A DNA stretch of 64,000 nucleotides from Promethearchaeota archaeon. GTDB taxonomy: Archaea > Asgardarchaeota > Lokiarchaeia > Sigyniarchaeales > SOKP01. Where the stretch lies: assembly GCA_016839915.1 (NCBI GenBank), contig JAEOTH010000151.1, positions 139-64,138 of the forward strand, written 5' to 3'. The notes under the pieces are model-generated. The model did not search any database. It was given only the letters and a program-made list of their open reading frames with translations, and had not been told where the DNA came from. Below, in pieces: positions 1 through 64,000 of this stretch (position 1 is the first letter of the stretch; each line of letters begins with the position of its first letter). Position numbers and translations under genes: made by a program.

Positions 1-1216
1 GAGCTAGTAAATCCCCAATACCTTCTCTTTTACCTATCTTAGGCACAAGATCTACAATAAGATCAGCATCGCCAAAAGTAAGCACTAATCCATCTGTATC
101 TTCTTTTTTTAATATACCTTTCTCATAACATTCTATAGCAAATCCAATAGTATTTCCAGCAGAAATTACATCAAGTCCAAATTCATTGCACAGAAAATGG
201 GCTAAAGTGATTGCCTCTAAATTGTCAATACCACACATAGATCCAAAGGTTCCTATTGATTCAAATTCTGGACCTTCTCCAATACTCTTATATTTGCCTT
301 CCTTAATTTCAGCAATCCGTCCGCAAGCTATTGGACATGCAAAACAAGGTTTACGTGCTGCGAGAATAGTTTCATTGAGTGCTGTGCCATTTATTTTTTC
401 TAAATTTGGGAAAACTCCAGTTTGCCAATTTCTCGTTGGTAATCCTCCTTTAACACCTACTAAATCAACCATAGTAGCTGTTCCAAATACTTCAAGAGTC
501 ATTTTTAATAAACTTTGGTTAACCCAATCATATCTTTGTTTAGCTTCTGTTTTAAATTCATCTGGATTTGCCACTTCAATTTTTGTATTACCCATTGATG
601 CTATAGCTTTAACTTTCTTTGCGCCCATTACAGTACCCATACCACAACGTCCTGCAGCTCTACCATAGTATGGTTTGTCACAATCATTCATGATTGCAGC
701 GTATTTTACTAAGTTTTCCCCACCAATACCTATACAAGCCACATTGAACTTATCACCTAGCTCTTCTTTAATTATCCTAGTTGTTTCGGAAGTATTTTTA
801 CCCCAAAGATGTGTTGCATCTCTAAGTTCAGCATTTCCATTTTCTGTCACAAGATATACCGGTTTTGGTGAAATGCCTTCGAATATCACTCCATCAAAAC
901 CTGATCTCTTAAGATCTCTCCCCCAAAAACCAGCGGAATTTGCTTGCCCCCAGATACCAGTAAGAGGAGATTTAGCCACTACACTGTACCTGCCTGTACT
1001 TGGGGAAGGGGTTCCCGTTAATGGACCAGTCATAAAAATTAATTTATTTTCTGGTCCTAACGGATCTATCCCTTTAGGTACTTCATCAATTAAATATTTG
1101 GTAGCTAATCCTGCGCCTCCTAAATATAATTTTAACGTCTCTTCATCAGGAAATTCTTCATTGATTTTACCATTTGTCAAATCAATTCTTAGAATCTTTC
1201 CCATATAACCGTAAAT
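1..1216 (-). CDS. aor: Tungsten-dependent aldehyde:ferredoxin oxidoreductase family protein (3' end runs off the left edge of the window)
   Basis: Manual minus-strand translation gives (I)YGYMGKILRIDLT..., GRAAGRCGMGTVMGAKKVKAIA and GPEFESIGTFGSMCG...CNEFGLDVISAG. It is missing from the ORF track because there is no stop in the window. The first ATG is at 1204; an ATT at 1216 sits 7 nt after the SD-like GAGGTGA. Confidence 0.93.
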   Translation of the reverse strand, partial: MYGYMGKILRIDLTNGKINEEFPDEETLKLYLGGAGLATKYLIDEVPKGIDPLGPENKLIFMTGPLTGTPSPSTGRYSVVAKSPLTGIWGQANSAGFWGRDLKRSGFDGVIFEGISPKPVYLVTENGNAELRDATHLWGKNTSETTRIIKEELGDKFNVACIGIGGENLVKYAAIMNDCDKPYYGRAAGRCGMGTVMGAKKVKAIASMGNTKIEVANPDEFKTEAKQRYDWVNQSLLKMTLEVFGTATMVDLVGVKGGLPTRNWQTGVFPNLEKINGTALNETILAARKPCFACPIACGRIAEIKEGKYKSIGEGPEFESIGTFGSMCGIDNLEAITLAHFLCNEFGLDVISAGNTIGFAIECYEKGILKKEDTDGLVLTFGDADLIVDLVPKIGKREGIGDLLA

Positions 1217-1223
1217 TTTCTTT

Positions 1224-1230
1224 TCACCTC
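1224..1230 (-). promoter_or_regulatory. Shine-Dalgarno site (GAGGTGA) of aor
   Basis: tcacctc on the + strand reads GAGGTGA on the - strand, a match to the archaeal anti-SD, 7 nt upstream of ATT-TAC-GGT-TAT. Confidence 0.7.
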
Positions 1231-1428
1231 AAAATTAATTTTAACTTATTTTGCTATTTTAAATTTCAAGTAATTTAAAAAATTCAATTAATTAATTTTA
1301 TTCCTTTAATAATAAAATGGTTTCTATTTTTCAAAAAAACAAATTAATATAATTAACTTTTAGATTTTAATTAAGAATTCATAAATTTGAAAAGAGATAG
1401 AAGGAATAATTCAAAAAAGAAATAAAAA

Positions 1429-2568
1429 TTATACTCCAATTCCTATTGTATTACCAATGCCGGCAATAATTATTGTCGATCCTTTTTCTGTTCGCTTTCG
1501 GATAGCCATTTTTATTTTTTCGACAAATTTTGGAACAGATTGAGTTATAGGACGTTTCATAGTCGTAATTGCATCTTCTAATGACTGTTTGCAAATTAGG
1601 GCATCTATAGGGATCGATTTCCCTGTTGTTGACTCCTCGATGTAATGCTTTTCAATTCCTATGCCGCCTATAGCTGCTCCGACTCCGACTGCTATTGATC
1701 CAGTCTTATCTCCTGTAAGTTTTAATCCCGCATCAATCATAATTATCCTTGATATATTATCTCCATATTGATCAACTAAATTTTTAATAGCTTTACCTGG
1801 TTTTCCAACTGTTCCACCTGGACCTTTAGCTCGAACAATATATATTTTTCTCTCTTCAAAATTTATTTCTTGTACAATGGTATCTCTTACTGTTTCATTA
1901 GCAGAGACTTCTCCGTTTGTTACACTCCTTATAAAACTTGCTGCTACTAACGGTCCAAGCCCATCTCCAATTGGACTACCTTCAGAAAAAGCTTTAGCAG
2001 CGTGATAATAAGCTTTAGCCATACTCATAATAAGTCCTAATTGATATGAAATCTGGACTAATAGGATCATTGATTTTGATTTCTTCCCTAATATAAGATA
2101 ATGTCGAATTAGTCTATAAATAAAATCTATTGCCATAGTAGCTTCCACCAAGTTTTCCAAATTAGCTCTTTGAACAGTATCTGCATTTGGGGCTAATAAT
2201 TCTACTTCTTCTTTGAATCTATTGTCTCGAACATCAACAACATGATCAAATTTAGAAATAATTCCATATGGATCGAGAGAAACAGGAGAAATAGTGACGA
2301 AAGTAATGAAATCTTCAAGTTGGAACATTAAATCTTTCTGAGTTTTCTTTTTATCAGCAAATTCTTTGAAATTTGTGATTAATATTTCTTTACATTCATC
2401 ATTCCATTTTTTTAATTTTTCTAAACCAGTTTGGATTTCCTTAGACGCCTTCCATGCCTGTAATTTTTGTCCATAAAACATCGAAATAAAGATAAGCACG
2501 AACCACAATAAAGAGATAATAAGAGAAATTGGATCTGTACCTGTACCTGTTTGATAAATATTATTCAA
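1429..2568 (-). CDS. DUF1512 family membrane-anchored protein
   Basis: N-terminal TM helix; motifs PVSLDPYGI, PIGDGLGPLVA, AKGPGGTVGKPG, IDAGLKLTG, GAAIGGIG and GIGNTIGIG are typical of archaeal DUF1512. Confidence 0.8.
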   Translation of the reverse strand: MNNIYQTGTGTDPISLIISLLWFVLIFISMFYGQKLQAWKASKEIQTGLEKLKKWNDECKEILITNFKEFADKKKTQKDLMFQLEDFITFVTISPVSLDPYGIISKFDHVVDVRDNRFKEEVELLAPNADTVQRANLENLVEATMAIDFIYRLIRHYLILGKKSKSMILLVQISYQLGLIMSMAKAYYHAAKAFSEGSPIGDGLGPLVAASFIRSVTNGEVSANETVRDTIVQEINFEERKIYIVRAKGPGGTVGKPGKAIKNLVDQYGDNISRIIMIDAGLKLTGDKTGSIAVGVGAAIGGIGIEKHYIEESTTGKSIPIDALICKQSLEDAITTMKRPITQSVPKFVEKIKMAIRKRTEKGSTIIIAGIGNTIGIGV

Positions 2569-2686
2569 CTCTTTTTAAAATTGGTTTATGTTTGAAAACT
2601 TTAACCTATTAAATTTTTATAATAAAAAAATTTATTTATTCTTTTCGATTATAAAGCATAGAAAAGAAGAAATTACGACATATCCT

Positions 2687-3127
2687 ATGATTGAAGAAGA
2701 AGACGATGAGGAAATATTAAAAAAAGGAATTACGTTAAAAAGCTTTCTAAAGAATATTTTCTTTATTTTATTAATCATTTTAGGAGTATTACTGATATAT
2801 GTAGATATTGGGGTTGATCAATTAACGAGTTGGTCAATTGGCTTTATGTTAATTTGCTTTGGAGCTACACTTATTCAATTCCAGAAAAGTCCAGCAGAAC
2901 CGATAAGACAGACACTAACAATTCTAATCTGTAAGTTATGTGGTCTTACTAAAGTCAGAAATTATGAGAAAGGAGATTTCGTGTTTAAAAGGTTAGATAA
3001 GTGTGAAAAATGTGAAGATTTAATGGAGATCAAACAAATTTATTCTGTAAAATTAAAAAACCCTACTGAAAAGACCAAAACCCAAGAAGGTAAGAAAGAA
3101 AGTTTAAAAGTAAAAAAACAAAAATAA
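2687..3127 (+). CDS. Small two-TM membrane protein with C-terminal zinc ribbon (CKLC...CEKC)
   Basis: ORF 2588..3127; the in-frame ATG at 2687 is the more plausible start. Two hydrophobic helices followed by two CxxC pairs. Confidence 0.7.
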   Translation: MIEEEDDEEILKKGITLKSFLKNIFFILLIILGVLLIYVDIGVDQLTSWSIGFMLICFGATLIQFQKSPAEPIRQTLTILICKLCGLTKVRNYEKGDFVFKRLDKCEKCEDLMEIKQIYSVKLKNPTEKTKTQEGKKESLKVKKQK

Positions 3128-3163
3128 ATAATATCATTCTATACTTAGTAGGGTGGTTTTTAG

Positions 3164-3613
3164 ATTCTTAAAAAGGTTGGGTTAGGTGGAACATTCGATC
3201 ATCTCCACGAGGGGCATAAACTCTTATTGAAAACTGCTTTATCTATCTCTGAATTTGTTGAGATTGGATTAACTTCTCAGGATTTATTAAAAAATAAACA
3301 ATATTCCTCAAAATTAGAAGATTATCAAACCAGAAAAGAAAATTTAACAAATTATGTTAGCTCGATTACTGAATTAGATTGTGTTAATATTGTTGAAATA
3401 AAAAATTGGGATGATATGGATAAATATGCTCAAGATCCTGAATACGATGGACTAATTTTAAGTCAAGAAACATATGAAAATGCTTTAAAATTAAATGAAA
3501 ACAGAGAAAAAAAAGGATTAACACCACTTATATTGATTGTGATTCCTCTAATCAAAGATAAAAACAATAACAAAATTAGTTCTACTTCAATAAGAGAAAA
3601 AATGAAAAAATAA
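3164..3613 (+). CDS. coaD: Archaeal phosphopantetheine adenylyltransferase (cytidylyltransferase-like)
   Basis: In frame upstream of the track's TTG (3227) is KKVGLGGTFDHLHEGHKLLL (HxGH motif). It also has SQETY and a C-terminal ISSTSIRE. The frame is bounded by TAG at 3161-3163, so the start is probably ATT at 3164. Confidence 0.88.
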   Translation: MLKKVGLGGTFDHLHEGHKLLLKTALSISEFVEIGLTSQDLLKNKQYSSKLEDYQTRKENLTNYVSSITELDCVNIVEIKNWDDMDKYAQDPEYDGLILSQETYENALKLNENREKKGLTPLILIVIPLIKDKNNNKISSTSIREKMKK

Positions 3614-3620
3614 GAAGGTA

Positions 3621-4542
3621 TTAAAATTTGATTTTTAATTTTTTCTTGATAAGGATTGCTGAAATAACACCTATAATACCTAATAGTATAAATAAATGAT
3701 ATCCTGGAATTCCTGGTTCAGATGGTTCTGGTACTAGTATGACTATAATCGAATTTTCAGTCTCAATATGTCCAACCATATCTATTGCTTGATAAGTAAT
3801 CTCATAGACATCATAATTATATGCAGATAAATTGAATGGATTTGTATAAGTAATCCAGCTTGAATCATTGATTTTATATCTTATCAGTGAAACTCCTGAA
3901 CCCAAACCATCATCAGCAGTTATCGTAAAATCCGTTGATTTAAGTATAACATTCGATTCTCTGTAAGGAGTAAAAGAAATCATTGATACAGGAGGATTAA
4001 TGTCAACTGAAAAATATCTCAATTTTGATTGGTAAAATGTGCCAATAGAGTTATTCCCAAACACCTGAATTGTATGTGATCCATCATAAGTAGGGAAAGG
4101 TATTGTAGTATTTCCTAATAATGTTTTAATTAATTGACTATCTAATGAATACCCAATCCAATCTGTTGTAAAACTTGTATCAAAGCTAAGTAAAATTCCC
4201 TCATTCATATTATCTCCAATATTATAATTCGGGTCCCAAGAATATCCAATAGCATCCCAAAAAACCATCTATCCATCCTGGTGCCGTTTGACCTATAATT
4301 GCATCATCAAAACTATATGTTCCTGGATAATACCCACTCATTGGTGATGTGTAAGTTATGTTCTCAGGTGTAGTAATGTTAATTTGTGGTCCGCTAACTC
4401 TGAGATCAAATATTTCAATAGTTGTATCCGGACGATTCATACCATTAGAATCAAAATTAAATGAATTTGAGAATAAAGTAATATTGAAAGCAATAAATAA
4501 GGACATCAATAGAAGATAAACAAAAGATTTTTTTCTTAACAT
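3621..4542 (-). pseudogene. Frameshifted secreted surface protein with Ig-like/beta-rich domains and a Loki-CTERM-type sorting tail
   Basis: ORF 4222..4542 has a signal peptide. ORF 3621..4268 ends PGIPGYHLFILLGIIGVISAILIKKKLK. Removing one T from the minus-strand T6 run (4259-4264) joins them as GWIDGFWDAIGYSW. Confidence 0.75.
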
Positions 4543-4996
4543 AAGTTAAATTCGACCACTTTTTTTTGTCTAATTTGTAGTAAAAAATTATAGTTTAAGG
4601 GATAATTTAAAGCTTATTTTTCTTTTAATGATTTAGGAATTAGTAATTAACAATTACAGCTAAAATTTCAAAAATACTAGTTATAAAGAGATTTTAAAGA
4701 GAAAAAGCTAAAGTTTTTTACTAAAGTTTTGCATTTATATAAATAGGAAATGGATTCTTGCTGCATGATCATAATGGAATTATATCTACAGATAACTTGT
4801 TTGAAAGAAGAAGTCTATCAAGATTCATTTTTTCCAATTTTCTTTAATCTGCCAAGGGAATAATATATATATAATGAAATTAGTCTCTTGGCTACGGATT
4901 TTTTAGTTTTGTTTGTATTGAAATCGATATTTTTAGTATTTAAATAACATTAATCTTTCCAATTCGAGATCGGGCGATTTTTAATGACTAAATCCA

Positions 4997-5011
4997 CGAA
5001 AGATTTAAATA
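4997..5011 (+). promoter_or_regulatory. Putative archaeal BRE + TATA box upstream of pheS
   Basis: CGAAAGATTTAAATA, a purine-rich BRE followed by TTTAAATA, about 55 nt upstream of the pheS ATG. The AT-rich background weakens the call. Confidence 0.4.
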
Positions 5012-5066
5012 AATTAGAGATTATAGAAGATATAATAAGAATTGAAAAAAAAATTAGTTATAGTAA

Positions 5067-6602
5067 ATGACAATTAAACTAAAAAAACAAACAATCGAAA
5101 TTTTAAAAGTTTTAAAGAAGAAGCCTGATGAGATATTAGCAAAAGATCTTACAAAAGAATTGAAAATTGATTATATCGTACTCATGTCATCAACTAATGA
5201 TTTAATTGAACATGATTTAGGTGGGTTTAAAGAAAAAGAGATATATCAAATTTCTCTGAATAATGAAGGTGTTGATTATTTAACAAATGGGCTTCCTGAA
5301 CGTCAATTACTCAATATTATGTTAAAAAGTGATATTAAAGAAATAGGTATTGAAGAATTACTTAAAAAATCAAAATTACCAAAAATTATTTTTTATGTTG
5401 GTATCTCAAATTTGAAGAAAAACAAATGGATTGCTCAAAGCAAAGCTTCTGGAGAAAGTAAAATTTATCTCATTTCAGAAAAGTATCCTCAAACAGAAAT
5501 GGAATTATTCCTGCAAAAATTTGAAAAAAATAATATCATTGATTATTCTTCATTATCGAAAGAGGAAATAAAGCAAGTAGATCTGTTAAACAAACGAAAG
5601 TTGGTTAGGAAAAATCGCAAAACTCAGAGAATCATATATTTAACTGAAAAAGGGAAAAATTTATTAATTTCTGAAATTAAAGAATTAGGGCAAATCAGTA
5701 AGATCACTCCAGAAATGCTTAGATCAGGAACTTGGAAAAATTATGAATTAAAAACTTTTGATGTTTCTAAACCAGGACCTCTATTGAAAGCAGGGAAATT
5801 TCATCCTATGATCAATTTAATCAATGAAATCAGAGAAATTTTCTTATCAATGGGTTTCACTGAGATTAGAGGTCCTATTATAGAAAGTGCGTTTTATAAC
5901 TTTGATGCATTATTTCAACCGCAAGATCATCCCGCGCGAGAAATGCAAGACACATTTTATTTGAACAATCCAAAAGTTGCTAAATTACCTGAAAAGAATA
6001 GAGTTCAAGCGGTTAAAGAAACTCACGAAAACGGAGGAAATTCTGGATCAATTGGATGGGGTTATGAATGGGATGTCGACATAGCGAAAAAGACAGTTTT
6101 AAGGACTCATACTACTGCTACTACTATTAGGAGATTGGCACGGTTTTATAGAAATAACGAAAAAGTACCAGTCAAAGTGTTTTGTATTGATAGAGTGTTC
6201 AGAAATGAAAAAGTAGATAGATCCCATTTAGCAGAATTTACTCAAGTTGAAGGAATAGTTATTGATGAAAATGTAACTCTCTGTGATTTAATTGGATTAT
6301 TATCAGAATTCTACAGAAAATTAGGATTCAATAAAATTATTACTAGACCAGGATTTTTTCCTTACACAGAACCAAGTATGGAAGTTTCGGTCTACTATGA
6401 TAAAATAGGAGAATGGTTAGAGATGGGAGGTTCCGGGATTTTTAGACCAGAAGTCACATATCCGTGGGGAATCAAAGATCCAACTCGGGTTTTAGCATGG
6501 GGTCAAGGACTTGAGAGAATAGCTATGTTGTATTTTGATAGGAAAGATATTAGAGATTTATATATAAATCCAATTAAATGGTTAAGGAGTCAATCTTACT
6601 AA
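5067..6602 (+). CDS. pheS: Phenylalanine--tRNA ligase alpha subunit (archaeal/eukaryotic long form)
   Basis: NFDALFQPQDHPAREMQDTFY, LRTHTT, RVFRNE..D.SHLAEFTQVEG, FFPYTEPSME, GLERIAM; extended N-terminus. Confidence 0.98.
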   Translation: MTIKLKKQTIEILKVLKKKPDEILAKDLTKELKIDYIVLMSSTNDLIEHDLGGFKEKEIYQISLNNEGVDYLTNGLPERQLLNIMLKSDIKEIGIEELLKKSKLPKIIFYVGISNLKKNKWIAQSKASGESKIYLISEKYPQTEMELFLQKFEKNNIIDYSSLSKEEIKQVDLLNKRKLVRKNRKTQRIIYLTEKGKNLLISEIKELGQISKITPEMLRSGTWKNYELKTFDVSKPGPLLKAGKFHPMINLINEIREIFLSMGFTEIRGPIIESAFYNFDALFQPQDHPAREMQDTFYLNNPKVAKLPEKNRVQAVKETHENGGNSGSIGWGYEWDVDIAKKTVLRTHTTATTIRRLARFYRNNEKVPVKVFCIDRVFRNEKVDRSHLAEFTQVEGIVIDENVTLCDLIGLLSEFYRKLGFNKIITRPGFFPYTEPSMEVSVYYDKIGEWLEMGGSGIFRPEVTYPWGIKDPTRVLAWGQGLERIAMLYFDRKDIRDLYINPIKWLRSQSY

Positions 6603-6620
6603 AATGGGGGTTTAAAAGAA

Positions 6621-8297
6621 TTGCCAACATTAGAGCTTAAACTTGAAAGATTAGAAAAACTAGTTGGAAAAAAATTAGATATAAAAGAATTGGAATATGA
6701 TTTACAATGGATTGGCTTAGATTTAGAAGGTATAAACGAAGAAGAACAAAAAATTAAAGTTGAATATAATCCAAATAGACCTGATTACTCTAGCCCAGAA
6801 GGTATTGCCAGAACTCTTAAAGGATATTATGAAATTGAGTTAGGAATTCCTTCCTTTGAAATAGTACCTGGAAAAATTGAATTAAATGTTGATCCGAGCG
6901 TTAACAAAGTTAGACCGTATATAGTTTGTGGAGTAATTAGAGATATTGATTTGGATGAAGATGAGGTTGCCACTTTAATGACCATCCAAGAACACCTACA
7001 CTGGGCAATAGGACGAGATAGAAAAAAAGTAGCAATAGGTGTTCATGATCTTGATAAAATTACACCTCCTTATCGATATACAGCTGTTAAACCAGATTCT
7101 GTAAGTTTTATTCCATTACATGGTGATGGTTATCCTATGAATTTAGAAGAAATCTTATTATTACATGAGAAGGGGATTGAATATGCCCATATTTTAGAAG
7201 GAAAAGAAGTGTATCCTATAATTTTTGATAGTAATGATGAGGTTTTATCCTTTCCTCCGGTTATAAATGGAGTAATCACAACAGTTACAGATGATACCAA
7301 AAATCTATTTTTAGATTTAACTGGAACAGATTTTAAAGCTGTCAATTTAGCCTTAAATATTTTATCAACGACTTTAGCAGATATGGGAGCTAAAATTGAA
7401 AGTGTTAAAGTAAATTATGAGAAAGAGAAGGAAATTGTTACCCCCAATCTTAATCCTGAGAAGTTGCAAGTTGGGATTGATTACATTAACGATTATATAG
7501 GAATAAGTTTATCATCTAAGGAAATGATAAAATGTTTTAATAAAGTTAGATTAGATGTTAGACAATCTGCTAAAAAAGGATATTTAAATGTCTGGGTTCC
7601 TGCTTTTAGGGGGGATATAATGCATATCGTCGATTTGACTGAAGAATGTGCTATTGGATACGGATATGATAAATTACCACGAACTATTAGAGAAGGGTGC
7701 ATTGGAGAATATCATCCAATTCAAACTTTTTTAAATAAGATTCGAACTATAATGATAGGGGCAGGATATTTAGAAGTTTTGAACTTTATTTTATCAAACT
7801 CTGAGAAGCATTACAATTATATGAGGCATGAATTTGAAGAATCAAACCATGTACAGATTTTAAATCCAGTTTCAAAAGAATATAATACTACAAGAACAAG
7901 TATACTACCAAAATTATTGGAAACTCTTCTAAATAACCGTTCTGAGGAAAAACCGATAAGACTTTTTGAAGTAGGTGATATTCTTTTGCTAGATGATAGT
8001 GAAGAAACTGGTGCAAAAAGAGAAGTTCATCTTTCTGTTGTGACTTATCATGAAGATGCTGATTTTACAGAAATAAGATCTACATTAGATTTCATAATGA
8101 CGTCGCTTGGACTTTATAGTGATTTTGAGATTAAAACTGGGAAGAATGCTAGTTATATTAATGGTCGATATGGGGAAATTTATTGGAAAGGAATAAAAGT
8201 TGGAGAGATCGGTGAAATCCACCCTGATGTTTTATTAAATTTCAAATTGGAATTCCCTGTTGCCGCAATGGAATTGAATCTAGAAAAACTTTTTTAA
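6621..8297 (+). CDS. pheT: Phenylalanine--tRNA ligase beta subunit (archaeal type)
   Basis: NRPDYSSPEGIAR, GRDRKKVAIGVHDLD, VLSFPPVING, RGDIMH..D..EE.AIGYGY, GEIHPDVL; directly follows pheS. Confidence 0.97.
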   Translation: MPTLELKLERLEKLVGKKLDIKELEYDLQWIGLDLEGINEEEQKIKVEYNPNRPDYSSPEGIARTLKGYYEIELGIPSFEIVPGKIELNVDPSVNKVRPYIVCGVIRDIDLDEDEVATLMTIQEHLHWAIGRDRKKVAIGVHDLDKITPPYRYTAVKPDSVSFIPLHGDGYPMNLEEILLLHEKGIEYAHILEGKEVYPIIFDSNDEVLSFPPVINGVITTVTDDTKNLFLDLTGTDFKAVNLALNILSTTLADMGAKIESVKVNYEKEKEIVTPNLNPEKLQVGIDYINDYIGISLSSKEMIKCFNKVRLDVRQSAKKGYLNVWVPAFRGDIMHIVDLTEECAIGYGYDKLPRTIREGCIGEYHPIQTFLNKIRTIMIGAGYLEVLNFILSNSEKHYNYMRHEFEESNHVQILNPVSKEYNTTRTSILPKLLETLLNNRSEEKPIRLFEVGDILLLDDSEETGAKREVHLSVVTYHEDADFTEIRSTLDFIMTSLGLYSDFEIKTGKNASYINGRYGEIYWKGIKVGEIGEIHPDVLLNFKLEFPVAAMELNLEKLF

Positions 8298-8337
8298 ATT
8301 TTATTTCAGATTTAACCATTTTTTATGGTGATTATAA

Positions 8338-8619
8338 TTGAAAGAAAGCAATGTTTTTGAAAAAGAATTGGAAGCATATAGAAAAGAGATTGATAAGATT
8401 GATAATAAAATTATTGAACTCCTAAATAAAAGAGGGATAATTGCACAAAAAATTGGCAACCTTAAATATCAAATGAAAAAGGATTTATCTCAACCTCAAA
8501 GAGAAAAAGATATCATCGAACGAATAAAGGATAATTCAGGAATTTTAAAATCTGTGAGCATTGAAGCAATATGGAAGGAAATTATAAATGCGTGCAAGCT
8601 CATCCAAGATACTCCATGA
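8338..8619 (+). CDS. Chorismate mutase (AroQ type)
   Basis: LEAYRKEIDKIDNKIIELLNKR...IGNLK...QREKDII; GGTGA SD before the TTG start. Confidence 0.88.
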   Translation: MKESNVFEKELEAYRKEIDKIDNKIIELLNKRGIIAQKIGNLKYQMKKDLSQPQREKDIIERIKDNSGILKSVSIEAIWKEIINACKLIQDTP

Positions 8620-8693
8620 ATTGTTTAATCTATTTCTAAAAATTAGTTAAGGATTGATTTACTCAATATATTACATGAGTCTGATGCATTATA

Positions 8694-9488
8694 TTAAATC
8701 TCCATTATACCTACTTTAGCTTTATAGTTATAGGCATGTTTTTTATATTTTTCAGCAAATTTAACAAATGCATCATTCCAATTAATATCATCAGCAATAA
8801 TTATTCCTCCTTTTTTTAGAGACTTAATAACTTCATTAAATTCAAACCACATACAATCAAAAGAATGTTCACTATCATGGAAAAAAAGGTCAATAGATTT
8901 CAATTGCTTTAATAAACTTGGTAACTTTTCTTGACTTCTGCCTATGATTAATTTCCAATTTAATCTTAAATACTCCGGTATAATCCAGCCTGACTCTTTT
9001 CCCATTGGAACCGCCGCTCCCTTCTTTCCTTCCCAAAAATAGTTTGTATCATATTTTTTTTCTGTAAATTCAGGTAAATCAATGGAATATAATTTACCTT
9101 TTTCATTAATATATAAAGCATATAAAATAATCGCAGAAGAAACACCATTACACACTCCCGTTTCAACAAGAATTTCTGGTTTTCTTTTTCTTATGAGTGC
9201 ATATATAACCTCCATTTCCTCATATTTCATTGATCCAAATCCATACAAATTACCCCTAACAGTCTTTCCTTCAACATTTTTATAAAACCATTCTTCTTTT
9301 GACTTCAATTCGTCTATTAAACCACTTTCATATAATTCTTTTTTGAATTTCCGAAATTCATTTTTATTAAAGAAATTTGAAAGGATCTGGATCTTATCTT
9401 TATATATAGTACATTCTTTCTTAAAATATTTAAAAACTATAAAGGGATTTTTGATAACTTTTTTGATAGTTTTTAAATTTAATAACAT
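8694..9488 (-). CDS. Class I SAM-dependent methyltransferase (Methyltransf_24-like)
   Basis: LVETGVCNGVSS, LYSIDLP, IDLFFHDSEHS, GGIIIADD. Confidence 0.85.
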   Translation of the reverse strand: MLLNLKTIKKVIKNPFIVFKYFKKECTIYKDKIQILSNFFNKNEFRKFKKELYESGLIDELKSKEEWFYKNVEGKTVRGNLYGFGSMKYEEMEVIYALIRKRKPEILVETGVCNGVSSAIILYALYINEKGKLYSIDLPEFTEKKYDTNYFWEGKKGAAVPMGKESGWIIPEYLRLNWKLIIGRSQEKLPSLLKQLKSIDLFFHDSEHSFDCMWFEFNEVIKSLKKGGIIIADDINWNDAFVKFAEKYKKHAYNYKAKVGIMEI

Positions 9489-9776
9489 ACGAGGGAAAGT
9501 TAGTCAATATATATAAATCTATCTCTTCTTTAATTAAACATCAAAATATTTACGATCATGATTCGAAATCAGGAGTTGGCTATTGATTTACGGATTAATC
9601 GATTCAGAGTCTGGATTTTTTTTCTATTATGTGTTTTAAAAAGCAGGAAAAAAGTAAATAATCTAAAATAAATGAAAGAAATCAATTATTTACATATTTT
9701 TTTTTAGAAAAAGCTTGAATATATACATAGTATGTGATATTATGATATTATTTGATAATTGGTTTATAACCAACTA

Positions 9777-9812
9777 AATAAATTATTATAATACCTAATA
9801 AATTATTATAAT
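9777..9812. repeat. 16-bp direct repeat (AATAAATTATTATAAT x2, 20-bp period) in a divergent intergenic region
   Basis: Exact copies at 9777-9792 and 9797-9812. Confidence 0.6.
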
Positions 9813-9866
9813 TTAGTATATAATCAAGCAATTTTTAATAATAAAAAACACCTTTGTGAGAGTTTC

Positions 9867-10646
9867 ATGAAAATTATTAAGAAATTTGAGAAATTGATAA
9901 AACATTCATTTTTCAAAATTTTAAAGATTTTAAATATTTATGATAAAGAATATGAAATCTTTAAGAGAGAATTTAGAGAGGAAAAACAGTTTAGGATAAT
10001 TTATGAAAAATGTAAAGCTTATACTATGACTTCAATATTTAGAATGTACTCATTATATAAATCGATAGAATATATAGTAAAAAATAAGATTCCTGGAGAT
10101 ATTGTCGAATACGGAGTATGGAGAGGAGGAAGTATGATGGTATGTGCTTTATCTTTATTGTATTTCAAAGATATAAATAGAAAAATATATTTATATGATA
10201 CTTATGAAGGACATGTAGAATCTACAATAAAGGATGTTAGTTATCGCTGTAAAGATGCAATAGAACTAGTAAAGCCTTCTTAAGGAAAAAAATGGCAAAT
10301 TTTTGTATATATCTTTAACAGAAGTGAAAAAAAATTTATATTCGACGGGTTATCCCAAAGAAAATCTAATTTTTATTAAAGGAAAAGTAGAAGACACAAT
10401 TCCCAAGACTATTCCCAAACAAATTTCATTACTTCGTTTAGATACTGATTGGTATGAATCTACATACCATGAATTAACTTATTTTTCCCTAAATTAGTAT
10501 TAAATGGAGTATTGATCATAGATGATTATGGAGCTTGGAAAGGTGCAAGAGATGCAACCAATCAATACTTAAAAGAAAATCGTGTAACGCTTTATCTAAA
10601 TAGAATTGATTTACCTGGAAGATTGGGTATAAAAACGCATAATTAA
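9867..10646 (+). pseudogene. TylF/MycF (macrocin O-methyltransferase) family pseudogene in three pieces
   Basis: Piece 1 (9867-10283) has IPGDIVEYGVWRGGS...LYDTYEG. Piece 2 (10303-10497) has KGKVEDTIP...ISLLRLDTDWYEST. Piece 3 is in another frame: FPKLVLNGVLIIDDYGAWKGARDA...RLGIKTHN* (stop 10644-10646). Confidence 0.88.
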
Positions 10647-10840
10647 TTGTTGATTTAATAAAATTTCTAATTTATTTTCTTTCCTCTATTTTTAAAATAG
10701 ATTGAGAATATACTTTAGAAAGTTTTTTACCTTACTCAAAATATATTAATATTATTTAATTTGATAACAGTATAAGACATGATTTTAAACTAATAGAGTA
10801 ATACAGAAAATATATGATATAATATTGGGGTACGGGTTAG

Positions 10841-11557
10841 ATGCTAAGTAAAGCTAGACTTGATGGACGAAAATTTAATGAAATAAGAAAAACTGTTATC
10901 CAGAGGAATTATCTTAAATTTCCCGAAGGTTCAGTGTTAATATGTCAAGGAAATACCAAAATTATAGTAACAGCTTCAGTTATTGAGTCAGTTCCTCGAT
11001 TTTTAGTTGATACTGGAGCAGGCTGGATTACTGCTGAATATTCAATGTTACCAAGAGCAACACAAATAAGAAATCAAAGAGAAAAGTATAAGGGGAGATC
11101 AGTTGAGATCCAACGACTAATTGGTCGAAGTATAAGAGCAGCTTTCAATTATGAAAAACTTGGTGAGCGTACAATAAAAATTGATTGTGATGTGATACAA
11201 GCAGATGGTGGAACGAGATGTGCATCAATAACAGGCGCATTTGTAGCAGTTTTTGACGCTATTAATCATCTTTATAATGAACAATTAATTTATGAGTTTC
11301 CAGATTATAAAGTTATTGCAGCAGTTTCTTTAGGAATAAAAAACAATCAGATTTTATTAGATTTAGATTATAATGAAGATTCAAAAGTAGATGTTGATTT
11401 CAATTTTGTGATGAATGAAGATTCTGAAATTATTGAAATCCAAGGAACAGCAGAAGGGGCTACGTTTAGTAAGGAGAAATTATATGAAATTTTAGATTTA
11501 GGGGAAAATGGCATTTTAGAATTAATCAAAATTCAAAAGAAAGAATTAAATTTATAA
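10841..11557 (+). CDS. rph: Ribonuclease PH, bacterial type
   Basis: GWITAEYSMLPRAT, EIQRLIGRSIRA, LGERTIKIDCDVIQADGGTRCASITG, DLDYNEDS, IEIQGTAEG. Confidence 0.93.
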   Translation: MLSKARLDGRKFNEIRKTVIQRNYLKFPEGSVLICQGNTKIIVTASVIESVPRFLVDTGAGWITAEYSMLPRATQIRNQREKYKGRSVEIQRLIGRSIRAAFNYEKLGERTIKIDCDVIQADGGTRCASITGAFVAVFDAINHLYNEQLIYEFPDYKVIAAVSLGIKNNQILLDLDYNEDSKVDVDFNFVMNEDSEIIEIQGTAEGATFSKEKLYEILDLGENGILELIKIQKKELNL

Positions 11558-11597
11558 TTTTATTAGTTAGAATTTAAAAGATTTAACTTTCACTGTT

Positions 11598-13055
11598 TTA
11601 CTTTGTTTTATTTAAATTTGACATTCCAATAGCTTTAATAATTTTTGATTGTTCATGAGATGTAGTGGTTGTCTTCTCAAGATGATATTCTTTTATTATT
11701 CTAAATTCCTCTAACTTCTCGGGATTTTCCCCTATCAAATTATTTTTTTCTTTAGGATCCGATTTCAAATTAAATAAGAATTCAGCTTCTTTTTCCTCAT
11801 CAAAAATATATTTCCATTCATGCTTTCTTATAGCAAACAAAATTAAACCTTCCTTACGGTTCCTTTTCATAAGTCTATTTTTCTGATAACATTCTGATAT
11901 AATTACTTCCTTTCTTATTGGATTCTCTCCTTTAATTATTGGTATTAAACTGCTTCCTTGAAAATTCTCAGGAATATCTATTCCAAAATAATCTAAAATT
12001 GTTGGTGCAATATCCATAATTTGAACAACATCTTTTATATCTTTTTCAATTGGTTTTTTACCCAATTCAACAATTATGAGTGGAATTTTCAAGATTTCAT
12101 CATAAACACTCCCCTGGTGCCCAAATAACCCATGCTCATAAAAACTTTCTCCATGATCAGCAGTTATAATCACTAGACAATTATCTTTAAATCGATTTTT
12201 TATTAGTTCTATAAGTTTTTTCAAATATTCATCTACAAAATGAATTTCGGCATCATAAAGAATTTTTAGATCCTCAATCATTCTAGAAGTTGTTTTAACT
12301 TCAAGAGACATTGAATAAACTTTATTTGTTAAAAACTCCCTCTCAGAAATACTAAAATCTTTTTCTCTAAAATTTATAACATTTTTAGCTGGTGGATTAT
12401 AAGGACTATGAACATCCATGAAATGAGCCCACAGGAAAAATGGTTTTTTAGAATTGTTTAAAAATGAAATTACTTTGCTAACAATATAAGGAGCATTATA
12501 CGCAATAGGAGTAAACGGGAGTAAAATCTCAGTTAGGAAAGGTATTTTTTTTCTCAGCCACAATTTTATTTTATTAAATCCTTTGAGTCTATATATTAAC
12601 TTACTCGATAATCTATTTGAATCCAAGATCTTTTTTACATGATAACTTAGAAGTTGTTTAATACTATCATTTGATTTTCTTTTGTATCTCTCACCATCTA
12701 AAAACACATCAAATCCTCGATCATAGTTGAATATTCTCCCCAAATTAGGATTACTATGAATTGAATATGTAAAAATTCTATTTTCTCTTAAAAGCTGAAC
12801 CAATGAAATCTTTTGTGATGGTAATGGACTATATCCACCATCTAAAAATGGCAAAATTGAAGTAAAAAGCGATGAAAAAGCAGTAGGTGTTTCAGGTCCA
12901 TTTGTTATCGTATTTAAAAAGATTTTTCCCTCTTCAGCAAATTTATTTAAATTTGGAGTAGTATTTCGGTGATACCCATAGCATTTTAGATGATCAGCTC
13001 TTAAAGCATCAATAGTTATTAATATTACTGCTTTTCTATGTAGATCCTTATTCAT
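11598..13055 (-). CDS. Sulfatase-like hydrolase/transferase (AlkP superfamily), Thr at the nucleophile position
   Basis: LITIDALRADH, GPETPTAFSSLFTS (no CxPxR), HFMDVHSPY, ITADHGESF.EHG..GH, MDIAPTIL; no signal peptide. Confidence 0.88.
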   Translation of the reverse strand: MNKDLHRKAVILITIDALRADHLKCYGYHRNTTPNLNKFAEEGKIFLNTITNGPETPTAFSSLFTSILPFLDGGYSPLPSQKISLVQLLRENRIFTYSIHSNPNLGRIFNYDRGFDVFLDGERYKRKSNDSIKQLLSYHVKKILDSNRLSSKLIYRLKGFNKIKLWLRKKIPFLTEILLPFTPIAYNAPYIVSKVISFLNNSKKPFFLWAHFMDVHSPYNPPAKNVINFREKDFSISEREFLTNKVYSMSLEVKTTSRMIEDLKILYDAEIHFVDEYLKKLIELIKNRFKDNCLVIITADHGESFYEHGLFGHQGSVYDEILKIPLIIVELGKKPIEKDIKDVVQIMDIAPTILDYFGIDIPENFQGSSLIPIIKGENPIRKEVIISECYQKNRLMKRNRKEGLILFAIRKHEWKYIFDEEKEAEFLFNLKSDPKEKNNLIGENPEKLEEFRIIKEYHLEKTTTTSHEQSKIIKAIGMSNLNKTK

Positions 13056-13152
13056 TAAAATAAATAATAAAATTGATTAATTAAAATTTTGGAATATTTT
13101 AGAATAGAAAAACTTCCTAATAAGAAAAAGCTTAAAAGAATTAAGAAATTCT

Positions 13153-14304
13153 TTAGTGTGCTTCAATTCCTAACTGTTCTGGATGTTCCTGAAAGTATTT
13201 AACTCCTTCTTTTATAATATCTATAATCGATCTTACAGGTTGCCATCCAGTATGATTTATAATTTTATCATTTCTACCTATTAATAAGGGGACTTCACTA
13301 GGACGTATCCTACTAGAATCTACATATACTTTAACAGATATATTAAAGATATTTCTAGCTAATTCAATATAATCAGCGATCGTAATCCCTTTTCCAGAAC
13401 ATACATTATAAGGTTCAGCGTAATTCCTTTTTTCACTTAATAAAATGTAGGCATTTACTGTATCTTTTACATGAGTAAAATCTCGAATTGCATTTGGATT
13501 TCCTACAACAAAATAATCCCGTTGTTTATTTAGAATCTCAACTATTTGCCTATGGATAACACTTGTAACAAATTGGATTCCTCGACGAGGTCCAGCGTGG
13601 TTAAATCCCCGCGTGATTATTGAAGGAACATCATATGCTTCATGATAGAGCCAAGCTATCTGTTCTGTAGCACACTTAGTAATCCCATAAACACTTCGAG
13701 GACGAAAAGGATTTATCTTCAAATCTTCAATTACAGGTACTTCTGAGGGGTTTACTAATCCATATTGCTCACTACTACAAGCTACGTGAACAGATTCTAA
13801 TTCATCATCAAATCTCCTAGCAGCTTCAAAGATTTTAATCGTCCCAACTATATTATTAGTAATTACTCTCGCAGGTTCTCTAAAAGATGTAGGTACAAAA
13901 GATTCTGCGGCTAAATGAAATACAGCATTTGGTTGAATTTGTTCAAATACTCTAAATATTCGCTCCGCACTTGTAATGTCTGCTTCATGAAGTTTTATCT
14001 TTCCTCTCAGATGTTCAATATTTTCGTGCATTGGGACTGCATGTCGACGTATAGTTCCATGAACTTTGCATCCTAAATCTAATAATTGTTCAGCTAAATG
14101 ACTTCCAGCAAAGCCACTTATTCCTGTTATAAGAACACGTTTTTCCTTCCAATAATCTTCTTTTGGTAACCTAGTAGTCCGATTTTTGAATTCCTCTAGA
14201 TATTCATCAATTCTTTCAGGTTTAATTATAAATCCTTGGTTTTCAAGCGCTTTGACTCTAACATTTTCTTTTATAACTTTCTCAATTGGTATAAGATCAT
14301 CCAT
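13153..14304 (-). CDS. gmd: GDP-mannose 4,6-dehydratase family protein
   Basis: LITGISGFAGSHL, FHLAAESFVPTSF, CSSEQYG, PRSVYGITK, FNHAGPRRG, GNPNAIRDF, RIRPSEVP. Confidence 0.8.
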   Translation of the reverse strand: MDDLIPIEKVIKENVRVKALENQGFIIKPERIDEYLEEFKNRTTRLPKEDYWKEKRVLITGISGFAGSHLAEQLLDLGCKVHGTIRRHAVPMHENIEHLRGKIKLHEADITSAERIFRVFEQIQPNAVFHLAAESFVPTSFREPARVITNNIVGTIKIFEAARRFDDELESVHVACSSEQYGLVNPSEVPVIEDLKINPFRPRSVYGITKCATEQIAWLYHEAYDVPSIITRGFNHAGPRRGIQFVTSVIHRQIVEILNKQRDYFVVGNPNAIRDFTHVKDTVNAYILLSEKRNYAEPYNVCSGKGITIADYIELARNIFNISVKVYVDSSRIRPSEVPLLIGRNDKIINHTGWQPVRSIIDIIKEGVKYFQEHPEQLGIEAH

Positions 14305-14511
14305 AATAGTATTTTATATTAATAAACAATTCATTTTTAAGTTATCTATTAAATATTTTTAAAATTTTTAATAAATGATGAATTTTTTTGATAGAAACTT
14401 GGATAAATTAATTATCGAAAGATAATTCCAGCAATTAAGAAGATTTGTTCTTTAAATTTTTGAAATATATTATTTTTGAGATAAATTTTTTTTAATGGTA
14501 TTAGATTTTCT

Positions 14512-15786
14512 TCAACTTGAATTTATTAAATTCTTGAATTGTTTAATGTATTCATGTACAATTGAATTCCAGTTAAAGTATTTGATTACTCTTTCATGAC
14601 CTTTTTCTCCCATTACTCTACTTGCTTCTCGATCATTATACATAATTAATATTTTGTGAACTAAATCTTCAATATTTTTTTCTTTCACTAATAATCCTGT
14701 TTCTTGATCTAAAATCGCTTCGGTAATCCCTCCTGAATATGTACCTATAACAGGGCACTTGAAAAAATTAGCCTCGATATATACTATTCCAAAACCTTCA
14801 ATAGACTCTTTTTCAAGAGAGGATGGCATAATAAATAAGTCAGAAAGCTTATAAAATTCATTTCGGGTTCTTTTTGATGTAAATCCGAGAAATCTAATTT
14901 CATCAAGTAAATTCAACTCATTTGTTAAATTTTTAAGATATAAAGTAGTTTCTCCTTCTCCGATTAAGCAATATTTGATTTCTGCATTAGGTATTCTATC
15001 TTTAATAATTCGAATAGCTTTAATAACTAAATCAAAATTTTTTCTAGATACATGACGACCGACGCTTAGCAATACAAAATCTTGTTTAGAAATATTATGA
15101 TTTCTTCGTAATTTATCTTTATTCTCTTTAATTTCATAATCCTCAAAAATCAAGCCATATCGAATAACTTTTATTCGGTTTTCTTTGATAGGATGGATTT
15201 TTTTAATTAAATCTTTTAAAGCATATGTGCCTAAAAAGATTAAATTTAAATTCCTTATATAATAAGATTGTAGGGAAAACTTTGACTTAACAAGAAAATC
15301 ATTCCCGTATGTTAAGCAACAAACCTTTTTTTTTAGTAATTTTGATAAAATGAAAACTAAAGGTAAAATCTTTTCTGTTGTTGCTCCACCTAAAATAATA
15401 TCTATATTTAATTTTTTTAAAAAGAAATAAACTCTAACTAAATTATCTATTGTGTTTAATAGAATATTAGGTTTAATAAGAAAGTAAAATAAGATCCTAA
15501 TTTTATCAGGGAAATATGTTTTTTTATCAAATATTATCTTTGATATCGAAAGTATGAGTATTTTTAATTTTTTTTTATCTCTTACTAATGATAAAATTTC
15601 AGAAAACTTGTACTTGTGAATTTTGTTTAGTTTGAATGTTAGTTTTCCTTTATAATAGGGATTGAAGAAATAAAGCTTATGGTTTGTATGTTCAAAAGAT
15701 CTATAAAGAGAATCTAAAACATAGCCAGTTCCCCCTTCTTTAGCAGGATTCCCAAAATAAAAAAGAGCAATTCTCATATTCATCAA
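14512..15786 (-). CDS. Glycosyltransferase family 4
   Basis: LLSVGRHVSRKN, EGFGIVYIEA, SGGITEAI. Confidence 0.9.
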   Translation of the reverse strand: MMNMRIALFYFGNPAKEGGTGYVLDSLYRSFEHTNHKLYFFNPYYKGKLTFKLNKIHKYKFSEILSLVRDKKKLKILILSISKIIFDKKTYFPDKIRILFYFLIKPNILLNTIDNLVRVYFFLKKLNIDIILGGATTEKILPLVFILSKLLKKKVCCLTYGNDFLVKSKFSLQSYYIRNLNLIFLGTYALKDLIKKIHPIKENRIKVIRYGLIFEDYEIKENKDKLRRNHNISKQDFVLLSVGRHVSRKNFDLVIKAIRIIKDRIPNAEIKYCLIGEGETTLYLKNLTNELNLLDEIRFLGFTSKRTRNEFYKLSDLFIMPSSLEKESIEGFGIVYIEANFFKCPVIGTYSGGITEAILDQETGLLVKEKNIEDLVHKILIMYNDREASRVMGEKGHERVIKYFNWNSIVHEYIKQFKNLINSS

Positions 15787-15837
15787 GTCTAATAATTTTT
15801 TGTTATTCTAGATTCATTAGTAAAAATAGTCTTTCTT

Positions 15838-16833
15838 TTAAAGATCTTTTAATGTATTTTGCCAATTTGATGTCTTATCCATTAATTGAAAGATAAATTT
15901 ATCATCTCTTTTTCTATAAGTTTGAATTATCTTTCGGTATTTTAATAAAGATTTTAAATGGTATAAATTCCATAAAAATGATTTTAGATGAGTTGTTATA
16001 AATAGTAAGGTATCTTTTTCACCTTTAAGGGCATTTCTTATTACAACTCCAATTCTTTTCATAATATATATTGGTAGAATATATATGATACTCTTTATTT
16101 CATAATTCTTTAAAAGAGTTCTTAATTTATTTCTTTCGAGTAAAAATTTTTTTCTTGGATTTTTCTTTCCTAAAATCTCTCCCGTTTTATGATAAATAAA
16201 AGATTTTGGAGCATAAATTACATTGTATCCCGCAATCCATACTCTCCAACTAAGATCAAGATCTTCAGCAAAAGCATAATAGTATGGATCAAATAATCCA
16301 ATTTTTTTGTATAAATTTCTTCTTAATAAAGCAGCGGCAAAACAGGCATAAAAAGTTTTTAATTGAATATTTAATAATTTATGGTCTCTTTTATTAAGTC
16401 CAATATGATGTGATTTTAGGAATTTGTCACTACTGCTACCCGCAAAATTAATTAACTCCTTATCATAGTAATAATAATGTTTACTAACAACAATTCCAAT
16501 TTTCTCTGAAATCTCTGCTACTTTGACTAACTCTATCAACCAATTTGTGTCTACTATTGTATCTATGTTTAATAATGCTATATATTTTCCCCTTGCATGT
16601 GAAGCCGCAATATTATTTGCTCTCGAAAACCCTAAATCCGTTTCATTTTGAATAATTTTAACAGAACTATAATTTTTTTTGACAAAATCAACACTTTTAT
16701 CTTTTGAATTGTTATCAATAAAAATTATCTCAAAATTACTATAATTTAAATTATAAAGCGAATTAAAGCATTCTTCTAAATGTTTAAGACCGTTAAAATT
16801 ACTTAAAATAATAGAGACTAATGGCTCTTCCAA
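15838..16833 (-). CDS. Glycosyltransferase family 2 (rhamnosyltransferase-like)
   Basis: PLVSIIL, IDNNSKD, GFSRANN, LLNID, GLFDP.YYAFAEDLDLSWR. Likely start is TTG at 16833 after GGTGA-TTAAA; the track gives 16854. Confidence 0.9.
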   Translation of the reverse strand: MEEPLVSIILSNFNGLKHLEECFNSLYNLNYSNFEIIFIDNNSKDKSVDFVKKNYSSVKIIQNETDLGFSRANNIAASHARGKYIALLNIDTIVDTNWLIELVKVAEISEKIGIVVSKHYYYYDKELINFAGSSSDKFLKSHHIGLNKRDHKLLNIQLKTFYACFAAALLRRNLYKKIGLFDPYYYAFAEDLDLSWRVWIAGYNVIYAPKSFIYHKTGEILGKKNPRKKFLLERNKLRTLLKNYEIKSIIYILPIYIMKRIGVVIRNALKGEKDTLLFITTHLKSFLWNLYHLKSLLKYRKIIQTYRKRDDKFIFQLMDKTSNWQNTLKDL

Positions 16834-16891
16834 TTTAATCACCAGATTATACACATAAATTTAATAATTAAACATTTAAAAATTAAATTTG

Positions 16892-17752
16892 TTATTTTTC
16901 AGAATCTTCAAGAATTTGCTTCAATTTTTCATTATTTCCCCAAAATGCCTTGGGTTCATAATCGGGATAATCATAATAGCCTAAATTTAACTTTATGCTT
17001 TTATTTCTCTCTTTTAAGTAATATTCGACTAGATATTTTATTGAAATTGGTACTCCACTACAGCAATTAATTATTCCGAAAATTTTTTCTTGAAGAGAAA
17101 TCTTTACAATATATTCTGCTACTTTCTCAACTTGAAGATAATCTCTCAATTGATCACCCTTAGACATATTAAATATTTCCTCATTATTCTCCAAAGCTTG
17201 ATCTAATTGAGGTAATAATGATTTTGGGTTTTGACCTTTACCGTAAATATAGAATAGTCTTATCCATTTGATGATAAAATCAAAATTTTTCTTTAAATGT
17301 TCTATAAATTTCCGTAATGTATCTTTTGCTAAACCGTACGACGTTACAGGATTAGTTACCATATCTTCAGATAAAGATCCTTCCTGCAGTCCATATTCTA
17401 AGCATGTTCCTATTATATTTAGATCTCTTAATCCATTTTTTATCATATTTTTAATGAAATAATAATTATTAAAGAGATTTCTTTCAATATGAAATAAACC
17501 TTTATAATTGGGTAAATCTTGCCATGATAAATGAATTAATTTATCTGGACTTTCAAAAAAAGTGAAGTAATTCTCTTTAGGTTCATTTAAATCCTGAAAT
17601 ATATATTTAACATTATTAAACCAATCAAAAGTTTTTACTTTTTCAAGTGGATCAATTGAAGTAGCAAATATTTTATATTTATCCTGTTTAACAAGTTCTC
17701 TTATTACATAATTTCCAATGAATCCAGTTGCTCCAGTTACTAATATTTTCAT
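16892..17752 (-). CDS. NAD(P)-dependent nucleotide-sugar reductase/epimerase (SDR)
   Basis: ILVTGATGFIG, GTCLEYG, YGLAK, RLFYIYG, GDQLRDY; last gene of the CDP-sugar cassette. Confidence 0.88.
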   Translation of the reverse strand: MKILVTGATGFIGNYVIRELVKQDKYKIFATSIDPLEKVKTFDWFNNVKYIFQDLNEPKENYFTFFESPDKLIHLSWQDLPNYKGLFHIERNLFNNYYFIKNMIKNGLRDLNIIGTCLEYGLQEGSLSEDMVTNPVTSYGLAKDTLRKFIEHLKKNFDFIIKWIRLFYIYGKGQNPKSLLPQLDQALENNEEIFNMSKGDQLRDYLQVEKVAEYIVKISLQEKIFGIINCCSGVPISIKYLVEYYLKERNKSIKLNLGYYDYPDYEPKAFWGNNEKLKQILEDSEK

Positions 17753-18975
17753 AAAATTTCCATCTTGGGGATTGGTATTATAAATTTACAATTCCATTCA
17801 TTTACATAATCTAATTGCTTTATAATTTCATCTTTAATATTCCAAGGGAGAATAATAATATAATCAGGTTTAAGCTCCTTAATCTTTTTTTCATTAACAA
17901 TTGGAATATGGCTCCCTGGTAAATATTTTCCCTGTTTATAGGGAGATCTGTCTACAACAAATTCAATTAAATCTGATTTTATCCCACAATAATTTAAAAG
18001 AGTATTTCCCTTAGCAGCGGCTCCGTATGCGATAATTCTTTTTTTAGCTTTTTTTTGTTTAATTAAAAATTCAACTAATTCGTACTTTATTTTATTTGCT
18101 TTTTTTTGAAAACCATTATAATAGTCAATGGTATTCATCTTTTTAGAGATTTCTACATTAATAAGGTCTTGTACATTACTAGATTTCTCTTTAGAATCGT
18201 CCTCTTTATGTCTAGCATAAATTCTTAGAGAACCCCCATGTGTAGATAGTTGATCAACATCAAATACTTCAAGCCCATGTGATTCAAATATTGATTTGAC
18301 TGTTAAAAATGATAAATATGAGAAATGCTCATGATATATGGTGTCAAACTGATTGTTTTCTATTAATTGCATTAAATGTGGGAATTCCATAGTTATCACA
18401 CCACTTTCACTTAAATATAACTTTAATCCTCTAACAAAATCATTAATGTCTGGTACATGAGCTAATACATTATTTCCAAGTAATAAATCCGGTTTTTTTG
18501 TTTTCAAAGACAATTCTTTTGCCAGACGAACCCCAAAAAAATCTTCAATAACATCAATACCTCTTTTCTTTGCAGCAGCAGCTGTATTCAAAGCAGGTTC
18601 AATTCCCAAACAAGGAATGTTTAATTTTTTAAAATATTGTAATAAATAACCATCATTAGAAGCGATTTCAACTACAAAAGAGTTTTCATTTAATTTTAGT
18701 CTTTTTGTTATCATACTTACATATTTTTTTGAATGTTCTATCCAGCTTTTAGAAAAAGAAGAAAAATAAGCATATCTTTCATTAAATATCTCGTCTGATT
18801 TCTTATATTCGTCAATTTGCACTAAAAAACATTTGTCACACAAGAAGGTTTTTAATGGAAAATAAGTTTCTGGCTCATTTAGTTCTTTATTTGTTAAAAA
18901 TGAATTTGACGGTGGAGAACTTACTAAATCAATAAATTTAATTGTTAAATTATTATTACAAAATCTACACTTCAT
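17749..18975 (-). CDS. NDP-sugar C-methyltransferase (Zn-binding N-terminus)
   Basis: MKCRFC...LCDKC, VEIASNDGYLL, NNVLAHVPD, FDTIYHEH, THGGSLR, YGAAAKGNT. Confidence 0.92.
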   Translation of the reverse strand: MKCRFCNNNLTIKFIDLVSSPPSNSFLTNKELNEPETYFPLKTFLCDKCFLVQIDEYKKSDEIFNERYAYFSSFSKSWIEHSKKYVSMITKRLKLNENSFVVEIASNDGYLLQYFKKLNIPCLGIEPALNTAAAAKKRGIDVIEDFFGVRLAKELSLKTKKPDLLLGNNVLAHVPDINDFVRGLKLYLSESGVITMEFPHLMQLIENNQFDTIYHEHFSYLSFLTVKSIFESHGLEVFDVDQLSTHGGSLRIYARHKEDDSKEKSSNVQDLINVEISKKMNTIDYYNGFQKKANKIKYELVEFLIKQKKAKKRIIAYGAAAKGNTLLNYCGIKSDLIEFVVDRSPYKQGKYLPGSHIPIVNEKKIKELKPDYIIILPWNIKDEIIKQLDYVNEWNCKFIIPIPKMEIL

Positions 18976-19523
18976 ATTTCTATTCCTATAAAATCATTTG
19001 ATAGCAATTCGTAACTATAATCTTTTTTGGATATATCAGTTATTTTAAGTGGCCATTGAATGTTAATTAAAGGATCATCATATCTTATACCTCCTTCATG
19101 TTGTGGGCTATAAAATTCGGTGTGGAAATATAATAACTCTGAATTTTTCTTTAATGTTTGGAAACCATGAGCAAATCCTTTAGGTATGTACATCATTTTC
19201 AAATTTTCAGCAGATAAAATTTCGCCATGCCATTGTAAAAAGCTAGAAGACGTTTTCCTTAAATCAATTGCTACATCATATACTGCTCCAGAAAGGCATT
19301 TAACCATTTTGATTTCTGCCATAGGAGGATATTGGAAATGCATTCCTCTAATTGATCCTTTTTTCATGGTTTTTGATTGATTAATCTGGACAATATTTTC
19401 TTTATGTCCGATTTCATTCATTTCATTTTTACAAAAAACTCTATAAAATTTACCCCTTTCATCCTGAAACGATTCAAATTGAACAATATATAAATCCTTC
19501 AAATTGGCTTTAATAAATTTCAT
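18972..19523 (-). CDS. rfbC: NDP-4-keto-6-deoxyglucose 3,5-epimerase (RmlC/RfbC family)
   Basis: DERGKF, RGMHFQ, GAVYDVAIDLR, IPKGFAHGFQTL, IQWP. Confidence 0.88.
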   Translation of the reverse strand: MKFIKANLKDLYIVQFESFQDERGKFYRVFCKNEMNEIGHKENIVQINQSKTMKKGSIRGMHFQYPPMAEIKMVKCLSGAVYDVAIDLRKTSSSFLQWHGEILSAENLKMMYIPKGFAHGFQTLKKNSELLYFHTEFYSPQHEGGIRYDDPLINIQWPLKITDISKKDYSYELLSNDFIGIEI

Positions 19524-19534
19524 CCATATAAAGA

Positions 19535-20614
19535 CTATATTTTAATTTTTTTAAAATAATTATTTATTTGCTTTACATCAAATTCATAATTAACCTCTTC
19601 TTCCATATACCATTTACATAAAAACTTAATTGTATCATCAATAGAAAGTTCAGGTTTCCAGTCTAAGTATTTTCTAGCTTTATTACTATTAATTATTAAC
19701 ATTTTTGTTTCATGAAAATTATCAGAATTTTGATTTGAAGGAGTTTCATATCGCCCTTTACCAAAAAATTTAATAATTTTAGTAATAATATCTCTAACTG
19801 TAAAAATTTGATTTTTAGTGGGCCCAAAATTCCAAGCACTTGAAAAAAGGGGGTCACCATCCCACATCTTAACAGTAAGCATGAGTAATCCTCGAATTGG
19901 TTCTAGAACATATTGCCAAGGTCTAATATAATCAGGATTTCTTATTAAAATATCCTGATCTACAAGAATAGCTCTCATGCAATCAGGAATTAACCGATAT
20001 TTTTGCCAATCTCCTCCACCAATAACGTTTCCACATCTTACTGATGATATATATTTAGGATCAAGATTCTTTTTAGGATTAAAGAAAGAGTTTCGATAAG
20101 CACCAGTAATTAATTCAGAACATGCTTTACTTGAACTATAAGGATCAAATCCTCCAAGTTTATCCTCTTCACTATATCCTCTTTCTATTTCAAAATTCTC
20201 ATATACCTTATCAGTTGTAAAATTGATTAATAATTTTGACGAATTTGATTTTCGAAAGGCTTCAAAAATATTAACAGTTCCTCCAATATTAATTTCATAT
20301 GTTTCCTTTGGAATTTCATATGATTTTCCAACAATTGGTTGAGCAGCTAAATGAAAAACAATATCTGGTTTATGATTTTTAAATATGGCTTTTACTTTAT
20401 CAAAATCTCTTACATCTCCAAGAATATGAACAATTTTTTCTGCGAGATTTGTAACTACAAAATTATCTTTAACGCTATAGGGAGGAAGAGCGTATCCAAT
20501 AACTTTAGCAGATAATTCATTTAGAATAATAGCCAACCAAGAACCAATGAATCCTGTGTGTCCTGTTATTAAAACCTTTTTTCCTTTAAAAAAATCTTTA
20601 AAATATTTATTCAT
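19535..20614 (-). CDS. rfbG: CDP-glucose 4,6-dehydratase
   Basis: LITGHTGFIGSWL, FHLAAQPIV, TTDKVYEN, LGGFDPYSSSK, GNVIGGGDW, RPWQYVLEP, WNFGP. Confidence 0.93.
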   Translation of the reverse strand: MNKYFKDFFKGKKVLITGHTGFIGSWLAIILNELSAKVIGYALPPYSVKDNFVVTNLAEKIVHILGDVRDFDKVKAIFKNHKPDIVFHLAAQPIVGKSYEIPKETYEINIGGTVNIFEAFRKSNSSKLLINFTTDKVYENFEIERGYSEEDKLGGFDPYSSSKACSELITGAYRNSFFNPKKNLDPKYISSVRCGNVIGGGDWQKYRLIPDCMRAILVDQDILIRNPDYIRPWQYVLEPIRGLLMLTVKMWDGDPLFSSAWNFGPTKNQIFTVRDIITKIIKFFGKGRYETPSNQNSDNFHETKMLIINSNKARKYLDWKPELSIDDTIKFLCKWYMEEEVNYEFDVKQINNYFKKIKI

Positions 20615-20758
20615 TACCTAATCTTCCCAATTACTTGATTATTATTCCATAATTTATTCAAATTACATTTTTTCATTTTTTACCAATGATTTCAGAATTA
20701 ATTCAGTTTGGCGCCCCAGTTAAGTACCCCATCCTCCAGCTAAAATTATAACTTTCAA
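20614..20758 (-). pseudogene. Collapsed remnant of a glucose-1-phosphate cytidylyltransferase (rfbF) gene
   Basis: The minus strand reads (TTG)KVIILAGGWGT*LGRQTELILKSLV and then, in another frame, LNKLWNNNQVIGKIR*. These match both termini of the intact rfbF at 23357-24130. Its TAA overlaps the rfbG ATG. Confidence 0.85.
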
Positions 20759-20921
20759 TATAACTTCATTTTTACTATAATGATTTTACTTAATATAATA
20801 TTCCCTTAATTATATTAGTTACATCAATTTTCTTTATGATTTTATAAATAAAGAAAAATTCTTTGTGTAAACACTCATTAGTGCCTTTGTTAGGAAAAAG
20901 AATTTTTAGATCATAACTAAA

Positions 20922-21983
20922 ATGAAAGAAAAATCAATTGATAAAGTAAAAAATGAAGATCTTGTTCGAATTTACGAAATGCAAAATGCATTATTAAAAT
21001 CCCGAAAAGAAATTCTACCATCTAAATATTGGATTATGATAAATAAACGAAATATTGAACAACTAAAAAAATTTGGCTATAAAAATTTTAAAATAACTTT
21101 AGCAAGAAATTATTTTACCTGGATATCTGCGGGAAGAAAATTCTGGAAAGAAGATCAATTTGATTTTTTATTATCAAAACTTCCTCGTCATTTAATTTTT
21201 ATTAATTTTTTCCGTAGTTTTCGATCATTTTTTAAGATTGGCAATAAAAATTTATCATCCCTTAAAACGTTTAAATATATTTTATTAACTTATATGATTT
21301 GGGAATTTGTTTCAAGAAATGGTGGCGAAAATATTTTTAATAAATTGGATGAACCATTAGAGGGAAATCCTATAAAACTTTTTAGAAAGAAAAAGTTAAT
21401 TACTCAAGATCTTGCTAATTCTGTATTAGAGTATAAATCGGTTATGGATCATATTAAAAAAGACGAGATTAACTCTATTTTGGAATTAGGCTCAGGGTAT
21501 GGGCGCACCGCTTATGTTTTTTTAAAATTATTACCGAATATAAAATATATATTTGTTGATATACCCCCTGCTCTATTTATAGCTGAAAAATATATTTCGA
21601 ATCAATTTAAAAATGAAGTAGTTTTTAAATTTCGAACATTTAATTCGTATAACGAGATCAAAGGTGAATTTGAGAAATCTCGCATAGCATTTTTTCTACC
21701 TAATCAACTTGATTTACTTCCTCCAAAAAGTGTCAATTTATTTATTAATATATCTTCTTTCCATGAAATGCGACCTGATCAAATTAATTATTACTTTAGT
21801 TGTATAGACAAATTGATTAAGAAATATATATATATAAAACAGTGGAAGTTTACAAAAGTTCCATATGAAAACATAACATTGACAGAAAAAGACTACCCTA
21901 TTCGAAAAAATTGGAAAAAAATTTATTGGAGAGAATGTAAAGTACAAACTAGGTTTTTCGAAGCACTTCTCCATATACAATAA
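20922..21983 (+). CDS. Putative sugar O-methyltransferase
   Basis: PSKYW, EPLEGNP, TQDLANSVLEY, ILELGSGYGRTA, VDIPPAL, LFINISSFHEM. Confidence 0.8.
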   Translation: MKEKSIDKVKNEDLVRIYEMQNALLKSRKEILPSKYWIMINKRNIEQLKKFGYKNFKITLARNYFTWISAGRKFWKEDQFDFLLSKLPRHLIFINFFRSFRSFFKIGNKNLSSLKTFKYILLTYMIWEFVSRNGGENIFNKLDEPLEGNPIKLFRKKKLITQDLANSVLEYKSVMDHIKKDEINSILELGSGYGRTAYVFLKLLPNIKYIFVDIPPALFIAEKYISNQFKNEVVFKFRTFNSYNEIKGEFEKSRIAFFLPNQLDLLPPKSVNLFINISSFHEMRPDQINYYFSCIDKLIKKYIYIKQWKFTKVPYENITLTEKDYPIRKNWKKIYWRECKVQTRFFEALLHIQ

Positions 21984-22021
21984 CTCTTGGAATTTTTTTT
22001 AAAAGAAACAAATTCACAAAA

Positions 22022-23266
22022 TTAGCTACTTTTCTTTTTAAGTTTTCCTTTGAAAAAAATATAATGTATAGGAATTCTGATAATGATAAAAGCATCAATA
22101 TATAAAAAAAAAATCAATTTTAAAAAAAAGATAAAAGAATACTTCTCATAATTCTTTTTATCAACTAACGAAATGAAAAATAAAAACTTTCGAATCTTAA
22201 TCAGATAAAAGTATAAGAGAATTAAAGACCCTATAAAGAATAAACCAAAATCTAAAAAGTAAAGAAATGGAAATATTAGGATAACTAATGAAATAAAATA
22301 TAACAAAAAAAACTTGATTAATCTTATTTTTTTATATTTATAAGAATATATAAGAGAGTTTTCAATCCATATAGTTTTCTGACGTATATATTCATTTATA
22401 GTCCCTGAATAATCTACATATATTCTATGACGATAATCTCTTAACTGATATGCTTTATATCCTTTAGAAAAAGTATCAAAGCCCATTGAGCGGTCGGTAG
22501 CTATATTCTGATTTTCTGTAAATAGCCCAATTGATTTTATGATTTCATATTTTAAGCAAAAATTTTGACCAGTAATTGTTTTATTATTAGAATATCTTGA
22601 ATATTTAAATCGAAAAGATGTAAATCTATCGAATAATAAATATTTTACAAAATCATTATTCTCTTGACTTTTTATAGGTCTAACTCCCCCGACTACGAGA
22701 TCTTCATTAAGATTAATTATCGGATAGATTACTCTTAATAAAATTTCATCATTTAGATAACTGTCTGCATCAATAAAATATACTATCCCTTCATTGATAT
22801 ATTTAATACATTCATTTATTGCTTTTACTTTTCCCAGTGAAGGCCTATCAGCTCCACCTTTTTGGTGTAAGATAATAAATCTATCAAATTTCTTAAAAGA
22901 ATTAGCAATTTCAAGGGTTTCTTCATTACCCCCTGCGTTTACAATTATTTTTAAATTGGGATAAGATAAATTATTTAATGAGCAAAGACATTCTTTAAAT
23001 AATTGTCCTTCTTTCCAAGCAGGTATAATAATATTTACTTGAGGTTTACTTTTTAAATCATTTAATGAGATCGATTCTGGATCATAATATTTCTTAAAAA
23101 ATCTAAGGTATTTCCTATCTCTTAGAACATATAAAAACAAATGAATAGAAAATATTATAAAAATTAATATTAAAATAACATAGATATTTTTTAATAGATT
23201 TAATAAACTAATTATAAACTCCAATAAATTAATAGCTAAATCTATAATAAACATCTGAGTTATCAA
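22022..23266 (-). CDS. Membrane-bound glycosyltransferase family 2
   Basis: N- and C-terminal TM segments, IIIPAWKE, GKVKAIN, FIDAD, a TD motif and RQKTIW (QxxRW-like). Confidence 0.82.
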   Translation of the reverse strand: MITQMFIIDLAINLLEFIISLLNLLKNIYVILILIFIIFSIHLFLYVLRDRKYLRFFKKYYDPESISLNDLKSKPQVNIIIPAWKEGQLFKECLCSLNNLSYPNLKIIVNAGGNEETLEIANSFKKFDRFIILHQKGGADRPSLGKVKAINECIKYINEGIVYFIDADSYLNDEILLRVIYPIINLNEDLVVGGVRPIKSQENNDFVKYLLFDRFTSFRFKYSRYSNNKTITGQNFCLKYEIIKSIGLFTENQNIATDRSMGFDTFSKGYKAYQLRDYRHRIYVDYSGTINEYIRQKTIWIENSLIYSYKYKKIRLIKFFLLYFISLVILIFPFLYFLDFGLFFIGSLILLYFYLIKIRKFLFFISLVDKKNYEKYSFIFFLKLIFFLYIDAFIIIRIPIHYIFFKGKLKKKSS

Positions 23267-23356
23267 ATTTTGTGTATTTTTTAATCGTTTCTAAGACTCT
23301 TTCTTTTATATCCAAGAAGATTTTGTGCTTTTTTTTATTCAGAAAGATTCTTAGCA

Positions 23357-24130
23357 CTACCAAATCTTCCAAAATGCTTGGTTATTATTCCATAATTTAT
23401 TTAAATGATCCAAATCTCTTTCATGATCCATACATGCCCAATTACCTTCATGTTTATAAACCATAACTTCTCCCTTGGAAGTTAAATCCTCCAATATCCC
23501 ATATTCTAAATCACAGTCTTCATCAGGTGTTATATAATCTAAAAATTTATTATTAAAAACCATAAAACCTCCATTTATTAACCCAACTGAAGTTTGAGGT
23601 TTCTCCTGAAAAGATTTTAATTCTCCATCTTCTTCAGTAAGTTCTCCAAAACGAGCAGGAGCATGAACTCCCGTAATGGTAAAGATTTTATTATGAGATT
23701 TATGGAATTCGACTAAATTTTTAATGTTTATGTCTGCTACCCCATCTCCATAAGTTACCATATTTATATCAGGATTTAAATATTTCTCAACTCTTTTTAT
23801 TCTTCCACCTTTAAGTGTGTTTATGCCAGTATCTATTAAAGAAATTTTCCAATTTGTTTCATCACTATTACTGTAAATTTCAATATTTTTTTTTTTCAGA
23901 TCTATTGCAAAATCATTGTTATAATATTCATAGTGATAGAAATAGTCCTTAATAATATCTCCTTTTACACCTAAGCATATAACAAAATCATTGAAACCAT
24001 AATAAGAATAGATTTTCATGATATGCCATAGCATAGGTTTGTTACCTATTCGTACCATTGGTTTTGGAATTAACTCTGTTCGACGACCAAGTCTAGTACC
24101 CCATCCACCAGCTAAAATTATGACCTTCAA
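23357..24130 (-). CDS. rfbF: Glucose-1-phosphate cytidylyltransferase
   Basis: ILAGGWGTRL, PKPMVRIG.KPMLWHIMKIYS, DTG..TLKGGRIKR, TYGDGVADI, INGGFMV. Confidence 0.93.
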   Translation of the reverse strand: MKVIILAGGWGTRLGRRTELIPKPMVRIGNKPMLWHIMKIYSYYGFNDFVICLGVKGDIIKDYFYHYEYYNNDFAIDLKKKNIEIYSNSDETNWKISLIDTGINTLKGGRIKRVEKYLNPDINMVTYGDGVADINIKNLVEFHKSHNKIFTITGVHAPARFGELTEEDGELKSFQEKPQTSVGLINGGFMVFNNKFLDYITPDEDCDLEYGILEDLTSKGEVMVYKHEGNWACMDHERDLDHLNKLWNNNQAFWKIW

Positions 24131-24377
24131 TTCATTTTCCTATTTTTTTATAATTACATATTAACTAACAATCAAAAATTATCACTTCTTACAAATTCTA
24201 TAAATTCACTTTTTTTCTTATATTTTTCTCAAATTTAGGATTTTATTTGATTAAAATTCACAAAAATTAACTTAATAATAAGAAAAAAAGTATTATAGTA
24301 TAAAATTCTAGTTTTAAAGAAATTAAAAAACAAAATATGATTTTATAACATATTCAAATCAGGTTGATATCACATCG

Positions 24378-25190
24378 ATGATGAAAGGATATATTAATAA
24401 ATTTTTAATTACAATCAAAAATGGAAGTTTTAACAATAGATTATTTCGTAATATCGTTGCTAAAATTAGATTATTAATATTTTATATTCTATCAATTCTT
24501 GCCAGTATAGATCTTAAAATAGAAGTATCAAGATGCAAAAACTTTGAAGATTACATTAATTTAGGTTTATATTACGAGTATACTCCAATTAAAAGATTAC
24601 TTTTTAAAATTATATTTAGAACATTTCAAAACAAAGAAGAAATAAGCAAATTTATTAAAATTATAGCAAAAGAACGCCCAAAATTAGTTCTCGAAATTGG
24701 GACTGCCAGAGGAGGTTCTTTATTTTTATTAACAAAATTTTCTAATAGTAATTCACATATTATAAGTCTAGATTTACCAGGAGGTATCCATGGAGGTGGA
24801 TATCCTCGACCATTTAAAATATTTTATAAATCATTTAAACTTAAGAATCAAAAAATCACTTTTATTAGGAAGGATTCTCATAATCCTTCTACATTATTAA
24901 AAGTGAAGAAGATAATAAACAAAAGAAAGATTGATATTCTCTTTATTGATGGAGATCATACATATAATGGTGTAAAAAAAGATTTTGAAATGTATAGTCC
25001 TCTTGTCAAGAAAAATGGTTTAGTTGCATTCCATGATATTACTGTTCAACAACCTAGATTAAATTGTCAAGTACATATATTCTGGAATGAGATAAAAAAT
25101 AATTTTGATTTTGAAGAAATTATTGGGAGAGAAAAATCTTATACTAGGAATGAAAAAATATATGGCATTGGTATTATTAGATTTAAATGA
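24378..25190 (+). CDS. Class I SAM-dependent methyltransferase (Methyltransf_24-like)
   Basis: VLEIGTARGGS, SLDLPGG..GGGY, LFIDGDHTYNGVKKDFEMYSPLV, AFHDI; paralog of 44931..45695. Confidence 0.88.
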   Translation: MMKGYINKFLITIKNGSFNNRLFRNIVAKIRLLIFYILSILASIDLKIEVSRCKNFEDYINLGLYYEYTPIKRLLFKIIFRTFQNKEEISKFIKIIAKERPKLVLEIGTARGGSLFLLTKFSNSNSHIISLDLPGGIHGGGYPRPFKIFYKSFKLKNQKITFIRKDSHNPSTLLKVKKIINKRKIDILFIDGDHTYNGVKKDFEMYSPLVKKNGLVAFHDITVQQPRLNCQVHIFWNEIKNNFDFEEIIGREKSYTRNEKIYGIGIIRFK

Positions 25191-25197
25191 AAGAAAT

Positions 25198-26628
25198 TCA
25201 CTGAATTTTCTTAGTTTTTTTAAGATCTTTAATTATATTACTTATTTTAGTTCTCTCTGTAATTTGAGAAAATTTTATTCTTAATAAATCTTTAAAAAGT
25301 TTCACAATTTCAGGCTTTTCAGATACTAAATTTTGAATTTCATTTGGATCTTTTTCAAGATCATATAATTCTTCAATACCACCATGAATTTTACCACAAT
25401 ACTCACATAAAGCATTCTTTTCTGAATCTGAATAAATATATTTGTATTTTTTTGTTCTAATAGCTTTTTTTTGTTGTGTATGATATTCTTCGATAAAGAT
25501 TAACTCCCTCAAATCGTCTACATTTTCAATTACATCTAAAAGAGATTTTCCATCTAAATCCTGTGTATGTAATATTCCTAGATAATCTAAAAGAGTGGGT
25601 GTAATATCAATATGTTGTACAAAATTATCAATAATTTTATGGTTATAGTTAGGAAGTCTAATAATGAGTGGAACACGAATGCTCACATCATAAAGACCAT
25701 GATGATCAAAATAGATTTCGTGTTCTAAAAGACTCTCACCATGATCAGAAGTAATTAAAATTATGGTATTATCATATATGTTTTGTTGTTTCAAAATTTT
25801 TAATATTTTTCCAATTTCTTTATCAACAAATTTAATACAGGCATCATATCTTAGTAACATCTCTTTACACGATTTAATACCCGTTGTGAACTTTTTTAAT
25901 CGTGACTTCCATAAACCATTGATACTTTCTAATATCCAATCGATTGTGCAATCACTTTCATAAGTCCAATCTTCTAATTCTTTTAAATCATCAATTGGAG
26001 GTTCATAAGGCATATGAACACCCCAATAATGTAAGAAAATAAAAAAAGGTGATTTTTTTTTTGAAAATTCAATTATCTTGTCTTGAGCAATTTTTGTATA
26101 ATGTATATCCCTTGTATATTTTAATGGTTTATAATTTCTTGATGAATATCCAGATTTAATTCTAGATTTAACAGCTACCTTTTTAATAAATTCTAATATC
26201 TTAGGGGAAAATAATTTAAGCTTTTTTTTAATATTTCCTTTAAAAGATGGATCCTGATATCTTGACAGAAAATCGTCAAATCCTTCATGGTACATTCTTT
26301 TTATAAAATCTATGCAAATTGAATTATAACCTTTTCTAGCTAAAATTTCTTGCAAAAAATCTGACCTTAATCTATTCAAAACCTCAATTTCTGTATCATC
26401 TACTTTATTTCCATGAGATGTTAAACCATGACTACTTGGGTATTGCCCTGTAAGTAGAGAAATTAAGGAAGGATCAGTTGTATTAATTGTAGAGAATGCA
26501 TTCTTAAATACTATATTTTCTGAAGCAAATTTATCAATATTAGGAGTGGTTGATTTATTATATCCATAGAATGAAACATTTTTCATTCTCATAGCATCTA
26601 TTATAATTAAGATAATGTTTGGAAGCAT
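25198..26628 (-). CDS. Sulfatase-like hydrolase/transferase (AlkP superfamily), Thr at the nucleophile position
   Basis: PNIILIIIDAMR, INTTDPSLISLLTG (no CxPxR), HYWGVHMPY, TSDHGESL.EH..YFDHHG, ELYDLEKDP.E; no signal peptide. Confidence 0.88.
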   Translation of the reverse strand: MLPNIILIIIDAMRMKNVSFYGYNKSTTPNIDKFASENIVFKNAFSTINTTDPSLISLLTGQYPSSHGLTSHGNKVDDTEIEVLNRLRSDFLQEILARKGYNSICIDFIKRMYHEGFDDFLSRYQDPSFKGNIKKKLKLFSPKILEFIKKVAVKSRIKSGYSSRNYKPLKYTRDIHYTKIAQDKIIEFSKKKSPFFIFLHYWGVHMPYEPPIDDLKELEDWTYESDCTIDWILESINGLWKSRLKKFTTGIKSCKEMLLRYDACIKFVDKEIGKILKILKQQNIYDNTIILITSDHGESLLEHEIYFDHHGLYDVSIRVPLIIRLPNYNHKIIDNFVQHIDITPTLLDYLGILHTQDLDGKSLLDVIENVDDLRELIFIEEYHTQQKKAIRTKKYKYIYSDSEKNALCEYCGKIHGGIEELYDLEKDPNEIQNLVSEKPEIVKLFKDLLRIKFSQITERTKISNIIKDLKKTKKIQ

Positions 26629-26842
26629 TATTTAATCTACTGTGTTACTTTGAAGTTTTTTATGTAGTTTTTAAGGAGATTATTATTTGTTTTATAAAAA
26701 AAATTTCTAAAAACCTAAATGAATATTTTCATTTATTCTCTAAAATTGATTAAAACAAAAATGTGTTTATAAAAGCTATCTATGTTTATAAAAACCTCTG
26801 ATTTGATATATTTTAATTTTTAATTCTTACTTAAATGTAATT

Positions 26843-28495
26843 ATGTCAAGTAATGGAAATACTAAAGAAAGACGAAAAATTACTGTTGAACAAAGAATTT
26901 TAGCTAAAAATTCAGTCCTCTCCTTTATAATTACTTATAGTAATTATTTCTCTTCAATGGTTACTTCTTTTATGGTTGCTAGATTAATTACACAGGATGA
27001 ATGGGGATATTTAATACTAGCTACATCATATTTAATGATAATTTTAACTATATTAGGTTTCATACCTCCCGGATTATCTGCTTCTCTAAATTATTATATT
27101 CCGAGATATTTAGCTTTAAACCAGAAAGCAAAACTGAAATCCTTTATAAAAAATGCATTCATCATTAGGATATCTATTTTAACAGTAGCTTTTGTTATTA
27201 GTATAATAGTGTTTATATTCTTCTCTAATTTATTCTCAGTTAATTTATTTAAATATGAACATTTATTAGTTTTACTCTCTCCTCTTATCTTAATTGATGG
27301 AATTGACAAAATGATCGGTGAAATGAATGTAAGCTTTAATCGATTTAATTTCGTTTTAATTCTTATTATGATTAAAAATCTTTTCAACATTTTTTTGTTA
27401 ATATTTTGTATAATTTTCTTTTATGATGTTCAATTAGAGACAATTGTTCTAATTAATATTATTACCGCAGCTATACCTTTTATAATTAATGCTCTCGTAT
27501 CAATTTTTTATTTAAGATCTAAATTTAGAGATGTTGAAGATGAAATACATACTTTGAAAGAAACTATAAAGGATATATCTATTTACGGAACTCATTTGAG
27601 TATTACAAATTTACTTGATAGATTTGCTGGTGAGATTAGAGTTCAAACAATAGGGATATTTGGGACTACTGACTTTGTAACTGGATATAATATAGGTAAT
27701 CATTATAGGGAAGTTTCAACAGGTTCAATTGGAGCATTGAATAAGCCACTAATAATCTCTTTTGCTGGCTTATACGCTACTAAAAAGCATGATCAAATCG
27801 ATAGAACTTATAGAGTACTGTTAAAATATATGATATTTATGCAATTAGTAATTACTGGATTCTTGATATTCTTTACTGATTTTTATCTCTCTTTTATCTA
27901 TGGTGCATCCTATCTAAAATTTTCATTATTAGTAAAACTGATTTTAATATCAATAGCATTTAGAGTGCCTGTCACATATTTTTTCAGTCTTTTAAAAGCT
28001 AGTGAAAAAGTAAAAAATTTAATACCTATAAATTTTGTTCTTACTATAGCCAGTCTTTCTTTTTTTTTATTTGGATTAATTTATTTTGGAGTTATAGGGG
28101 CAATTGTAGGAATAATTATAATAAATTGTATAACAACAATCTTCATTCTTGTAGCTACTTTAAGAATTCTTAAAATAAAAGTAGATGCTAAAATGACACT
28201 TCTTCAGTTTTCTATTTTTTTCATTGCAGTTATTATTTCTCTAATAATGGAGACCCTATTCTTAAATAACCTCAATTTAATGATACTTCAAACTTTAAAT
28301 CTGACTTTTTTTGAAAAATTTAATTTCTTTTCTTTAGGGACATTTCTAATAATTTTTTTAACTTTAAACATATTTTTAAAAATACTTACTCGTTCTGACA
28401 TTGAAAGAATAGAAACTTTTTTTGATAAACCAACATTCAGTCATAGAACAATTCGAAAAGGATTAGGCTTTTTAAAAAAAATTTTTAAAAAATAA
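26843..28495 (+). CDS. Oligosaccharide flippase (Wzx/MOP family)
   Basis: About 14 hydrophobic segments; LAKNS...ARLITQDEWG...LNYYIPRY pattern; lies in the glycan cluster. Confidence 0.85.
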   Translation: MSSNGNTKERRKITVEQRILAKNSVLSFIITYSNYFSSMVTSFMVARLITQDEWGYLILATSYLMIILTILGFIPPGLSASLNYYIPRYLALNQKAKLKSFIKNAFIIRISILTVAFVISIIVFIFFSNLFSVNLFKYEHLLVLLSPLILIDGIDKMIGEMNVSFNRFNFVLILIMIKNLFNIFLLIFCIIFFYDVQLETIVLINIITAAIPFIINALVSIFYLRSKFRDVEDEIHTLKETIKDISIYGTHLSITNLLDRFAGEIRVQTIGIFGTTDFVTGYNIGNHYREVSTGSIGALNKPLIISFAGLYATKKHDQIDRTYRVLLKYMIFMQLVITGFLIFFTDFYLSFIYGASYLKFSLLVKLILISIAFRVPVTYFFSLLKASEKVKNLIPINFVLTIASLSFFLFGLIYFGVIGAIVGIIIINCITTIFILVATLRILKIKVDAKMTLLQFSIFFIAVIISLIMETLFLNNLNLMILQTLNLTFFEKFNFFSLGTFLIIFLTLNIFLKILTRSDIERIETFFDKPTFSHRTIRKGLGFLKKIFKK

Positions 28496-28534
28496 ATCAA
28501 TTACATTCTCAATTCAAATTTAGGTATTTAAATA

Positions 28535-29644
28535 TTGCGAAGCAGTTTGGAAAAGATCATATATATTGGATTTTATAATGAAAATGTTTCTAGAAGTGTT
28601 AAATTTGCAAACCTTTTATTGAAAAAAAATGTGGAGGTAATTAAATATCAACTTACTAAAAGGGAGAGATTTTTCTTTTTAAAAAAGTTTAAAAGAGTTT
28701 TTCATAGAATTTTAAAAGAAAGAATAGATGCAATAATTTACTTCTCTGATTTCTTTTCACCAATAATTCTTTTTTTAAAATTATTAACAAAACTAAAAAG
28801 AATTCCGTTAATAAATAAATTTGACATTTCTGGTCTTTATTTTAAATTAGATCGTAATTATAATAAAATTAGCACATTTCAGTATTTGAAATCTTATTTT
28901 TATGACAAAATTGAGCTTTTCTTGTCGGATATGATATTTTTTTTAACTCAAGCACAGCTTAATCATTTTCAGAAACGGTTTAATGTTAAAAAGAGGAAAT
29001 GTTATAGTATGTATCTTGGTACTAATGAATCAATCTTTTATCCCAGGAAAAAAGAAAAAAGATTTGAATACCCAATTATCGTAGGATATTGGGGATCATA
29101 CATTCCAATACATGGAGTGGAATATATTGTCGAAGCTGCTAAGATTTTAAAGGATGATGAAAATATTAAATTCTTAATGATGGGAAGAGGATCTAAACTT
29201 GATCACATTATTAGACAAAAGGAAAAATACAATTTAAGTAACTTAAATATCTTAGGATTTCTTCCTTTTAAGGAATTTATGGAAAATATGTCGAAAATTG
29301 ATATTAGTTTAGGGATATTTGGAAATTCAAAAAAATCAAATTGGTGTGTTACTAATAAAGTATATGAGGCTCTTGGTATGGGGCTTCCAGTTATAACACG
29401 TTTAAGTTCAGCTAATCTTGAATTATTTGGAAAAGAACAAAACATCTATTTCTGCAAACCGGCTGATCCAAGATCATTATCAAATGCTATTCATAAATTG
29501 GCCTATAATCGAGTCATTAGAGAGGAGATCGGGAAAAATGGCTATAATACATTCATTAAAAAATGCTCAGATTCAGTTCTTTCAAATGAGTTATATTTTT
29601 CTATTGATAATTATCTTAAGGGCAGAAATATTTCAAAACTATAA
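28535..29644 (+). CDS. Glycosyltransferase family 4
   Basis: YWGSYIPIHGVEYIVEAA, ISLGIFG, NKVYEALGMGLPVIT. Confidence 0.88.
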   Translation: MRSSLEKIIYIGFYNENVSRSVKFANLLLKKNVEVIKYQLTKRERFFFLKKFKRVFHRILKERIDAIIYFSDFFSPIILFLKLLTKLKRIPLINKFDISGLYFKLDRNYNKISTFQYLKSYFYDKIELFLSDMIFFLTQAQLNHFQKRFNVKKRKCYSMYLGTNESIFYPRKKEKRFEYPIIVGYWGSYIPIHGVEYIVEAAKILKDDENIKFLMMGRGSKLDHIIRQKEKYNLSNLNILGFLPFKEFMENMSKIDISLGIFGNSKKSNWCVTNKVYEALGMGLPVITRLSSANLELFGKEQNIYFCKPADPRSLSNAIHKLAYNRVIREEIGKNGYNTFIKKCSDSVLSNELYFSIDNYLKGRNISKL

Positions 29645-29782
29645 TTACCTTGTTTTTTCTCATAAAAATACAACTGAATTCTGCCAGTAAAAAAAAAGTT
29701 TTTTAATGATATATAATTATATTTAATTAAATACTAAATTTATTTTATCAAAAATAAAGAAAAAAGTAAAGTTGAAATTTAT

Positions 29783-30022
29783 ATGTCTGAGGAAGAAAAT
29801 AAGGTTGAATATACAACGGTATCGATTCCTAAGCCTCTTGTTCAAAAAATAAAAAACAGGATGAAAGGCACTGGTTTTTCAAGTGTTTCTAGCTATGTTA
29901 CATATGTTCTTAGACAAATCTTATCTTCTATTGAAGAAGATGAACGAACTACAAGTGCCTTTACTAAGGAAGAAGAAGAAAAAGTAAAACAACGTCTAAG
30001 AGATTTAGGATATATTGATTAA
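29783..30022 (+). CDS. Ribbon-helix-helix (CopG-like) protein with C-terminal RLRDLGY tail
   Basis: TTVSIPKPLVQKIK...GFSSVSSYVTYVLR fits the RHH pattern; ends EEEEKVKQRLRDLGYID. Confidence 0.85.
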   Translation: MSEEENKVEYTTVSIPKPLVQKIKNRMKGTGFSSVSSYVTYVLRQILSSIEEDERTTSAFTKEEEEKVKQRLRDLGYID

Positions 30023-30077
30023 AATAAAAATAATCAATTTAAAATATAAAACCAATTAATGAAAGGGAAAAGAGATA

Positions 30078-31226
30078 ATGATTCAACCGCATGGTGGGAC
30101 TTTAGTTAATAAAGAATTGCCAAAATTCGAAAAAGAAAGAATTTTAGCAGAAGTTGCTGAATTTGAAAAGATAAGCGTCAAACCAGAAACACTAAAGGTG
30201 ATTAAAAATATATCTTTTGGTGTGTTTAGCCCATTAGAAGGATTTATGAATGAAAATGATTACCATTATGTTCTTGAGCACATGTATTTAGAAAACAATG
30301 TAGCATGGTCAATTCCGATTACACTGGATGTTTCAGAAGAGGAAATCAAGGATATAAGTGCTGATGATAAAATAATTCTTACAAACGATAGTGGAACACC
30401 TATAGCATTAATGAAGATAGAGTCAATTTATGATTACAATAAAAAAGAATATTCTGATAAAGTATACGGCACGTTAGATAAGAACCATCCAGGAGTTTAC
30501 AATGTTTTTAAATATAAGGAAAAATTCATTGGTGGTGAAATATTTTTAATTAACGAACCTAAACCAGTTTTTCTTGATTTATACCTGAAACCTATTGAAA
30601 CAAGAGTATTATTCAAACAGAAAGGTTGGGATAGAGTAGTAGCATTTCAAACAAGGAATCCCCCTCATTTAGGTCACGAATATGTTCAAAAAGCAGGATT
30701 AACTTATGTAGATGGCTTATTTATCAATCCAGTGATTGGAAAGAAAAAAGTTGGAGATTTTTTGGATGAAGTAATAATAAAATCATATCAAGCTTTAATA
30801 AAGGAATACTATCCTAAAGATAGAGTTGTCTTAAGTACATTTGAAACAGAGATGAGATATGCTGGACCTAAAGAAGCAATCTTTCATGCAATTACTAGAA
30901 AGAATTTTGGTTGTGATCATATTATTATTGGACGAGATCATGCGGGAGTCGGTGATTATTATGGACCTTATGATGCTCACAAAATATTTGATCTATTCCC
31001 TGATCTTGGTATAGAACCAATTAAATTTAGATCATTTTCAAAATGTAATAAATGTAATTCAATAGTAAATGATAAAATTTGTCCACATCCACCAGAAATG
31101 CAAAGATTCTTTGCTGGAAGAGAAATACGTGCTGCATTACAATCGGGAAAAGCACCGAGCCCAGAAGTAATGCGTCCCGAAATCGCAGAAGTCATATTAA
31201 AATATGAACATCCATTTGTTTCTTAA
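30078..31226 (+). CDS. sat: Sulfate adenylyltransferase (ATP sulfurylase)
   Basis: PHGGTL, FSPLEGFM, AFQTRNPPHLGHE, MRYAGPKEAIFHA, GRDHAGVG, MRPE. Confidence 0.97.
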   Translation: MIQPHGGTLVNKELPKFEKERILAEVAEFEKISVKPETLKVIKNISFGVFSPLEGFMNENDYHYVLEHMYLENNVAWSIPITLDVSEEEIKDISADDKIILTNDSGTPIALMKIESIYDYNKKEYSDKVYGTLDKNHPGVYNVFKYKEKFIGGEIFLINEPKPVFLDLYLKPIETRVLFKQKGWDRVVAFQTRNPPHLGHEYVQKAGLTYVDGLFINPVIGKKKVGDFLDEVIIKSYQALIKEYYPKDRVVLSTFETEMRYAGPKEAIFHAITRKNFGCDHIIIGRDHAGVGDYYGPYDAHKIFDLFPDLGIEPIKFRSFSKCNKCNSIVNDKICPHPPEMQRFFAGREIRAALQSGKAPSPEVMRPEIAEVILKYEHPFVS

Positions 31227-31271
31227 ATTATATTCCAATTTTAAATTAAAAACTAAGAGCTATAGTGAATA

Positions 31272-32660
31272 ATGATCCCAAACAAGAAAAAATTAGTCAT
31301 TATAGGATTAGATTGCGCTACACCTAGAACATTATTCGAAGATTTCTTTGATGATTGCCCTAATATAAAAAAAATGGTAGAAAATGGAGTTTATGGAAAA
31401 TTAAGATCATGTAATCCACCGATTACTATTCCAGCATGGATGGTTATGTCGACTGGTAAGAAAGCCGGAACATTGGGATTATATGGATTTAGGCATAGAA
31501 AAGAGAATTTATATGATGATTATTGGATTGCTACTTCCTATAATATCAAAGAACCTAAAGTATGGGAAATTCTAACAGAAAAAGGTTTAAAATCTTGCAT
31601 TTTGGGCTTACCTCCAACATATCCCGTTCAACCATTGAATGGCTATCTTGTTTCTGGGTTTATTACACCTGATATAACATCAAGCTATACATATCCTCCA
31701 ATATTAAAAGAAGAAATTAAAGAAAAAGTTGGAAAATACATTTTGGATGTAAATTTCAGAGTGGAAGATAAAACAATTTTATTGAAAGAAATTTATGAAA
31801 TGACAAAAGTTCAATTTAAAACCGTTAAATATTTGATGCAAAATAAGGATTGGGATTATTTTAAATTTGTAATTATTGGATTAGACAGATTTCACCACGC
31901 ATTTTGGAAATTTTATGATAAAAAACACCCCAAACATGAACCCGGCAATAGATTTGAAAATGAAATGAGAAAATATTATCAATACTTAGATCAAGAAGTT
32001 GGAGAAATCTTAGATTTAACTGATGAAAATACAATTACCATGATTGTATCTGATCATGGCGCTAAAGCAATGAAAGGTTTAGTATGTGTAAATATGGCTC
32101 TTGAAGATTTAGGATTACTAAAATTTAAAGTTAGACCAAAACCAGGAACGAGATTAGCAAACGCTGAAATTGATTGGGATAATACTTATGCGTGGGGATG
32201 GGGAGGTTACTATGCAAGAATTTTTCTAAATGTTGAAGGGAGAGAACCTCATGGAATTATTAAAAGAAAAGATTATGAGAAAATGAGAGATGTAATTATA
32301 AAAAAACTGAAATCAATAAAAGATAATAATGGTAATCCAATGAATACAATTGTATATAAACCCGAAGAATTGTTTGAGTCTATAAATGGAAATCCACCAG
32401 ACTTAATGGTCTATTTTGATAACTTAAATTGGAGATCCGCTGGAACAGTAGGTTATGATTCAATGTATTTAGATGAAAACGACACTGGACCTGATGATGC
32501 TGTACATGATTGGTTTGGTGTTTATGTTTTATATAACCCTATGAAGAAATTGGGGAATAATTTAGGAACTAAAAGTATACTTGATATTGCTCCAACATCT
32601 CTAAAAATATTAGGTTTTGAAATTCCTAACGATATGGAAGGTACTGTTATAAAATTTTAA
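31272..32660 (+). CDS. Alkaline-phosphatase-superfamily (type I phosphodiesterase/nucleotide pyrophosphatase-like) protein
   Basis: IIGLDCAT, PPITIPAW..MSTG, LDRFHHAFW, IVSDHG, GPDDAVH, ILDIAPT. Confidence 0.88.
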   Translation: MIPNKKKLVIIGLDCATPRTLFEDFFDDCPNIKKMVENGVYGKLRSCNPPITIPAWMVMSTGKKAGTLGLYGFRHRKENLYDDYWIATSYNIKEPKVWEILTEKGLKSCILGLPPTYPVQPLNGYLVSGFITPDITSSYTYPPILKEEIKEKVGKYILDVNFRVEDKTILLKEIYEMTKVQFKTVKYLMQNKDWDYFKFVIIGLDRFHHAFWKFYDKKHPKHEPGNRFENEMRKYYQYLDQEVGEILDLTDENTITMIVSDHGAKAMKGLVCVNMALEDLGLLKFKVRPKPGTRLANAEIDWDNTYAWGWGGYYARIFLNVEGREPHGIIKRKDYEKMRDVIIKKLKSIKDNNGNPMNTIVYKPEELFESINGNPPDLMVYFDNLNWRSAGTVGYDSMYLDENDTGPDDAVHDWFGVYVLYNPMKKLGNNLGTKSILDIAPTSLKILGFEIPNDMEGTVIKF

Positions 32661-32673
32661 AAAAGCAAAGAGA

Positions 32674-33213
32674 ATGAAAATGGAATATAAAGGCTTTACG
32701 TTATGGTTTACTGGACTTCCCTGTTCTGGGAAAACTGTGCTTGCAAATGCTGTTGCTGAGGATTTAAAAGCAAGAGGGATGAAAGTAGAAAGACTTGATG
32801 GAGATATTGTTCGAAAAAGTCTAACAAAAGACTTAGGTTTCACTGAAGAAGACCGAAATATGAACATTGAAAGAGTAACATTTGTTGCCAAACTTTTAAC
32901 CCGCAATGGTGTTGCTGTTCTTGCTTCATTTGTATCACCATATAATAAAATTAGAGCTTATTCTCGAGAAGAGATTGGAGAATATATTCTTGTGTATGTT
33001 AAATGTTCTCTTGAAGAATGCGAAAATCGAGATATTAAAGGAATGTACGCAAAAGCTAGAGCTGGAGAGATCAAAGATTTTACTGGAATTGATCATCCAT
33101 TCGAGGAACCAGATCATGCGGATATAATAGTCGAAACAGACAAGCAAGCTGTTGAAGAAAGTAAAAAAATTATTCTGGAAGCTTTAAATGATATGGGATT
33201 TTTACCGCACTAA
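32674..33213 (+). CDS. cysC: Adenylyl-sulfate kinase
   Basis: LWFTGLPCSGKT, LDGDIVR..L..DLGF...DR..N, RDIKGMY, FTGIDHPFEEP. Confidence 0.97.
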   Translation: MKMEYKGFTLWFTGLPCSGKTVLANAVAEDLKARGMKVERLDGDIVRKSLTKDLGFTEEDRNMNIERVTFVAKLLTRNGVAVLASFVSPYNKIRAYSREEIGEYILVYVKCSLEECENRDIKGMYAKARAGEIKDFTGIDHPFEEPDHADIIVETDKQAVEESKKIILEALNDMGFLPH

Positions 33214-33240
33214 TTTAAAAACAGAAATCTAATTTAAAAA

Positions 33241-34164
33241 TTAAATAATTTTTTTTATTTGTTCTATAATTGCATTCTCATTTAAACCGTAAGAATTTAG
33301 TAAGACTTCTCTTTTTCCTGATTCACCAAAACAATCATTTATTCCAACGAATTTTATAATTTTTGGGTTATTATTAGAAACAATTCTAGCGATAATGCTT
33401 CCAAAACCACAATAAATATTGTGTTCTTCTATTATAACAATTGCTTTGACAGATTCTATCTCATTTAATAGAGATTTTTCATCAATTGGTTTAATAGTTG
33501 GAAAATTTATTACTTTAATCGAAGTTTTTCGTTGTTGTTCAATTAATTCTGCAGATTTTAATGCTAATAAACTTCCATATCCAGTTCCAATTAAACAAAT
33601 GTCTTTCCCTTCTTTTATGATATCAGGCTTTCCGAGACAGAATTTATAGTTATCTTCGTGAATTTTAGAGAATGAACCTCTGGGTAATCTCACATAAAAT
33701 GGTTCTTCAGATTTGAATATATATTCTAAAATTTCAACTAATTCAATATTATCTGAAGGGATTAAGATATTTAAATTGGGGAGAGATGCCATTATACTTA
33801 AATCTTCTAAGGCATTATGCGTACTCCCATCCTCTCCAACAATACCTCCATGTGTAGTTATGATCTTAAAATTTAAATTGTCATGAGCCGCAAATCTAAT
33901 AAATTCCCACGCTCTTCCTGTTGTAAACATAGAAAATCCACTTACTACTGGAATTTTCCCAGATATTGCAAAACCTAATGCAGTTCCCAACATATTTTGT
34001 TCAGCAATTCCCATATTATAAAATCGATTAGGAAATGCCTTAGCGAATTTAAATGTTCTTGTAGAGGAGGATAAATCAGCATCTAAAACAACAATATCAT
34101 TATTTTTTTTTCCTATTTCAACTAAATAATCTCCAAAAGTGTCCCTAAGAGCTGGTTCAGCCAT
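33241..34164 (-). CDS. Transketolase, C-terminal (pyrimidine-binding) subunit
   Basis: VLDADLSSST, NMGIAEQN, GEDGSTH, IEEHN...GFG. Confidence 0.93.
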   Translation of the reverse strand: MAEPALRDTFGDYLVEIGKKNNDIVVLDADLSSSTRTFKFAKAFPNRFYNMGIAEQNMLGTALGFAISGKIPVVSGFSMFTTGRAWEFIRFAAHDNLNFKIITTHGGIVGEDGSTHNALEDLSIMASLPNLNILIPSDNIELVEILEYIFKSEEPFYVRLPRGSFSKIHEDNYKFCLGKPDIIKEGKDICLIGTGYGSLLALKSAELIEQQRKTSIKVINFPTIKPIDEKSLLNEIESVKAIVIIEEHNIYCGFGSIIARIVSNNNPKIIKFVGINDCFGESGKREVLLNSYGLNENAIIEQIKKII

Positions 34165-35022
34165 TTAATTATCCCCCCTTTTCAATCTTATCTTGATATT
34201 TTCTAATTCTTTAAGAGCCGCATTATATTCTTCTGTAGTTGGGGCTTGACCATGGAATTCTTTAGTATGTTGCATAAATGAAACATCAGAACCTTTAATT
34301 AGATAAGATATAATGACTTTTGGTTTACCGATTATAGATTTAGAACTTTCAAATCCATCTAACATTTCTTTAAGATTTGACCCATCTGTTTCAATAACCT
34401 CCCAACCAAAAGCTTTCCATTTTTCTGCTAATGGTTCTAGAGCCATTACTTCTTCAGTTGAACCATCGCTTTGTATTCCATTACGGTCTACGATCGCTAT
34501 TAAATTATCTAATTTATAATGGCTAGCAGACATTGCAGCTTCCCAAATAGCCCCTTCATTTAGTTCTCCATCACCTAAAAGAACATATATAAACTTTTGT
34601 GTATTATTTAATTTAGCAGCTAAAGCACAACCAACTCCAATAGATAATCCCATTCCTAAAGATCCAGTTGATATCTCTACTCCAATTTCTGAATTTTTAA
34701 CGGGATGGCCTTGTAATTTCGAGCCAAATTGTCTTAATGTGAATAATTCTTCTCTTTTTATATATCCTAATTTGGATAAGACTGCATAAAGCGCAGGGGC
34801 TGCATGCCCTTTACTTAAAATGAATATATCTCTTTCTTTCCATAAAGGATTTTTGGGATTTATTCTCATAATATTGTTATAAAGGAGATAGATTATATTA
34901 GCACATGATAACGAACCACCTAGATGGCCTGATTGAGCTTCGTATATCATTCTTAAAATATCTTTTTTAATATCCAGTATATCAGTTAAGATTGTCTGCT
35001 CATCAGCTTTAGATAAATCCAT
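34165..35022 (-). CDS. Transketolase, N-terminal (TPP-binding) subunit
   Basis: SGHLGGSLS, LSKGHAAP, LQGHP, TGSLGMG, GDGELNEG..WEA. Confidence 0.94.
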   Translation of the reverse strand: MDLSKADEQTILTDILDIKKDILRMIYEAQSGHLGGSLSCANIIYLLYNNIMRINPKNPLWKERDIFILSKGHAAPALYAVLSKLGYIKREELFTLRQFGSKLQGHPVKNSEIGVEISTGSLGMGLSIGVGCALAAKLNNTQKFIYVLLGDGELNEGAIWEAAMSASHYKLDNLIAIVDRNGIQSDGSTEEVMALEPLAEKWKAFGWEVIETDGSNLKEMLDGFESSKSIIGKPKVIISYLIKGSDVSFMQHTKEFHGQAPTTEEYNAALKELENIKIRLKRGDN

Positions 35023-35043
35023 TCTAATACATTAATGAGTTAA

Positions 35044-36042
35044 TTACTTTTTATTCATTTCAGTTAATACAAAATTATGAAGTTTTTCAGCTTTATAGAA
35101 TTCAACAGGAGGTAGAGTAGCAGTAAGTGAGGCTGCATAAAGTGCAAGTTTTACTCCATCTGCAACAGAAATTCCAGATGCTAATGATAATCCTAATACG
35201 GCCATAATAACACTACCAACAGCCACATAACTTCTGACTGGTTGTTTTAAAATAGGATTAAATTTTTCTACTTTTTCGATTTCACTTGAGAAAAGAAAAG
35301 ATTCAGTTTCTAAATAATTCAATAGGAGATTTTTACATTTAGATGAGTTTAAAATCCTTTTACCAGCAATAGTGATACTTGTTTCATTGCAACAATCGAT
35401 AGAAAACGTATCCAATGCTTTCTGAAGATTCATCCTAATTAAATCCACATTTTCGTATAGATAGTAATTAAATTTAGTAGGACGGGCAATTATAGGTATT
35501 TTTTTAAATTTTTCCTTTAAAAAACGTATTAATTTCTGAATAAACAGATCCTCAAAAATACCTTCTAAGCCATAATCTAAAATTAATATTGCACCTAAAT
35601 CTTGAGACGCATTAGCAATGAGATCTTTAAATTTGTCTCTTATTTTTTGAGAAAATATACCATTATAATTTGTTTCTAAACGTAAAAGATGTTGATTCAT
35701 AGCTTTTATTCGAGTTATTTGGGGGGTTTTTATCTTTTCCTCTACAATAATTCCAGAAGACTCTACTTTTAACTCTTCAATCCTTTTTAAAAAAAACTCA
35801 CCTTCAAAATCATTACCAATAATAGTACAAACTTCAGGAATTCCTCCTAAAGACTTAATATATTGTAGTACTAGTCCAATTGCTCCAATATAAACACTAG
35901 TATTCTCTATTTTTACATTCGGAACGGGTGCATCAGGAGAGATTCTATCTGTATATCCGATTATATACTTATCTATTAAGGCATCCCCAATAACTAACAC
36001 TTTCTTATTTTTCCATTTAGAAATCCCATCTATAAGAGCCAT
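35044..36042 (-). CDS. RfaE/HldE kinase-domain-like PfkB family protein with degenerate catalytic motif
   Basis: KVLVIGD.LIDKY..G..DRISPDAPVP and QHLLRL match the heptose-7-P kinase domain; the DVTGAGD motif is replaced by SYVAVGS. Confidence 0.75.
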   Translation of the reverse strand: MALIDGISKWKNKKVLVIGDALIDKYIIGYTDRISPDAPVPNVKIENTSVYIGAIGLVLQYIKSLGGIPEVCTIIGNDFEGEFFLKRIEELKVESSGIIVEEKIKTPQITRIKAMNQHLLRLETNYNGIFSQKIRDKFKDLIANASQDLGAILILDYGLEGIFEDLFIQKLIRFLKEKFKKIPIIARPTKFNYYLYENVDLIRMNLQKALDTFSIDCCNETSITIAGKRILNSSKCKNLLLNYLETESFLFSSEIEKVEKFNPILKQPVRSYVAVGSVIMAVLGLSLASGISVADGVKLALYAASLTATLPPVEFYKAEKLHNFVLTEMNKK

Positions 36043-36051
36043 ATTATTTAT

Positions 36052-36708
36052 TCATTTTTTTAATTCATTTTGTAATTTTTCCCAATCTTTAAGAAAATCT
36101 TCTAATCCTTGATCAGTATTAGGATGTTTGAACATTTTTTCAAGAACAGCAAATGGAATAGTAGCAATATGAGCTCCAACTTTTGCAGACTCAATAACAT
36201 GGCGCGTGTTTCTCACTGAAGCAACAATTAATTCAGATTTAAAATCATAAGCATTTAAAATGTCCATACATTCCCAAAGAAAATCAATTTCATTCTGACC
36301 ATTATCCATTAACCTTCCTATGAAAGGACTTATATAAGAAGCTCCAGCTTTAGCAGCAATTAAAACCTGATTCTGCGAAAATACAAGAGTTACGTTTGTC
36401 TTAATTCCTTCTGGTTCAAGAATTTTAACAGCTTTAATACCTTCTTTTGTAAAGGGAATCTTGATCACAATATTGGGGGCAATTTTAGCTAATTCACGAG
36501 CTTCTTTAACCATTTCTTCTGTATCCAATCCAATAACTTCTCCACTGACAGGACCATCAACTAATTCACATATTTTTCTTAGTTGATCAATTGGCTCAGC
36601 GCCTTCCCTAGCTAAAAGGGTAGGGTTTGTAGTAACTCCGTCGATTATTCCTAATTCTAGCATTTCTTTTATTTGTTTTAAATTAGCAGTGTCTATAAAA
36701 AACTTCAT
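36052..36708 (-). CDS. tal: Transaldolase (small FSA/TalC type)
   Basis: [38 protein letters not shown]. Confidence 0.92.
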
Positions 36709-36751
36709 GATATATCACGATTACATTTAGTGAATAAATTAATATTTGATT

Positions 36752-37300
36752 TTATATATTTATAGCAAATTCTTTTAAGTTTTTAAATATCATGTCCGGT
36801 ATTATCTGACCAATTTCGTTTTGTTCCTCTTTCCCATAACCAGTTAAAACTAAAACTTTTTTACATTTTGCATTTTTTCCTGTTTGAACATCATTTAAAG
36901 TATCTCCAACCATATATGAACTAGTTAAATCAATATTATGTTTTAATACAGCTTTTAAAATCATTCTTGGATTTGGTTTCCTACAATCACATGGACCACT
37001 AAAATCGGGATGGTGAGGACAATAATAAATATCATCTAATTCAACTCCATTTTGCTTTAATCTTTTAATCATCTTATCATGTATCCTCTCAAGAGTTTTT
37101 TCTGGAAAATACCCCCGTGCTATACCAGCTTGATTGGTAATAACAATAAGTAAAAAACCTTTCCGCTTTAGAATTTTTAAAGCTTCAATTGATCCCTCAA
37201 TAAATTCAAAATTTTTTGGACTGGAAAGATAACCTACTTCTTTATTAACTACACCATCTCGATCTAAGAAAATTGCCTTCTCTTTTTCACTCTTTTTCAT
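36752..37300 (-). CDS. gmhB: D-glycero-D-manno-heptose 1,7-bisphosphate phosphatase
   Basis: [24 protein letters not shown]...CDCRKP, MVGD; ATG at 37300 is the likely start. Confidence 0.92.
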
Positions 37301-37922
37301 CAGAAAATCTAAGCAATTCAATAATTTTATTGGGATCTTGAGCTTTTAAAATGGTGCTTGAGCTTGTTAAAATATCTGTATTTTTTAATAATTTTGCGTT
37401 TGTTAAATTTATTCCACCGTCAATATCAATAATAAAATCATATTTATTCTTATATTCAGCTAATTTATTTACCTTCTCTACAGAACTAATTAGAAACTTC
37501 TGGCCTGACCATCCAGGTTTTACACTCATCACTAAGATAATATCGATTTTATTTAAGTATGGTATAATTTCAGAAATGACAGTCCCGGGGTTTATAGCGA
37601 GACCAACCTTTTTATTATTTTTTTTTACTTCTTTTATAATGACATCCCTTTTGGTGCCAATTTCAAAATGAAATAAAAATATATCAATATAAGTTATGAT
37701 TTTTTTAATATAATCACAAGGGTCAACTACCATTAAATGGGCGATTATAGGAGTATTATAAGTCTCTTTTATTATTCGAAAAACATGGAGATTATTATTT
37801 ATATTATTAACAAATTTACCATCCATAACATCTACATGAATATAATCGAAGCCTTCTAATCCTCTTAAAAGATCTACTGAAAAGTCTTCTAAGGCATGTA
37901 CAGAAACTGCGATATATTTCAT
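37287..37922 (-). CDS. rpe: Ribulose-phosphate 3-epimerase
   Basis: [44 protein letters not shown]. Confidence 0.92.
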
Positions 37923-37932
37923 AGATTATCGA

Positions 37933-38499
37933 TTACCCAAAAAGTTCTTCCTCTACTAAATAACAAATAATATGACCTACAGTTATATGTCCTTCTTGAA
38001 TTCGTGGAGTATCTGTGGAGGGTATTTTTAAACAAAGATCAGTTATTTCTTCAATTTTATTTGGTTTTTGGCCAGTAAAACCTATTGTTATGGCTCCTTT
38101 CTCTTTAGCTTTCAATAAACCTTTAATCACATTTGGAGAATTGCCAGAAGTACTAATTCCAATAGCAATATCTCCTTCTTCTACAAATGAAGCCACTTGT
38201 CTTTCAAATATTATATCATACCCATAATCATTTGCAATAGCAGTTACCACTGATGTATTTGTATGAAATGCTAGAGATGGAAGAGATCTACGATCTTTAT
38301 AGAATTTACCCACAAACTCAGCTGCTATATGTTGAGCATCAGCTGCACTCCCACCATTTCCAAATAGTACTACTTTTTTTTTTCTTTTATAAGCATTTAT
38401 TATTTCTTTGGCAATTTTTGTGATAATGGAAGTTTGATTTTTAAGTTCTTCTTTTACTTTAATATTTTCCTCTAAAATTGAGATTATTTCGTTTTCCAT
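37933..38499 (-). CDS. gmhA: D-sedoheptulose 7-phosphate isomerase
   Basis: GNGGSAADAQHIAAEFVG, TAIANDYG, ISTSGNSPNV, TPRIQEGH. Confidence 0.96.
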   Translation of the reverse strand: MENEIISILEENIKVKEELKNQTSIITKIAKEIINAYKRKKKVVLFGNGGSAADAQHIAAEFVGKFYKDRRSLPSLAFHTNTSVVTAIANDYGYDIIFERQVASFVEEGDIAIGISTSGNSPNVIKGLLKAKEKGAITIGFTGQKPNKIEEITDLCLKIPSTDTPRIQEGHITVGHIICYLVEEELFG

Positions 38500-38693
38500 A
38501 ATACTTCTGCCAAAAATACTATTAAGATTTTTTTTTATGGAAATAATTGTTTTTATTTAAAATCTTTTACTACATTTTTGAGTAAATAGAAATAAGGAAA
38601 TATAATATAGTTATTCAAACTTAATTATTAAAGAACTAAAAATTTGACAAATTTAAAGAATAGAACATATCATTTTTAATTTAAAAGTAGATT

Positions 38694-40019
38694 ATGAAGA
38701 AAAAATTCTTAAATAGTCTATTCAGTAATTTTAGACTTATTATTAAAAAAAAAATTAATTTAAAAGAAAAGCAGAGTACTATTGGAAAAATATTGGTATC
38801 CGGCTATTATATCCTATCTAATCTCAAGTTTTTAATTGAAAAAAAATACTTAATGTTAAAGTTTCGATTAGTATATGGTAAATTATATTTTAAAAAATTA
38901 TATTGGGTAAATCCCGAAGATTTACAATATTTTTCAGAGATTAGAGTCGATAAATGGAAGAATTATAATTGGATACTAAATGGAGATTGGGATTTACCGA
39001 AAACATCATTTGAAAACTCTGTTTTCTATCAAGGTTTCAAGGAGAGATTCAAAGAAGGAAAAAATTGGGAATTGACAAAATACTATAAATTTGAAATGTC
39101 AAAAGGTAATGCAAAAGATTTGGATAAGATTAAAAAGAGAATTGTTGAAAAATTTGAAAAATTTGAAAAATTATATTATGAAATTAAGAAAAATGGCATT
39201 AAACCAAAAAACAAACTTTCTATTTCAAAAGGATGGTTTGCACGAACAGATATAAAAACAACTTTAGATAATATATCAATAGATATTGGAAGAGATGGTC
39301 AATATTTGATTTGTCACGGTAAAAACAGGCTTTCGATAGCCAAAATGCTTAATTTTCCGGAAATTCCAGTAATAATAATTATAAGACATAAAAAATGGAT
39401 GGATTTTAGAAGAAAACTAATAAAAATTTTCAAAATTCATCAAAGAGACAGTACTAAAATTTTTTCACACGTTGACCTACAAAATATTTCCTTCAAAAAG
39501 GGTGATATACCCTTTGAGATTTTAAAGGAGAATATTCACAATTCTAATGGTACTCTCCTTAATATAGGTGCAAGGACTGGATTCTTTTGTCTTAAATTTG
39601 AGCAAGAAGGATTTGACTGTTATGCAGTCGAAGAGAATCCAGAGTATTTATATTTACTGAAAAAAATAAAAAAAGTTGAAAAGAAGAAATTTAAGATTAT
39701 TCCTGAATCTATTTTGGAATATAACAAAAATCAAGAATTAAAATTCGACATCGTGCTTTTATTAAATAGGTTTCATCATTATTTAAGATCAGAAGAATCT
39801 TATATGAAATTTTTTGACTTTTTGAGGAGAATCAATATGAAAGAATTACTTTTTTGTTTACCTCATAAGAAAGAAATTCAATATCCGAAAACATTTCAAG
39901 ATTTCGATTCAAATCATATAATAAAGATGATAATTGAAAATTCTTGCTTAAGTGAGTCAATAGTAATAGGTAAAACAAAAAAAGGCCGAGCTATTTATAA
40001 ATTCTTTGGAAAGACTTAA
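38694..40019 (+). CDS. Fusion protein: ParB/Srx-like N-terminal domain + class I methyltransferase-like domain
   Basis: GDWD, LYYEIKKNG...IDIGRDGQYLICHGKNRLSIAK...IPV...RH..W, then LLNIGARTGFFC...YAVE...FDIVLLLN.FHH. Confidence 0.65.
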   Translation: MKKKFLNSLFSNFRLIIKKKINLKEKQSTIGKILVSGYYILSNLKFLIEKKYLMLKFRLVYGKLYFKKLYWVNPEDLQYFSEIRVDKWKNYNWILNGDWDLPKTSFENSVFYQGFKERFKEGKNWELTKYYKFEMSKGNAKDLDKIKKRIVEKFEKFEKLYYEIKKNGIKPKNKLSISKGWFARTDIKTTLDNISIDIGRDGQYLICHGKNRLSIAKMLNFPEIPVIIIIRHKKWMDFRRKLIKIFKIHQRDSTKIFSHVDLQNISFKKGDIPFEILKENIHNSNGTLLNIGARTGFFCLKFEQEGFDCYAVEENPEYLYLLKKIKKVEKKKFKIIPESILEYNKNQELKFDIVLLLNRFHHYLRSEESYMKFFDFLRRINMKELLFCLPHKKEIQYPKTFQDFDSNHIIKMIIENSCLSESIVIGKTKKGRAIYKFFGKT

Positions 40020-40151
40020 TTGAAATAGCTATCAGAGAAAAAAAAAGTTTGGAAATTAGATTCTAGTGAAATAATCTTATATTATAACTAAAAAAAGATT
40101 TATTTTAATGATTATTAGCATTATTTAATAATTGCTTAGACTATTTTAAAT

Positions 40152-41099
40152 ATGACTGGAGAAGAACTCCCCAAGAATGGTGTCATTTATTGTGCGACAG
40201 GTAAAAAATTATTTTTAGATGAAGCAATAATTTCAGTAAAATCATTACGTCAATATAATAAAAACATTAGTGTTTCTCTTTTTATTGATGAGAAAAATTA
40301 TTCTAAAATTGAGCTGGATTTATTCAATTCAGTCCATATAATTAAAAAACCTAAGTATAGTTTTGCTGATAAAAATTACTCAATGAGAAATTCACCTTAT
40401 CAAAAAACTATATATCTGGATTGTGACACTATAATAAACGGTGAAATTTCAGAAATATTCTTAATTCTAAAAAAATTTGATTTAGCTGCAGCTAATGTAC
40501 CCTTTAAAAACCATAATTATAAACCTACGTACTATCAGGCAGGAGTTGTTGCTTTTAAGAAAAACAGAAAGATGGAAAAATTCTTTAATATGTGGGACAA
40601 GAAATTTGAGCTAAGTATCCTTTATTCGGATCAGCCTTCGTTTCGTAATGTAATAACTTCATCTTCAATTTCGATTTTTACTTTACCACCAGAATATAAT
40701 TTTAGAATTTCAAATGCTTCATATATAAAAAATAAAATAAAGATAATCCATAGTCATGAGATAATGTTTATGGATAGTTTAAAAAGAAAAGCTTTAATTG
40801 GTTTTCTTAATAAAAGTTCTAAAGAAAGAGTGTGGTTTCCGGGAAGAGGATTCCGAATGCTTAAAGAAGAATTTAATCTTCAAATAAATTTTTTACTTTT
40901 ATTTAAAGAAATACTCTTCCATAAAATTAGCAAACTTTTATGGAATAAATTTCTAAATAAAAATTTGAAGAAAAAATTAAGGATTAAATTAACTCAATTT
41001 TACCTTCCATGGTTAATTAATTTGGTAATTCCTAAGGAATATAAGGAAAGATTATCATTTTCTTATGAAATGATAAGGACTTTCCAAAAGGAGGTTTGA
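40152..41099 (+). CDS. Nucleotide-diphospho-sugar transferase (GT-A fold, GT8-like)
   Basis: GVIYCATG, SPYQKTIYLDCDT (DxD), QAGVVAF, DQPSFR, LPPEYN.R. Confidence 0.75.
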   Translation: MTGEELPKNGVIYCATGKKLFLDEAIISVKSLRQYNKNISVSLFIDEKNYSKIELDLFNSVHIIKKPKYSFADKNYSMRNSPYQKTIYLDCDTIINGEISEIFLILKKFDLAAANVPFKNHNYKPTYYQAGVVAFKKNRKMEKFFNMWDKKFELSILYSDQPSFRNVITSSSISIFTLPPEYNFRISNASYIKNKIKIIHSHEIMFMDSLKRKALIGFLNKSSKERVWFPGRGFRMLKEEFNLQINFLLLFKEILFHKISKLLWNKFLNKNLKKKLRIKLTQFYLPWLINLVIPKEYKERLSFSYEMIRTFQKEV

Positions 41100-42034
41100 A
41101 GGAAATGGATTTAGATAAAAATAAAATATATGAAATATGCTCTGATAATCTGCCAGATTTTTTAAGAGTAATTGACGGTATGACTTATGAAAGCGAAGGC
41201 ATTTTTAATAGCGAAATGCTATTATTAGTATCCTTAATTAAACATTTTAATGTAAAATTAATTATAGAAAGCGGAAGAGCAAATGGACAAAGCACTAAAG
41301 TACTTGCAGAATATTTCAAAAATCCTGAGTATAAAATTATTAGCATTGAATTTGTCAAATATAGTCCTGAAGTAAAATATTCATATAAAAAATTAAAGAA
41401 TTATAAAAATCTAAAACTATTATTTGGAGATTCTTTTAACCTAATACCAAATCTAATTACAGAAGAATGTTGTATTTTAATAGATGGTCCAAAAAGATTA
41501 AATGCACTAAAATTAGCATTAAATTCTTTTAAAAATCCTTTAGTTAAAGCGATATTAATACATGATATGTATAAGGATTCTCCATTTAGAGAAATCGCTG
41601 AAAAACTCTTCCCAAATCATTTTTTTACTGATGACAAAGAATTTGTTAAGAAATTTAGAAGAATTGATAAAAAAAATTGGATAGATTTAAGAAAATATAG
41701 AGATTTCCGATCCTGGGGGCCATATCGAAGAGGAAAAAAGAAATTTAAAAGTTATAGCTCAACTCTAATGGCTGCATTTAACTATTTAGATTCTATAGAT
41801 ATTAACCAATTCATTTCGCATTCTCATTCTAAGAAACTTATGAAAACCAAATGGAGAGTTAAATATCTTTTAGGTGGATGGCGTAAAAGAATTAAAAAGT
41901 TAATTACTTTCCCAATTTCATATATATTTTATGAAAAAACCATAAATCATGGAAAATCACTGGATTTAAAACGTTTATTTAAACTTTGGTTTAAACTCGC
42001 ATATGAAGAATTTAAGGTTATGTTTAAAAAATAG
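41096..42034 (+). CDS. Putative class I SAM-dependent methyltransferase
   Basis: IIESGRANGQST, ISIE, GDSF, LIDGPK, IHD; overlaps the upstream GT gene. Confidence 0.6.
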   Translation: MKEMDLDKNKIYEICSDNLPDFLRVIDGMTYESEGIFNSEMLLLVSLIKHFNVKLIIESGRANGQSTKVLAEYFKNPEYKIISIEFVKYSPEVKYSYKKLKNYKNLKLLFGDSFNLIPNLITEECCILIDGPKRLNALKLALNSFKNPLVKAILIHDMYKDSPFREIAEKLFPNHFFTDDKEFVKKFRRIDKKNWIDLRKYRDFRSWGPYRRGKKKFKSYSSTLMAAFNYLDSIDINQFISHSHSKKLMKTKWRVKYLLGGWRKRIKKLITFPISYIFYEKTINHGKSLDLKRLFKLWFKLAYEEFKVMFKK

Positions 42035-42184
42035 CTAATTTTCTTTTAAAAAAGGTATCTGGGCTATTTAATTTTTAATAGAATTATTATTTTCATTAAA
42101 GTTCCTAAAAAAGGAACTAGTGATATGGAAAATATTAACTATATACTTCAGATAACTTTTAAGGATTTGAAAAATTAATATTGA

Positions 42185-43510
42185 TTGATCTTGATAATCA
42201 GAAAAATAGTTATAAAAATACAGCAGTTAGTTCTTGAAATAGATGATGATTTGCATTTAATAGGGAAACCGTTAGTTGTTCTATGGAATTTTCTCCATAG
42301 ATTCAAATTTAAAATAGGGAAAATTCTTATGGAGTTAAGTAAACCATCTAAATATAATATTGAAAACTTCGATTCAGATGAAATCAATTGGGTAAATCCC
42401 AAAAAAATACGATATAAATTAATTAACTCATTTGACAAATTACAAAATTCATCTCTTATATTAAAAGGAAATTGGGACAAATCAAAGAAAGCAATTCTTA
42501 AATCAGAAGTATATGTAGCCTTTAAACAGAGATATAAAGAAGGAAAAAATTGGTATGAAACAAAATTTTATGAAAAAGCTTTAAGTGAAATTATAAGTGG
42601 AATAATTAAATTTGGTTGTAATAGTAAAGAAAAATGGGATCAATTTCTTGAAAGTATAGATAATTTATACCATCAAAATTTAAAAAATAGAGTAAAAAAT
42701 AATCTAAATCATTCCTTTGAACAAATATTTAAAAACTATAATATCTCAGCAAATCTAAACAAAATTATTGTAAATATTGGAAGAGATGGAGATATGATCT
42801 TGGTAAAGGGTGAGTTTTTACTATTATTAGCAAAATTCCTTAATATTCCTAAAATTCCGATTAAAATTTATATCAGACATAAAAAATGGATGGATTTCAA
42901 AAAGGAATTATATTATTTTTCTCGTGCTGGAAAACTTTATCAACAACTTAACCATCCAGACTTACTAAATTACACTTTTAAATATGGAGATAAACGTTTT
43001 GATATGATAAAAGAGAATTTATCTATTTTTAAAGGAAAACTTCTAGATATTGGTGCAAACTTAGGATATTTTTGCCATAAACTTGAGGATGAGGGTTTCG
43101 ATTGTTATGCTGTAGAAAGAAACCCATTATATGTTTATTTTTTAAAAAAACTAAAAACTGCAGAATCGAGATTGTTTAAAGTAATTCCAGGTTCAATATT
43201 TCGCTACAAAAAAAATCAAGATTTAAATTTTGATGTTGTATTAGCTTTAAACATATTCCATAATTTTATTGTTAGAAAAAAATCCTTTTTAAACTTAATC
43301 AAATTATTGAATAGACTTAAAATTAAAGAACTTTTTTTCGGAGCTCATCATCCAAGTGAATTTAAAAATGCAAAAGTTTATCAAAATTTCACTCCATCCC
43401 AATTTGTAAACTTTATAATTCAGAATTCATGCTTAACCGAAGCTAAAATAATTGGTAAAACATTGGATGGAAGAATTCTTTACAAACTTACATCTCGAAA
43501 TTCCCTTTAA
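42185..43510 (+). CDS. Fusion protein: degenerate ParB/Srx-like domain + class I methyltransferase (paralog of 38694..40019)
   Basis: WVNP, GNWD, NIGRDG, RHKKWMDF shared with the paralog; LYQQLNHPDL, LLDIGANLGYFC, FDVVLALNIFH. Confidence 0.7.
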   Translation: MILIIRKIVIKIQQLVLEIDDDLHLIGKPLVVLWNFLHRFKFKIGKILMELSKPSKYNIENFDSDEINWVNPKKIRYKLINSFDKLQNSSLILKGNWDKSKKAILKSEVYVAFKQRYKEGKNWYETKFYEKALSEIISGIIKFGCNSKEKWDQFLESIDNLYHQNLKNRVKNNLNHSFEQIFKNYNISANLNKIIVNIGRDGDMILVKGEFLLLLAKFLNIPKIPIKIYIRHKKWMDFKKELYYFSRAGKLYQQLNHPDLLNYTFKYGDKRFDMIKENLSIFKGKLLDIGANLGYFCHKLEDEGFDCYAVERNPLYVYFLKKLKTAESRLFKVIPGSIFRYKKNQDLNFDVVLALNIFHNFIVRKKSFLNLIKLLNRLKIKELFFGAHHPSEFKNAKVYQNFTPSQFVNFIIQNSCLTEAKIIGKTLDGRILYKLTSRNSL

Positions 43511-43557
43511 TTAAACTAATATCTTAAATAATGAGGTTTGTAAAGATTAATTTTTAA

Positions 43558-44568
43558 CTAGTTAATTTTCCAAACTTGAAGTCCATTAGGATCAAAATTA
43601 AAATTAATGATTTTACCACCAATTTTTTCCATCTCTCGCATAACCAAAAATTTTTTTTCAGGTTCACAAAATAACAGTAAGTGCCCACCTCCTCCAGCAC
43701 CTAGCAATTTACCTCCTAAGACACCAAATTTTCTTGAAATTAAATAAAATTTTTCAATTTCTTTTGTAGAGATTTTAGAACTTAGACTTTTTTTAGCTAA
43801 CCAGCCCTTATGTAACAATTCTCCAAATTCGCTTAGCTTACTAATATCTTTAGATTCAATGATACTTTTCATAGAATAAGCAACTTCTTTTAAATCTTGC
43901 ATTACTTCTAAATAGAATTTCTTCTCAATTTTATATCCTTTTAAAACTTCATCCTGAATATCCGAAGAAAAATGTGAACCACCTACATAACACAAAATCA
44001 ATCGGTATTGTAACTCATTTATCATCTCTTTTGTCGTCTCAATTGGAGAGATTTTTACATTATTAGAAAATTCTAGGAAATTAAATCCCCCAAAAGAAGC
44101 AGCAAATTGGTCTTGATATCCACCTTTCTGACATAATTCAATTCTTTCAATTTCATACGACTTTTGAGCAATATCATACTTAGAGAGACCTAAATCATAA
44201 AATTTATCGATAGCCCCGATAACTGCTACCGTTAAAGAAGAGGAACCTCCCATTCCTGAACCTTCAGGTAATTCAGAATAAATTATGATATCAAATCCTT
44301 TTTTAATATTTAAGAAATTTAAAATACCTTTAAATAGTTCAAATTCATCAGAATAATTTCTATCACCGACATTAAATACTATTTGTTTATCTAGATTTAT
44401 TGAAATGACTCGGATTTTTTTATCTGTTCTTGGTTTTAGAGTAATATACACGTGTCGATTAATAGTAGTACTTATTACACATCCTCCATGATCCGTGCAA
44501 TATGGTGCCATATCAGTACCACCACCTCCAAAACTTATACGGAATGGTGCTTTTGAACGAACTATCAT
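43558..44568 (-). CDS. hddA: GHMP kinase, D-glycero-alpha-D-manno-heptose 7-phosphate kinase-like
   Basis: RSKAPFRISFGGGGTD, PEGSGMGGSS, GGYQDQFAASFGGFN, GGKLLGAGGGG. Confidence 0.85.
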   Translation of the reverse strand: MIVRSKAPFRISFGGGGTDMAPYCTDHGGCVISTTINRHVYITLKPRTDKKIRVISINLDKQIVFNVGDRNYSDEFELFKGILNFLNIKKGFDIIIYSELPEGSGMGGSSSLTVAVIGAIDKFYDLGLSKYDIAQKSYEIERIELCQKGGYQDQFAASFGGFNFLEFSNNVKISPIETTKEMINELQYRLILCYVGGSHFSSDIQDEVLKGYKIEKKFYLEVMQDLKEVAYSMKSIIESKDISKLSEFGELLHKGWLAKKSLSSKISTKEIEKFYLISRKFGVLGGKLLGAGGGGHLLLFCEPEKKFLVMREMEKIGGKIINFNFDPNGLQVWKIN

Positions 44569-44930
44569 AATAATTCACATTAAAAATAAGAATATTAGTG
44601 TCATATTCTTTTCATACTAAATCATTAAAAAATTTGATTATAAGAATAATCTATTTTTTTTTAATCATCATTTCCCTAATTTCAACTTATTTTGAATAAT
44701 TTAAATCTCTAATTTGAAAAATCTACTTACTACCTGAGGAAATGGTTATTTGGAGACTCATCTTACTAATTTCTATTTTCATAAAATTTATGAGCCATTT
44801 GTTCTATATTTAACTGATTACCAGTTAAAAAAAGATACATAATATATTGCTGATTAAAGGAGATATACTAGAGAAGTAGAGATAAAAATCACTAGAAAAA
44901 AATCCAAAATAAATCAGATGATAACCCAAT

Positions 44931-45695
44931 ATGTATTTGTTTATAAACAAAAAGCGAGTTTTGGCACATATTAAGAATAGAGGAATTTTTGGTTTTTTTT
45001 TATATCTTTTATCGATAGTGAAAAAGACATTTTATATTTTCTATTTAACATTTAATATCAGGAAATTAAACAAAAATTATACTGCAGATAGCTTAATTGA
45101 TTATGTTTATACTAAAAACGAAGGTCTTATTAAACCAATTCAAATTAGGTCAGAAATTCTAAAATTAATCAAAATCATAAAAAATAAGAAACCGAAAACT
45201 GTGATTGAAATAGGAACTGCACAAGGAGGGACATTATTTCTAATCTCGAAGGCAATTCCTGAAGATTCTCTCATAGTTAGTATAGATTTACCTGGAGGGA
45301 GTTTTGGATATGGATATCCAAAAATTAAAATGCGTTTATATAAATCTTTTTCAAGGCCAAAGCAAAAATTACATCTAATTCGAGCAGATTCCCATAAATT
45401 AAATACTTTGAATAAAGTTAAAAAGATATTAAATAATAGAACGGTTGATCTTTTGTTTATTGATGGAGATCATACCTATGATGGTGTTAAAAAGGATTTT
45501 GAAATGTATAGTCCACTTGTAAATAATACTGGAATTATTGGTTTTCATGATATTGTTATTTCGAAAAAGAGAAGTAATGTCGGTGTTAATGACTTTTGGA
45601 TTGAGATAAAAAAAAACTATGAATATGAAGAAATAGTAGAAAATTGGAAGCAATTGAGATGTGGAATTGGAATTCTAAAAAGGAAAAAAACATAA
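44931..45695 (+). CDS. Class I SAM-dependent methyltransferase (Methyltransf_24-like)
   Basis: VIEIGTAQGGT, SIDLPGG.FG.GY, LFIDGDHTYDGVKKDFEMYSPLV, GFHDI. Confidence 0.88.
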   Translation: MYLFINKKRVLAHIKNRGIFGFFLYLLSIVKKTFYIFYLTFNIRKLNKNYTADSLIDYVYTKNEGLIKPIQIRSEILKLIKIIKNKKPKTVIEIGTAQGGTLFLISKAIPEDSLIVSIDLPGGSFGYGYPKIKMRLYKSFSRPKQKLHLIRADSHKLNTLNKVKKILNNRTVDLLFIDGDHTYDGVKKDFEMYSPLVNNTGIIGFHDIVISKKRSNVGVNDFWIEIKKNYEYEEIVENWKQLRCGIGILKRKKT

Positions 45696-45821
45696 GATCA
45701 ATGAATTCTTGTTTTAAATATCTACCCCATTATTAAAACTATATTAAACTCATTATGTTTTCCATATTTGCATTTTAAATATAGATTCTATTTAAGTATC
45801 ATAATTCATTAGAAGTAATTT

Positions 45822-46955
45822 ATGACTAAAAGAGTTTTAATTACTGGTGGAGCCGGATTTATAGGATCACATTTAGTAGATAAATTAATTGATAAGAAAA
45901 GCTATGAAGTATCTGTTCTTGATATCTTAGAAGAGCAAGTTCATGGAAAAATAGACGTTCCTCCGGATTATTTAAATAAAAAAGTAAAATTTATTCGAGA
46001 TTCTGTAACCAATCATACAATATTAGAGGATTTAGTTGAAGATAGTGATATTATTATTCATTTAGCGGCAATGGTTGGTGTAGGCCAATCAATGTATCAA
46101 ATAAAAAAATATATTGATCATAATATTCTTGGTTTAGCAAATCTGTTTGATGTCTTAGTTAATCGTGAACATAATGTAAAAAAGGTTCTTATAGCATCTT
46201 CTAACACAGTATATGGAGAGGGTAAATATCAATGTAATGCATGTGGGACAGTATTTCCAGAATTAAGACCATTAAATCAATTGAAAAAAAAAGATTGGGA
46301 GCTTCATTGCCCTAAATGTGGATCTAAAGTTAAGCCTCTTTTAACTGATGAGAGGTCCCCGTATAATTCTAGTTCAATTTATGCTTTTTCTAAACAAGCT
46401 CAAGAAAATATAGGTTTAATGATTGGTAATACTTATGGAATAAATACATCTATATTAAGATTTTTTTTAGTCTATGGTCGAAGGCAAGCTCTTTCGAATC
46501 CATACACAGGAGTTTGTACAATATTTAGTACTAGAGCACTATATGGAAAACCTCCAATTATTTTTGAGGATGGAATGCAATCAAGAGATTTCGTAAGTGT
46601 GAATGATGTCTGTCAAGCATTAATTCTTGCTATGGAACAAAATATAGCTAATGGCGAAATTTTTAATGTTGGTACCGGCGTACCAATAACGATAAAGGAA
46701 GTAGCAGAAACAATAACTCAAAAGATCAATCCAGAATTAAAACCAATTTATAATCAGCAATATAGAATTGGTGATATAAGACACTGTGTAGCGGATATTT
46801 CAAAAATAAGAAATAAATTAGGATATTCACCGAAAATATCTTTTAAAGAAGGAATAGGTAACTTAATTGATTGGATCAAGACTCAAAAAGATGACATCAA
46901 GAAACCCTCCCAAAGAGCTATGGAAGAATTAAAAGAAAAAGGATTATTAAAATAA
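45822..46955 (+). CDS. NAD-dependent epimerase/dehydratase with CxxC...CxxC insert
   Basis: LITGGAGFIGSH, HLAAMVGVGQSMY, CNAC...CPKC, YAFSK, QALSNPYTGV. Confidence 0.88.
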   Translation: MTKRVLITGGAGFIGSHLVDKLIDKKSYEVSVLDILEEQVHGKIDVPPDYLNKKVKFIRDSVTNHTILEDLVEDSDIIIHLAAMVGVGQSMYQIKKYIDHNILGLANLFDVLVNREHNVKKVLIASSNTVYGEGKYQCNACGTVFPELRPLNQLKKKDWELHCPKCGSKVKPLLTDERSPYNSSSIYAFSKQAQENIGLMIGNTYGINTSILRFFLVYGRRQALSNPYTGVCTIFSTRALYGKPPIIFEDGMQSRDFVSVNDVCQALILAMEQNIANGEIFNVGTGVPITIKEVAETITQKINPELKPIYNQQYRIGDIRHCVADISKIRNKLGYSPKISFKEGIGNLIDWIKTQKDDIKKPSQRAMEELKEKGLLK

Positions 46956-46988
46956 ATTAGTCTTAAATTTATCAATTTGTAGTTTCAT

Positions 46989-48020
46989 ATGGAAAAAATA
47001 CTAATTTCTGGAGTAAATGGTTTTTTAGGGTCACATTTAACTGATTTTTGCATAAATCGAGGTAAAAAGGTTTATGGTATTGATCTTCCTAATCTTCCTT
47101 TCAAGAACTTAAATCATTATACAAAAGGGAAAATGGAAGAGAAATTGGAAGTATTTGATATTCCCATTCAAATTCCTACTATCAATGAAAATTTAGTATT
47201 GTTAGAGTGTGATTTGAATAACCGTGAATTACTTGAAAAAATAATTCGAAATTTTGAACCTAAGTATACTTTTCATTTTGGAGCACAACCGTTAGTTTTA
47301 CCTTCATGGGAAGATCCTGTAGCTACTATAGAAACAAATGTAATAGGGACGATAAATATTTTTGAAGCAATTAAAAAACAAAAAATTAAAACTCGAGTTA
47401 TAGTTGCATGTACTAGCGCTGAATATGGAACAACAACATCATTAAATAGACCATTGAAAGAATCTGATCCATTATTAGCAGTTCATCCTTATGGAATTAG
47501 CAAAATAGCGACAGAACTACTTGCTCGACAATATTTTATTAATTTTGATATTGAAATTGTCAATCTTAGATTTTTTAATCAAACTGGTCCTAGAAGAATA
47601 GGTGATGCAACTTCAGATTTTATAAGAAAGGTTGCCCAAATTGAATTAGGGTTGTCAGAACCAGTAATTGAAGTGGGAAACCTTAACCCTTATCGTGATT
47701 TTACAGGAATAAAAGATTCGCTTAAAGCAATTTGGTTAGCAGCAACAAAGGGAACAGCAGGAGAAACTTATAATATTTGTTCTGGTAAAAAGATTCAAAT
47801 TCGCCAAATTTTAGATATTGCTCTAAGCTTTACATCTAAGAAAATCGAAATAAAAGAGAATGTCTCAAACAAATTAAGAAAAACAGATGAAGATGTCATT
47901 CTTGGTGATAATTCGAAAATTAAAAATGAATTAGGATGGGATGTTTCAATTTCTATTAAAGAGACTCTAAAAGATATGTTTGATTACTGGTTAGATTATT
48001 ATAAAAAACATGGAGTTTAA
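46989..48020 (+). CDS. GDP-sugar 4,6-dehydratase/reductase family SDR (Gmd/Rmd/DmhA-like)
   Basis: ISGVNGFLGSH, FHFGAQ..V.PSW, CTSAEYG, PYGISK, FNQTGPR, VGNL...RDF. Confidence 0.8.
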   Translation: MEKILISGVNGFLGSHLTDFCINRGKKVYGIDLPNLPFKNLNHYTKGKMEEKLEVFDIPIQIPTINENLVLLECDLNNRELLEKIIRNFEPKYTFHFGAQPLVLPSWEDPVATIETNVIGTINIFEAIKKQKIKTRVIVACTSAEYGTTTSLNRPLKESDPLLAVHPYGISKIATELLARQYFINFDIEIVNLRFFNQTGPRRIGDATSDFIRKVAQIELGLSEPVIEVGNLNPYRDFTGIKDSLKAIWLAATKGTAGETYNICSGKKIQIRQILDIALSFTSKKIEIKENVSNKLRKTDEDVILGDNSKIKNELGWDVSISIKETLKDMFDYWLDYYKKHGV

Positions 48021-48038
48021 GTCTACTTAATAAAGAAA

Positions 48039-51000
48039 CTATTTTCTTTTAAAATTAAATCTTATAGACTTAAGTGTATTTTTCTTGATTTTAGAATTGC
48101 AATGTGGACATTCTAATTCAGATTTTTTCTCTAATCTTGAAATTAAATTATCTTTTAAAGCTGCGGAGCAATCTCTATTTGGACATATATTTAATTTCCC
48201 ATAGATTTTCTCTTTATCCTCCTTTAATTCTCCAGAAATGATTTCAAGGTTTTCTACATTTATTTTATCTGTAATTGTATTTTTGTTTTCAACAAGAAAA
48301 TCTTTCAAATATTCAGATTCAGTTCCAATTCTCAATACTATCTTTTCTCCAACTTTATATCCATGCCTTTTACGAATAAATTGAATGTTTCTTATTAAAT
48401 CATTTACTAAACGTTCAGACAATAATTGATCATCAACAGAGTCGTCTAAATAAACATTAAAGAATTTTGATTCGGCTTTGATCAAATGATCTGATGGTTT
48501 TACCGATTTTACTATTTCTAATTCTTTTACATTTCCTACTTTCTTAATAATCTCAGGAAATTCTATTTTTGGCATATCTTCTTTTGATTCTATAAGAATT
48601 TTTTTATTTGGCCATCTTAATCTTATTCTATTCTCATCTTTTAATGCTCTCACAATTTCTATTAATTCATGTGTAAAATTCATTTGTTCTTCTAAATCTA
48701 AGTCGATATTTTGTTCATCGAATTCCGGCCAATCTTGTAAGTGAATACTTTCTGTTTCTTCAAAACCAATTGATTTCATGTGAGATTTAAACATTTTAAG
48801 ATAAATATCTTCACTTATCATTGGATTAATTGGTGCTAGAAGTAAAGAAACCTTAAATAATACATAATAGAGAACTCCCATTATAAGAAATTTATTCGGA
48901 TCTTCAGAATAGATGTCAAGTTTCTCTCGATTGAGCATTATATACCATCTGCTTATATCATTCACAATAAAATCTCTAAGTTCACCTGTTATCCATGGTA
49001 ATTGATATTCATCTGATAATTCTGTTATCTTTTTAATTGTAGAATTTAATCTTGAAATTATCCATTTATCTAATTTACTTACCTTTTTTATGTCAAATTT
49101 AACTTCTGAAGGATTAAATTCAGCTAAAGTCAATTTCTCGTTGGTATACACATAAACATTCCATATTGTGTTAATAATTTTATATGTATCAGTATATTCC
49201 TTAAGATTAAAATTGAAATCTCGGCCAGGTTGAGTAACACCTATACAATAAAATCGAAAAGTTTCTGCACCTTTGATATTAGATAATGCTTTATTCTTCT
49301 GCAATGCTGGGACTGTACCATTTATTAAGTCTTCAGGGTTTATTACTGTACCTTTAGATTTGCTCATTTTAGCTTTTTCCATTAACACCCATCCATGCAT
49401 ATAGCAAGCGTTGTAATTCTTACGACCTGAAGATACCATAGCACTATTTAATAAACTATTGAACCATCCTCTTATTTGATCTTTTCCCTCGATTATAAAG
49501 TCAGCTGGTACCCAGCTATCATAATGACTTTTCCCATCATATATTTCTTGAGCGGCCCACATTACTGAACCAGAATCTAACCAAACATCTAAAATATCAG
49601 GAATTCTTTTCTTTGTTCCTTTATTACAATTTTTACACTTCCATGTAATTTGGTCAATCCATGGTCTATGCAAATCATTAGGACATTCACCAGCAATCTC
49701 ATTCAGCTCCTTTCCTGAACCTATTACCGTAATTTCTTCGCAATCTTCATTATCACAGATCCAAACACTTAGTGGAATACCCCAAAAACGTTGTCGTGAA
49801 ATACACCAGTCTTTTAATGTGGTGAGCCAGCTTTTGAACCATCTGTTTCCTGCCCAATCTGGGATCCAATAAATCTCATCGTTTTTTGTCAGTAAATCAG
49901 GAATTAAACTTTCAGTTTTAAAAAACCATTGATTAGTCGCTCGATAAACTAATTTTGAATCACATCTCCAACAATGTGCATATTCATGTTCAATTTCATT
50001 AGTTAAAACGAGTGTTCCTTTTTTCTTTAATAAGTTTAAAATCTCTTCATTAGCATCAAAAACATACATTCCCTCAAATTTACCCGCTTCCTTTTTATAA
50101 ACACCTCTGATACTTACTGGATTGAAAATTGGTATATTATTCGCTATACCAACTTCAAAATCTTCTGGGCCGTGTCCGGGTGCTGTATGTACTAATCCAA
50201 CACCTTCTGATGCGGATACATATTCTTCTGAAAGTATAATTGAATGGACTTTTTCACTTTCTTTAGCAAGTTCTCGTTGGTAGGGAACCTCATTTAATAA
50301 TGGATGTATATACTTTTTTCCTTCTAGTTCTTCACCAGTAAAATCTTTAACTATTTTATATTTATAACCAAGTTCCCCTGAAATTAAATGAGTTATTGAA
50401 TTTTTAGATAATACCCAGTATTCTTTAAGATCCTCTATATATACCTTAGCATACTCTGCAATTGGATTAACCATTATTGCAGAATTCGCTACTAATGTCC
50501 AAGGTGTAGTAGTCCAAATTATAAAATATGTGTCATCCATATCTGCAGATTTAATTTTCAAGAATAAGCTAGTATCCTTAATGTTTTTATATTCATGTTC
50601 ATGTTTAGCTAAAGCAGTTGCACAACGAGGGCAACAGTTTAAAGGTCGATAAAACTTATAAAGTAAATTATTCTCCCAAGCTTTCTTTAAAGTCCACCAA
50701 ATTCCCTCAATATAACTGTTTTTAAATGTAATATAAGGATTTTCCCAATCCCAAAAATAACAACCCAATCTTTTAAATTGGTCATTCATTATAGCTAAAT
50801 TTTTTAAGGCAAACTCTTTACAGTTCTTTATGAATTTATCAATACCATATTCTTGTATTTCTTGTTTGTTCTTAATTCCTAATTCTTTTTCCATTTGTAC
50901 TTCTATTGGTAAACCATGAGTATCATATCCTGGGGTATCTGTGACTTTAAAACCTCTCATTCGTTTATATTTTATTAAGTAGTCTTTTAAAATCTTATTC

Positions 51001-51185
51001 CATGCTGTTCCTAGATGAATGGACCCTGTAGTATAGGGAGGACCATCAATAAATCGCCAACAATTTCTTCCTGTTTCTTTTTTTCGAATCAGTGAGTATA
51101 TATCTCGGTCTTTCCAGAATTTTATAATTTTTTCTTCTAAATCTGTTAAATTCAACTTTTTATCTAAAACTTCCACGAAAACCAT
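48039..51185 (-). CDS. ileS: Isoleucine--tRNA ligase (archaeal/eukaryotic type)
   Basis: DGPPY.TG..HLGT, GYDTHGLPIE, IWTTTPWTL, GLVHTAPGHG, DWCISRQRFWG, EGKDQIRGWF, KMSKSKG. Confidence 0.97.
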   Translation of the reverse strand: MVFVEVLDKKLNLTDLEEKIIKFWKDRDIYSLIRKKETGRNCWRFIDGPPYTTGSIHLGTAWNKILKDYLIKYKRMRGFKVTDTPGYDTHGLPIEVQMEKELGIKNKQEIQEYGIDKFIKNCKEFALKNLAIMNDQFKRLGCYFWDWENPYITFKNSYIEGIWWTLKKAWENNLLYKFYRPLNCCPRCATALAKHEHEYKNIKDTSLFLKIKSADMDDTYFIIWTTTPWTLVANSAIMVNPIAEYAKVYIEDLKEYWVLSKNSITHLISGELGYKYKIVKDFTGEELEGKKYIHPLLNEVPYQRELAKESEKVHSIILSEEYVSASEGVGLVHTAPGHGPEDFEVGIANNIPIFNPVSIRGVYKKEAGKFEGMYVFDANEEILNLLKKKGTLVLTNEIEHEYAHCWRCDSKLVYRATNQWFFKTESLIPDLLTKNDEIYWIPDWAGNRWFKSWLTTLKDWCISRQRFWGIPLSVWICDNEDCEEITVIGSGKELNEIAGECPNDLHRPWIDQITWKCKNCNKGTKKRIPDILDVWLDSGSVMWAAQEIYDGKSHYDSWVPADFIIEGKDQIRGWFNSLLNSAMVSSGRKNYNACYMHGWVLMEKAKMSKSKGTVINPEDLINGTVPALQKNKALSNIKGAETFRFYCIGVTQPGRDFNFNLKEYTDTYKIINTIWNVYVYTNEKLTLAEFNPSEVKFDIKKVSKLDKWIISRLNSTIKKITELSDEYQLPWITGELRDFIVNDISRWYIMLNREKLDIYSEDPNKFLIMGVLYYVLFKVSLLLAPINPMISEDIYLKMFKSHMKSIGFEETESIHLQDWPEFDEQNIDLDLEEQMNFTHELIEIVRALKDENRIRLRWPNKKILIESKEDMPKIEFPEIIKKVGNVKELEIVKSVKPSDHLIKAESKFFNVYLDDSVDDQLLSERLVNDLIRNIQFIRKRHGYKVGEKIVLRIGTESEYLKDFLVENKNTITDKINVENLEIISGELKEDKEKIYGKLNICPNRDCSAALKDNLISRLEKKSELECPHCNSKIKKNTLKSIRFNFKRK

Positions 51186-51372
51186 CTAATGAAAATATGA
51201 ATGTTTATAATAAGAAGTACAAGTTAAAAAATTTAATTAATTCATCTAAAAACTTATATATCGGAATTATAATTTTGAAATTTGTATAAAAGCATTCAAT
51301 AAAAGATTCATTTGGAGAATTGGGAAAACTAAAAGGGATTTAGAAGGTTAAAAGTAGAAAAAAACTTCAATG

Positions 51373-53013
51373 CTACCTTAGACAGAAACCACATTTACCA
51401 AATGATTTTATTGTTTGTTCCCAACAATGATTATGATATGCCCTATTACAATGGGGACATTCTGCGTGACAGTTATCATCACCAGCAATTTTTTTAGTAC
51501 AGCTTGGACATTCGATTTTATGGCATATAACACACGAAACTACTGAAACTTCGAAAATTTTCTTAGAGATAAGATTAAATAAATCGACGAGATAACTAAA
51601 AGGTGTCCAATCTTTAAAAAAGTCATCAAATGATGTATGTAAATCATCTTTTATTTTCTCATGAGCTTCAAGTTCGAATTCATTTATCACTTTCACATCC
51701 GGCATTTTCATAGGATAATCAATTGGTAAAGTAATTTGAAATTCAAAAGTTAGATCTTCAGTTTTCATTTTTCCTTTCATTTCTACGAGTAATGTAGCAG
51801 TTGAGGGGTTGTATTCAATTTTTTTATAATGATCTTTTAATAAATCTATTTCAAAGTTAATTCTTGAGTTTTTATCAACTAACCAAGAGATTTCCCTTAC
51901 GATTTCAACAGACTCAGACATATTTTCTTCCCAGTTTTTATAGACTTTTAATTCGGTAACGGGGACTTGGATAATTTGCTGTAATTCCGGAGATAAATCA
52001 ATTTTAGGAGGTTTTGGATAAGGCTCTAAATCTATGTTTAAGAAATATTCTTTAAAACCGTACGTTAACATATGGACCTTTAGAGCAGTCACACTATCAT
52101 GTATTTTTTCACATTGATATTCTCCTGATATTTTTTTGGATTGTACTTCAATCTCTTTAAGAAAAAGCAATTTTTTCTCTAATTCATGTAAGAGATCAAC
52201 AATATGAGAAGGTTGCTTTGATTTCCACTCCTTTAAAATGTTTAAGATTTTATAGGGCTCTCCTAAAATTCTTCGTACTTCATTTGGGAAAGTTACAATT
52301 GGTTTTTCGGGGTAATTTGTAAAATCTATTTGAATGATAAATGTACTAGTTAAAGTTATCGTAATATAAATATTGATTTCAGCTTCCTTTGTACCGATTT
52401 GGTCATAAGCATATTCTTGTTGGATTAAACTCAACTCTGTATTAATCTCAATGCTAACTGGTGCACCTTCATCAACGATATCAGATTTAAGAGTGGTTTT
52501 AGAATCATCAACAGAATTCTCAGTTATAGAACTTCCGGAATCTTTGGAAGTATAAAACACTTCATCAGGAGAATCTGATTGTGTAATATATTCCTCATAT
52601 TCAAAATCTGGGGGGTATGCATCTAAATCAGGTGTTAAAAATTCTTCTTTTTCAGTAGAATTATCTTGTCCAATAGGTATTAATTCTTCCTCAGAATTCA
52701 TTTTTGGCGTCTCTAAAGTTTTTTCTATAATCTCTTTAAGCTCGTATACAATATCAACTACATTAGAAGTAGGTGTCCAATTAATTAAGGAATTAAGCTG
52801 AAAATCCCCTAATAAGTCTTTAATTACAGAGTGATAAATCAAATTTGGAGGTGTGCTTGGAAAGTTTTCATCGAATTTAATTTCTAACTCATATTTTTTT
52901 TCAGGAGTTTCATAAACATAACCATATAGATGTGCAATCTCTCCTGAAACCATCCAAAATGAAAATTTTTTTGCGATCTTTTGGGCTTCTTTTAATATTC
53001 TTTCTTTATCCAT
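51373..53013 (-). CDS. Multi-UEV/RWD (E2-like fold) protein with C-terminal C4HC3 RING-like finger; candidate E3 ubiquitin ligase
   Basis: Four ~100-aa units with [F/Y]Pxx(x)P (FPSTPP, YPEKP, YPKPP, YPMKMP) and a downstream Trp + helix (NWTP, EWKS, NWEE, DWTP). C-terminus is CVIC-x21-CPHC-x4-H-x2-C-x10-CGFC. Confidence 0.75.
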   Translation of the reverse strand: MDKERILKEAQKIAKKFSFWMVSGEIAHLYGYVYETPEKKYELEIKFDENFPSTPPNLIYHSVIKDLLGDFQLNSLINWTPTSNVVDIVYELKEIIEKTLETPKMNSEEELIPIGQDNSTEKEEFLTPDLDAYPPDFEYEEYITQSDSPDEVFYTSKDSGSSITENSVDDSKTTLKSDIVDEGAPVSIEINTELSLIQQEYAYDQIGTKEAEINIYITITLTSTFIIQIDFTNYPEKPIVTFPNEVRRILGEPYKILNILKEWKSKQPSHIVDLLHELEKKLLFLKEIEVQSKKISGEYQCEKIHDSVTALKVHMLTYGFKEYFLNIDLEPYPKPPKIDLSPELQQIIQVPVTELKVYKNWEENMSESVEIVREISWLVDKNSRINFEIDLLKDHYKKIEYNPSTATLLVEMKGKMKTEDLTFEFQITLPIDYPMKMPDVKVINEFELEAHEKIKDDLHTSFDDFFKDWTPFSYLVDLFNLISKKIFEVSVVSCVICHKIECPSCTKKIAGDDNCHAECPHCNRAYHNHCWEQTIKSFGKCGFCLR

Positions 53014-53133
53014 CAGAAATCAAATAAAAAATCTATTTTTCTTTATAAAAATGATTAAAGTATGATCTTAAAAATATTTATTAAATCACTTAAAATAAAG
53101 ATAGAATTATTCATAAAAATTAAACATTTTATG

Positions 53134-54282
53134 CTAAAGTGATATCTCACTTAGCATTTCTCTTATTTTTTTTTGATAGATTTGCTTTGATCGATTTTTT
53201 TTTTGAAAATTACTTATGTTAATTGAAATCTTTTTGTATTTATCATAATTTTCATAAACAAATTTTATTTTTTCAGCTATTGTATTACTTGTACACTCCT
53301 TCAATATTAAATCTTCATTCCCTAAAAATAATGAAACATTATTACCACTATAAGTCGTGATGATGATTTTTCCTTTTATTACACCTTCTAGAATTTTTAT
53401 TGCCACTGCGGAGGGACAGATATTATTTAACATTGGCAAAACAAGGCAGTGATATTGATTGATTAAATCTGAAACTTCTCTATGAGGTTTTGAACCTAAA
53501 AATATAATATTTTCTTCTAAGTTTTTTTCTTTTACGTTCTTTTCTAAATTTTGTCTGGTGATACCATCTCCTATAAGGAATAATTGAATTTTATAGCTTT
53601 GGTCCTTTAACAAAGAGATCGCGTCTATAATGGGGTTCAATAAATCATATAGGCTAAATCTCCCGGTATAACCAATTCTAAAAGATTCTTTTCCTTTTTC
53701 AAAATTAAGAGGTTGGCTTTTAAGAAAATAATCTTCTACATAGTAAGGAATAATTTTAATTTTTTTTGGATCAGCGCCATAGAAAATTGCCATATTTTTT
53801 GCTCGTTGATTTTCAATAATAAATTTATCAGCATGTCGAATAGCATATAACTCTAGATGAGGTTCAATAAAATAAAACAATCTTTTAAATAGATTCTTAC
53901 TATATTGAAACTCTGGATTTCTTGCAAAAGCCCTTCTTTCAATAAAGACTACAGGTGTACATCCCATCCTTATGACAATTCTATTCTTGAAGATTTTCTT
54001 TAATATTACTGGTAAGAGAGCTAATTTTGGTGCTCTAGTAATAAAAATTCTGTTTGATGAGACAATTTCATTAATATACCTTATAAAATACTTGAATATA
54101 GATTTTTTATCTATTTTATTAACTCCCTTATAATTAGGATAAAGAGCAATTTTCTCATAATCTGATGGAATTGCTCCAAATAATTTTCTATCATTAACGG
54201 AATCTCCTTGATTTCCAGCTTTGAAATCAGAGAATGTACAAAAAATTAATCTTTGTTTAGCAGTCTTCTTTTTCATAATCAA
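53134..54282 (-). CDS. Glycosyltransferase family 4
   Basis: IGYTGRF, LIGDG, IFLGSKPH, LVLP...IKILEG. Confidence 0.82.
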   Translation of the reverse strand: MIMKKKTAKQRLIFCTFSDFKAGNQGDSVNDRKLFGAIPSDYEKIALYPNYKGVNKIDKKSIFKYFIRYINEIVSSNRIFITRAPKLALLPVILKKIFKNRIVIRMGCTPVVFIERRAFARNPEFQYSKNLFKRLFYFIEPHLELYAIRHADKFIIENQRAKNMAIFYGADPKKIKIIPYYVEDYFLKSQPLNFEKGKESFRIGYTGRFSLYDLLNPIIDAISLLKDQSYKIQLFLIGDGITRQNLEKNVKEKNLEENIIFLGSKPHREVSDLINQYHCLVLPMLNNICPSAVAIKILEGVIKGKIIITTYSGNNVSLFLGNEDLILKECTSNTIAEKIKFVYENYDKYKKISINISNFQKKNRSKQIYQKKIREMLSEISL

Positions 54283-54374
54283 ATCTATTATTAAGCAAAA
54301 TTACATAATTTATATAATTAACTATATGTAAGCAGGGATCTTTTCACTAAAAGATATTATTGAACACAACTTAA

Positions 54375-55175
54375 TTAGCGTGGCTTTTCCCCCCAGTAAA
54401 TTACTATCCAAGCAAAACTTTTAAATGGTGACTTATCTAATAAAGGTTTTGTAAGGAAATGAATTAACTTAGCAATTGGAATATAAAAAAAACTATGACT
54501 AAAAGTACCACCATAAAGTTCTATATTATTAAATCCAACTTGTTTTAACGATTCAATCATGGATTTAGGACGAAAAGGTGCCTCTTCTTCAATTTCTCCA
54601 TAAGGGTTTCTAAAAATTGTTTTTAAAGGTCGAGTTATTGCATTTAAAGGGTAAAAAACAGAAAAATCTAAGATTGCAATCTTTCCACCAGGTTTCAAAA
54701 TTCTGTAGAATTCTTTTAAAAAAGGGTGAAATCCAATTTTCATTAAATGATGAAAAAAAAGTGTACTCGCAATTAGGTCAAAAGTTCTATTAGGATATCC
54801 AGATCTTAAAATATCACCTGTTTTTGTTATCATTTTAGGAGGACAGTTCTTTATACATACAGGGGATAGATCAATTCCATGTATTTCATGAGAAAATTCC
54901 TCTAAATATCTATAATCATCCCCTTCGCCACAGGGTGCTATTAAAAGCTTTTCAAGTTTTTTATTTTTTAGATGCTGTTCTATAACAGATTTGAACTTAT
55001 TTTTAGAAAGAGAGTAGCTAAAATAACTTCTTATTGGATCATAAAAAAGTTTCGAATTAAGAATATTACTGATTAATCCTTTTTTTTTCTTTTTTCCTTT
55101 CCACCACTCTAACTCTCTTTTTTTCTGATCCTCATAATTTATGTTTTTATTCATAAAAATTAACTTCCAGATCAA
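54375..55175 (-). CDS. Class I SAM-dependent methyltransferase (type 11)
   Basis: APCGEG, GIDLS, FDLI, FFHH, EFYRILKPGG. Confidence 0.85.
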   Translation of the reverse strand: MIWKLIFMNKNINYEDQKKRELEWWKGKKKKKGLISNILNSKLFYDPIRSYFSYSLSKNKFKSVIEQHLKNKKLEKLLIAPCGEGDDYRYLEEFSHEIHGIDLSPVCIKNCPPKMITKTGDILRSGYPNRTFDLIASTLFFHHLMKIGFHPFLKEFYRILKPGGKIAILDFSVFYPLNAITRPLKTIFRNPYGEIEEEAPFRPKSMIESLKQVGFNNIELYGGTFSHSFFYIPIAKLIHFLTKPLLDKSPFKSFAWIVIYWGEKPR

Positions 55176-55178
55176 TTT

Positions 55179-56384
55179 CTATTTATTCTTTATTACTTCA
55201 ATTATAGTTTTTTTAAAATCAGTTATAATTTTTGACCATGTATATTTTTTTTTAACTAATTCATATCCTTTTTGGCCAATTTTTTTCAAGTTCTCCTTTT
55301 GGGGAATTAACTCTCCAATCATTTTAATTAATTCTTGTTGATTTTTAGCAAAGATAAGATCACTGTTTTTTTTAAGTTCTAATACTATGGCAGGTAAACT
55401 GTTAGTTAAAACAGGTTTTTTCATTGCCATATATTCAATTATTTTAATTGGAGTAATTTTTTTAGTAATATCATTGATTGCAAAGCTAAGCAGGCATAAA
55501 TCAGCAAGTTCAATGTACTCTGTTATCTCGGAGTATGGTACTCTTCCTGCTAGAATTACCCAGTTTGCTTTAGCTTTCTTAATATAGCTTTGTAGAGATT
55601 TGTAGATACCACCATCTCCTAAAATTAGAAATTTGAGACTTAAATTATATTTATGGATTCTTGGATTATAAAAGTCTATTATTTCTTTCAAACCTGCAAA
55701 CTCATATAAATAACCCATAAAGAATATAACAAAATCGCGATCATTAATCGAATATTTTTTCTTTAATTGGTTAAATCTATTATTATCTACTATAGTATTT
55801 TTGAGAGAGATCCCATCAGGTGATATTTCGATGTCTTTTGGTGAAATCCCTTCATCTATTAAATATCTGTATTGAAATTTTGTATGAACTAAAACTTTAT
55901 CCGAATGTTTTAAAGTAAAATAAGCTAGTAGTCTAGCGAAATTTCTTACATAAGGGATTGGGACAAGTTCATGTAAAATATCGATATAAAAAAAAATAAA
56001 TGGGATTTTAAAGAGTTTCGATAAAGTTAATCCAATAAATCCATTAGTGATTGAAAACCCTATGATTATATCTGGTCTATTCTTTCTAAATATTTTAAGA
56101 ATACCGAAAAAATTAGTAATCAAAGATGAAATTCTTCTGATATACGGAATTTGAAGATGTGCTGTACGAATTATTTTAATATTAGAATCTTCAAATACTC
56201 GATGAATATTCCTAAAAGTTTGTTTTTTAATAATACGTGATTTAAATTTTTGTACTTTGTCAATATCATAATCAAAAACTGTGATTTTTAACTTTTTTTT
56301 TCTTGAAAGATTCTCAAATATATGATGTTGAGTATGTGGTCCCCGAGTAAGCCAATCTGTTTCTTGGAGAACGAGAATATTCAT
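55179..56384 (-). CDS. Glycosyltransferase family 4
   Basis: QETDW..RGP..QHH, FFMGYLYEFAG, GRVPY, PIKIIEYMAMKKPV. Confidence 0.88.
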   Translation of the reverse strand: MNILVLQETDWLTRGPHTQHHIFENLSRKKKLKITVFDYDIDKVQKFKSRIIKKQTFRNIHRVFEDSNIKIIRTAHLQIPYIRRISSLITNFFGILKIFRKNRPDIIIGFSITNGFIGLTLSKLFKIPFIFFYIDILHELVPIPYVRNFARLLAYFTLKHSDKVLVHTKFQYRYLIDEGISPKDIEISPDGISLKNTIVDNNRFNQLKKKYSINDRDFVIFFMGYLYEFAGLKEIIDFYNPRIHKYNLSLKFLILGDGGIYKSLQSYIKKAKANWVILAGRVPYSEITEYIELADLCLLSFAINDITKKITPIKIIEYMAMKKPVLTNSLPAIVLELKKNSDLIFAKNQQELIKMIGELIPQKENLKKIGQKGYELVKKKYTWSKIITDFKKTIIEVIKNK

Positions 56385-56540
56385 CAGAAAACTCTTAAAA
56401 TTATTTCTTTATTTTGTTTGCATTAATTTTTATTATTAGGTGTATTTAATTTATTAAAAATTTATTTAAAATTAAAGTCTGAGATTTGAATTAGAGAATT
56501 AGGCTCTAAAAACAACTAAAAAATGTTGAATGATTGAGAT

Positions 56541-57929
56541 ATGCCAAAAAAAATTTTAATTTTAGGTGGACTTGGATATATTGGGAGTGTATTGTTTAAA
56601 ATTATCAAACAAGAGGAATGGGAAGTTGATATAATGGATAATCATCTTTACAGAGATATTCATCCTCTAAATCCTTACATTGAAGCAGATATAAGAAATA
56701 AGGATCAGATTGAGAGTATTTTTAAAAATTATGATGTAATTGTAAATTTAGCCGCAATTGTGGGGGATCCTGCTTGTTTAATAGACACAAATTTAGCAAT
56801 TGAAATGAATTGTATAGGTGCAAGAAATATAGCTGAAATATGCAAGAAATTAAAGAAATTCATAGTTCATATTAGCACTTGTAGCATTTATGGAAGTGAA
56901 CCCAACAGAATTGTCAAGGAAGAAGATGAGGGGTTCCCTATTGATTTTTATGGTCAAACTAAATATACACAAGAACGTTTAATAAGAGAGATATGTAATG
57001 ATAATCATTGTATCCTAAGACTAGGTACAGCATATGGATTAAGTCCTAGAATGCGATATGATTTAGTAGTAAATACTTTTGCAGCTAGAGCACTAAAATT
57101 TAAGAAGATAACAATTTTCGGAGGAGAACAAGAGCGTCCATTTGTCCATATTCGTGATATTTCAAGAGCAATTGTGCATGTTATCAAGTATAATTTACGT
57201 GGAATTTATAATGTAAGAGGTGAAAATCTTAGTCTACTAAAGTTAGGGGAAATTGTTAGAGATATAACAAATTGTGAAATTGAAATAAATAGAAATATTG
57301 TCGATAAGAGAAGTTATATGGTAGATAGTACTAAACTTATAAATACGGGCTTTGAATTCAAATACAACATAGATTATGCTGTGAAAGAAATAGTTAATTC
57401 TCCCACCGCATTAGAATTTCACAAAGGAATATATTCTAATCTAAAATTAGCTGAAAGAGTAAAAATAGCAAAAACAATTGGTAAAAGAGATTTACTTTTA
57501 ATTAATGGAGGTATTGCTGTTGATGATAGAGGAACACTTAATTTTGCCAATGAATTTAATTTTTATGGCGTTAAACGTTTTTATCAAGTTCAGAATTTTA
57601 ATACAACAACAATCCGTGCATTTCATGGTCATGTGAATGAAGCAAAATATGTCTATGTTTCAAAAGGTTCCGCAATTGTTGCTGCTGTTAAATTAGATGA
57701 CATCAAATCTCCTTCAAAAAATCAAAAGGTTAATCGGTATATACTTTCAGATAGAAACCCACAAATATTATTTATTCCACCTAAACATGCTAATGGATTT
57801 AAACCCTTAGTAGAGGATACTCGTATTCTTTTCTTTTCAACAAGTTCACTTGAAGAAAGTAAAGGGGATGATTATCGGTTTCCTGCTGATTACTGGGGAA
57901 ATGAAATTTGGGAAGTAGAAAATCGTTAA
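56541..57929 (+). CDS. Fusion: NAD-dependent epimerase/dehydratase (SDR) + C-terminal RmlC-like cupin
   Basis: ILGGLGYIGS, LAAIVGDPAC, STCSIYG, YGQTK, GLSPRMRYDLVVN; then DDRG...RAFHGH...IPPKHANGF. Confidence 0.85.
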   Translation: MPKKILILGGLGYIGSVLFKIIKQEEWEVDIMDNHLYRDIHPLNPYIEADIRNKDQIESIFKNYDVIVNLAAIVGDPACLIDTNLAIEMNCIGARNIAEICKKLKKFIVHISTCSIYGSEPNRIVKEEDEGFPIDFYGQTKYTQERLIREICNDNHCILRLGTAYGLSPRMRYDLVVNTFAARALKFKKITIFGGEQERPFVHIRDISRAIVHVIKYNLRGIYNVRGENLSLLKLGEIVRDITNCEIEINRNIVDKRSYMVDSTKLINTGFEFKYNIDYAVKEIVNSPTALEFHKGIYSNLKLAERVKIAKTIGKRDLLLINGGIAVDDRGTLNFANEFNFYGVKRFYQVQNFNTTTIRAFHGHVNEAKYVYVSKGSAIVAAVKLDDIKSPSKNQKVNRYILSDRNPQILFIPPKHANGFKPLVEDTRILFFSTSSLEESKGDDYRFPADYWGNEIWEVENR

Positions 57930-57946
57930 ATTCATAATTAACACAG

Positions 57947-58852
57947 GTGATTAAAATAACAAATATTCTAGTTCTTGGCGTAAGTGGAATGTTAGGCTCA
58001 ATGGTTTTTGATTACTTATCAAGAAATCCTAATTTTGTTGTTTATGGTACTGTTAGAAACTCTAAATATTTAGAGGAAAAAGTATATTTTTTTGATGCTA
58101 ATGAAATTGCTCAATTAGAAGAAAAGCAATTTATGGATTTAAAATTAAATTATATTATTAATTGTATAGGAATTACAAAACCTTTCTCTAAGGATGATGA
58201 TCCTGAGGGTGTTAAACGGGCAATTAGTATAAATGCAGATTTTCCATGGAAGTTATCTAGTTATGCTAAGAAACATAATATTAGAGTAATTCAAATTGGC
58301 ACGGATTGTGTATATTCTGGGAAAAGAGGGAGATATTTAGAAAATGATCCGCATGATCCTTTAGATGTTTATGGAAAATCAAAAAGTCTCGGAGAAGTAT
58401 TTGATGGAACAATGCTAATAATAAGATGTTCTATTATCGGCCCTGAATTCAAAAAAGAAACAAGTTTTTTGCTTGAATGGTTTTTAAATCAACCAAATGG
58501 AGGAACTATTGGAGGATTTGAACATCATATATGGAATGGAGTAACCACTCTTCAATTTGCTGAATTATGCGAAAAAATTATATCTTCAAATGCTTATGAT
58601 CAGTTAGTACAAAATTCTTTTATCCAACATTATGCTCCAAATAATATTGTAAATAAGTACCAGTTAATGAATATTTTCAATAATATTTTTGAAAAAGACT
58701 TAAAAATCAATAGAGTTAATAAGCCAGAACAGAAGGTTGACCGATCACTTGAAACAAGATATTCAGATCTGAATAACCTGATAGAAAAAAAGAATATGAA
58801 AACTGCTATTTTAGAACTTAAAGATTATATAATGAGAAGTACCAAATTCTGA
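57947..58852 (+). CDS. RmlD-like nucleotide-sugar 4-reductase
   Basis: VLGVSGMLGS, INCIG, IGTDCVYSG, YGKSKSLGE, RCSIIGPE, WNGVTT. The start may be ATA at 57956. Confidence 0.85.
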   Translation: MIKITNILVLGVSGMLGSMVFDYLSRNPNFVVYGTVRNSKYLEEKVYFFDANEIAQLEEKQFMDLKLNYIINCIGITKPFSKDDDPEGVKRAISINADFPWKLSSYAKKHNIRVIQIGTDCVYSGKRGRYLENDPHDPLDVYGKSKSLGEVFDGTMLIIRCSIIGPEFKKETSFLLEWFLNQPNGGTIGGFEHHIWNGVTTLQFAELCEKIISSNAYDQLVQNSFIQHYAPNNIVNKYQLMNIFNNIFEKDLKINRVNKPEQKVDRSLETRYSDLNNLIEKKNMKTAILELKDYIMRSTKF

Positions 58853-58879
58853 TAAGAAATATTTCTCTTTATACATCTC

Positions 58880-59950
58880 TTATCTTTCTAAATTTTTGTT
58901 AAAATTCAAAGAATTACCAATTAAGATATTACAGATCTTTTCTGAGATATTTTCCCCATAATGAGATACAGGTTCAATTTTCCGGGATAATGCTAATTCT
59001 GCTGCATCAAGCATATGATCAACGTTCATGCCAGTTAGTACGTTTGCACCATGTTCAATTAAATCTATTCGCTCTGTACTTTCTCGTATTGTTATGCATG
59101 GAGTCCCCAAAATTGCGCATTCTTCTACAACAGTTCCACTATCAGTAAGTACTAATACCGCTTCTTTTTCCATTCCTAAAAATTCCAGGAAACCTTGAGG
59201 CGATATTGGAATAATTCCCTCCGGAAATGATAAATTAAAATTTTCCATCATGTTTTTGGTCTTTGGCATCAATATAAATTTGATTTCAAGATCTTTTCTT
59301 TTATAGAGTTCTTCAAGAAATTTTAATATTTTAATTAGATTTCTCTCATTCTCAGTATTTTCAGCACGGTGACAAGTAACCAAAAAAAATGGGGTATCTT
59401 GTTTAAATTCTGTTTTAACAGCTTGAACAACTTCTATAATAGGATTCCCAACTACCCAGCATCGTCGAGGATTTATTCCTTCTCTTATTAGATTTTCTTT
59501 ATGTTCAGGTAAATAACAAATATTTAAATCAGCAAGATGATCAATGATAACTCTATTTTTCTCTTCAGGCATGATCCAGTTTTTGCTACGCATTCCGGCT
59601 TCAATATGAACTATTGGTATATTTAATTTTGAGGTAGCTAAAGTAAAACCCAAACTACTATTATTATCTCCTAAAACCACAACAATTTCAGGTTTCTCCT
59701 CAAATAGCGTTTTTTCAAACTCAATCATTAACTTGGCAACTTGAGAAGCATGAGTACCACTTTTTATATTTAGATTATAATTAGGTATACGAACTCCTAA
59801 TTGTTCATAAAATATTTTATTTAAGTTGTAATCATAATGTTGACCGCTGTCCACAATAATGTTTTCAAAATATTTATCTAATTTTTTAATGATCTGGGAA
59901 AGCCGAATAATATCAGGCCGAATTCCAATACATGTAATAATTTTTCTCAT
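58880..59950 (-). CDS. wecB: UDP-N-acetylglucosamine 2-epimerase (non-hydrolysing) family
   Basis: GIRPDIIR, SGQHYD, HIEAGMRS, PEEKNR, TCHRAEN, TDSGTVVEE, IRESTER. Confidence 0.88.
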   Translation of the reverse strand: MRKIITCIGIRPDIIRLSQIIKKLDKYFENIIVDSGQHYDYNLNKIFYEQLGVRIPNYNLNIKSGTHASQVAKLMIEFEKTLFEEKPEIVVVLGDNNSSLGFTLATSKLNIPIVHIEAGMRSKNWIMPEEKNRVIIDHLADLNICYLPEHKENLIREGINPRRCWVVGNPIIEVVQAVKTEFKQDTPFFLVTCHRAENTENERNLIKILKFLEELYKRKDLEIKFILMPKTKNMMENFNLSFPEGIIPISPQGFLEFLGMEKEAVLVLTDSGTVVEECAILGTPCITIRESTERIDLIEHGANVLTGMNVDHMLDAAELALSRKIEPVSHYGENISEKICNILIGNSLNFNKNLER

Positions 59951-60009
59951 AGTTTCATAGAATTACTGAAATATCAAAAAGTTTTTAGTTTTATTAATAA
60001 GAATTAAGA

Positions 60010-60951
60010 CTAAAGATGATTAATTCTCTTTGTCCTTTTAATTGATAGCTTTATTTTTTGACGGTAATAGTAAAATAAACAAGAAAAGATTCTTCTAGCT
60101 AATTTTGTTAATACAATACTCGAGGAACCATATTCACGTCTATAAACTTTTATAGGGCATTCTTTTATTTTAAATCCTGATAATGAAATTTTTAAAATTT
60201 GCTCCGTACAAAATGCATATCCATGGTATTTAGTATTATCAAAAATAGGAATTATTCTCCTATTAAATGCACGAAATCCCGTTTGATTATTCATTATTTT
60301 TGGACCAAAAAATATTTGTATCAGTTTTTCTACGAGAACTTCTCCTAATCTAGTTAATATTGGTAGTTTATAAAAATATGTCCCTTTGTATCTTGAACCT
60401 ATTGTATAATCAAATTCCCCATCAAATATTGGTTTAACTAGATTAAAGATATCATCAGAACTATGTTGACCATCTGAATCCATAGTTACAATAATATCTC
60501 CCTTCGCATTTTTTATTCCTGATATGATTGCGTGCCCATAACCTCGATTCGTTTTATGATTTATTAATCTAATCTCTCGTTTTAATTTGACTTTTTCAAT
60601 TTCTTGTAGACTATTATCCGTTGAATGATCATTAACTACAATAATTTCTATTGAGTTATTATAAGGAAGATTCTCTAAAATTGGTTTTATTGTCTTCTCT
60701 TCGTTATACATTGGTAAGACAATCGATAAAAGGACCTGATCTTCTTTAATCTTAAAATTGTCGATGTAATTATACAAATCTTGATAAATATCTTCTGTAA
60801 CAATACCTTTTGTTTCTGATTTATTTGACAAGGTTCTTATTTTCCTTTTTGTACTGAGAGTTTTCAAAAACAAGGCGCCTTTTATTGGTTCTCTAGTTTT
60901 CCATGTTAAGTTTTTTGTCAAGATATTTAGATAAATATTGATATTATACAA
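60010..60951 (-). CDS. Glycosyltransferase family 2 (DPM1-like)
   Basis: LSIVLPMYNEE, VNDHSTD, NRGYG.A, MDSDGQH, IGSRY, QTGFRAF; true start uncertain. Confidence 0.88.
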   Translation of the reverse strand: MYNINIYLNILTKNLTWKTREPIKGALFLKTLSTKRKIRTLSNKSETKGIVTEDIYQDLYNYIDNFKIKEDQVLLSIVLPMYNEEKTIKPILENLPYNNSIEIIVVNDHSTDNSLQEIEKVKLKREIRLINHKTNRGYGHAIISGIKNAKGDIIVTMDSDGQHSSDDIFNLVKPIFDGEFDYTIGSRYKGTYFYKLPILTRLGEVLVEKLIQIFFGPKIMNNQTGFRAFNRRIIPIFDNTKYHGYAFCTEQILKISLSGFKIKECPIKVYRREYGSSSIVLTKLARRIFSCLFYYYRQKIKLSIKRTKRINHL

Positions 60952-61068
60952 TTTAAAATTTATTTAATTATTAAATTTTTAAATCATATCAATTTTTAAA
61001 GTAGTAATAACTTAATTTGAACCATTTAAATATTATATTATCTAACTTGGAAAGTTTCCTAGTAATAT

Positions 61069-62040
61069 TCATCTTTTTGATGAATCTTTGACTTGCCATT
61101 GATATTGGTTTATTAATCCTTGATCAATATCAATTTTAGGATTGTAATTTAGAACCCTTTTTGCTTTATTTATATTAGAATGTGTAATATCAACATCTCC
61201 TTGTTGTTTATCAATAAATTTAACCTTTTCTTCTTTTTTTGTTATTTTATACATTTTGTTAACCAAATTTTTGACACTGATTGGATTTGAAAATCCTAAA
61301 TTAAAGGTCTCTCCATTTGAAGCTTCAGTTTCACAAACTAATATTAATCCATTTATAATGTCTGAAATGTATGTAAAATCTCTAAGTTGTTCTCCATTGC
61401 CATATATTATTATCTCTTTATCTTTAAGCATAAGACTGTAAAATTTTCTTATCGCCATATCTGGACGCCCTCTTGGCCCGTAAACAGTATAAAATCTCAA
61501 TGAGGTAATCGGTAATTTATATTCTCGATAATAATAATTGGCATAGATTTCTCCACATAATTTTGATATAGAATATGGTGAAATGGGACTTTTTGGATGT
61601 TCCTCATCACAAGGTGTATATACTGGATTTCCATATACCGATGAGGATGAAGAATATACTACTTTTTGAAGATTATTTTGTTTTAAAGCATATTCAAATA
61701 TATTAACTGTGCTTAAAATATTATTTTGCGTGACTTCAGCAGCATTATCAATTGAATATCTTACACCTGCCTGAGCCGCAAGATGGAAAATATAATCAAC
61801 TTCTGGCTGAATTTTATTGTAAATTGATTTATTTGTTAGATCACCTCTAATTAAAATAAAATCCTTTTTATTTTGATAATTATTGGTTATCTCTTCCAAT
61901 TGTTCTTCTTTACCCAGATAATACTCATTAAAATTATCAATCAATATCAAAAAATTATTGTTTTTCAACAATATTTCTGTCAAATGGGAACCGATAAAAC
62001 CAGCAGCTCCAGTTATTATAATATGTTTATTTTTTAACAT
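61069..62040 (-). CDS. NAD-dependent epimerase (UDP-glucuronate 4-epimerase-like)
   Basis: ITGAAGFIGSH, HLAAQAGVRYS, SSSSVYG, SPYSISK, LRFYTVYGPRGRPDMA, RDFTYISD. Confidence 0.88.
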   Translation of the reverse strand: MLKNKHIIITGAAGFIGSHLTEILLKNNNFLILIDNFNEYYLGKEEQLEEITNNYQNKKDFILIRGDLTNKSIYNKIQPEVDYIFHLAAQAGVRYSIDNAAEVTQNNILSTVNIFEYALKQNNLQKVVYSSSSSVYGNPVYTPCDEEHPKSPISPYSISKLCGEIYANYYYREYKLPITSLRFYTVYGPRGRPDMAIRKFYSLMLKDKEIIIYGNGEQLRDFTYISDIINGLILVCETEASNGETFNLGFSNPISVKNLVNKMYKITKKEEKVKFIDKQQGDVDITHSNINKAKRVLNYNPKIDIDQGLINQYQWQVKDSSKR

Positions 62041-62198
62041 GGTTTAAGATAAATTTTAAATTAAAATTAATATTCTTTTAATGATAAATATTGAATGCTT
62101 AATTAAATCTTTTAACGATTGTTAGAGAATAATCTAAAAAACTAATTTCGCTATAAGTATTGAATTAATCTAAAAATTGACTAAATACGTTTATTAAA

Positions 62199-64000
62199 AT
62201 GAAAATTCGAAATCTTAATTTAAATCTTATAATTTTTAACATAAAAATTAGATTTCACTTGCTAATAATCCTAATATCTTCTATATCTTTGATTTTTATC
62301 TTTCTTAAAATTTTAAATTTTAATCTAATTACAAATATCTCACAAATTGCTTTTTTAGATTCAATCTTTCATTTATTTGTCTATTTTAGTACGGGGTTTA
62401 CACTTCTATTTTTACCAAGTTATCCAATTTTTTTTATAATCTTTAAAGATAAAAAATTACGTTTTTTAGAGAAATTAACTATTACTTTCGTATTTAATTT
62501 ATCATATTATATAATAATTGGGTTTATTGGATTTTATTTAGGTTTTGCGTTAACTAGATGGTTTTTTTTCTTTGTTTTAGTTATATCTTACTTTCTAATC
62601 ATACTTTATATTACTATTATCGACTTTAAAAGGGACAAATTTAATATTTTTAAACAAAGATATTCTGCTGATTATAAGGAGAGATTTATTAAACAATTTT
62701 CTTTTTTAAATTATCTTAAGAGGTTTAGAATTTCGAATTCAGTGTTATTAATTGTTTTCATATTTCTGATTTCTATTTTGAGTATTTTTGGAACAAGCAT
62801 ATTCATAGGAACAGATCCTTGGATGCATATATCAATTATTAAATTTATTACAGATATTAATTCTCTACCAGTAAATGATTATTTTGGTACTTTTGGTTTT
62901 CATATTTTTGGAGCTCTAATCTCTTTCTTTTCAGGAGCTAATATAATCTTAATTCCTAAATTTTTTATTTATTATACTTTACCAATAATCTCTTTGATAG
63001 TGTATAATCTGTTTATGAGAATATTTAGAAACAAAAATTTAGCAATACTAGGTATTTTTATTTTATCAATTTCATCATTAGGATTTTTGAATATCATGTT
63101 CCAGTTTTGGCCTACGAGTTTAGCTTTAATTCAAGGGATAACTTTATTTTTTCTTCTATATATAAGATTACAATCTTTTACTCGAGAAAAAGAACCGAGT
63201 AAAAAACAGATTTTCTCAGGTTCAGGCATTTTTTATTCCTCATTTATTCTGATTTTTATTAGTTGCCTTTTAGTCCATTCCTTAATTGCTATGATTTTTT
63301 TAGTGTCTTTCCTATGGGTTTATTTAATTTACTTTGTAAAAAGTTATCGAAGAGGTAATGATATTATATTACTAGGTGTATGTTTATGCATTTTTTTCAT
63401 TTTCTATTTCTTAAACATAAGTACAGGGCATTTCATCGTATTTAATAAAATAGGTGGGATTCCATGGTACTATATTTTATTTGGGATTTTAATCATTGGA
63501 ACAATGGAAGTATTAGTGCTTTTGCACTATCGAAAGTCGATGATTTTCACGAAAGGAAGATATTCTTTAATTATTACGGGAAAAAAACACAAAAATTTGA
63601 AAAAAATAGAAGATAAGTTTATACTACCTCTTGTTTTTATTCTAGTTATTGTTTTTATCTGTGGTTTCACGATTCTGAATATCCTTTTCTTTAAATTTGA
63701 GTTGATAAGCATCTTTACGGGAATAGAAATATTAATTATATGCTCATTTGGGATTTGGGGATTATTTGTTTTCCAATTCAAGCCTAGAGGAAAACCCTTA
63801 TTCCTTTGGGGATTAGCATTAGGTATTATTCTACTAGTGGGTTTCTTATTTGATTTCCTCACAAGTTCGTTAACATTTTTTTCCAGAATTTTTTATTTAA
63901 TGTCTATAGTAATTTCAATTGGATTCGCATCATATATTCATAAATTAGTAAAAAACCATTCAATTCAAAAACCTAAAATGCAGTTTTTTCTAATATTTTT
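62199..64000 (+). CDS. Large polytopic membrane protein, GT-C-like (runs off the right edge of the window)
   Basis: Manual translation from ATG 62199: MKIRNLN...FLPSYP...FLEKL...GTDPWMHISII...YFGTFGFHIFGA...QFWPTSLA...LLVHSLIA; many TM helices. It is missing from the ORF track because it has no stop. Confidence 0.75.
   Translation, partial: MKIRNLNLNLIIFNIKIRFHLLIILISSISLIFIFLKILNFNLITNISQIAFLDSIFHLFVYFSTGFTLLFLPSYPIFFIIFKDKKLRFLEKLTITFVFNLSYYIIIGFIGFYLGFALTRWFFFFVLVISYFLIILYITIIDFKRDKFNIFKQRYSADYKERFIKQFSFLNYLKRFRISNSVLLIVFIFLISILSIFGTSIFIGTDPWMHISIIKFITDINSLPVNDYFGTFGFHIFGALISFFSGANIILIPKFFIYYTLPIISLIVYNLFMRIFRNKNLAILGIFILSISSLGFLNIMFQFWPTSLALIQGITLFFLLYIRLQSFTREKEPSKKQIFSGSGIFYSSFILIFISCLLVHSLIAMIFLVSFLWVYLIYFVKSYRRGNDIILLGVCLCIFFIFYFLNISTGHFIVFNKIGGIPWYYILFGILIIGTMEVLVLLHYRKSMIFTKGRYSLIITGKKHKNLKKIEDKFILPLVFILVIVFICGFTILNILFFKFELISIFTGIEILIICSFGIWGLFVFQFKPRGKPLFLWGLALGIILLVGFLFDFLTSSLTFFSRIFYLMSIVISIGFASYIHKLVKNHSIQKPKMQFFLIF

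Follow-up and report, generated by a model that had tools for sequence, protein, structure and literature searches.

What does a cytoplasmic enzyme of the AlkP superfamily do between the two genes of PAPS synthesis in an archaeal glycan locus? The question is raised by a stretch of 64,000 nucleotides (the window) from the genome of a Promethearchaeota archaeon, for which the initial annotation had proposed a new sulfation route with this enzyme (AlkP below) as the sulfate-transferring component. Our preferred answer, in which we place about even confidence, is that AlkP, in the Asgard copy of a known cassette, hydrolyses PPi as its dedicated task and so draws the ATP sulfurylase reaction forward. 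It rests on the gene content, conservation, fusions, fold and catalytic residues analysed here, as well as on PPi hydrolysis assayed in vitro by others for TON_1705, an enzyme matched to AlkP by its slot in a cluster of the same order. We infer from this that the window AlkP hydrolyses PPi, that it does so as its native function, and which enzymes use the PAPS.

The cassette in its glycan locus

The four genes of the cassette lie on the same strand, as checked by inspection of the ORFs, directly after the genes of a flippase and a glycosyltransferase:

26843..28495, + strand: Wzx-like flippase (Pfam Polysacc_synt)
28535..29644, + strand: GT4 glycosyltransferase (Pfam Glycos_transf_1)
29783..30022, + strand: CopG/RHH-like small protein, 79 aa, first gene of the cassette
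30078..31226, + strand: sat, ATP sulfurylase, 382 aa (Pfam PUA_2, PF14306, and ATP-sulfurylase, PF01747, E 1e-84)
31272..32660, + strand: cytoplasmic NPP-type AlkP-superfamily enzyme, 462 aa (Pfam Phosphodiest, PF01663, 143.5 bits, cut-off 23)
32674..33213, + strand: cysC, APS kinase, 179 aa (Pfam APS_kinase, PF01583, E 3.7e-59)

The sat and cysC products score above the curated NCBIfam cut-offs (NF003166, 489 bits versus 387; TIGR00455, 223 bits versus 138.7), and sat is spaced by 45 bp from the AlkP gene. ORF, Pfam and NCBIfam data agree with the initial annotation that sat and cysC flank a cytoplasmic Thr-type AlkP gene 3′ of the flippase and GT4 genes, and the gene content confirms a PAPS-making operon within a glycan locus. 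The label RHH given to the first gene is plausible from the strand-helix-helix pattern of its product and a weak profile match to the RHH domain of NikR (E 0.05), but not demonstrated, the protein having no match in Pfam or NCBIfam. In an alignment of 18 sequences its residues P16, L19, S34, V35, L72, L75, G76 and Y77 are invariant, as is the C-terminal tail L-x-x-L-G-Y. An RHH-like gene adjoins the cassette in 69 of the 80 best loci (see below) and a “putative copG” gene opens the P. yayanosii cluster in its published description (PMC8268124). The protein is probably a regulator of the cassette.

Fold and active site of AlkP

The Pfam score, the fold, the Thr nucleophile and the bimetal-ligand pattern place AlkP in the NPP branch (PF01663) of its superfamily. 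The N-terminus runs directly into the first strand, with no visible signal peptide or membrane segment. A profile alignment pairs Thr52 (PPITIPAW) with the nucleophile of human ENPP1, likewise a Thr (KTFPN). Thr52 is nearly invariant in 30 sequences, and D14, D205, H209, D261, H262 and H412, which we take to be the bimetal ligands (Asp, Asp-x3-His, Asp-His, His), are fully so. The AF2 model of AlkP (pLDDT 94.2) matches ENPP7, ENPP4, Xac NPP and ENPP6 by structure comparison (Z about 30), and Foldseek matches it to ENPP1/3 with E about 1e-17. Over the NPPs compared (Xanthomonas NPP, ENPP1/3/4/6/7), 339–347 residues are aligned with an rmsd of 3.0–3.3 Å and the Thr nucleophile and the six invariant Asp/His residues are shared. 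Sequence identity is, in contrast, 13–17%; AlkP is cytoplasmic whereas NPPs are secreted, and its cap region is ~115 residues longer. An Arg replaces the Asn that binds phosphate in NPPs, and no aromatic residue follows the nucleophile. Plain phmmer found no match among PDB sequences at E<=0.01, NCBIfam gave none, and relatives in the ESM Atlas fall only in PF01663 clusters, labelled mostly bacterial. AlkP has no Pfam match to the P-loop sulfotransferase families PF00685, PF13469 and PF03567, and its gene is single copy in its genome (tblastn).

Two arginines, Arg73 and Arg75 (Y-G-F-R-x-R), stand 21–23 residues after the nucleophile. The regular expressions describing the stand-alone form of AlkP match 110 of 120 and 102 of 120 proteins in two lists, and the eight commonest motif variants of the fused form (82 of the 120 listed Sat-AlkP fusions) all keep F-R-x-R. 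The extra positive charge suits a highly anionic substrate.

NPP fold, NPP-type active site and positive residues near the nucleophile could also be read as those of another nucleotide-directed helper hydrolase, either a PAP 3′-phosphatase or an enzyme controlling APS/PAPS levels, and tblastn searches of the genome found no match to two queries for the DHH-type PAP phosphatase and just a weak CysQ-like match (E 1e-4). We consider this role quite improbable. Where NPPs have a base-stacking Phe beside the nucleophile, the AlkP family has Ile, Val or Cys, and in an operon for biosynthesis the hydrolysis of APS or PAPS would serve no purpose. A PAP phosphatase role would also be redundant where a DHH PAP phosphatase (8 of 80 loci) or an Inositol_P gene (one locus, L037) accompanies AlkP: in such cassettes the PAP phosphatase job is already taken, and this role was set aside for AlkP because of that co-occurrence. 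Co-folding of AlkP with CysC scored 0.00, a value that carries no weight either way.

Cassette distribution and a proposed pyrophosphatase role

Of the 80 best genome loci around AlkP, 74 contain sat and 73 contain cysC. These loci come from Asgard, Bathyarchaeia, Nitrososphaeria, Aminicenantes, Anaerolineae and Clostridia; among Asgard loci sat is beside AlkP in 29/30 and cysC in 30/30. The sat-AlkP-cysC arrangement is far beyond chance. It is reinforced by natural fusions: the best 120 of 210 long homologs (E<=1e-30) are all Sat-AlkP fusions, and 13 of 120 listed homologs are AlkP-CysC fusions. Profiling of co-occurrence, suggested with the initial annotation, thus reveals a tighter link of AlkP to sat/cysC than could then be known. 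The family occurs in at least 597 species-level genomes and the cassette is mobile, horizontally spread. AlkP changes as slowly as sat and cysC (50–89% identity across domains), as expected of an enzyme with a small universal substrate, and six loci of close relatives keep RHH-sat-cysC without AlkP, as expected of a dispensable helper.

The same cassette is already described in Thermococcales, which counts against the initial reading (PMC8268124, PMC4463584, PMC9653972, in the parts dealing with these genes). In P. yayanosii the cluster reads PYCH_17520 (copG), 17530 (ATP sulfurylase), 17540 (DHH pApase), 17550 (“type I phosphodiesterase/nucleotide pyrophosphatase”) and 17560 (APS kinase), with tauE adjoining, and an A. 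boonei cluster is named alongside in that passage (PMC8268124). The T. onnurineus genes are given as TON_1704 (APS kinase), TON_1705 (pyrophosphatase), TON_1706 (PAP phosphatase) and TON_1707 (ATP sulfurylase) (PMC4463584, the section on these genes). The designation of PYCH_17550 is the Pfam name of PF01663, so that it shares a family name with the window AlkP; orthology of the latter to TON_1705/PYCH_17550 is suggested by their identical architecture, for instance in A. boonei and in a DHVE2 archaeon (L117) whose AlkP is 53% identical to that of the window. The window has the CopG-like, sat, PF01663 and cysC genes in the published order on one strand. It differs from the Thermococcales cluster, which often includes TauE, by its position in an Asgard glycan locus and by the absence of a DHH pApase gene between sat and the PF01663 gene. 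That gene is an optional cassette member, as seen from its presence in only 8/80 loci; the order RHH-sat-DHH-AlkP-cysC, with or without TauE, is found in nine loci including L117. Where a DHH gene separates sat and AlkP, it matches a PAP phosphatase from Methanothermococcus thermolithotrophicus (PDB 8a8k, E 3.4e-39); TON_1706 is another known PAP phosphatase.

The proposed mechanism would run as follows. Sat forms APS and pyrophosphate, and CysC converts APS to PAPS. Thr52 of AlkP, activated by the two-metal centre, would attack PPi to give a phospho-Thr intermediate, to be hydrolysed in turn. In this way AlkP would clear the product that keeps the ATP sulfurylase reaction, itself very unfavourable, in check. 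The PAPS would be consumed by other enzymes, probably two Thr-type sulfatase-like proteins of the locus (see below), yielding sulfated surface glycans.

A pyrophosphatase role is supported by the shared cluster content and order and by the TON_1705 assay, which gives the helper role experimental backing that sulfo-transfer does not have. It is supported also by the Sat-AlkP fusions of bacteria, in which the proposed PPi-removing enzyme is joined to ATP sulfurylase. Stramenopiles and haptophytes likewise have ATP sulfurylase fused to a pyrophosphatase (PMC2275785), although the partner there is named just “inorganic pyrophosphatase” and not an NPP-fold enzyme. On PPi, TON_1705 has a kcat of 2.1 per s, a Km of 18.8 µM and a kcat/Km of 0.11e6; the kcat of ordinary PPases in the same table is hundreds of times higher (PMC9653972, Table 1). 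This low turnover speaks against a pyrophosphatase role, as members of a promiscuous superfamily might hydrolyse PPi only on the side. Further points against it are the AlkP-CysC fusions, odd for a pyrophosphatase and above all so in D. copahuensis, whose sat is located elsewhere, and an Eubacteriales genome (G201) with sat-cysC on one contig and RHH-AlkP on another, together with genes for a uronate-type 4-epimerase and UDP-glucose dehydrogenase. AlkP paralogs of the same family also cluster beside PAPS cassettes in glycan loci.

Replacement of a missing soluble PPase by AlkP was considered and dropped for lack of a clear pattern: the window genome itself has a family I PPase (contig C197, E 1.8e-49), and PF00719 occurs in 15 of 50 AlkP genomes versus 76 of 151 others (hand tally of the Asgard sample). 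This, too, counts against a pyrophosphatase role. If AlkP is a pyrophosphatase, the cassette of the window is an unremarkable Asgard example of one already known from the literature, and organisms with a housekeeping PPase keep a second PPi-removing enzyme, in some cases fused to a PAPS synthase.

Candidate PAPS consumers and possible sulfate transfer by AlkP

The window lacks a recognisable P-loop sulfotransferase, PAPS reductase or sulfite reductase, as initially annotated, and the genome-wide search then recommended yielded no conventional PAPS consumer: profile searches of the genome (93.9% complete) found no Sulfotransfer_1, _2 or _3 (controls were silent for Sulfotransfer_2, PF03567), no PAPS_reduct and no NIR_SIR, and tblastn with five Asgard sulfotransferase queries gave no match. 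Two candidate sulfotransferases are nevertheless encoded in the window:

25198..26628, − strand: cytoplasmic sulfatase-family protein, 476 aa, Thr at the formylglycine position (PF00884, E 2.3e-52)
11598..13055, − strand: second cytoplasmic, Thr-type sulfatase-family protein, 485 aa (PF00884, E 5.6e-39)

Both genes were missing from the earlier account of the window. When aligned, the first protein has T-D-P-S-L where choline sulfatase 7oz8 has S-T-P-A-R and where a third PF00884 protein encoded in the genome, on contig C63, has C-M-P-N-R, and the second has T-P-T-A-F at the C-x-P-x-R position, so neither carries the formylglycine-sulfatase motif C/S-x-P-x-R. Relatives 36% identical to the second protein adjoin AlkP-less sat-cysC cassettes in two loci (L129, L134). 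The model for such a function is Halobacterium salinarum, where the N-glycan sulfotransferases Agl30 (VNG1056C) and Agl31 (VNG1057C) were shown genetically to add sulfate, the donor and catalytic residues not being stated (PMC11980604). AlkP-fold sulfotransferases are therefore not a new idea. The window PF00884 proteins resemble Agl30/Agl31 in kind, not by sequence comparison: they belong to the AlkP superfamily, lie in an archaeal glycan locus and are soluble like Agl31. The cassette AlkP, in contrast, matches PF01663 only and is not of the sulfatase branch (PF00884) of Agl30/Agl31. The 25198–26628 protein is a candidate PAPS-using sulfotransferase of the glycan locus and the 11598–13055 protein a candidate sulfotransferase. 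If AlkP is a pyrophosphatase, these two genes become the foremost candidates for glycan sulfotransferases in Asgard archaea, their genome having yielded none of the canonical type.

AlkP itself might instead be a PAPS- or APS-dependent sulfotransferase, a possibility we hold to be real and rather unlikely. The sulfuryl group of the phosphosulfate anhydride would move to Thr52 and from there to a conserved acceptor, which may be a nucleotide sugar or a sugar of the uronic-acid type; the PPi hydrolysis measured for TON_1705 would then be a side activity. More doubtful is its extension to the whole family as the long-missing sulfate-transferring enzyme, working through a sulfo-Thr formed from APS/PAPS, with the Thermococcus PPase activity as a side reaction and a universal acceptor (UDP-uronic acid or the tyrosine of the CopG-like tail).

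The distribution of canonical sulfotransferases favours sulfate transfer by AlkP. Among 201 Asgard genomes, tallied by hand in groups that span about 8 families each and whose members are kin and not independent, Sulfotransfer_3 is present in 34 of 35 with a bona fide cysC and no AlkP ortholog, versus 22 of 50 with AlkP (25 with marginal matches). Six AlkP genomes (76–91% complete) showed no Sulfotransfer_3, PF00884 or AlkP paralog. Against this, 16 of the 25 AlkP genomes without canonical sulfotransferase carry PF00884 proteins able to serve instead, and PF01507-family genes occur in three of the six. Matches to PF01507 in 4/5 such genomes tested decide nothing on a PAPS reductase, the family matching all 14 control genomes; PF00685 was absent from 5/5.

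Gene arrangements add to the case for sulfate transfer. Genomes of one family (f16) have, in RHH-sat-DHH-X-cysC, a 195-aa P-loop sulfotransferase-like gene (PF00685 about 28 bits, cut-off 22) in slot X, taken by AlkP in Freyarchaeia. A second family (f17) has AlkP-like genes in 5/5 genomes, next to sat in the two loci retrieved (L039, L044), and searches of these five genomes gave no APS kinase. A 315-aa TviC-like 4-epimerase follows cysC in 16/80 loci, mostly of Aminicenantes. The AlkP-CysC fusions, the AlkP paralogs in glycan loci and the separate AlkP of the Eubacteriales genome, linked to an epimerase and UGDH, point the same way. ATP sulfurylase fused to an APS consumer, APS reductase, is also known (PMC2275785), sulfatase-like proteins of the superfamily do transfer sulfate in H. 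salinarum (PMC11980604), and the account of the P. yayanosii cluster likewise identifies no sulfotransferase (PMC8268124). Neither the window genome nor the Thermococcales host has an identified sulfotransferase or reductive pathway. On the other side, sulfo-transfer is not known biochemically for any PF01663 protein, and the sole assay recorded for the AlkP slot in the passages on TON_1705 gave PPi hydrolysis. Identity of 50% between archaeal and bacterial copies would be unexpected for a glycan-modifying enzyme, except with a universal acceptor; a Sat-AlkP fusion would join non-consecutive steps if PAPS were the donor, and some relatives have lost the AlkP gene while retaining sat-cysC. If the sulfotransferase reading is true, this very large and widely transferred family would be a new sulfotransferase class, and it would explain PAPS use in Thermococcales and many uncultured archaea, where the consumer is otherwise not known.

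A glycoproteomics paper on Prometheoarchaeum has no passage on sulfated Asgard glycans. In one further locus (L061) a gene whose product is 56% identical to the 25198–26628 protein lies directly upstream of the cassette.

Gene content and surroundings of the cassette

The window, with a GC content of about 27%, forms a large glycan island rich in glycosyltransferases, NDP-sugar enzymes and methyltransferases. The closest homologs bear the labels Promethearchaeota, Thor-, Hermod-, Odin- and Hodarchaeota. A Wzx-like flippase gene and a GT4 gene (Pfam) lie directly upstream of the sulfate-activation cassette, whose first gene is preceded by an AT-rich spacer of 138 bp. The four ORFs of the initial annotation were found at the same coordinates, and the identities of sat and cysC were upheld by Pfam and NCBIfam. 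Intergenic gaps are, in gene order, 55, 45 and 13 bp.

Genes of the cassette
29783-30022 (+): RHH-like gene, 79 aa; CopG/RHH-like pattern
30078-31226 (+): sat, ATP sulfurylase; PUA_2 and ATP-sulfurylase (Pfam), NF003166 at 489 bits, cut-off 387 (NCBIfam)
31272-32660 (+): AlkP, 'type I phosphodiesterase/nucleotide pyrophosphatase'; PF01663 at 143.5 bits, cut-off 23
32674-33213 (+): cysC, APS kinase; TIGR00455 at 223 bits, cut-off 138.7

The RHH label first given to the 79-aa gene is plausible from its residue pattern and a weak profile match to the NikR RHH domain (E 0.05), and was not backed by any family match in Pfam or NCBIfam. The tail of this CopG/RHH-like protein, L-x-x-L-G-Y-(I/L)-(D/E), is invariant in an alignment of 18/18 sequences from Archaea and Bacteria. 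Cassettes lacking AlkP (loci L133 and L142) retain this tail as well, an observation that argues against a function linked to AlkP alone. Directly downstream of the cassette, on the opposite strand (33241-38499 (-)), are genes for a transketolase split into N and C halves, a PfkB kinase, a transaldolase, a HAD phosphatase, a ribulose-phosphate 3-epimerase and a SIS-domain protein. The segment resembles a block for the non-oxidative pentose phosphate pathway, and it keeps its place beside sat/cysC in relatives (L040, L127, L128, L137).

Spread and variants of the cassette

AlkP is matched at E<=1e-20 in 67 of the 201 sampled Asgard genomes. Among the 30 best Asgard loci cysC follows AlkP in all 30 and sat precedes it in 29, the locus without sat ending inside AlkP. 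With each prokaryotic species represented by a single genome, a scan returned at least 597 AlkP relatives, and in the best 80 of these loci the genes next to AlkP are cysC (73/80), sat (74/80) and the RHH-like gene (69/80); the linkage of AlkP to sat and cysC, which the initial annotation had proposed to profile, is tight. Hosts of the best 80 loci are archaeal (Asgard, Bathyarchaeia, Methanomethylicota, Hydrothermarchaeota, DHVE2, Nitrosopumilales) and bacterial (Aminicenantes/Saccharicenans, Anaerolineae, Eubacteriales, Desulfotomaculum copahuensis). In the non-Asgard loci among these, AlkP is still 50-56% identical to the window protein, with sat and cysC about equal, and the flanks vary between loci, so that the four genes move together. 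The arrangement is real and far from chance, and the cassette is a mobile unit. Two kinds of gene fusion occur: all 120 listed homologs 821-1173 aa in length (out of 210 at E<=1e-30) join PUA_2, ATP-sulfurylase and Phosphodiest domains (Pfam re-checked on three; the named hosts are Anaerolineae), and, among the 120 proteins that best match the 777-aa protein of D. copahuensis, 13 are Phosphodiest and APS_kinase fusions of 641-777 aa. AlkP is thus joined to either neighbour with gene order preserved.

The window cassette is an Asgard member of an already described cassette. PMC8268124 reports a five-gene cluster in P. yayanosii: PYCH_17520 (putative copG), 17530 (ATP sulfurylase), 17540 (DHH phosphoesterase, demonstrated as a pApase), 17550 ('type I phosphodiesterase/nucleotide pyrophosphatase', 'speculated' there to break down PPi) and 17560 (APS kinase), with tauE adjacent. 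The same paper names similar clusters in Ferroglobus, Aciduliprofundum, Aeropyrum and Ignicoccus, and states that a sulfotransferase or sulfite-reducing enzyme was not identified in P. yayanosii. For T. onnurineus, PMC4463584 gives TON_1704 as APS kinase, TON_1705 as pyrophosphatase, TON_1706 as PAP phosphatase and TON_1707 as ATP sulfurylase. The window AlkP is a putative ortholog of TON_1705 and PYCH_17550 by identical gene architecture, as in the DHVE2 locus L117.

A DHH-family gene is present in 8/80 loci, placed between sat and AlkP except in L104, where it follows cysC; it matches the M. thermolithotrophicus PAP phosphatase 8a8k at E 3.4e-39. An Inositol_P gene is found directly 3' of cysC in L037, and a TauE/SafE or Na/sulfate symporter gene often adjoins the cassette. 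Close relatives of the window organism carry RHH-sat-cysC without AlkP (L127, L128, L129, L133, L134, L137), and in two Asgard families (f7 and f27) Sulfotransfer_3 genes come after sat-cysC. Adjoining the cassette in several glycan loci are PF01663 paralogs of greater length (457-530 aa) and 25-32% identity. In 16/80 loci, mostly of Aminicenantes and relatives, cysC is followed by a 315-aa SDR (L093, L095, L101, L103, L106-L110, L112, L116, L118, L119, L122, L124, L125) which in NCBIfam comes closest to the uronate 4-epimerase TviC, under the equivalog cut-off; a UDP-glucose dehydrogenase comes after it in L112, L122 and L125. Through these neighbours the cassette is connected with uronic-acid sugars, the sugar type that is sulfated in Halobacterium.

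Fold and active site of the AlkP protein

The 462-aa protein runs from its N-terminus directly into the first beta strand, and no signal peptide was seen. Its Thr52 (PPITIPAW) aligns with the nucleophile Thr of human ENPP1 in a profile alignment. The AlphaFold model is confident (pLDDT 94.2) and among solved folds comes closest to ENPP7, ENPP4, Xac NPP and ENPP6 (Z about 30, rmsd 3.0-3.3 A over 339-347 aligned residues), followed by phosphonoacetate hydrolase (Z 26), PafA (24.5) and sulfatases (22-25). Across 30 orthologs and paralogs D14, D205, H209, D261, H262 and H412 are invariant, and position 52 is Thr save for Ser in two paralogs. The sequence Y-G-F-R-H-R-K, 19-25 residues past the nucleophile, is shared by the orthologs alone; a set of regular expressions for this stand-alone form matches 110/120 and 102/120 of the proteins in two lists. 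The Sat-AlkP fusions read Y-G-F-R-N-R-A at the equivalent position, and the eight commonest variants, which cover 82 of the 120 listed fusions, all keep F-R-x-R. NPPs carry their phosphate-binding Asn at this position, near which AlkP-superfamily monoesterases have added positive charge.

Fate of PAPS and role of the AlkP protein

The search for a canonical sulfotransferase and PAPS reductase that the initial annotation had suggested was carried through the organism's whole genome (93.9% complete, 221 contigs): no Sulfotransfer_1, _2, _3, PAPS_reduct or NIR_SIR was found, Arylsulfotrans gave a sub-threshold match only (17.3 bits), and tblastn with five Asgard P-loop sulfotransferases and two DHH pAp phosphatases gave no match. 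As neither a canonical sulfotransferase nor a PAPS or sulfite reductase was found, PAPS is most likely spent on sulfation. For the sulfatase branch, archaeal sulfotransferases with the AlkP fold are already in the literature: deletion and heterologous expression showed that Agl30 and Agl31, both sulfatase-like members of the AlkP superfamily, sulfate the N-glycan of Hbt. salinarum, in a report whose text does not contain the words donor, catalytic, threonine or phosphoadenosine (PMC11980604). The initial annotation overlooked two further AlkP-superfamily genes in the window.

Sulfatase-like genes of the window
25198-26628 (-): PF00884 'sulfatase' protein, T-D-P-S-L
11598-13055 (-): PF00884 'sulfatase' protein, T-P-T-A-F

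Both proteins begin directly in the fold, with no leader visible. They have Thr at the formylglycine Cys/Ser position of sulfatases and Leu or Phe in place of the motif Arg, where choline sulfatase 7oz8 has S-T-P-A-R, and thus cannot be matured as sulfatases. A third PF00884 protein of the genome (contig C63, about 7131-8546 (-), about 524 aa) has the canonical formylglycine motif C-M-P-N-R and, judged by this motif, seems to be the genome's single true sulfatase, alongside the two Thr-type proteins. By analogy with Agl30 and Agl31, the latter are candidate PAPS consumers with precedent, located in the same glycan island as the cassette. Similar genes directly adjoin the cassette in L061 (56% identity), L096, L126, L129 and L134. 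By hand tally of the Asgard sample PF00884, a family that includes true sulfatases, occurs in 35/50 genomes with AlkP versus 49/151 others.

The sole biochemistry on record assigns the middle enzyme of the cassette to PPi removal, and we give about even credence to AlkP being a dedicated pyrophosphatase. PPi hydrolysis was measured for TON_1705, the enzyme in the equivalent slot (pH optimum 9.5, kcat 2.1 per s, Km 18.8 uM; PMC9653972, Table 1). The Sat-AlkP fusions, together with known ATP sulfurylase-PPase fusions (PMC2275785), also argue for this role, as do conservation of AlkP on a par with sat and cysC, its loss without replacement in close relatives and the extra Arg residues near the nucleophile. 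The genome also encodes a family I PPase, which argues neither way because T. onnurineus has one too.

The initial annotation had proposed that AlkP itself uses PAPS or APS as a sulfotransferase acting through a sulfo-Thr intermediate, a putative activity that is possible and that we consider less likely than the pyrophosphatase role. The slow kcat of TON_1705 speaks for it; the kcat/Km is 0.11e6 per M per s, far under family I Ton1914 of the same strain (PMC9653972). So does the Asgard distribution of Sulfotransfer_3, found by hand tally in 34/35 genomes with bona fide cysC (E<=1e-40) lacking an AlkP ortholog and in 22/50 carrying one (25/50 with marginal matches), each group comprising about eight families whose kin are not independent. 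Of 25 AlkP genomes without Sulfotransfer_3, six (76-91% complete) also lack PF00884 and AlkP paralogs; of the others, 16 encode PF00884 proteins and a further three encode AlkP paralogs. Further points in favour of a sulfotransferase are AlkP-CysC fusions, in particular a sulfate reducer with the fusion as only APS kinase and sat elsewhere, and one Eubacteriales genome with sat-cysC on one contig and RHH-AlkP with epimerase and UGDH on another. In family f16 (L142:8057-8644(-), L143:7038-7625(+)) the slot held by AlkP in other cassettes is occupied, between the DHH gene and cysC, by a mini P-loop sulfotransferase-like gene of 195 aa, which scores about 28 bits with PF00685 and about 29 bits with PF13469. 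A distant AlkP-like gene (32-36% identity) of family f17, present in 5/5 genomes, adjoins sat in both fetched loci (L039, L044), and APS kinase was found in 0/5 of these genomes (75-83% complete), a gene set which hints that APS is used in place of PAPS; in L044 it lies in a teichoic-acid-like locus with CDP-glycerol glycerophosphotransferase and G3P dehydrogenase. That AlkP would be another nucleotide-directed helper appears very improbable.

Two other features of the window are recorded here. A 546-aa protein (51373-53013 (-)) with a weak match to ubiquitin-conjugating enzymes (UQ_con) adjoins isoleucyl-tRNA synthetase, a pair seen again in relatives (L041 and L042). Of the 264 positions in the TylF O-methyltransferase profile, the 138-aa ORF at 9867-10283 (+) matches only 63-135; it looks like a truncated or split gene.
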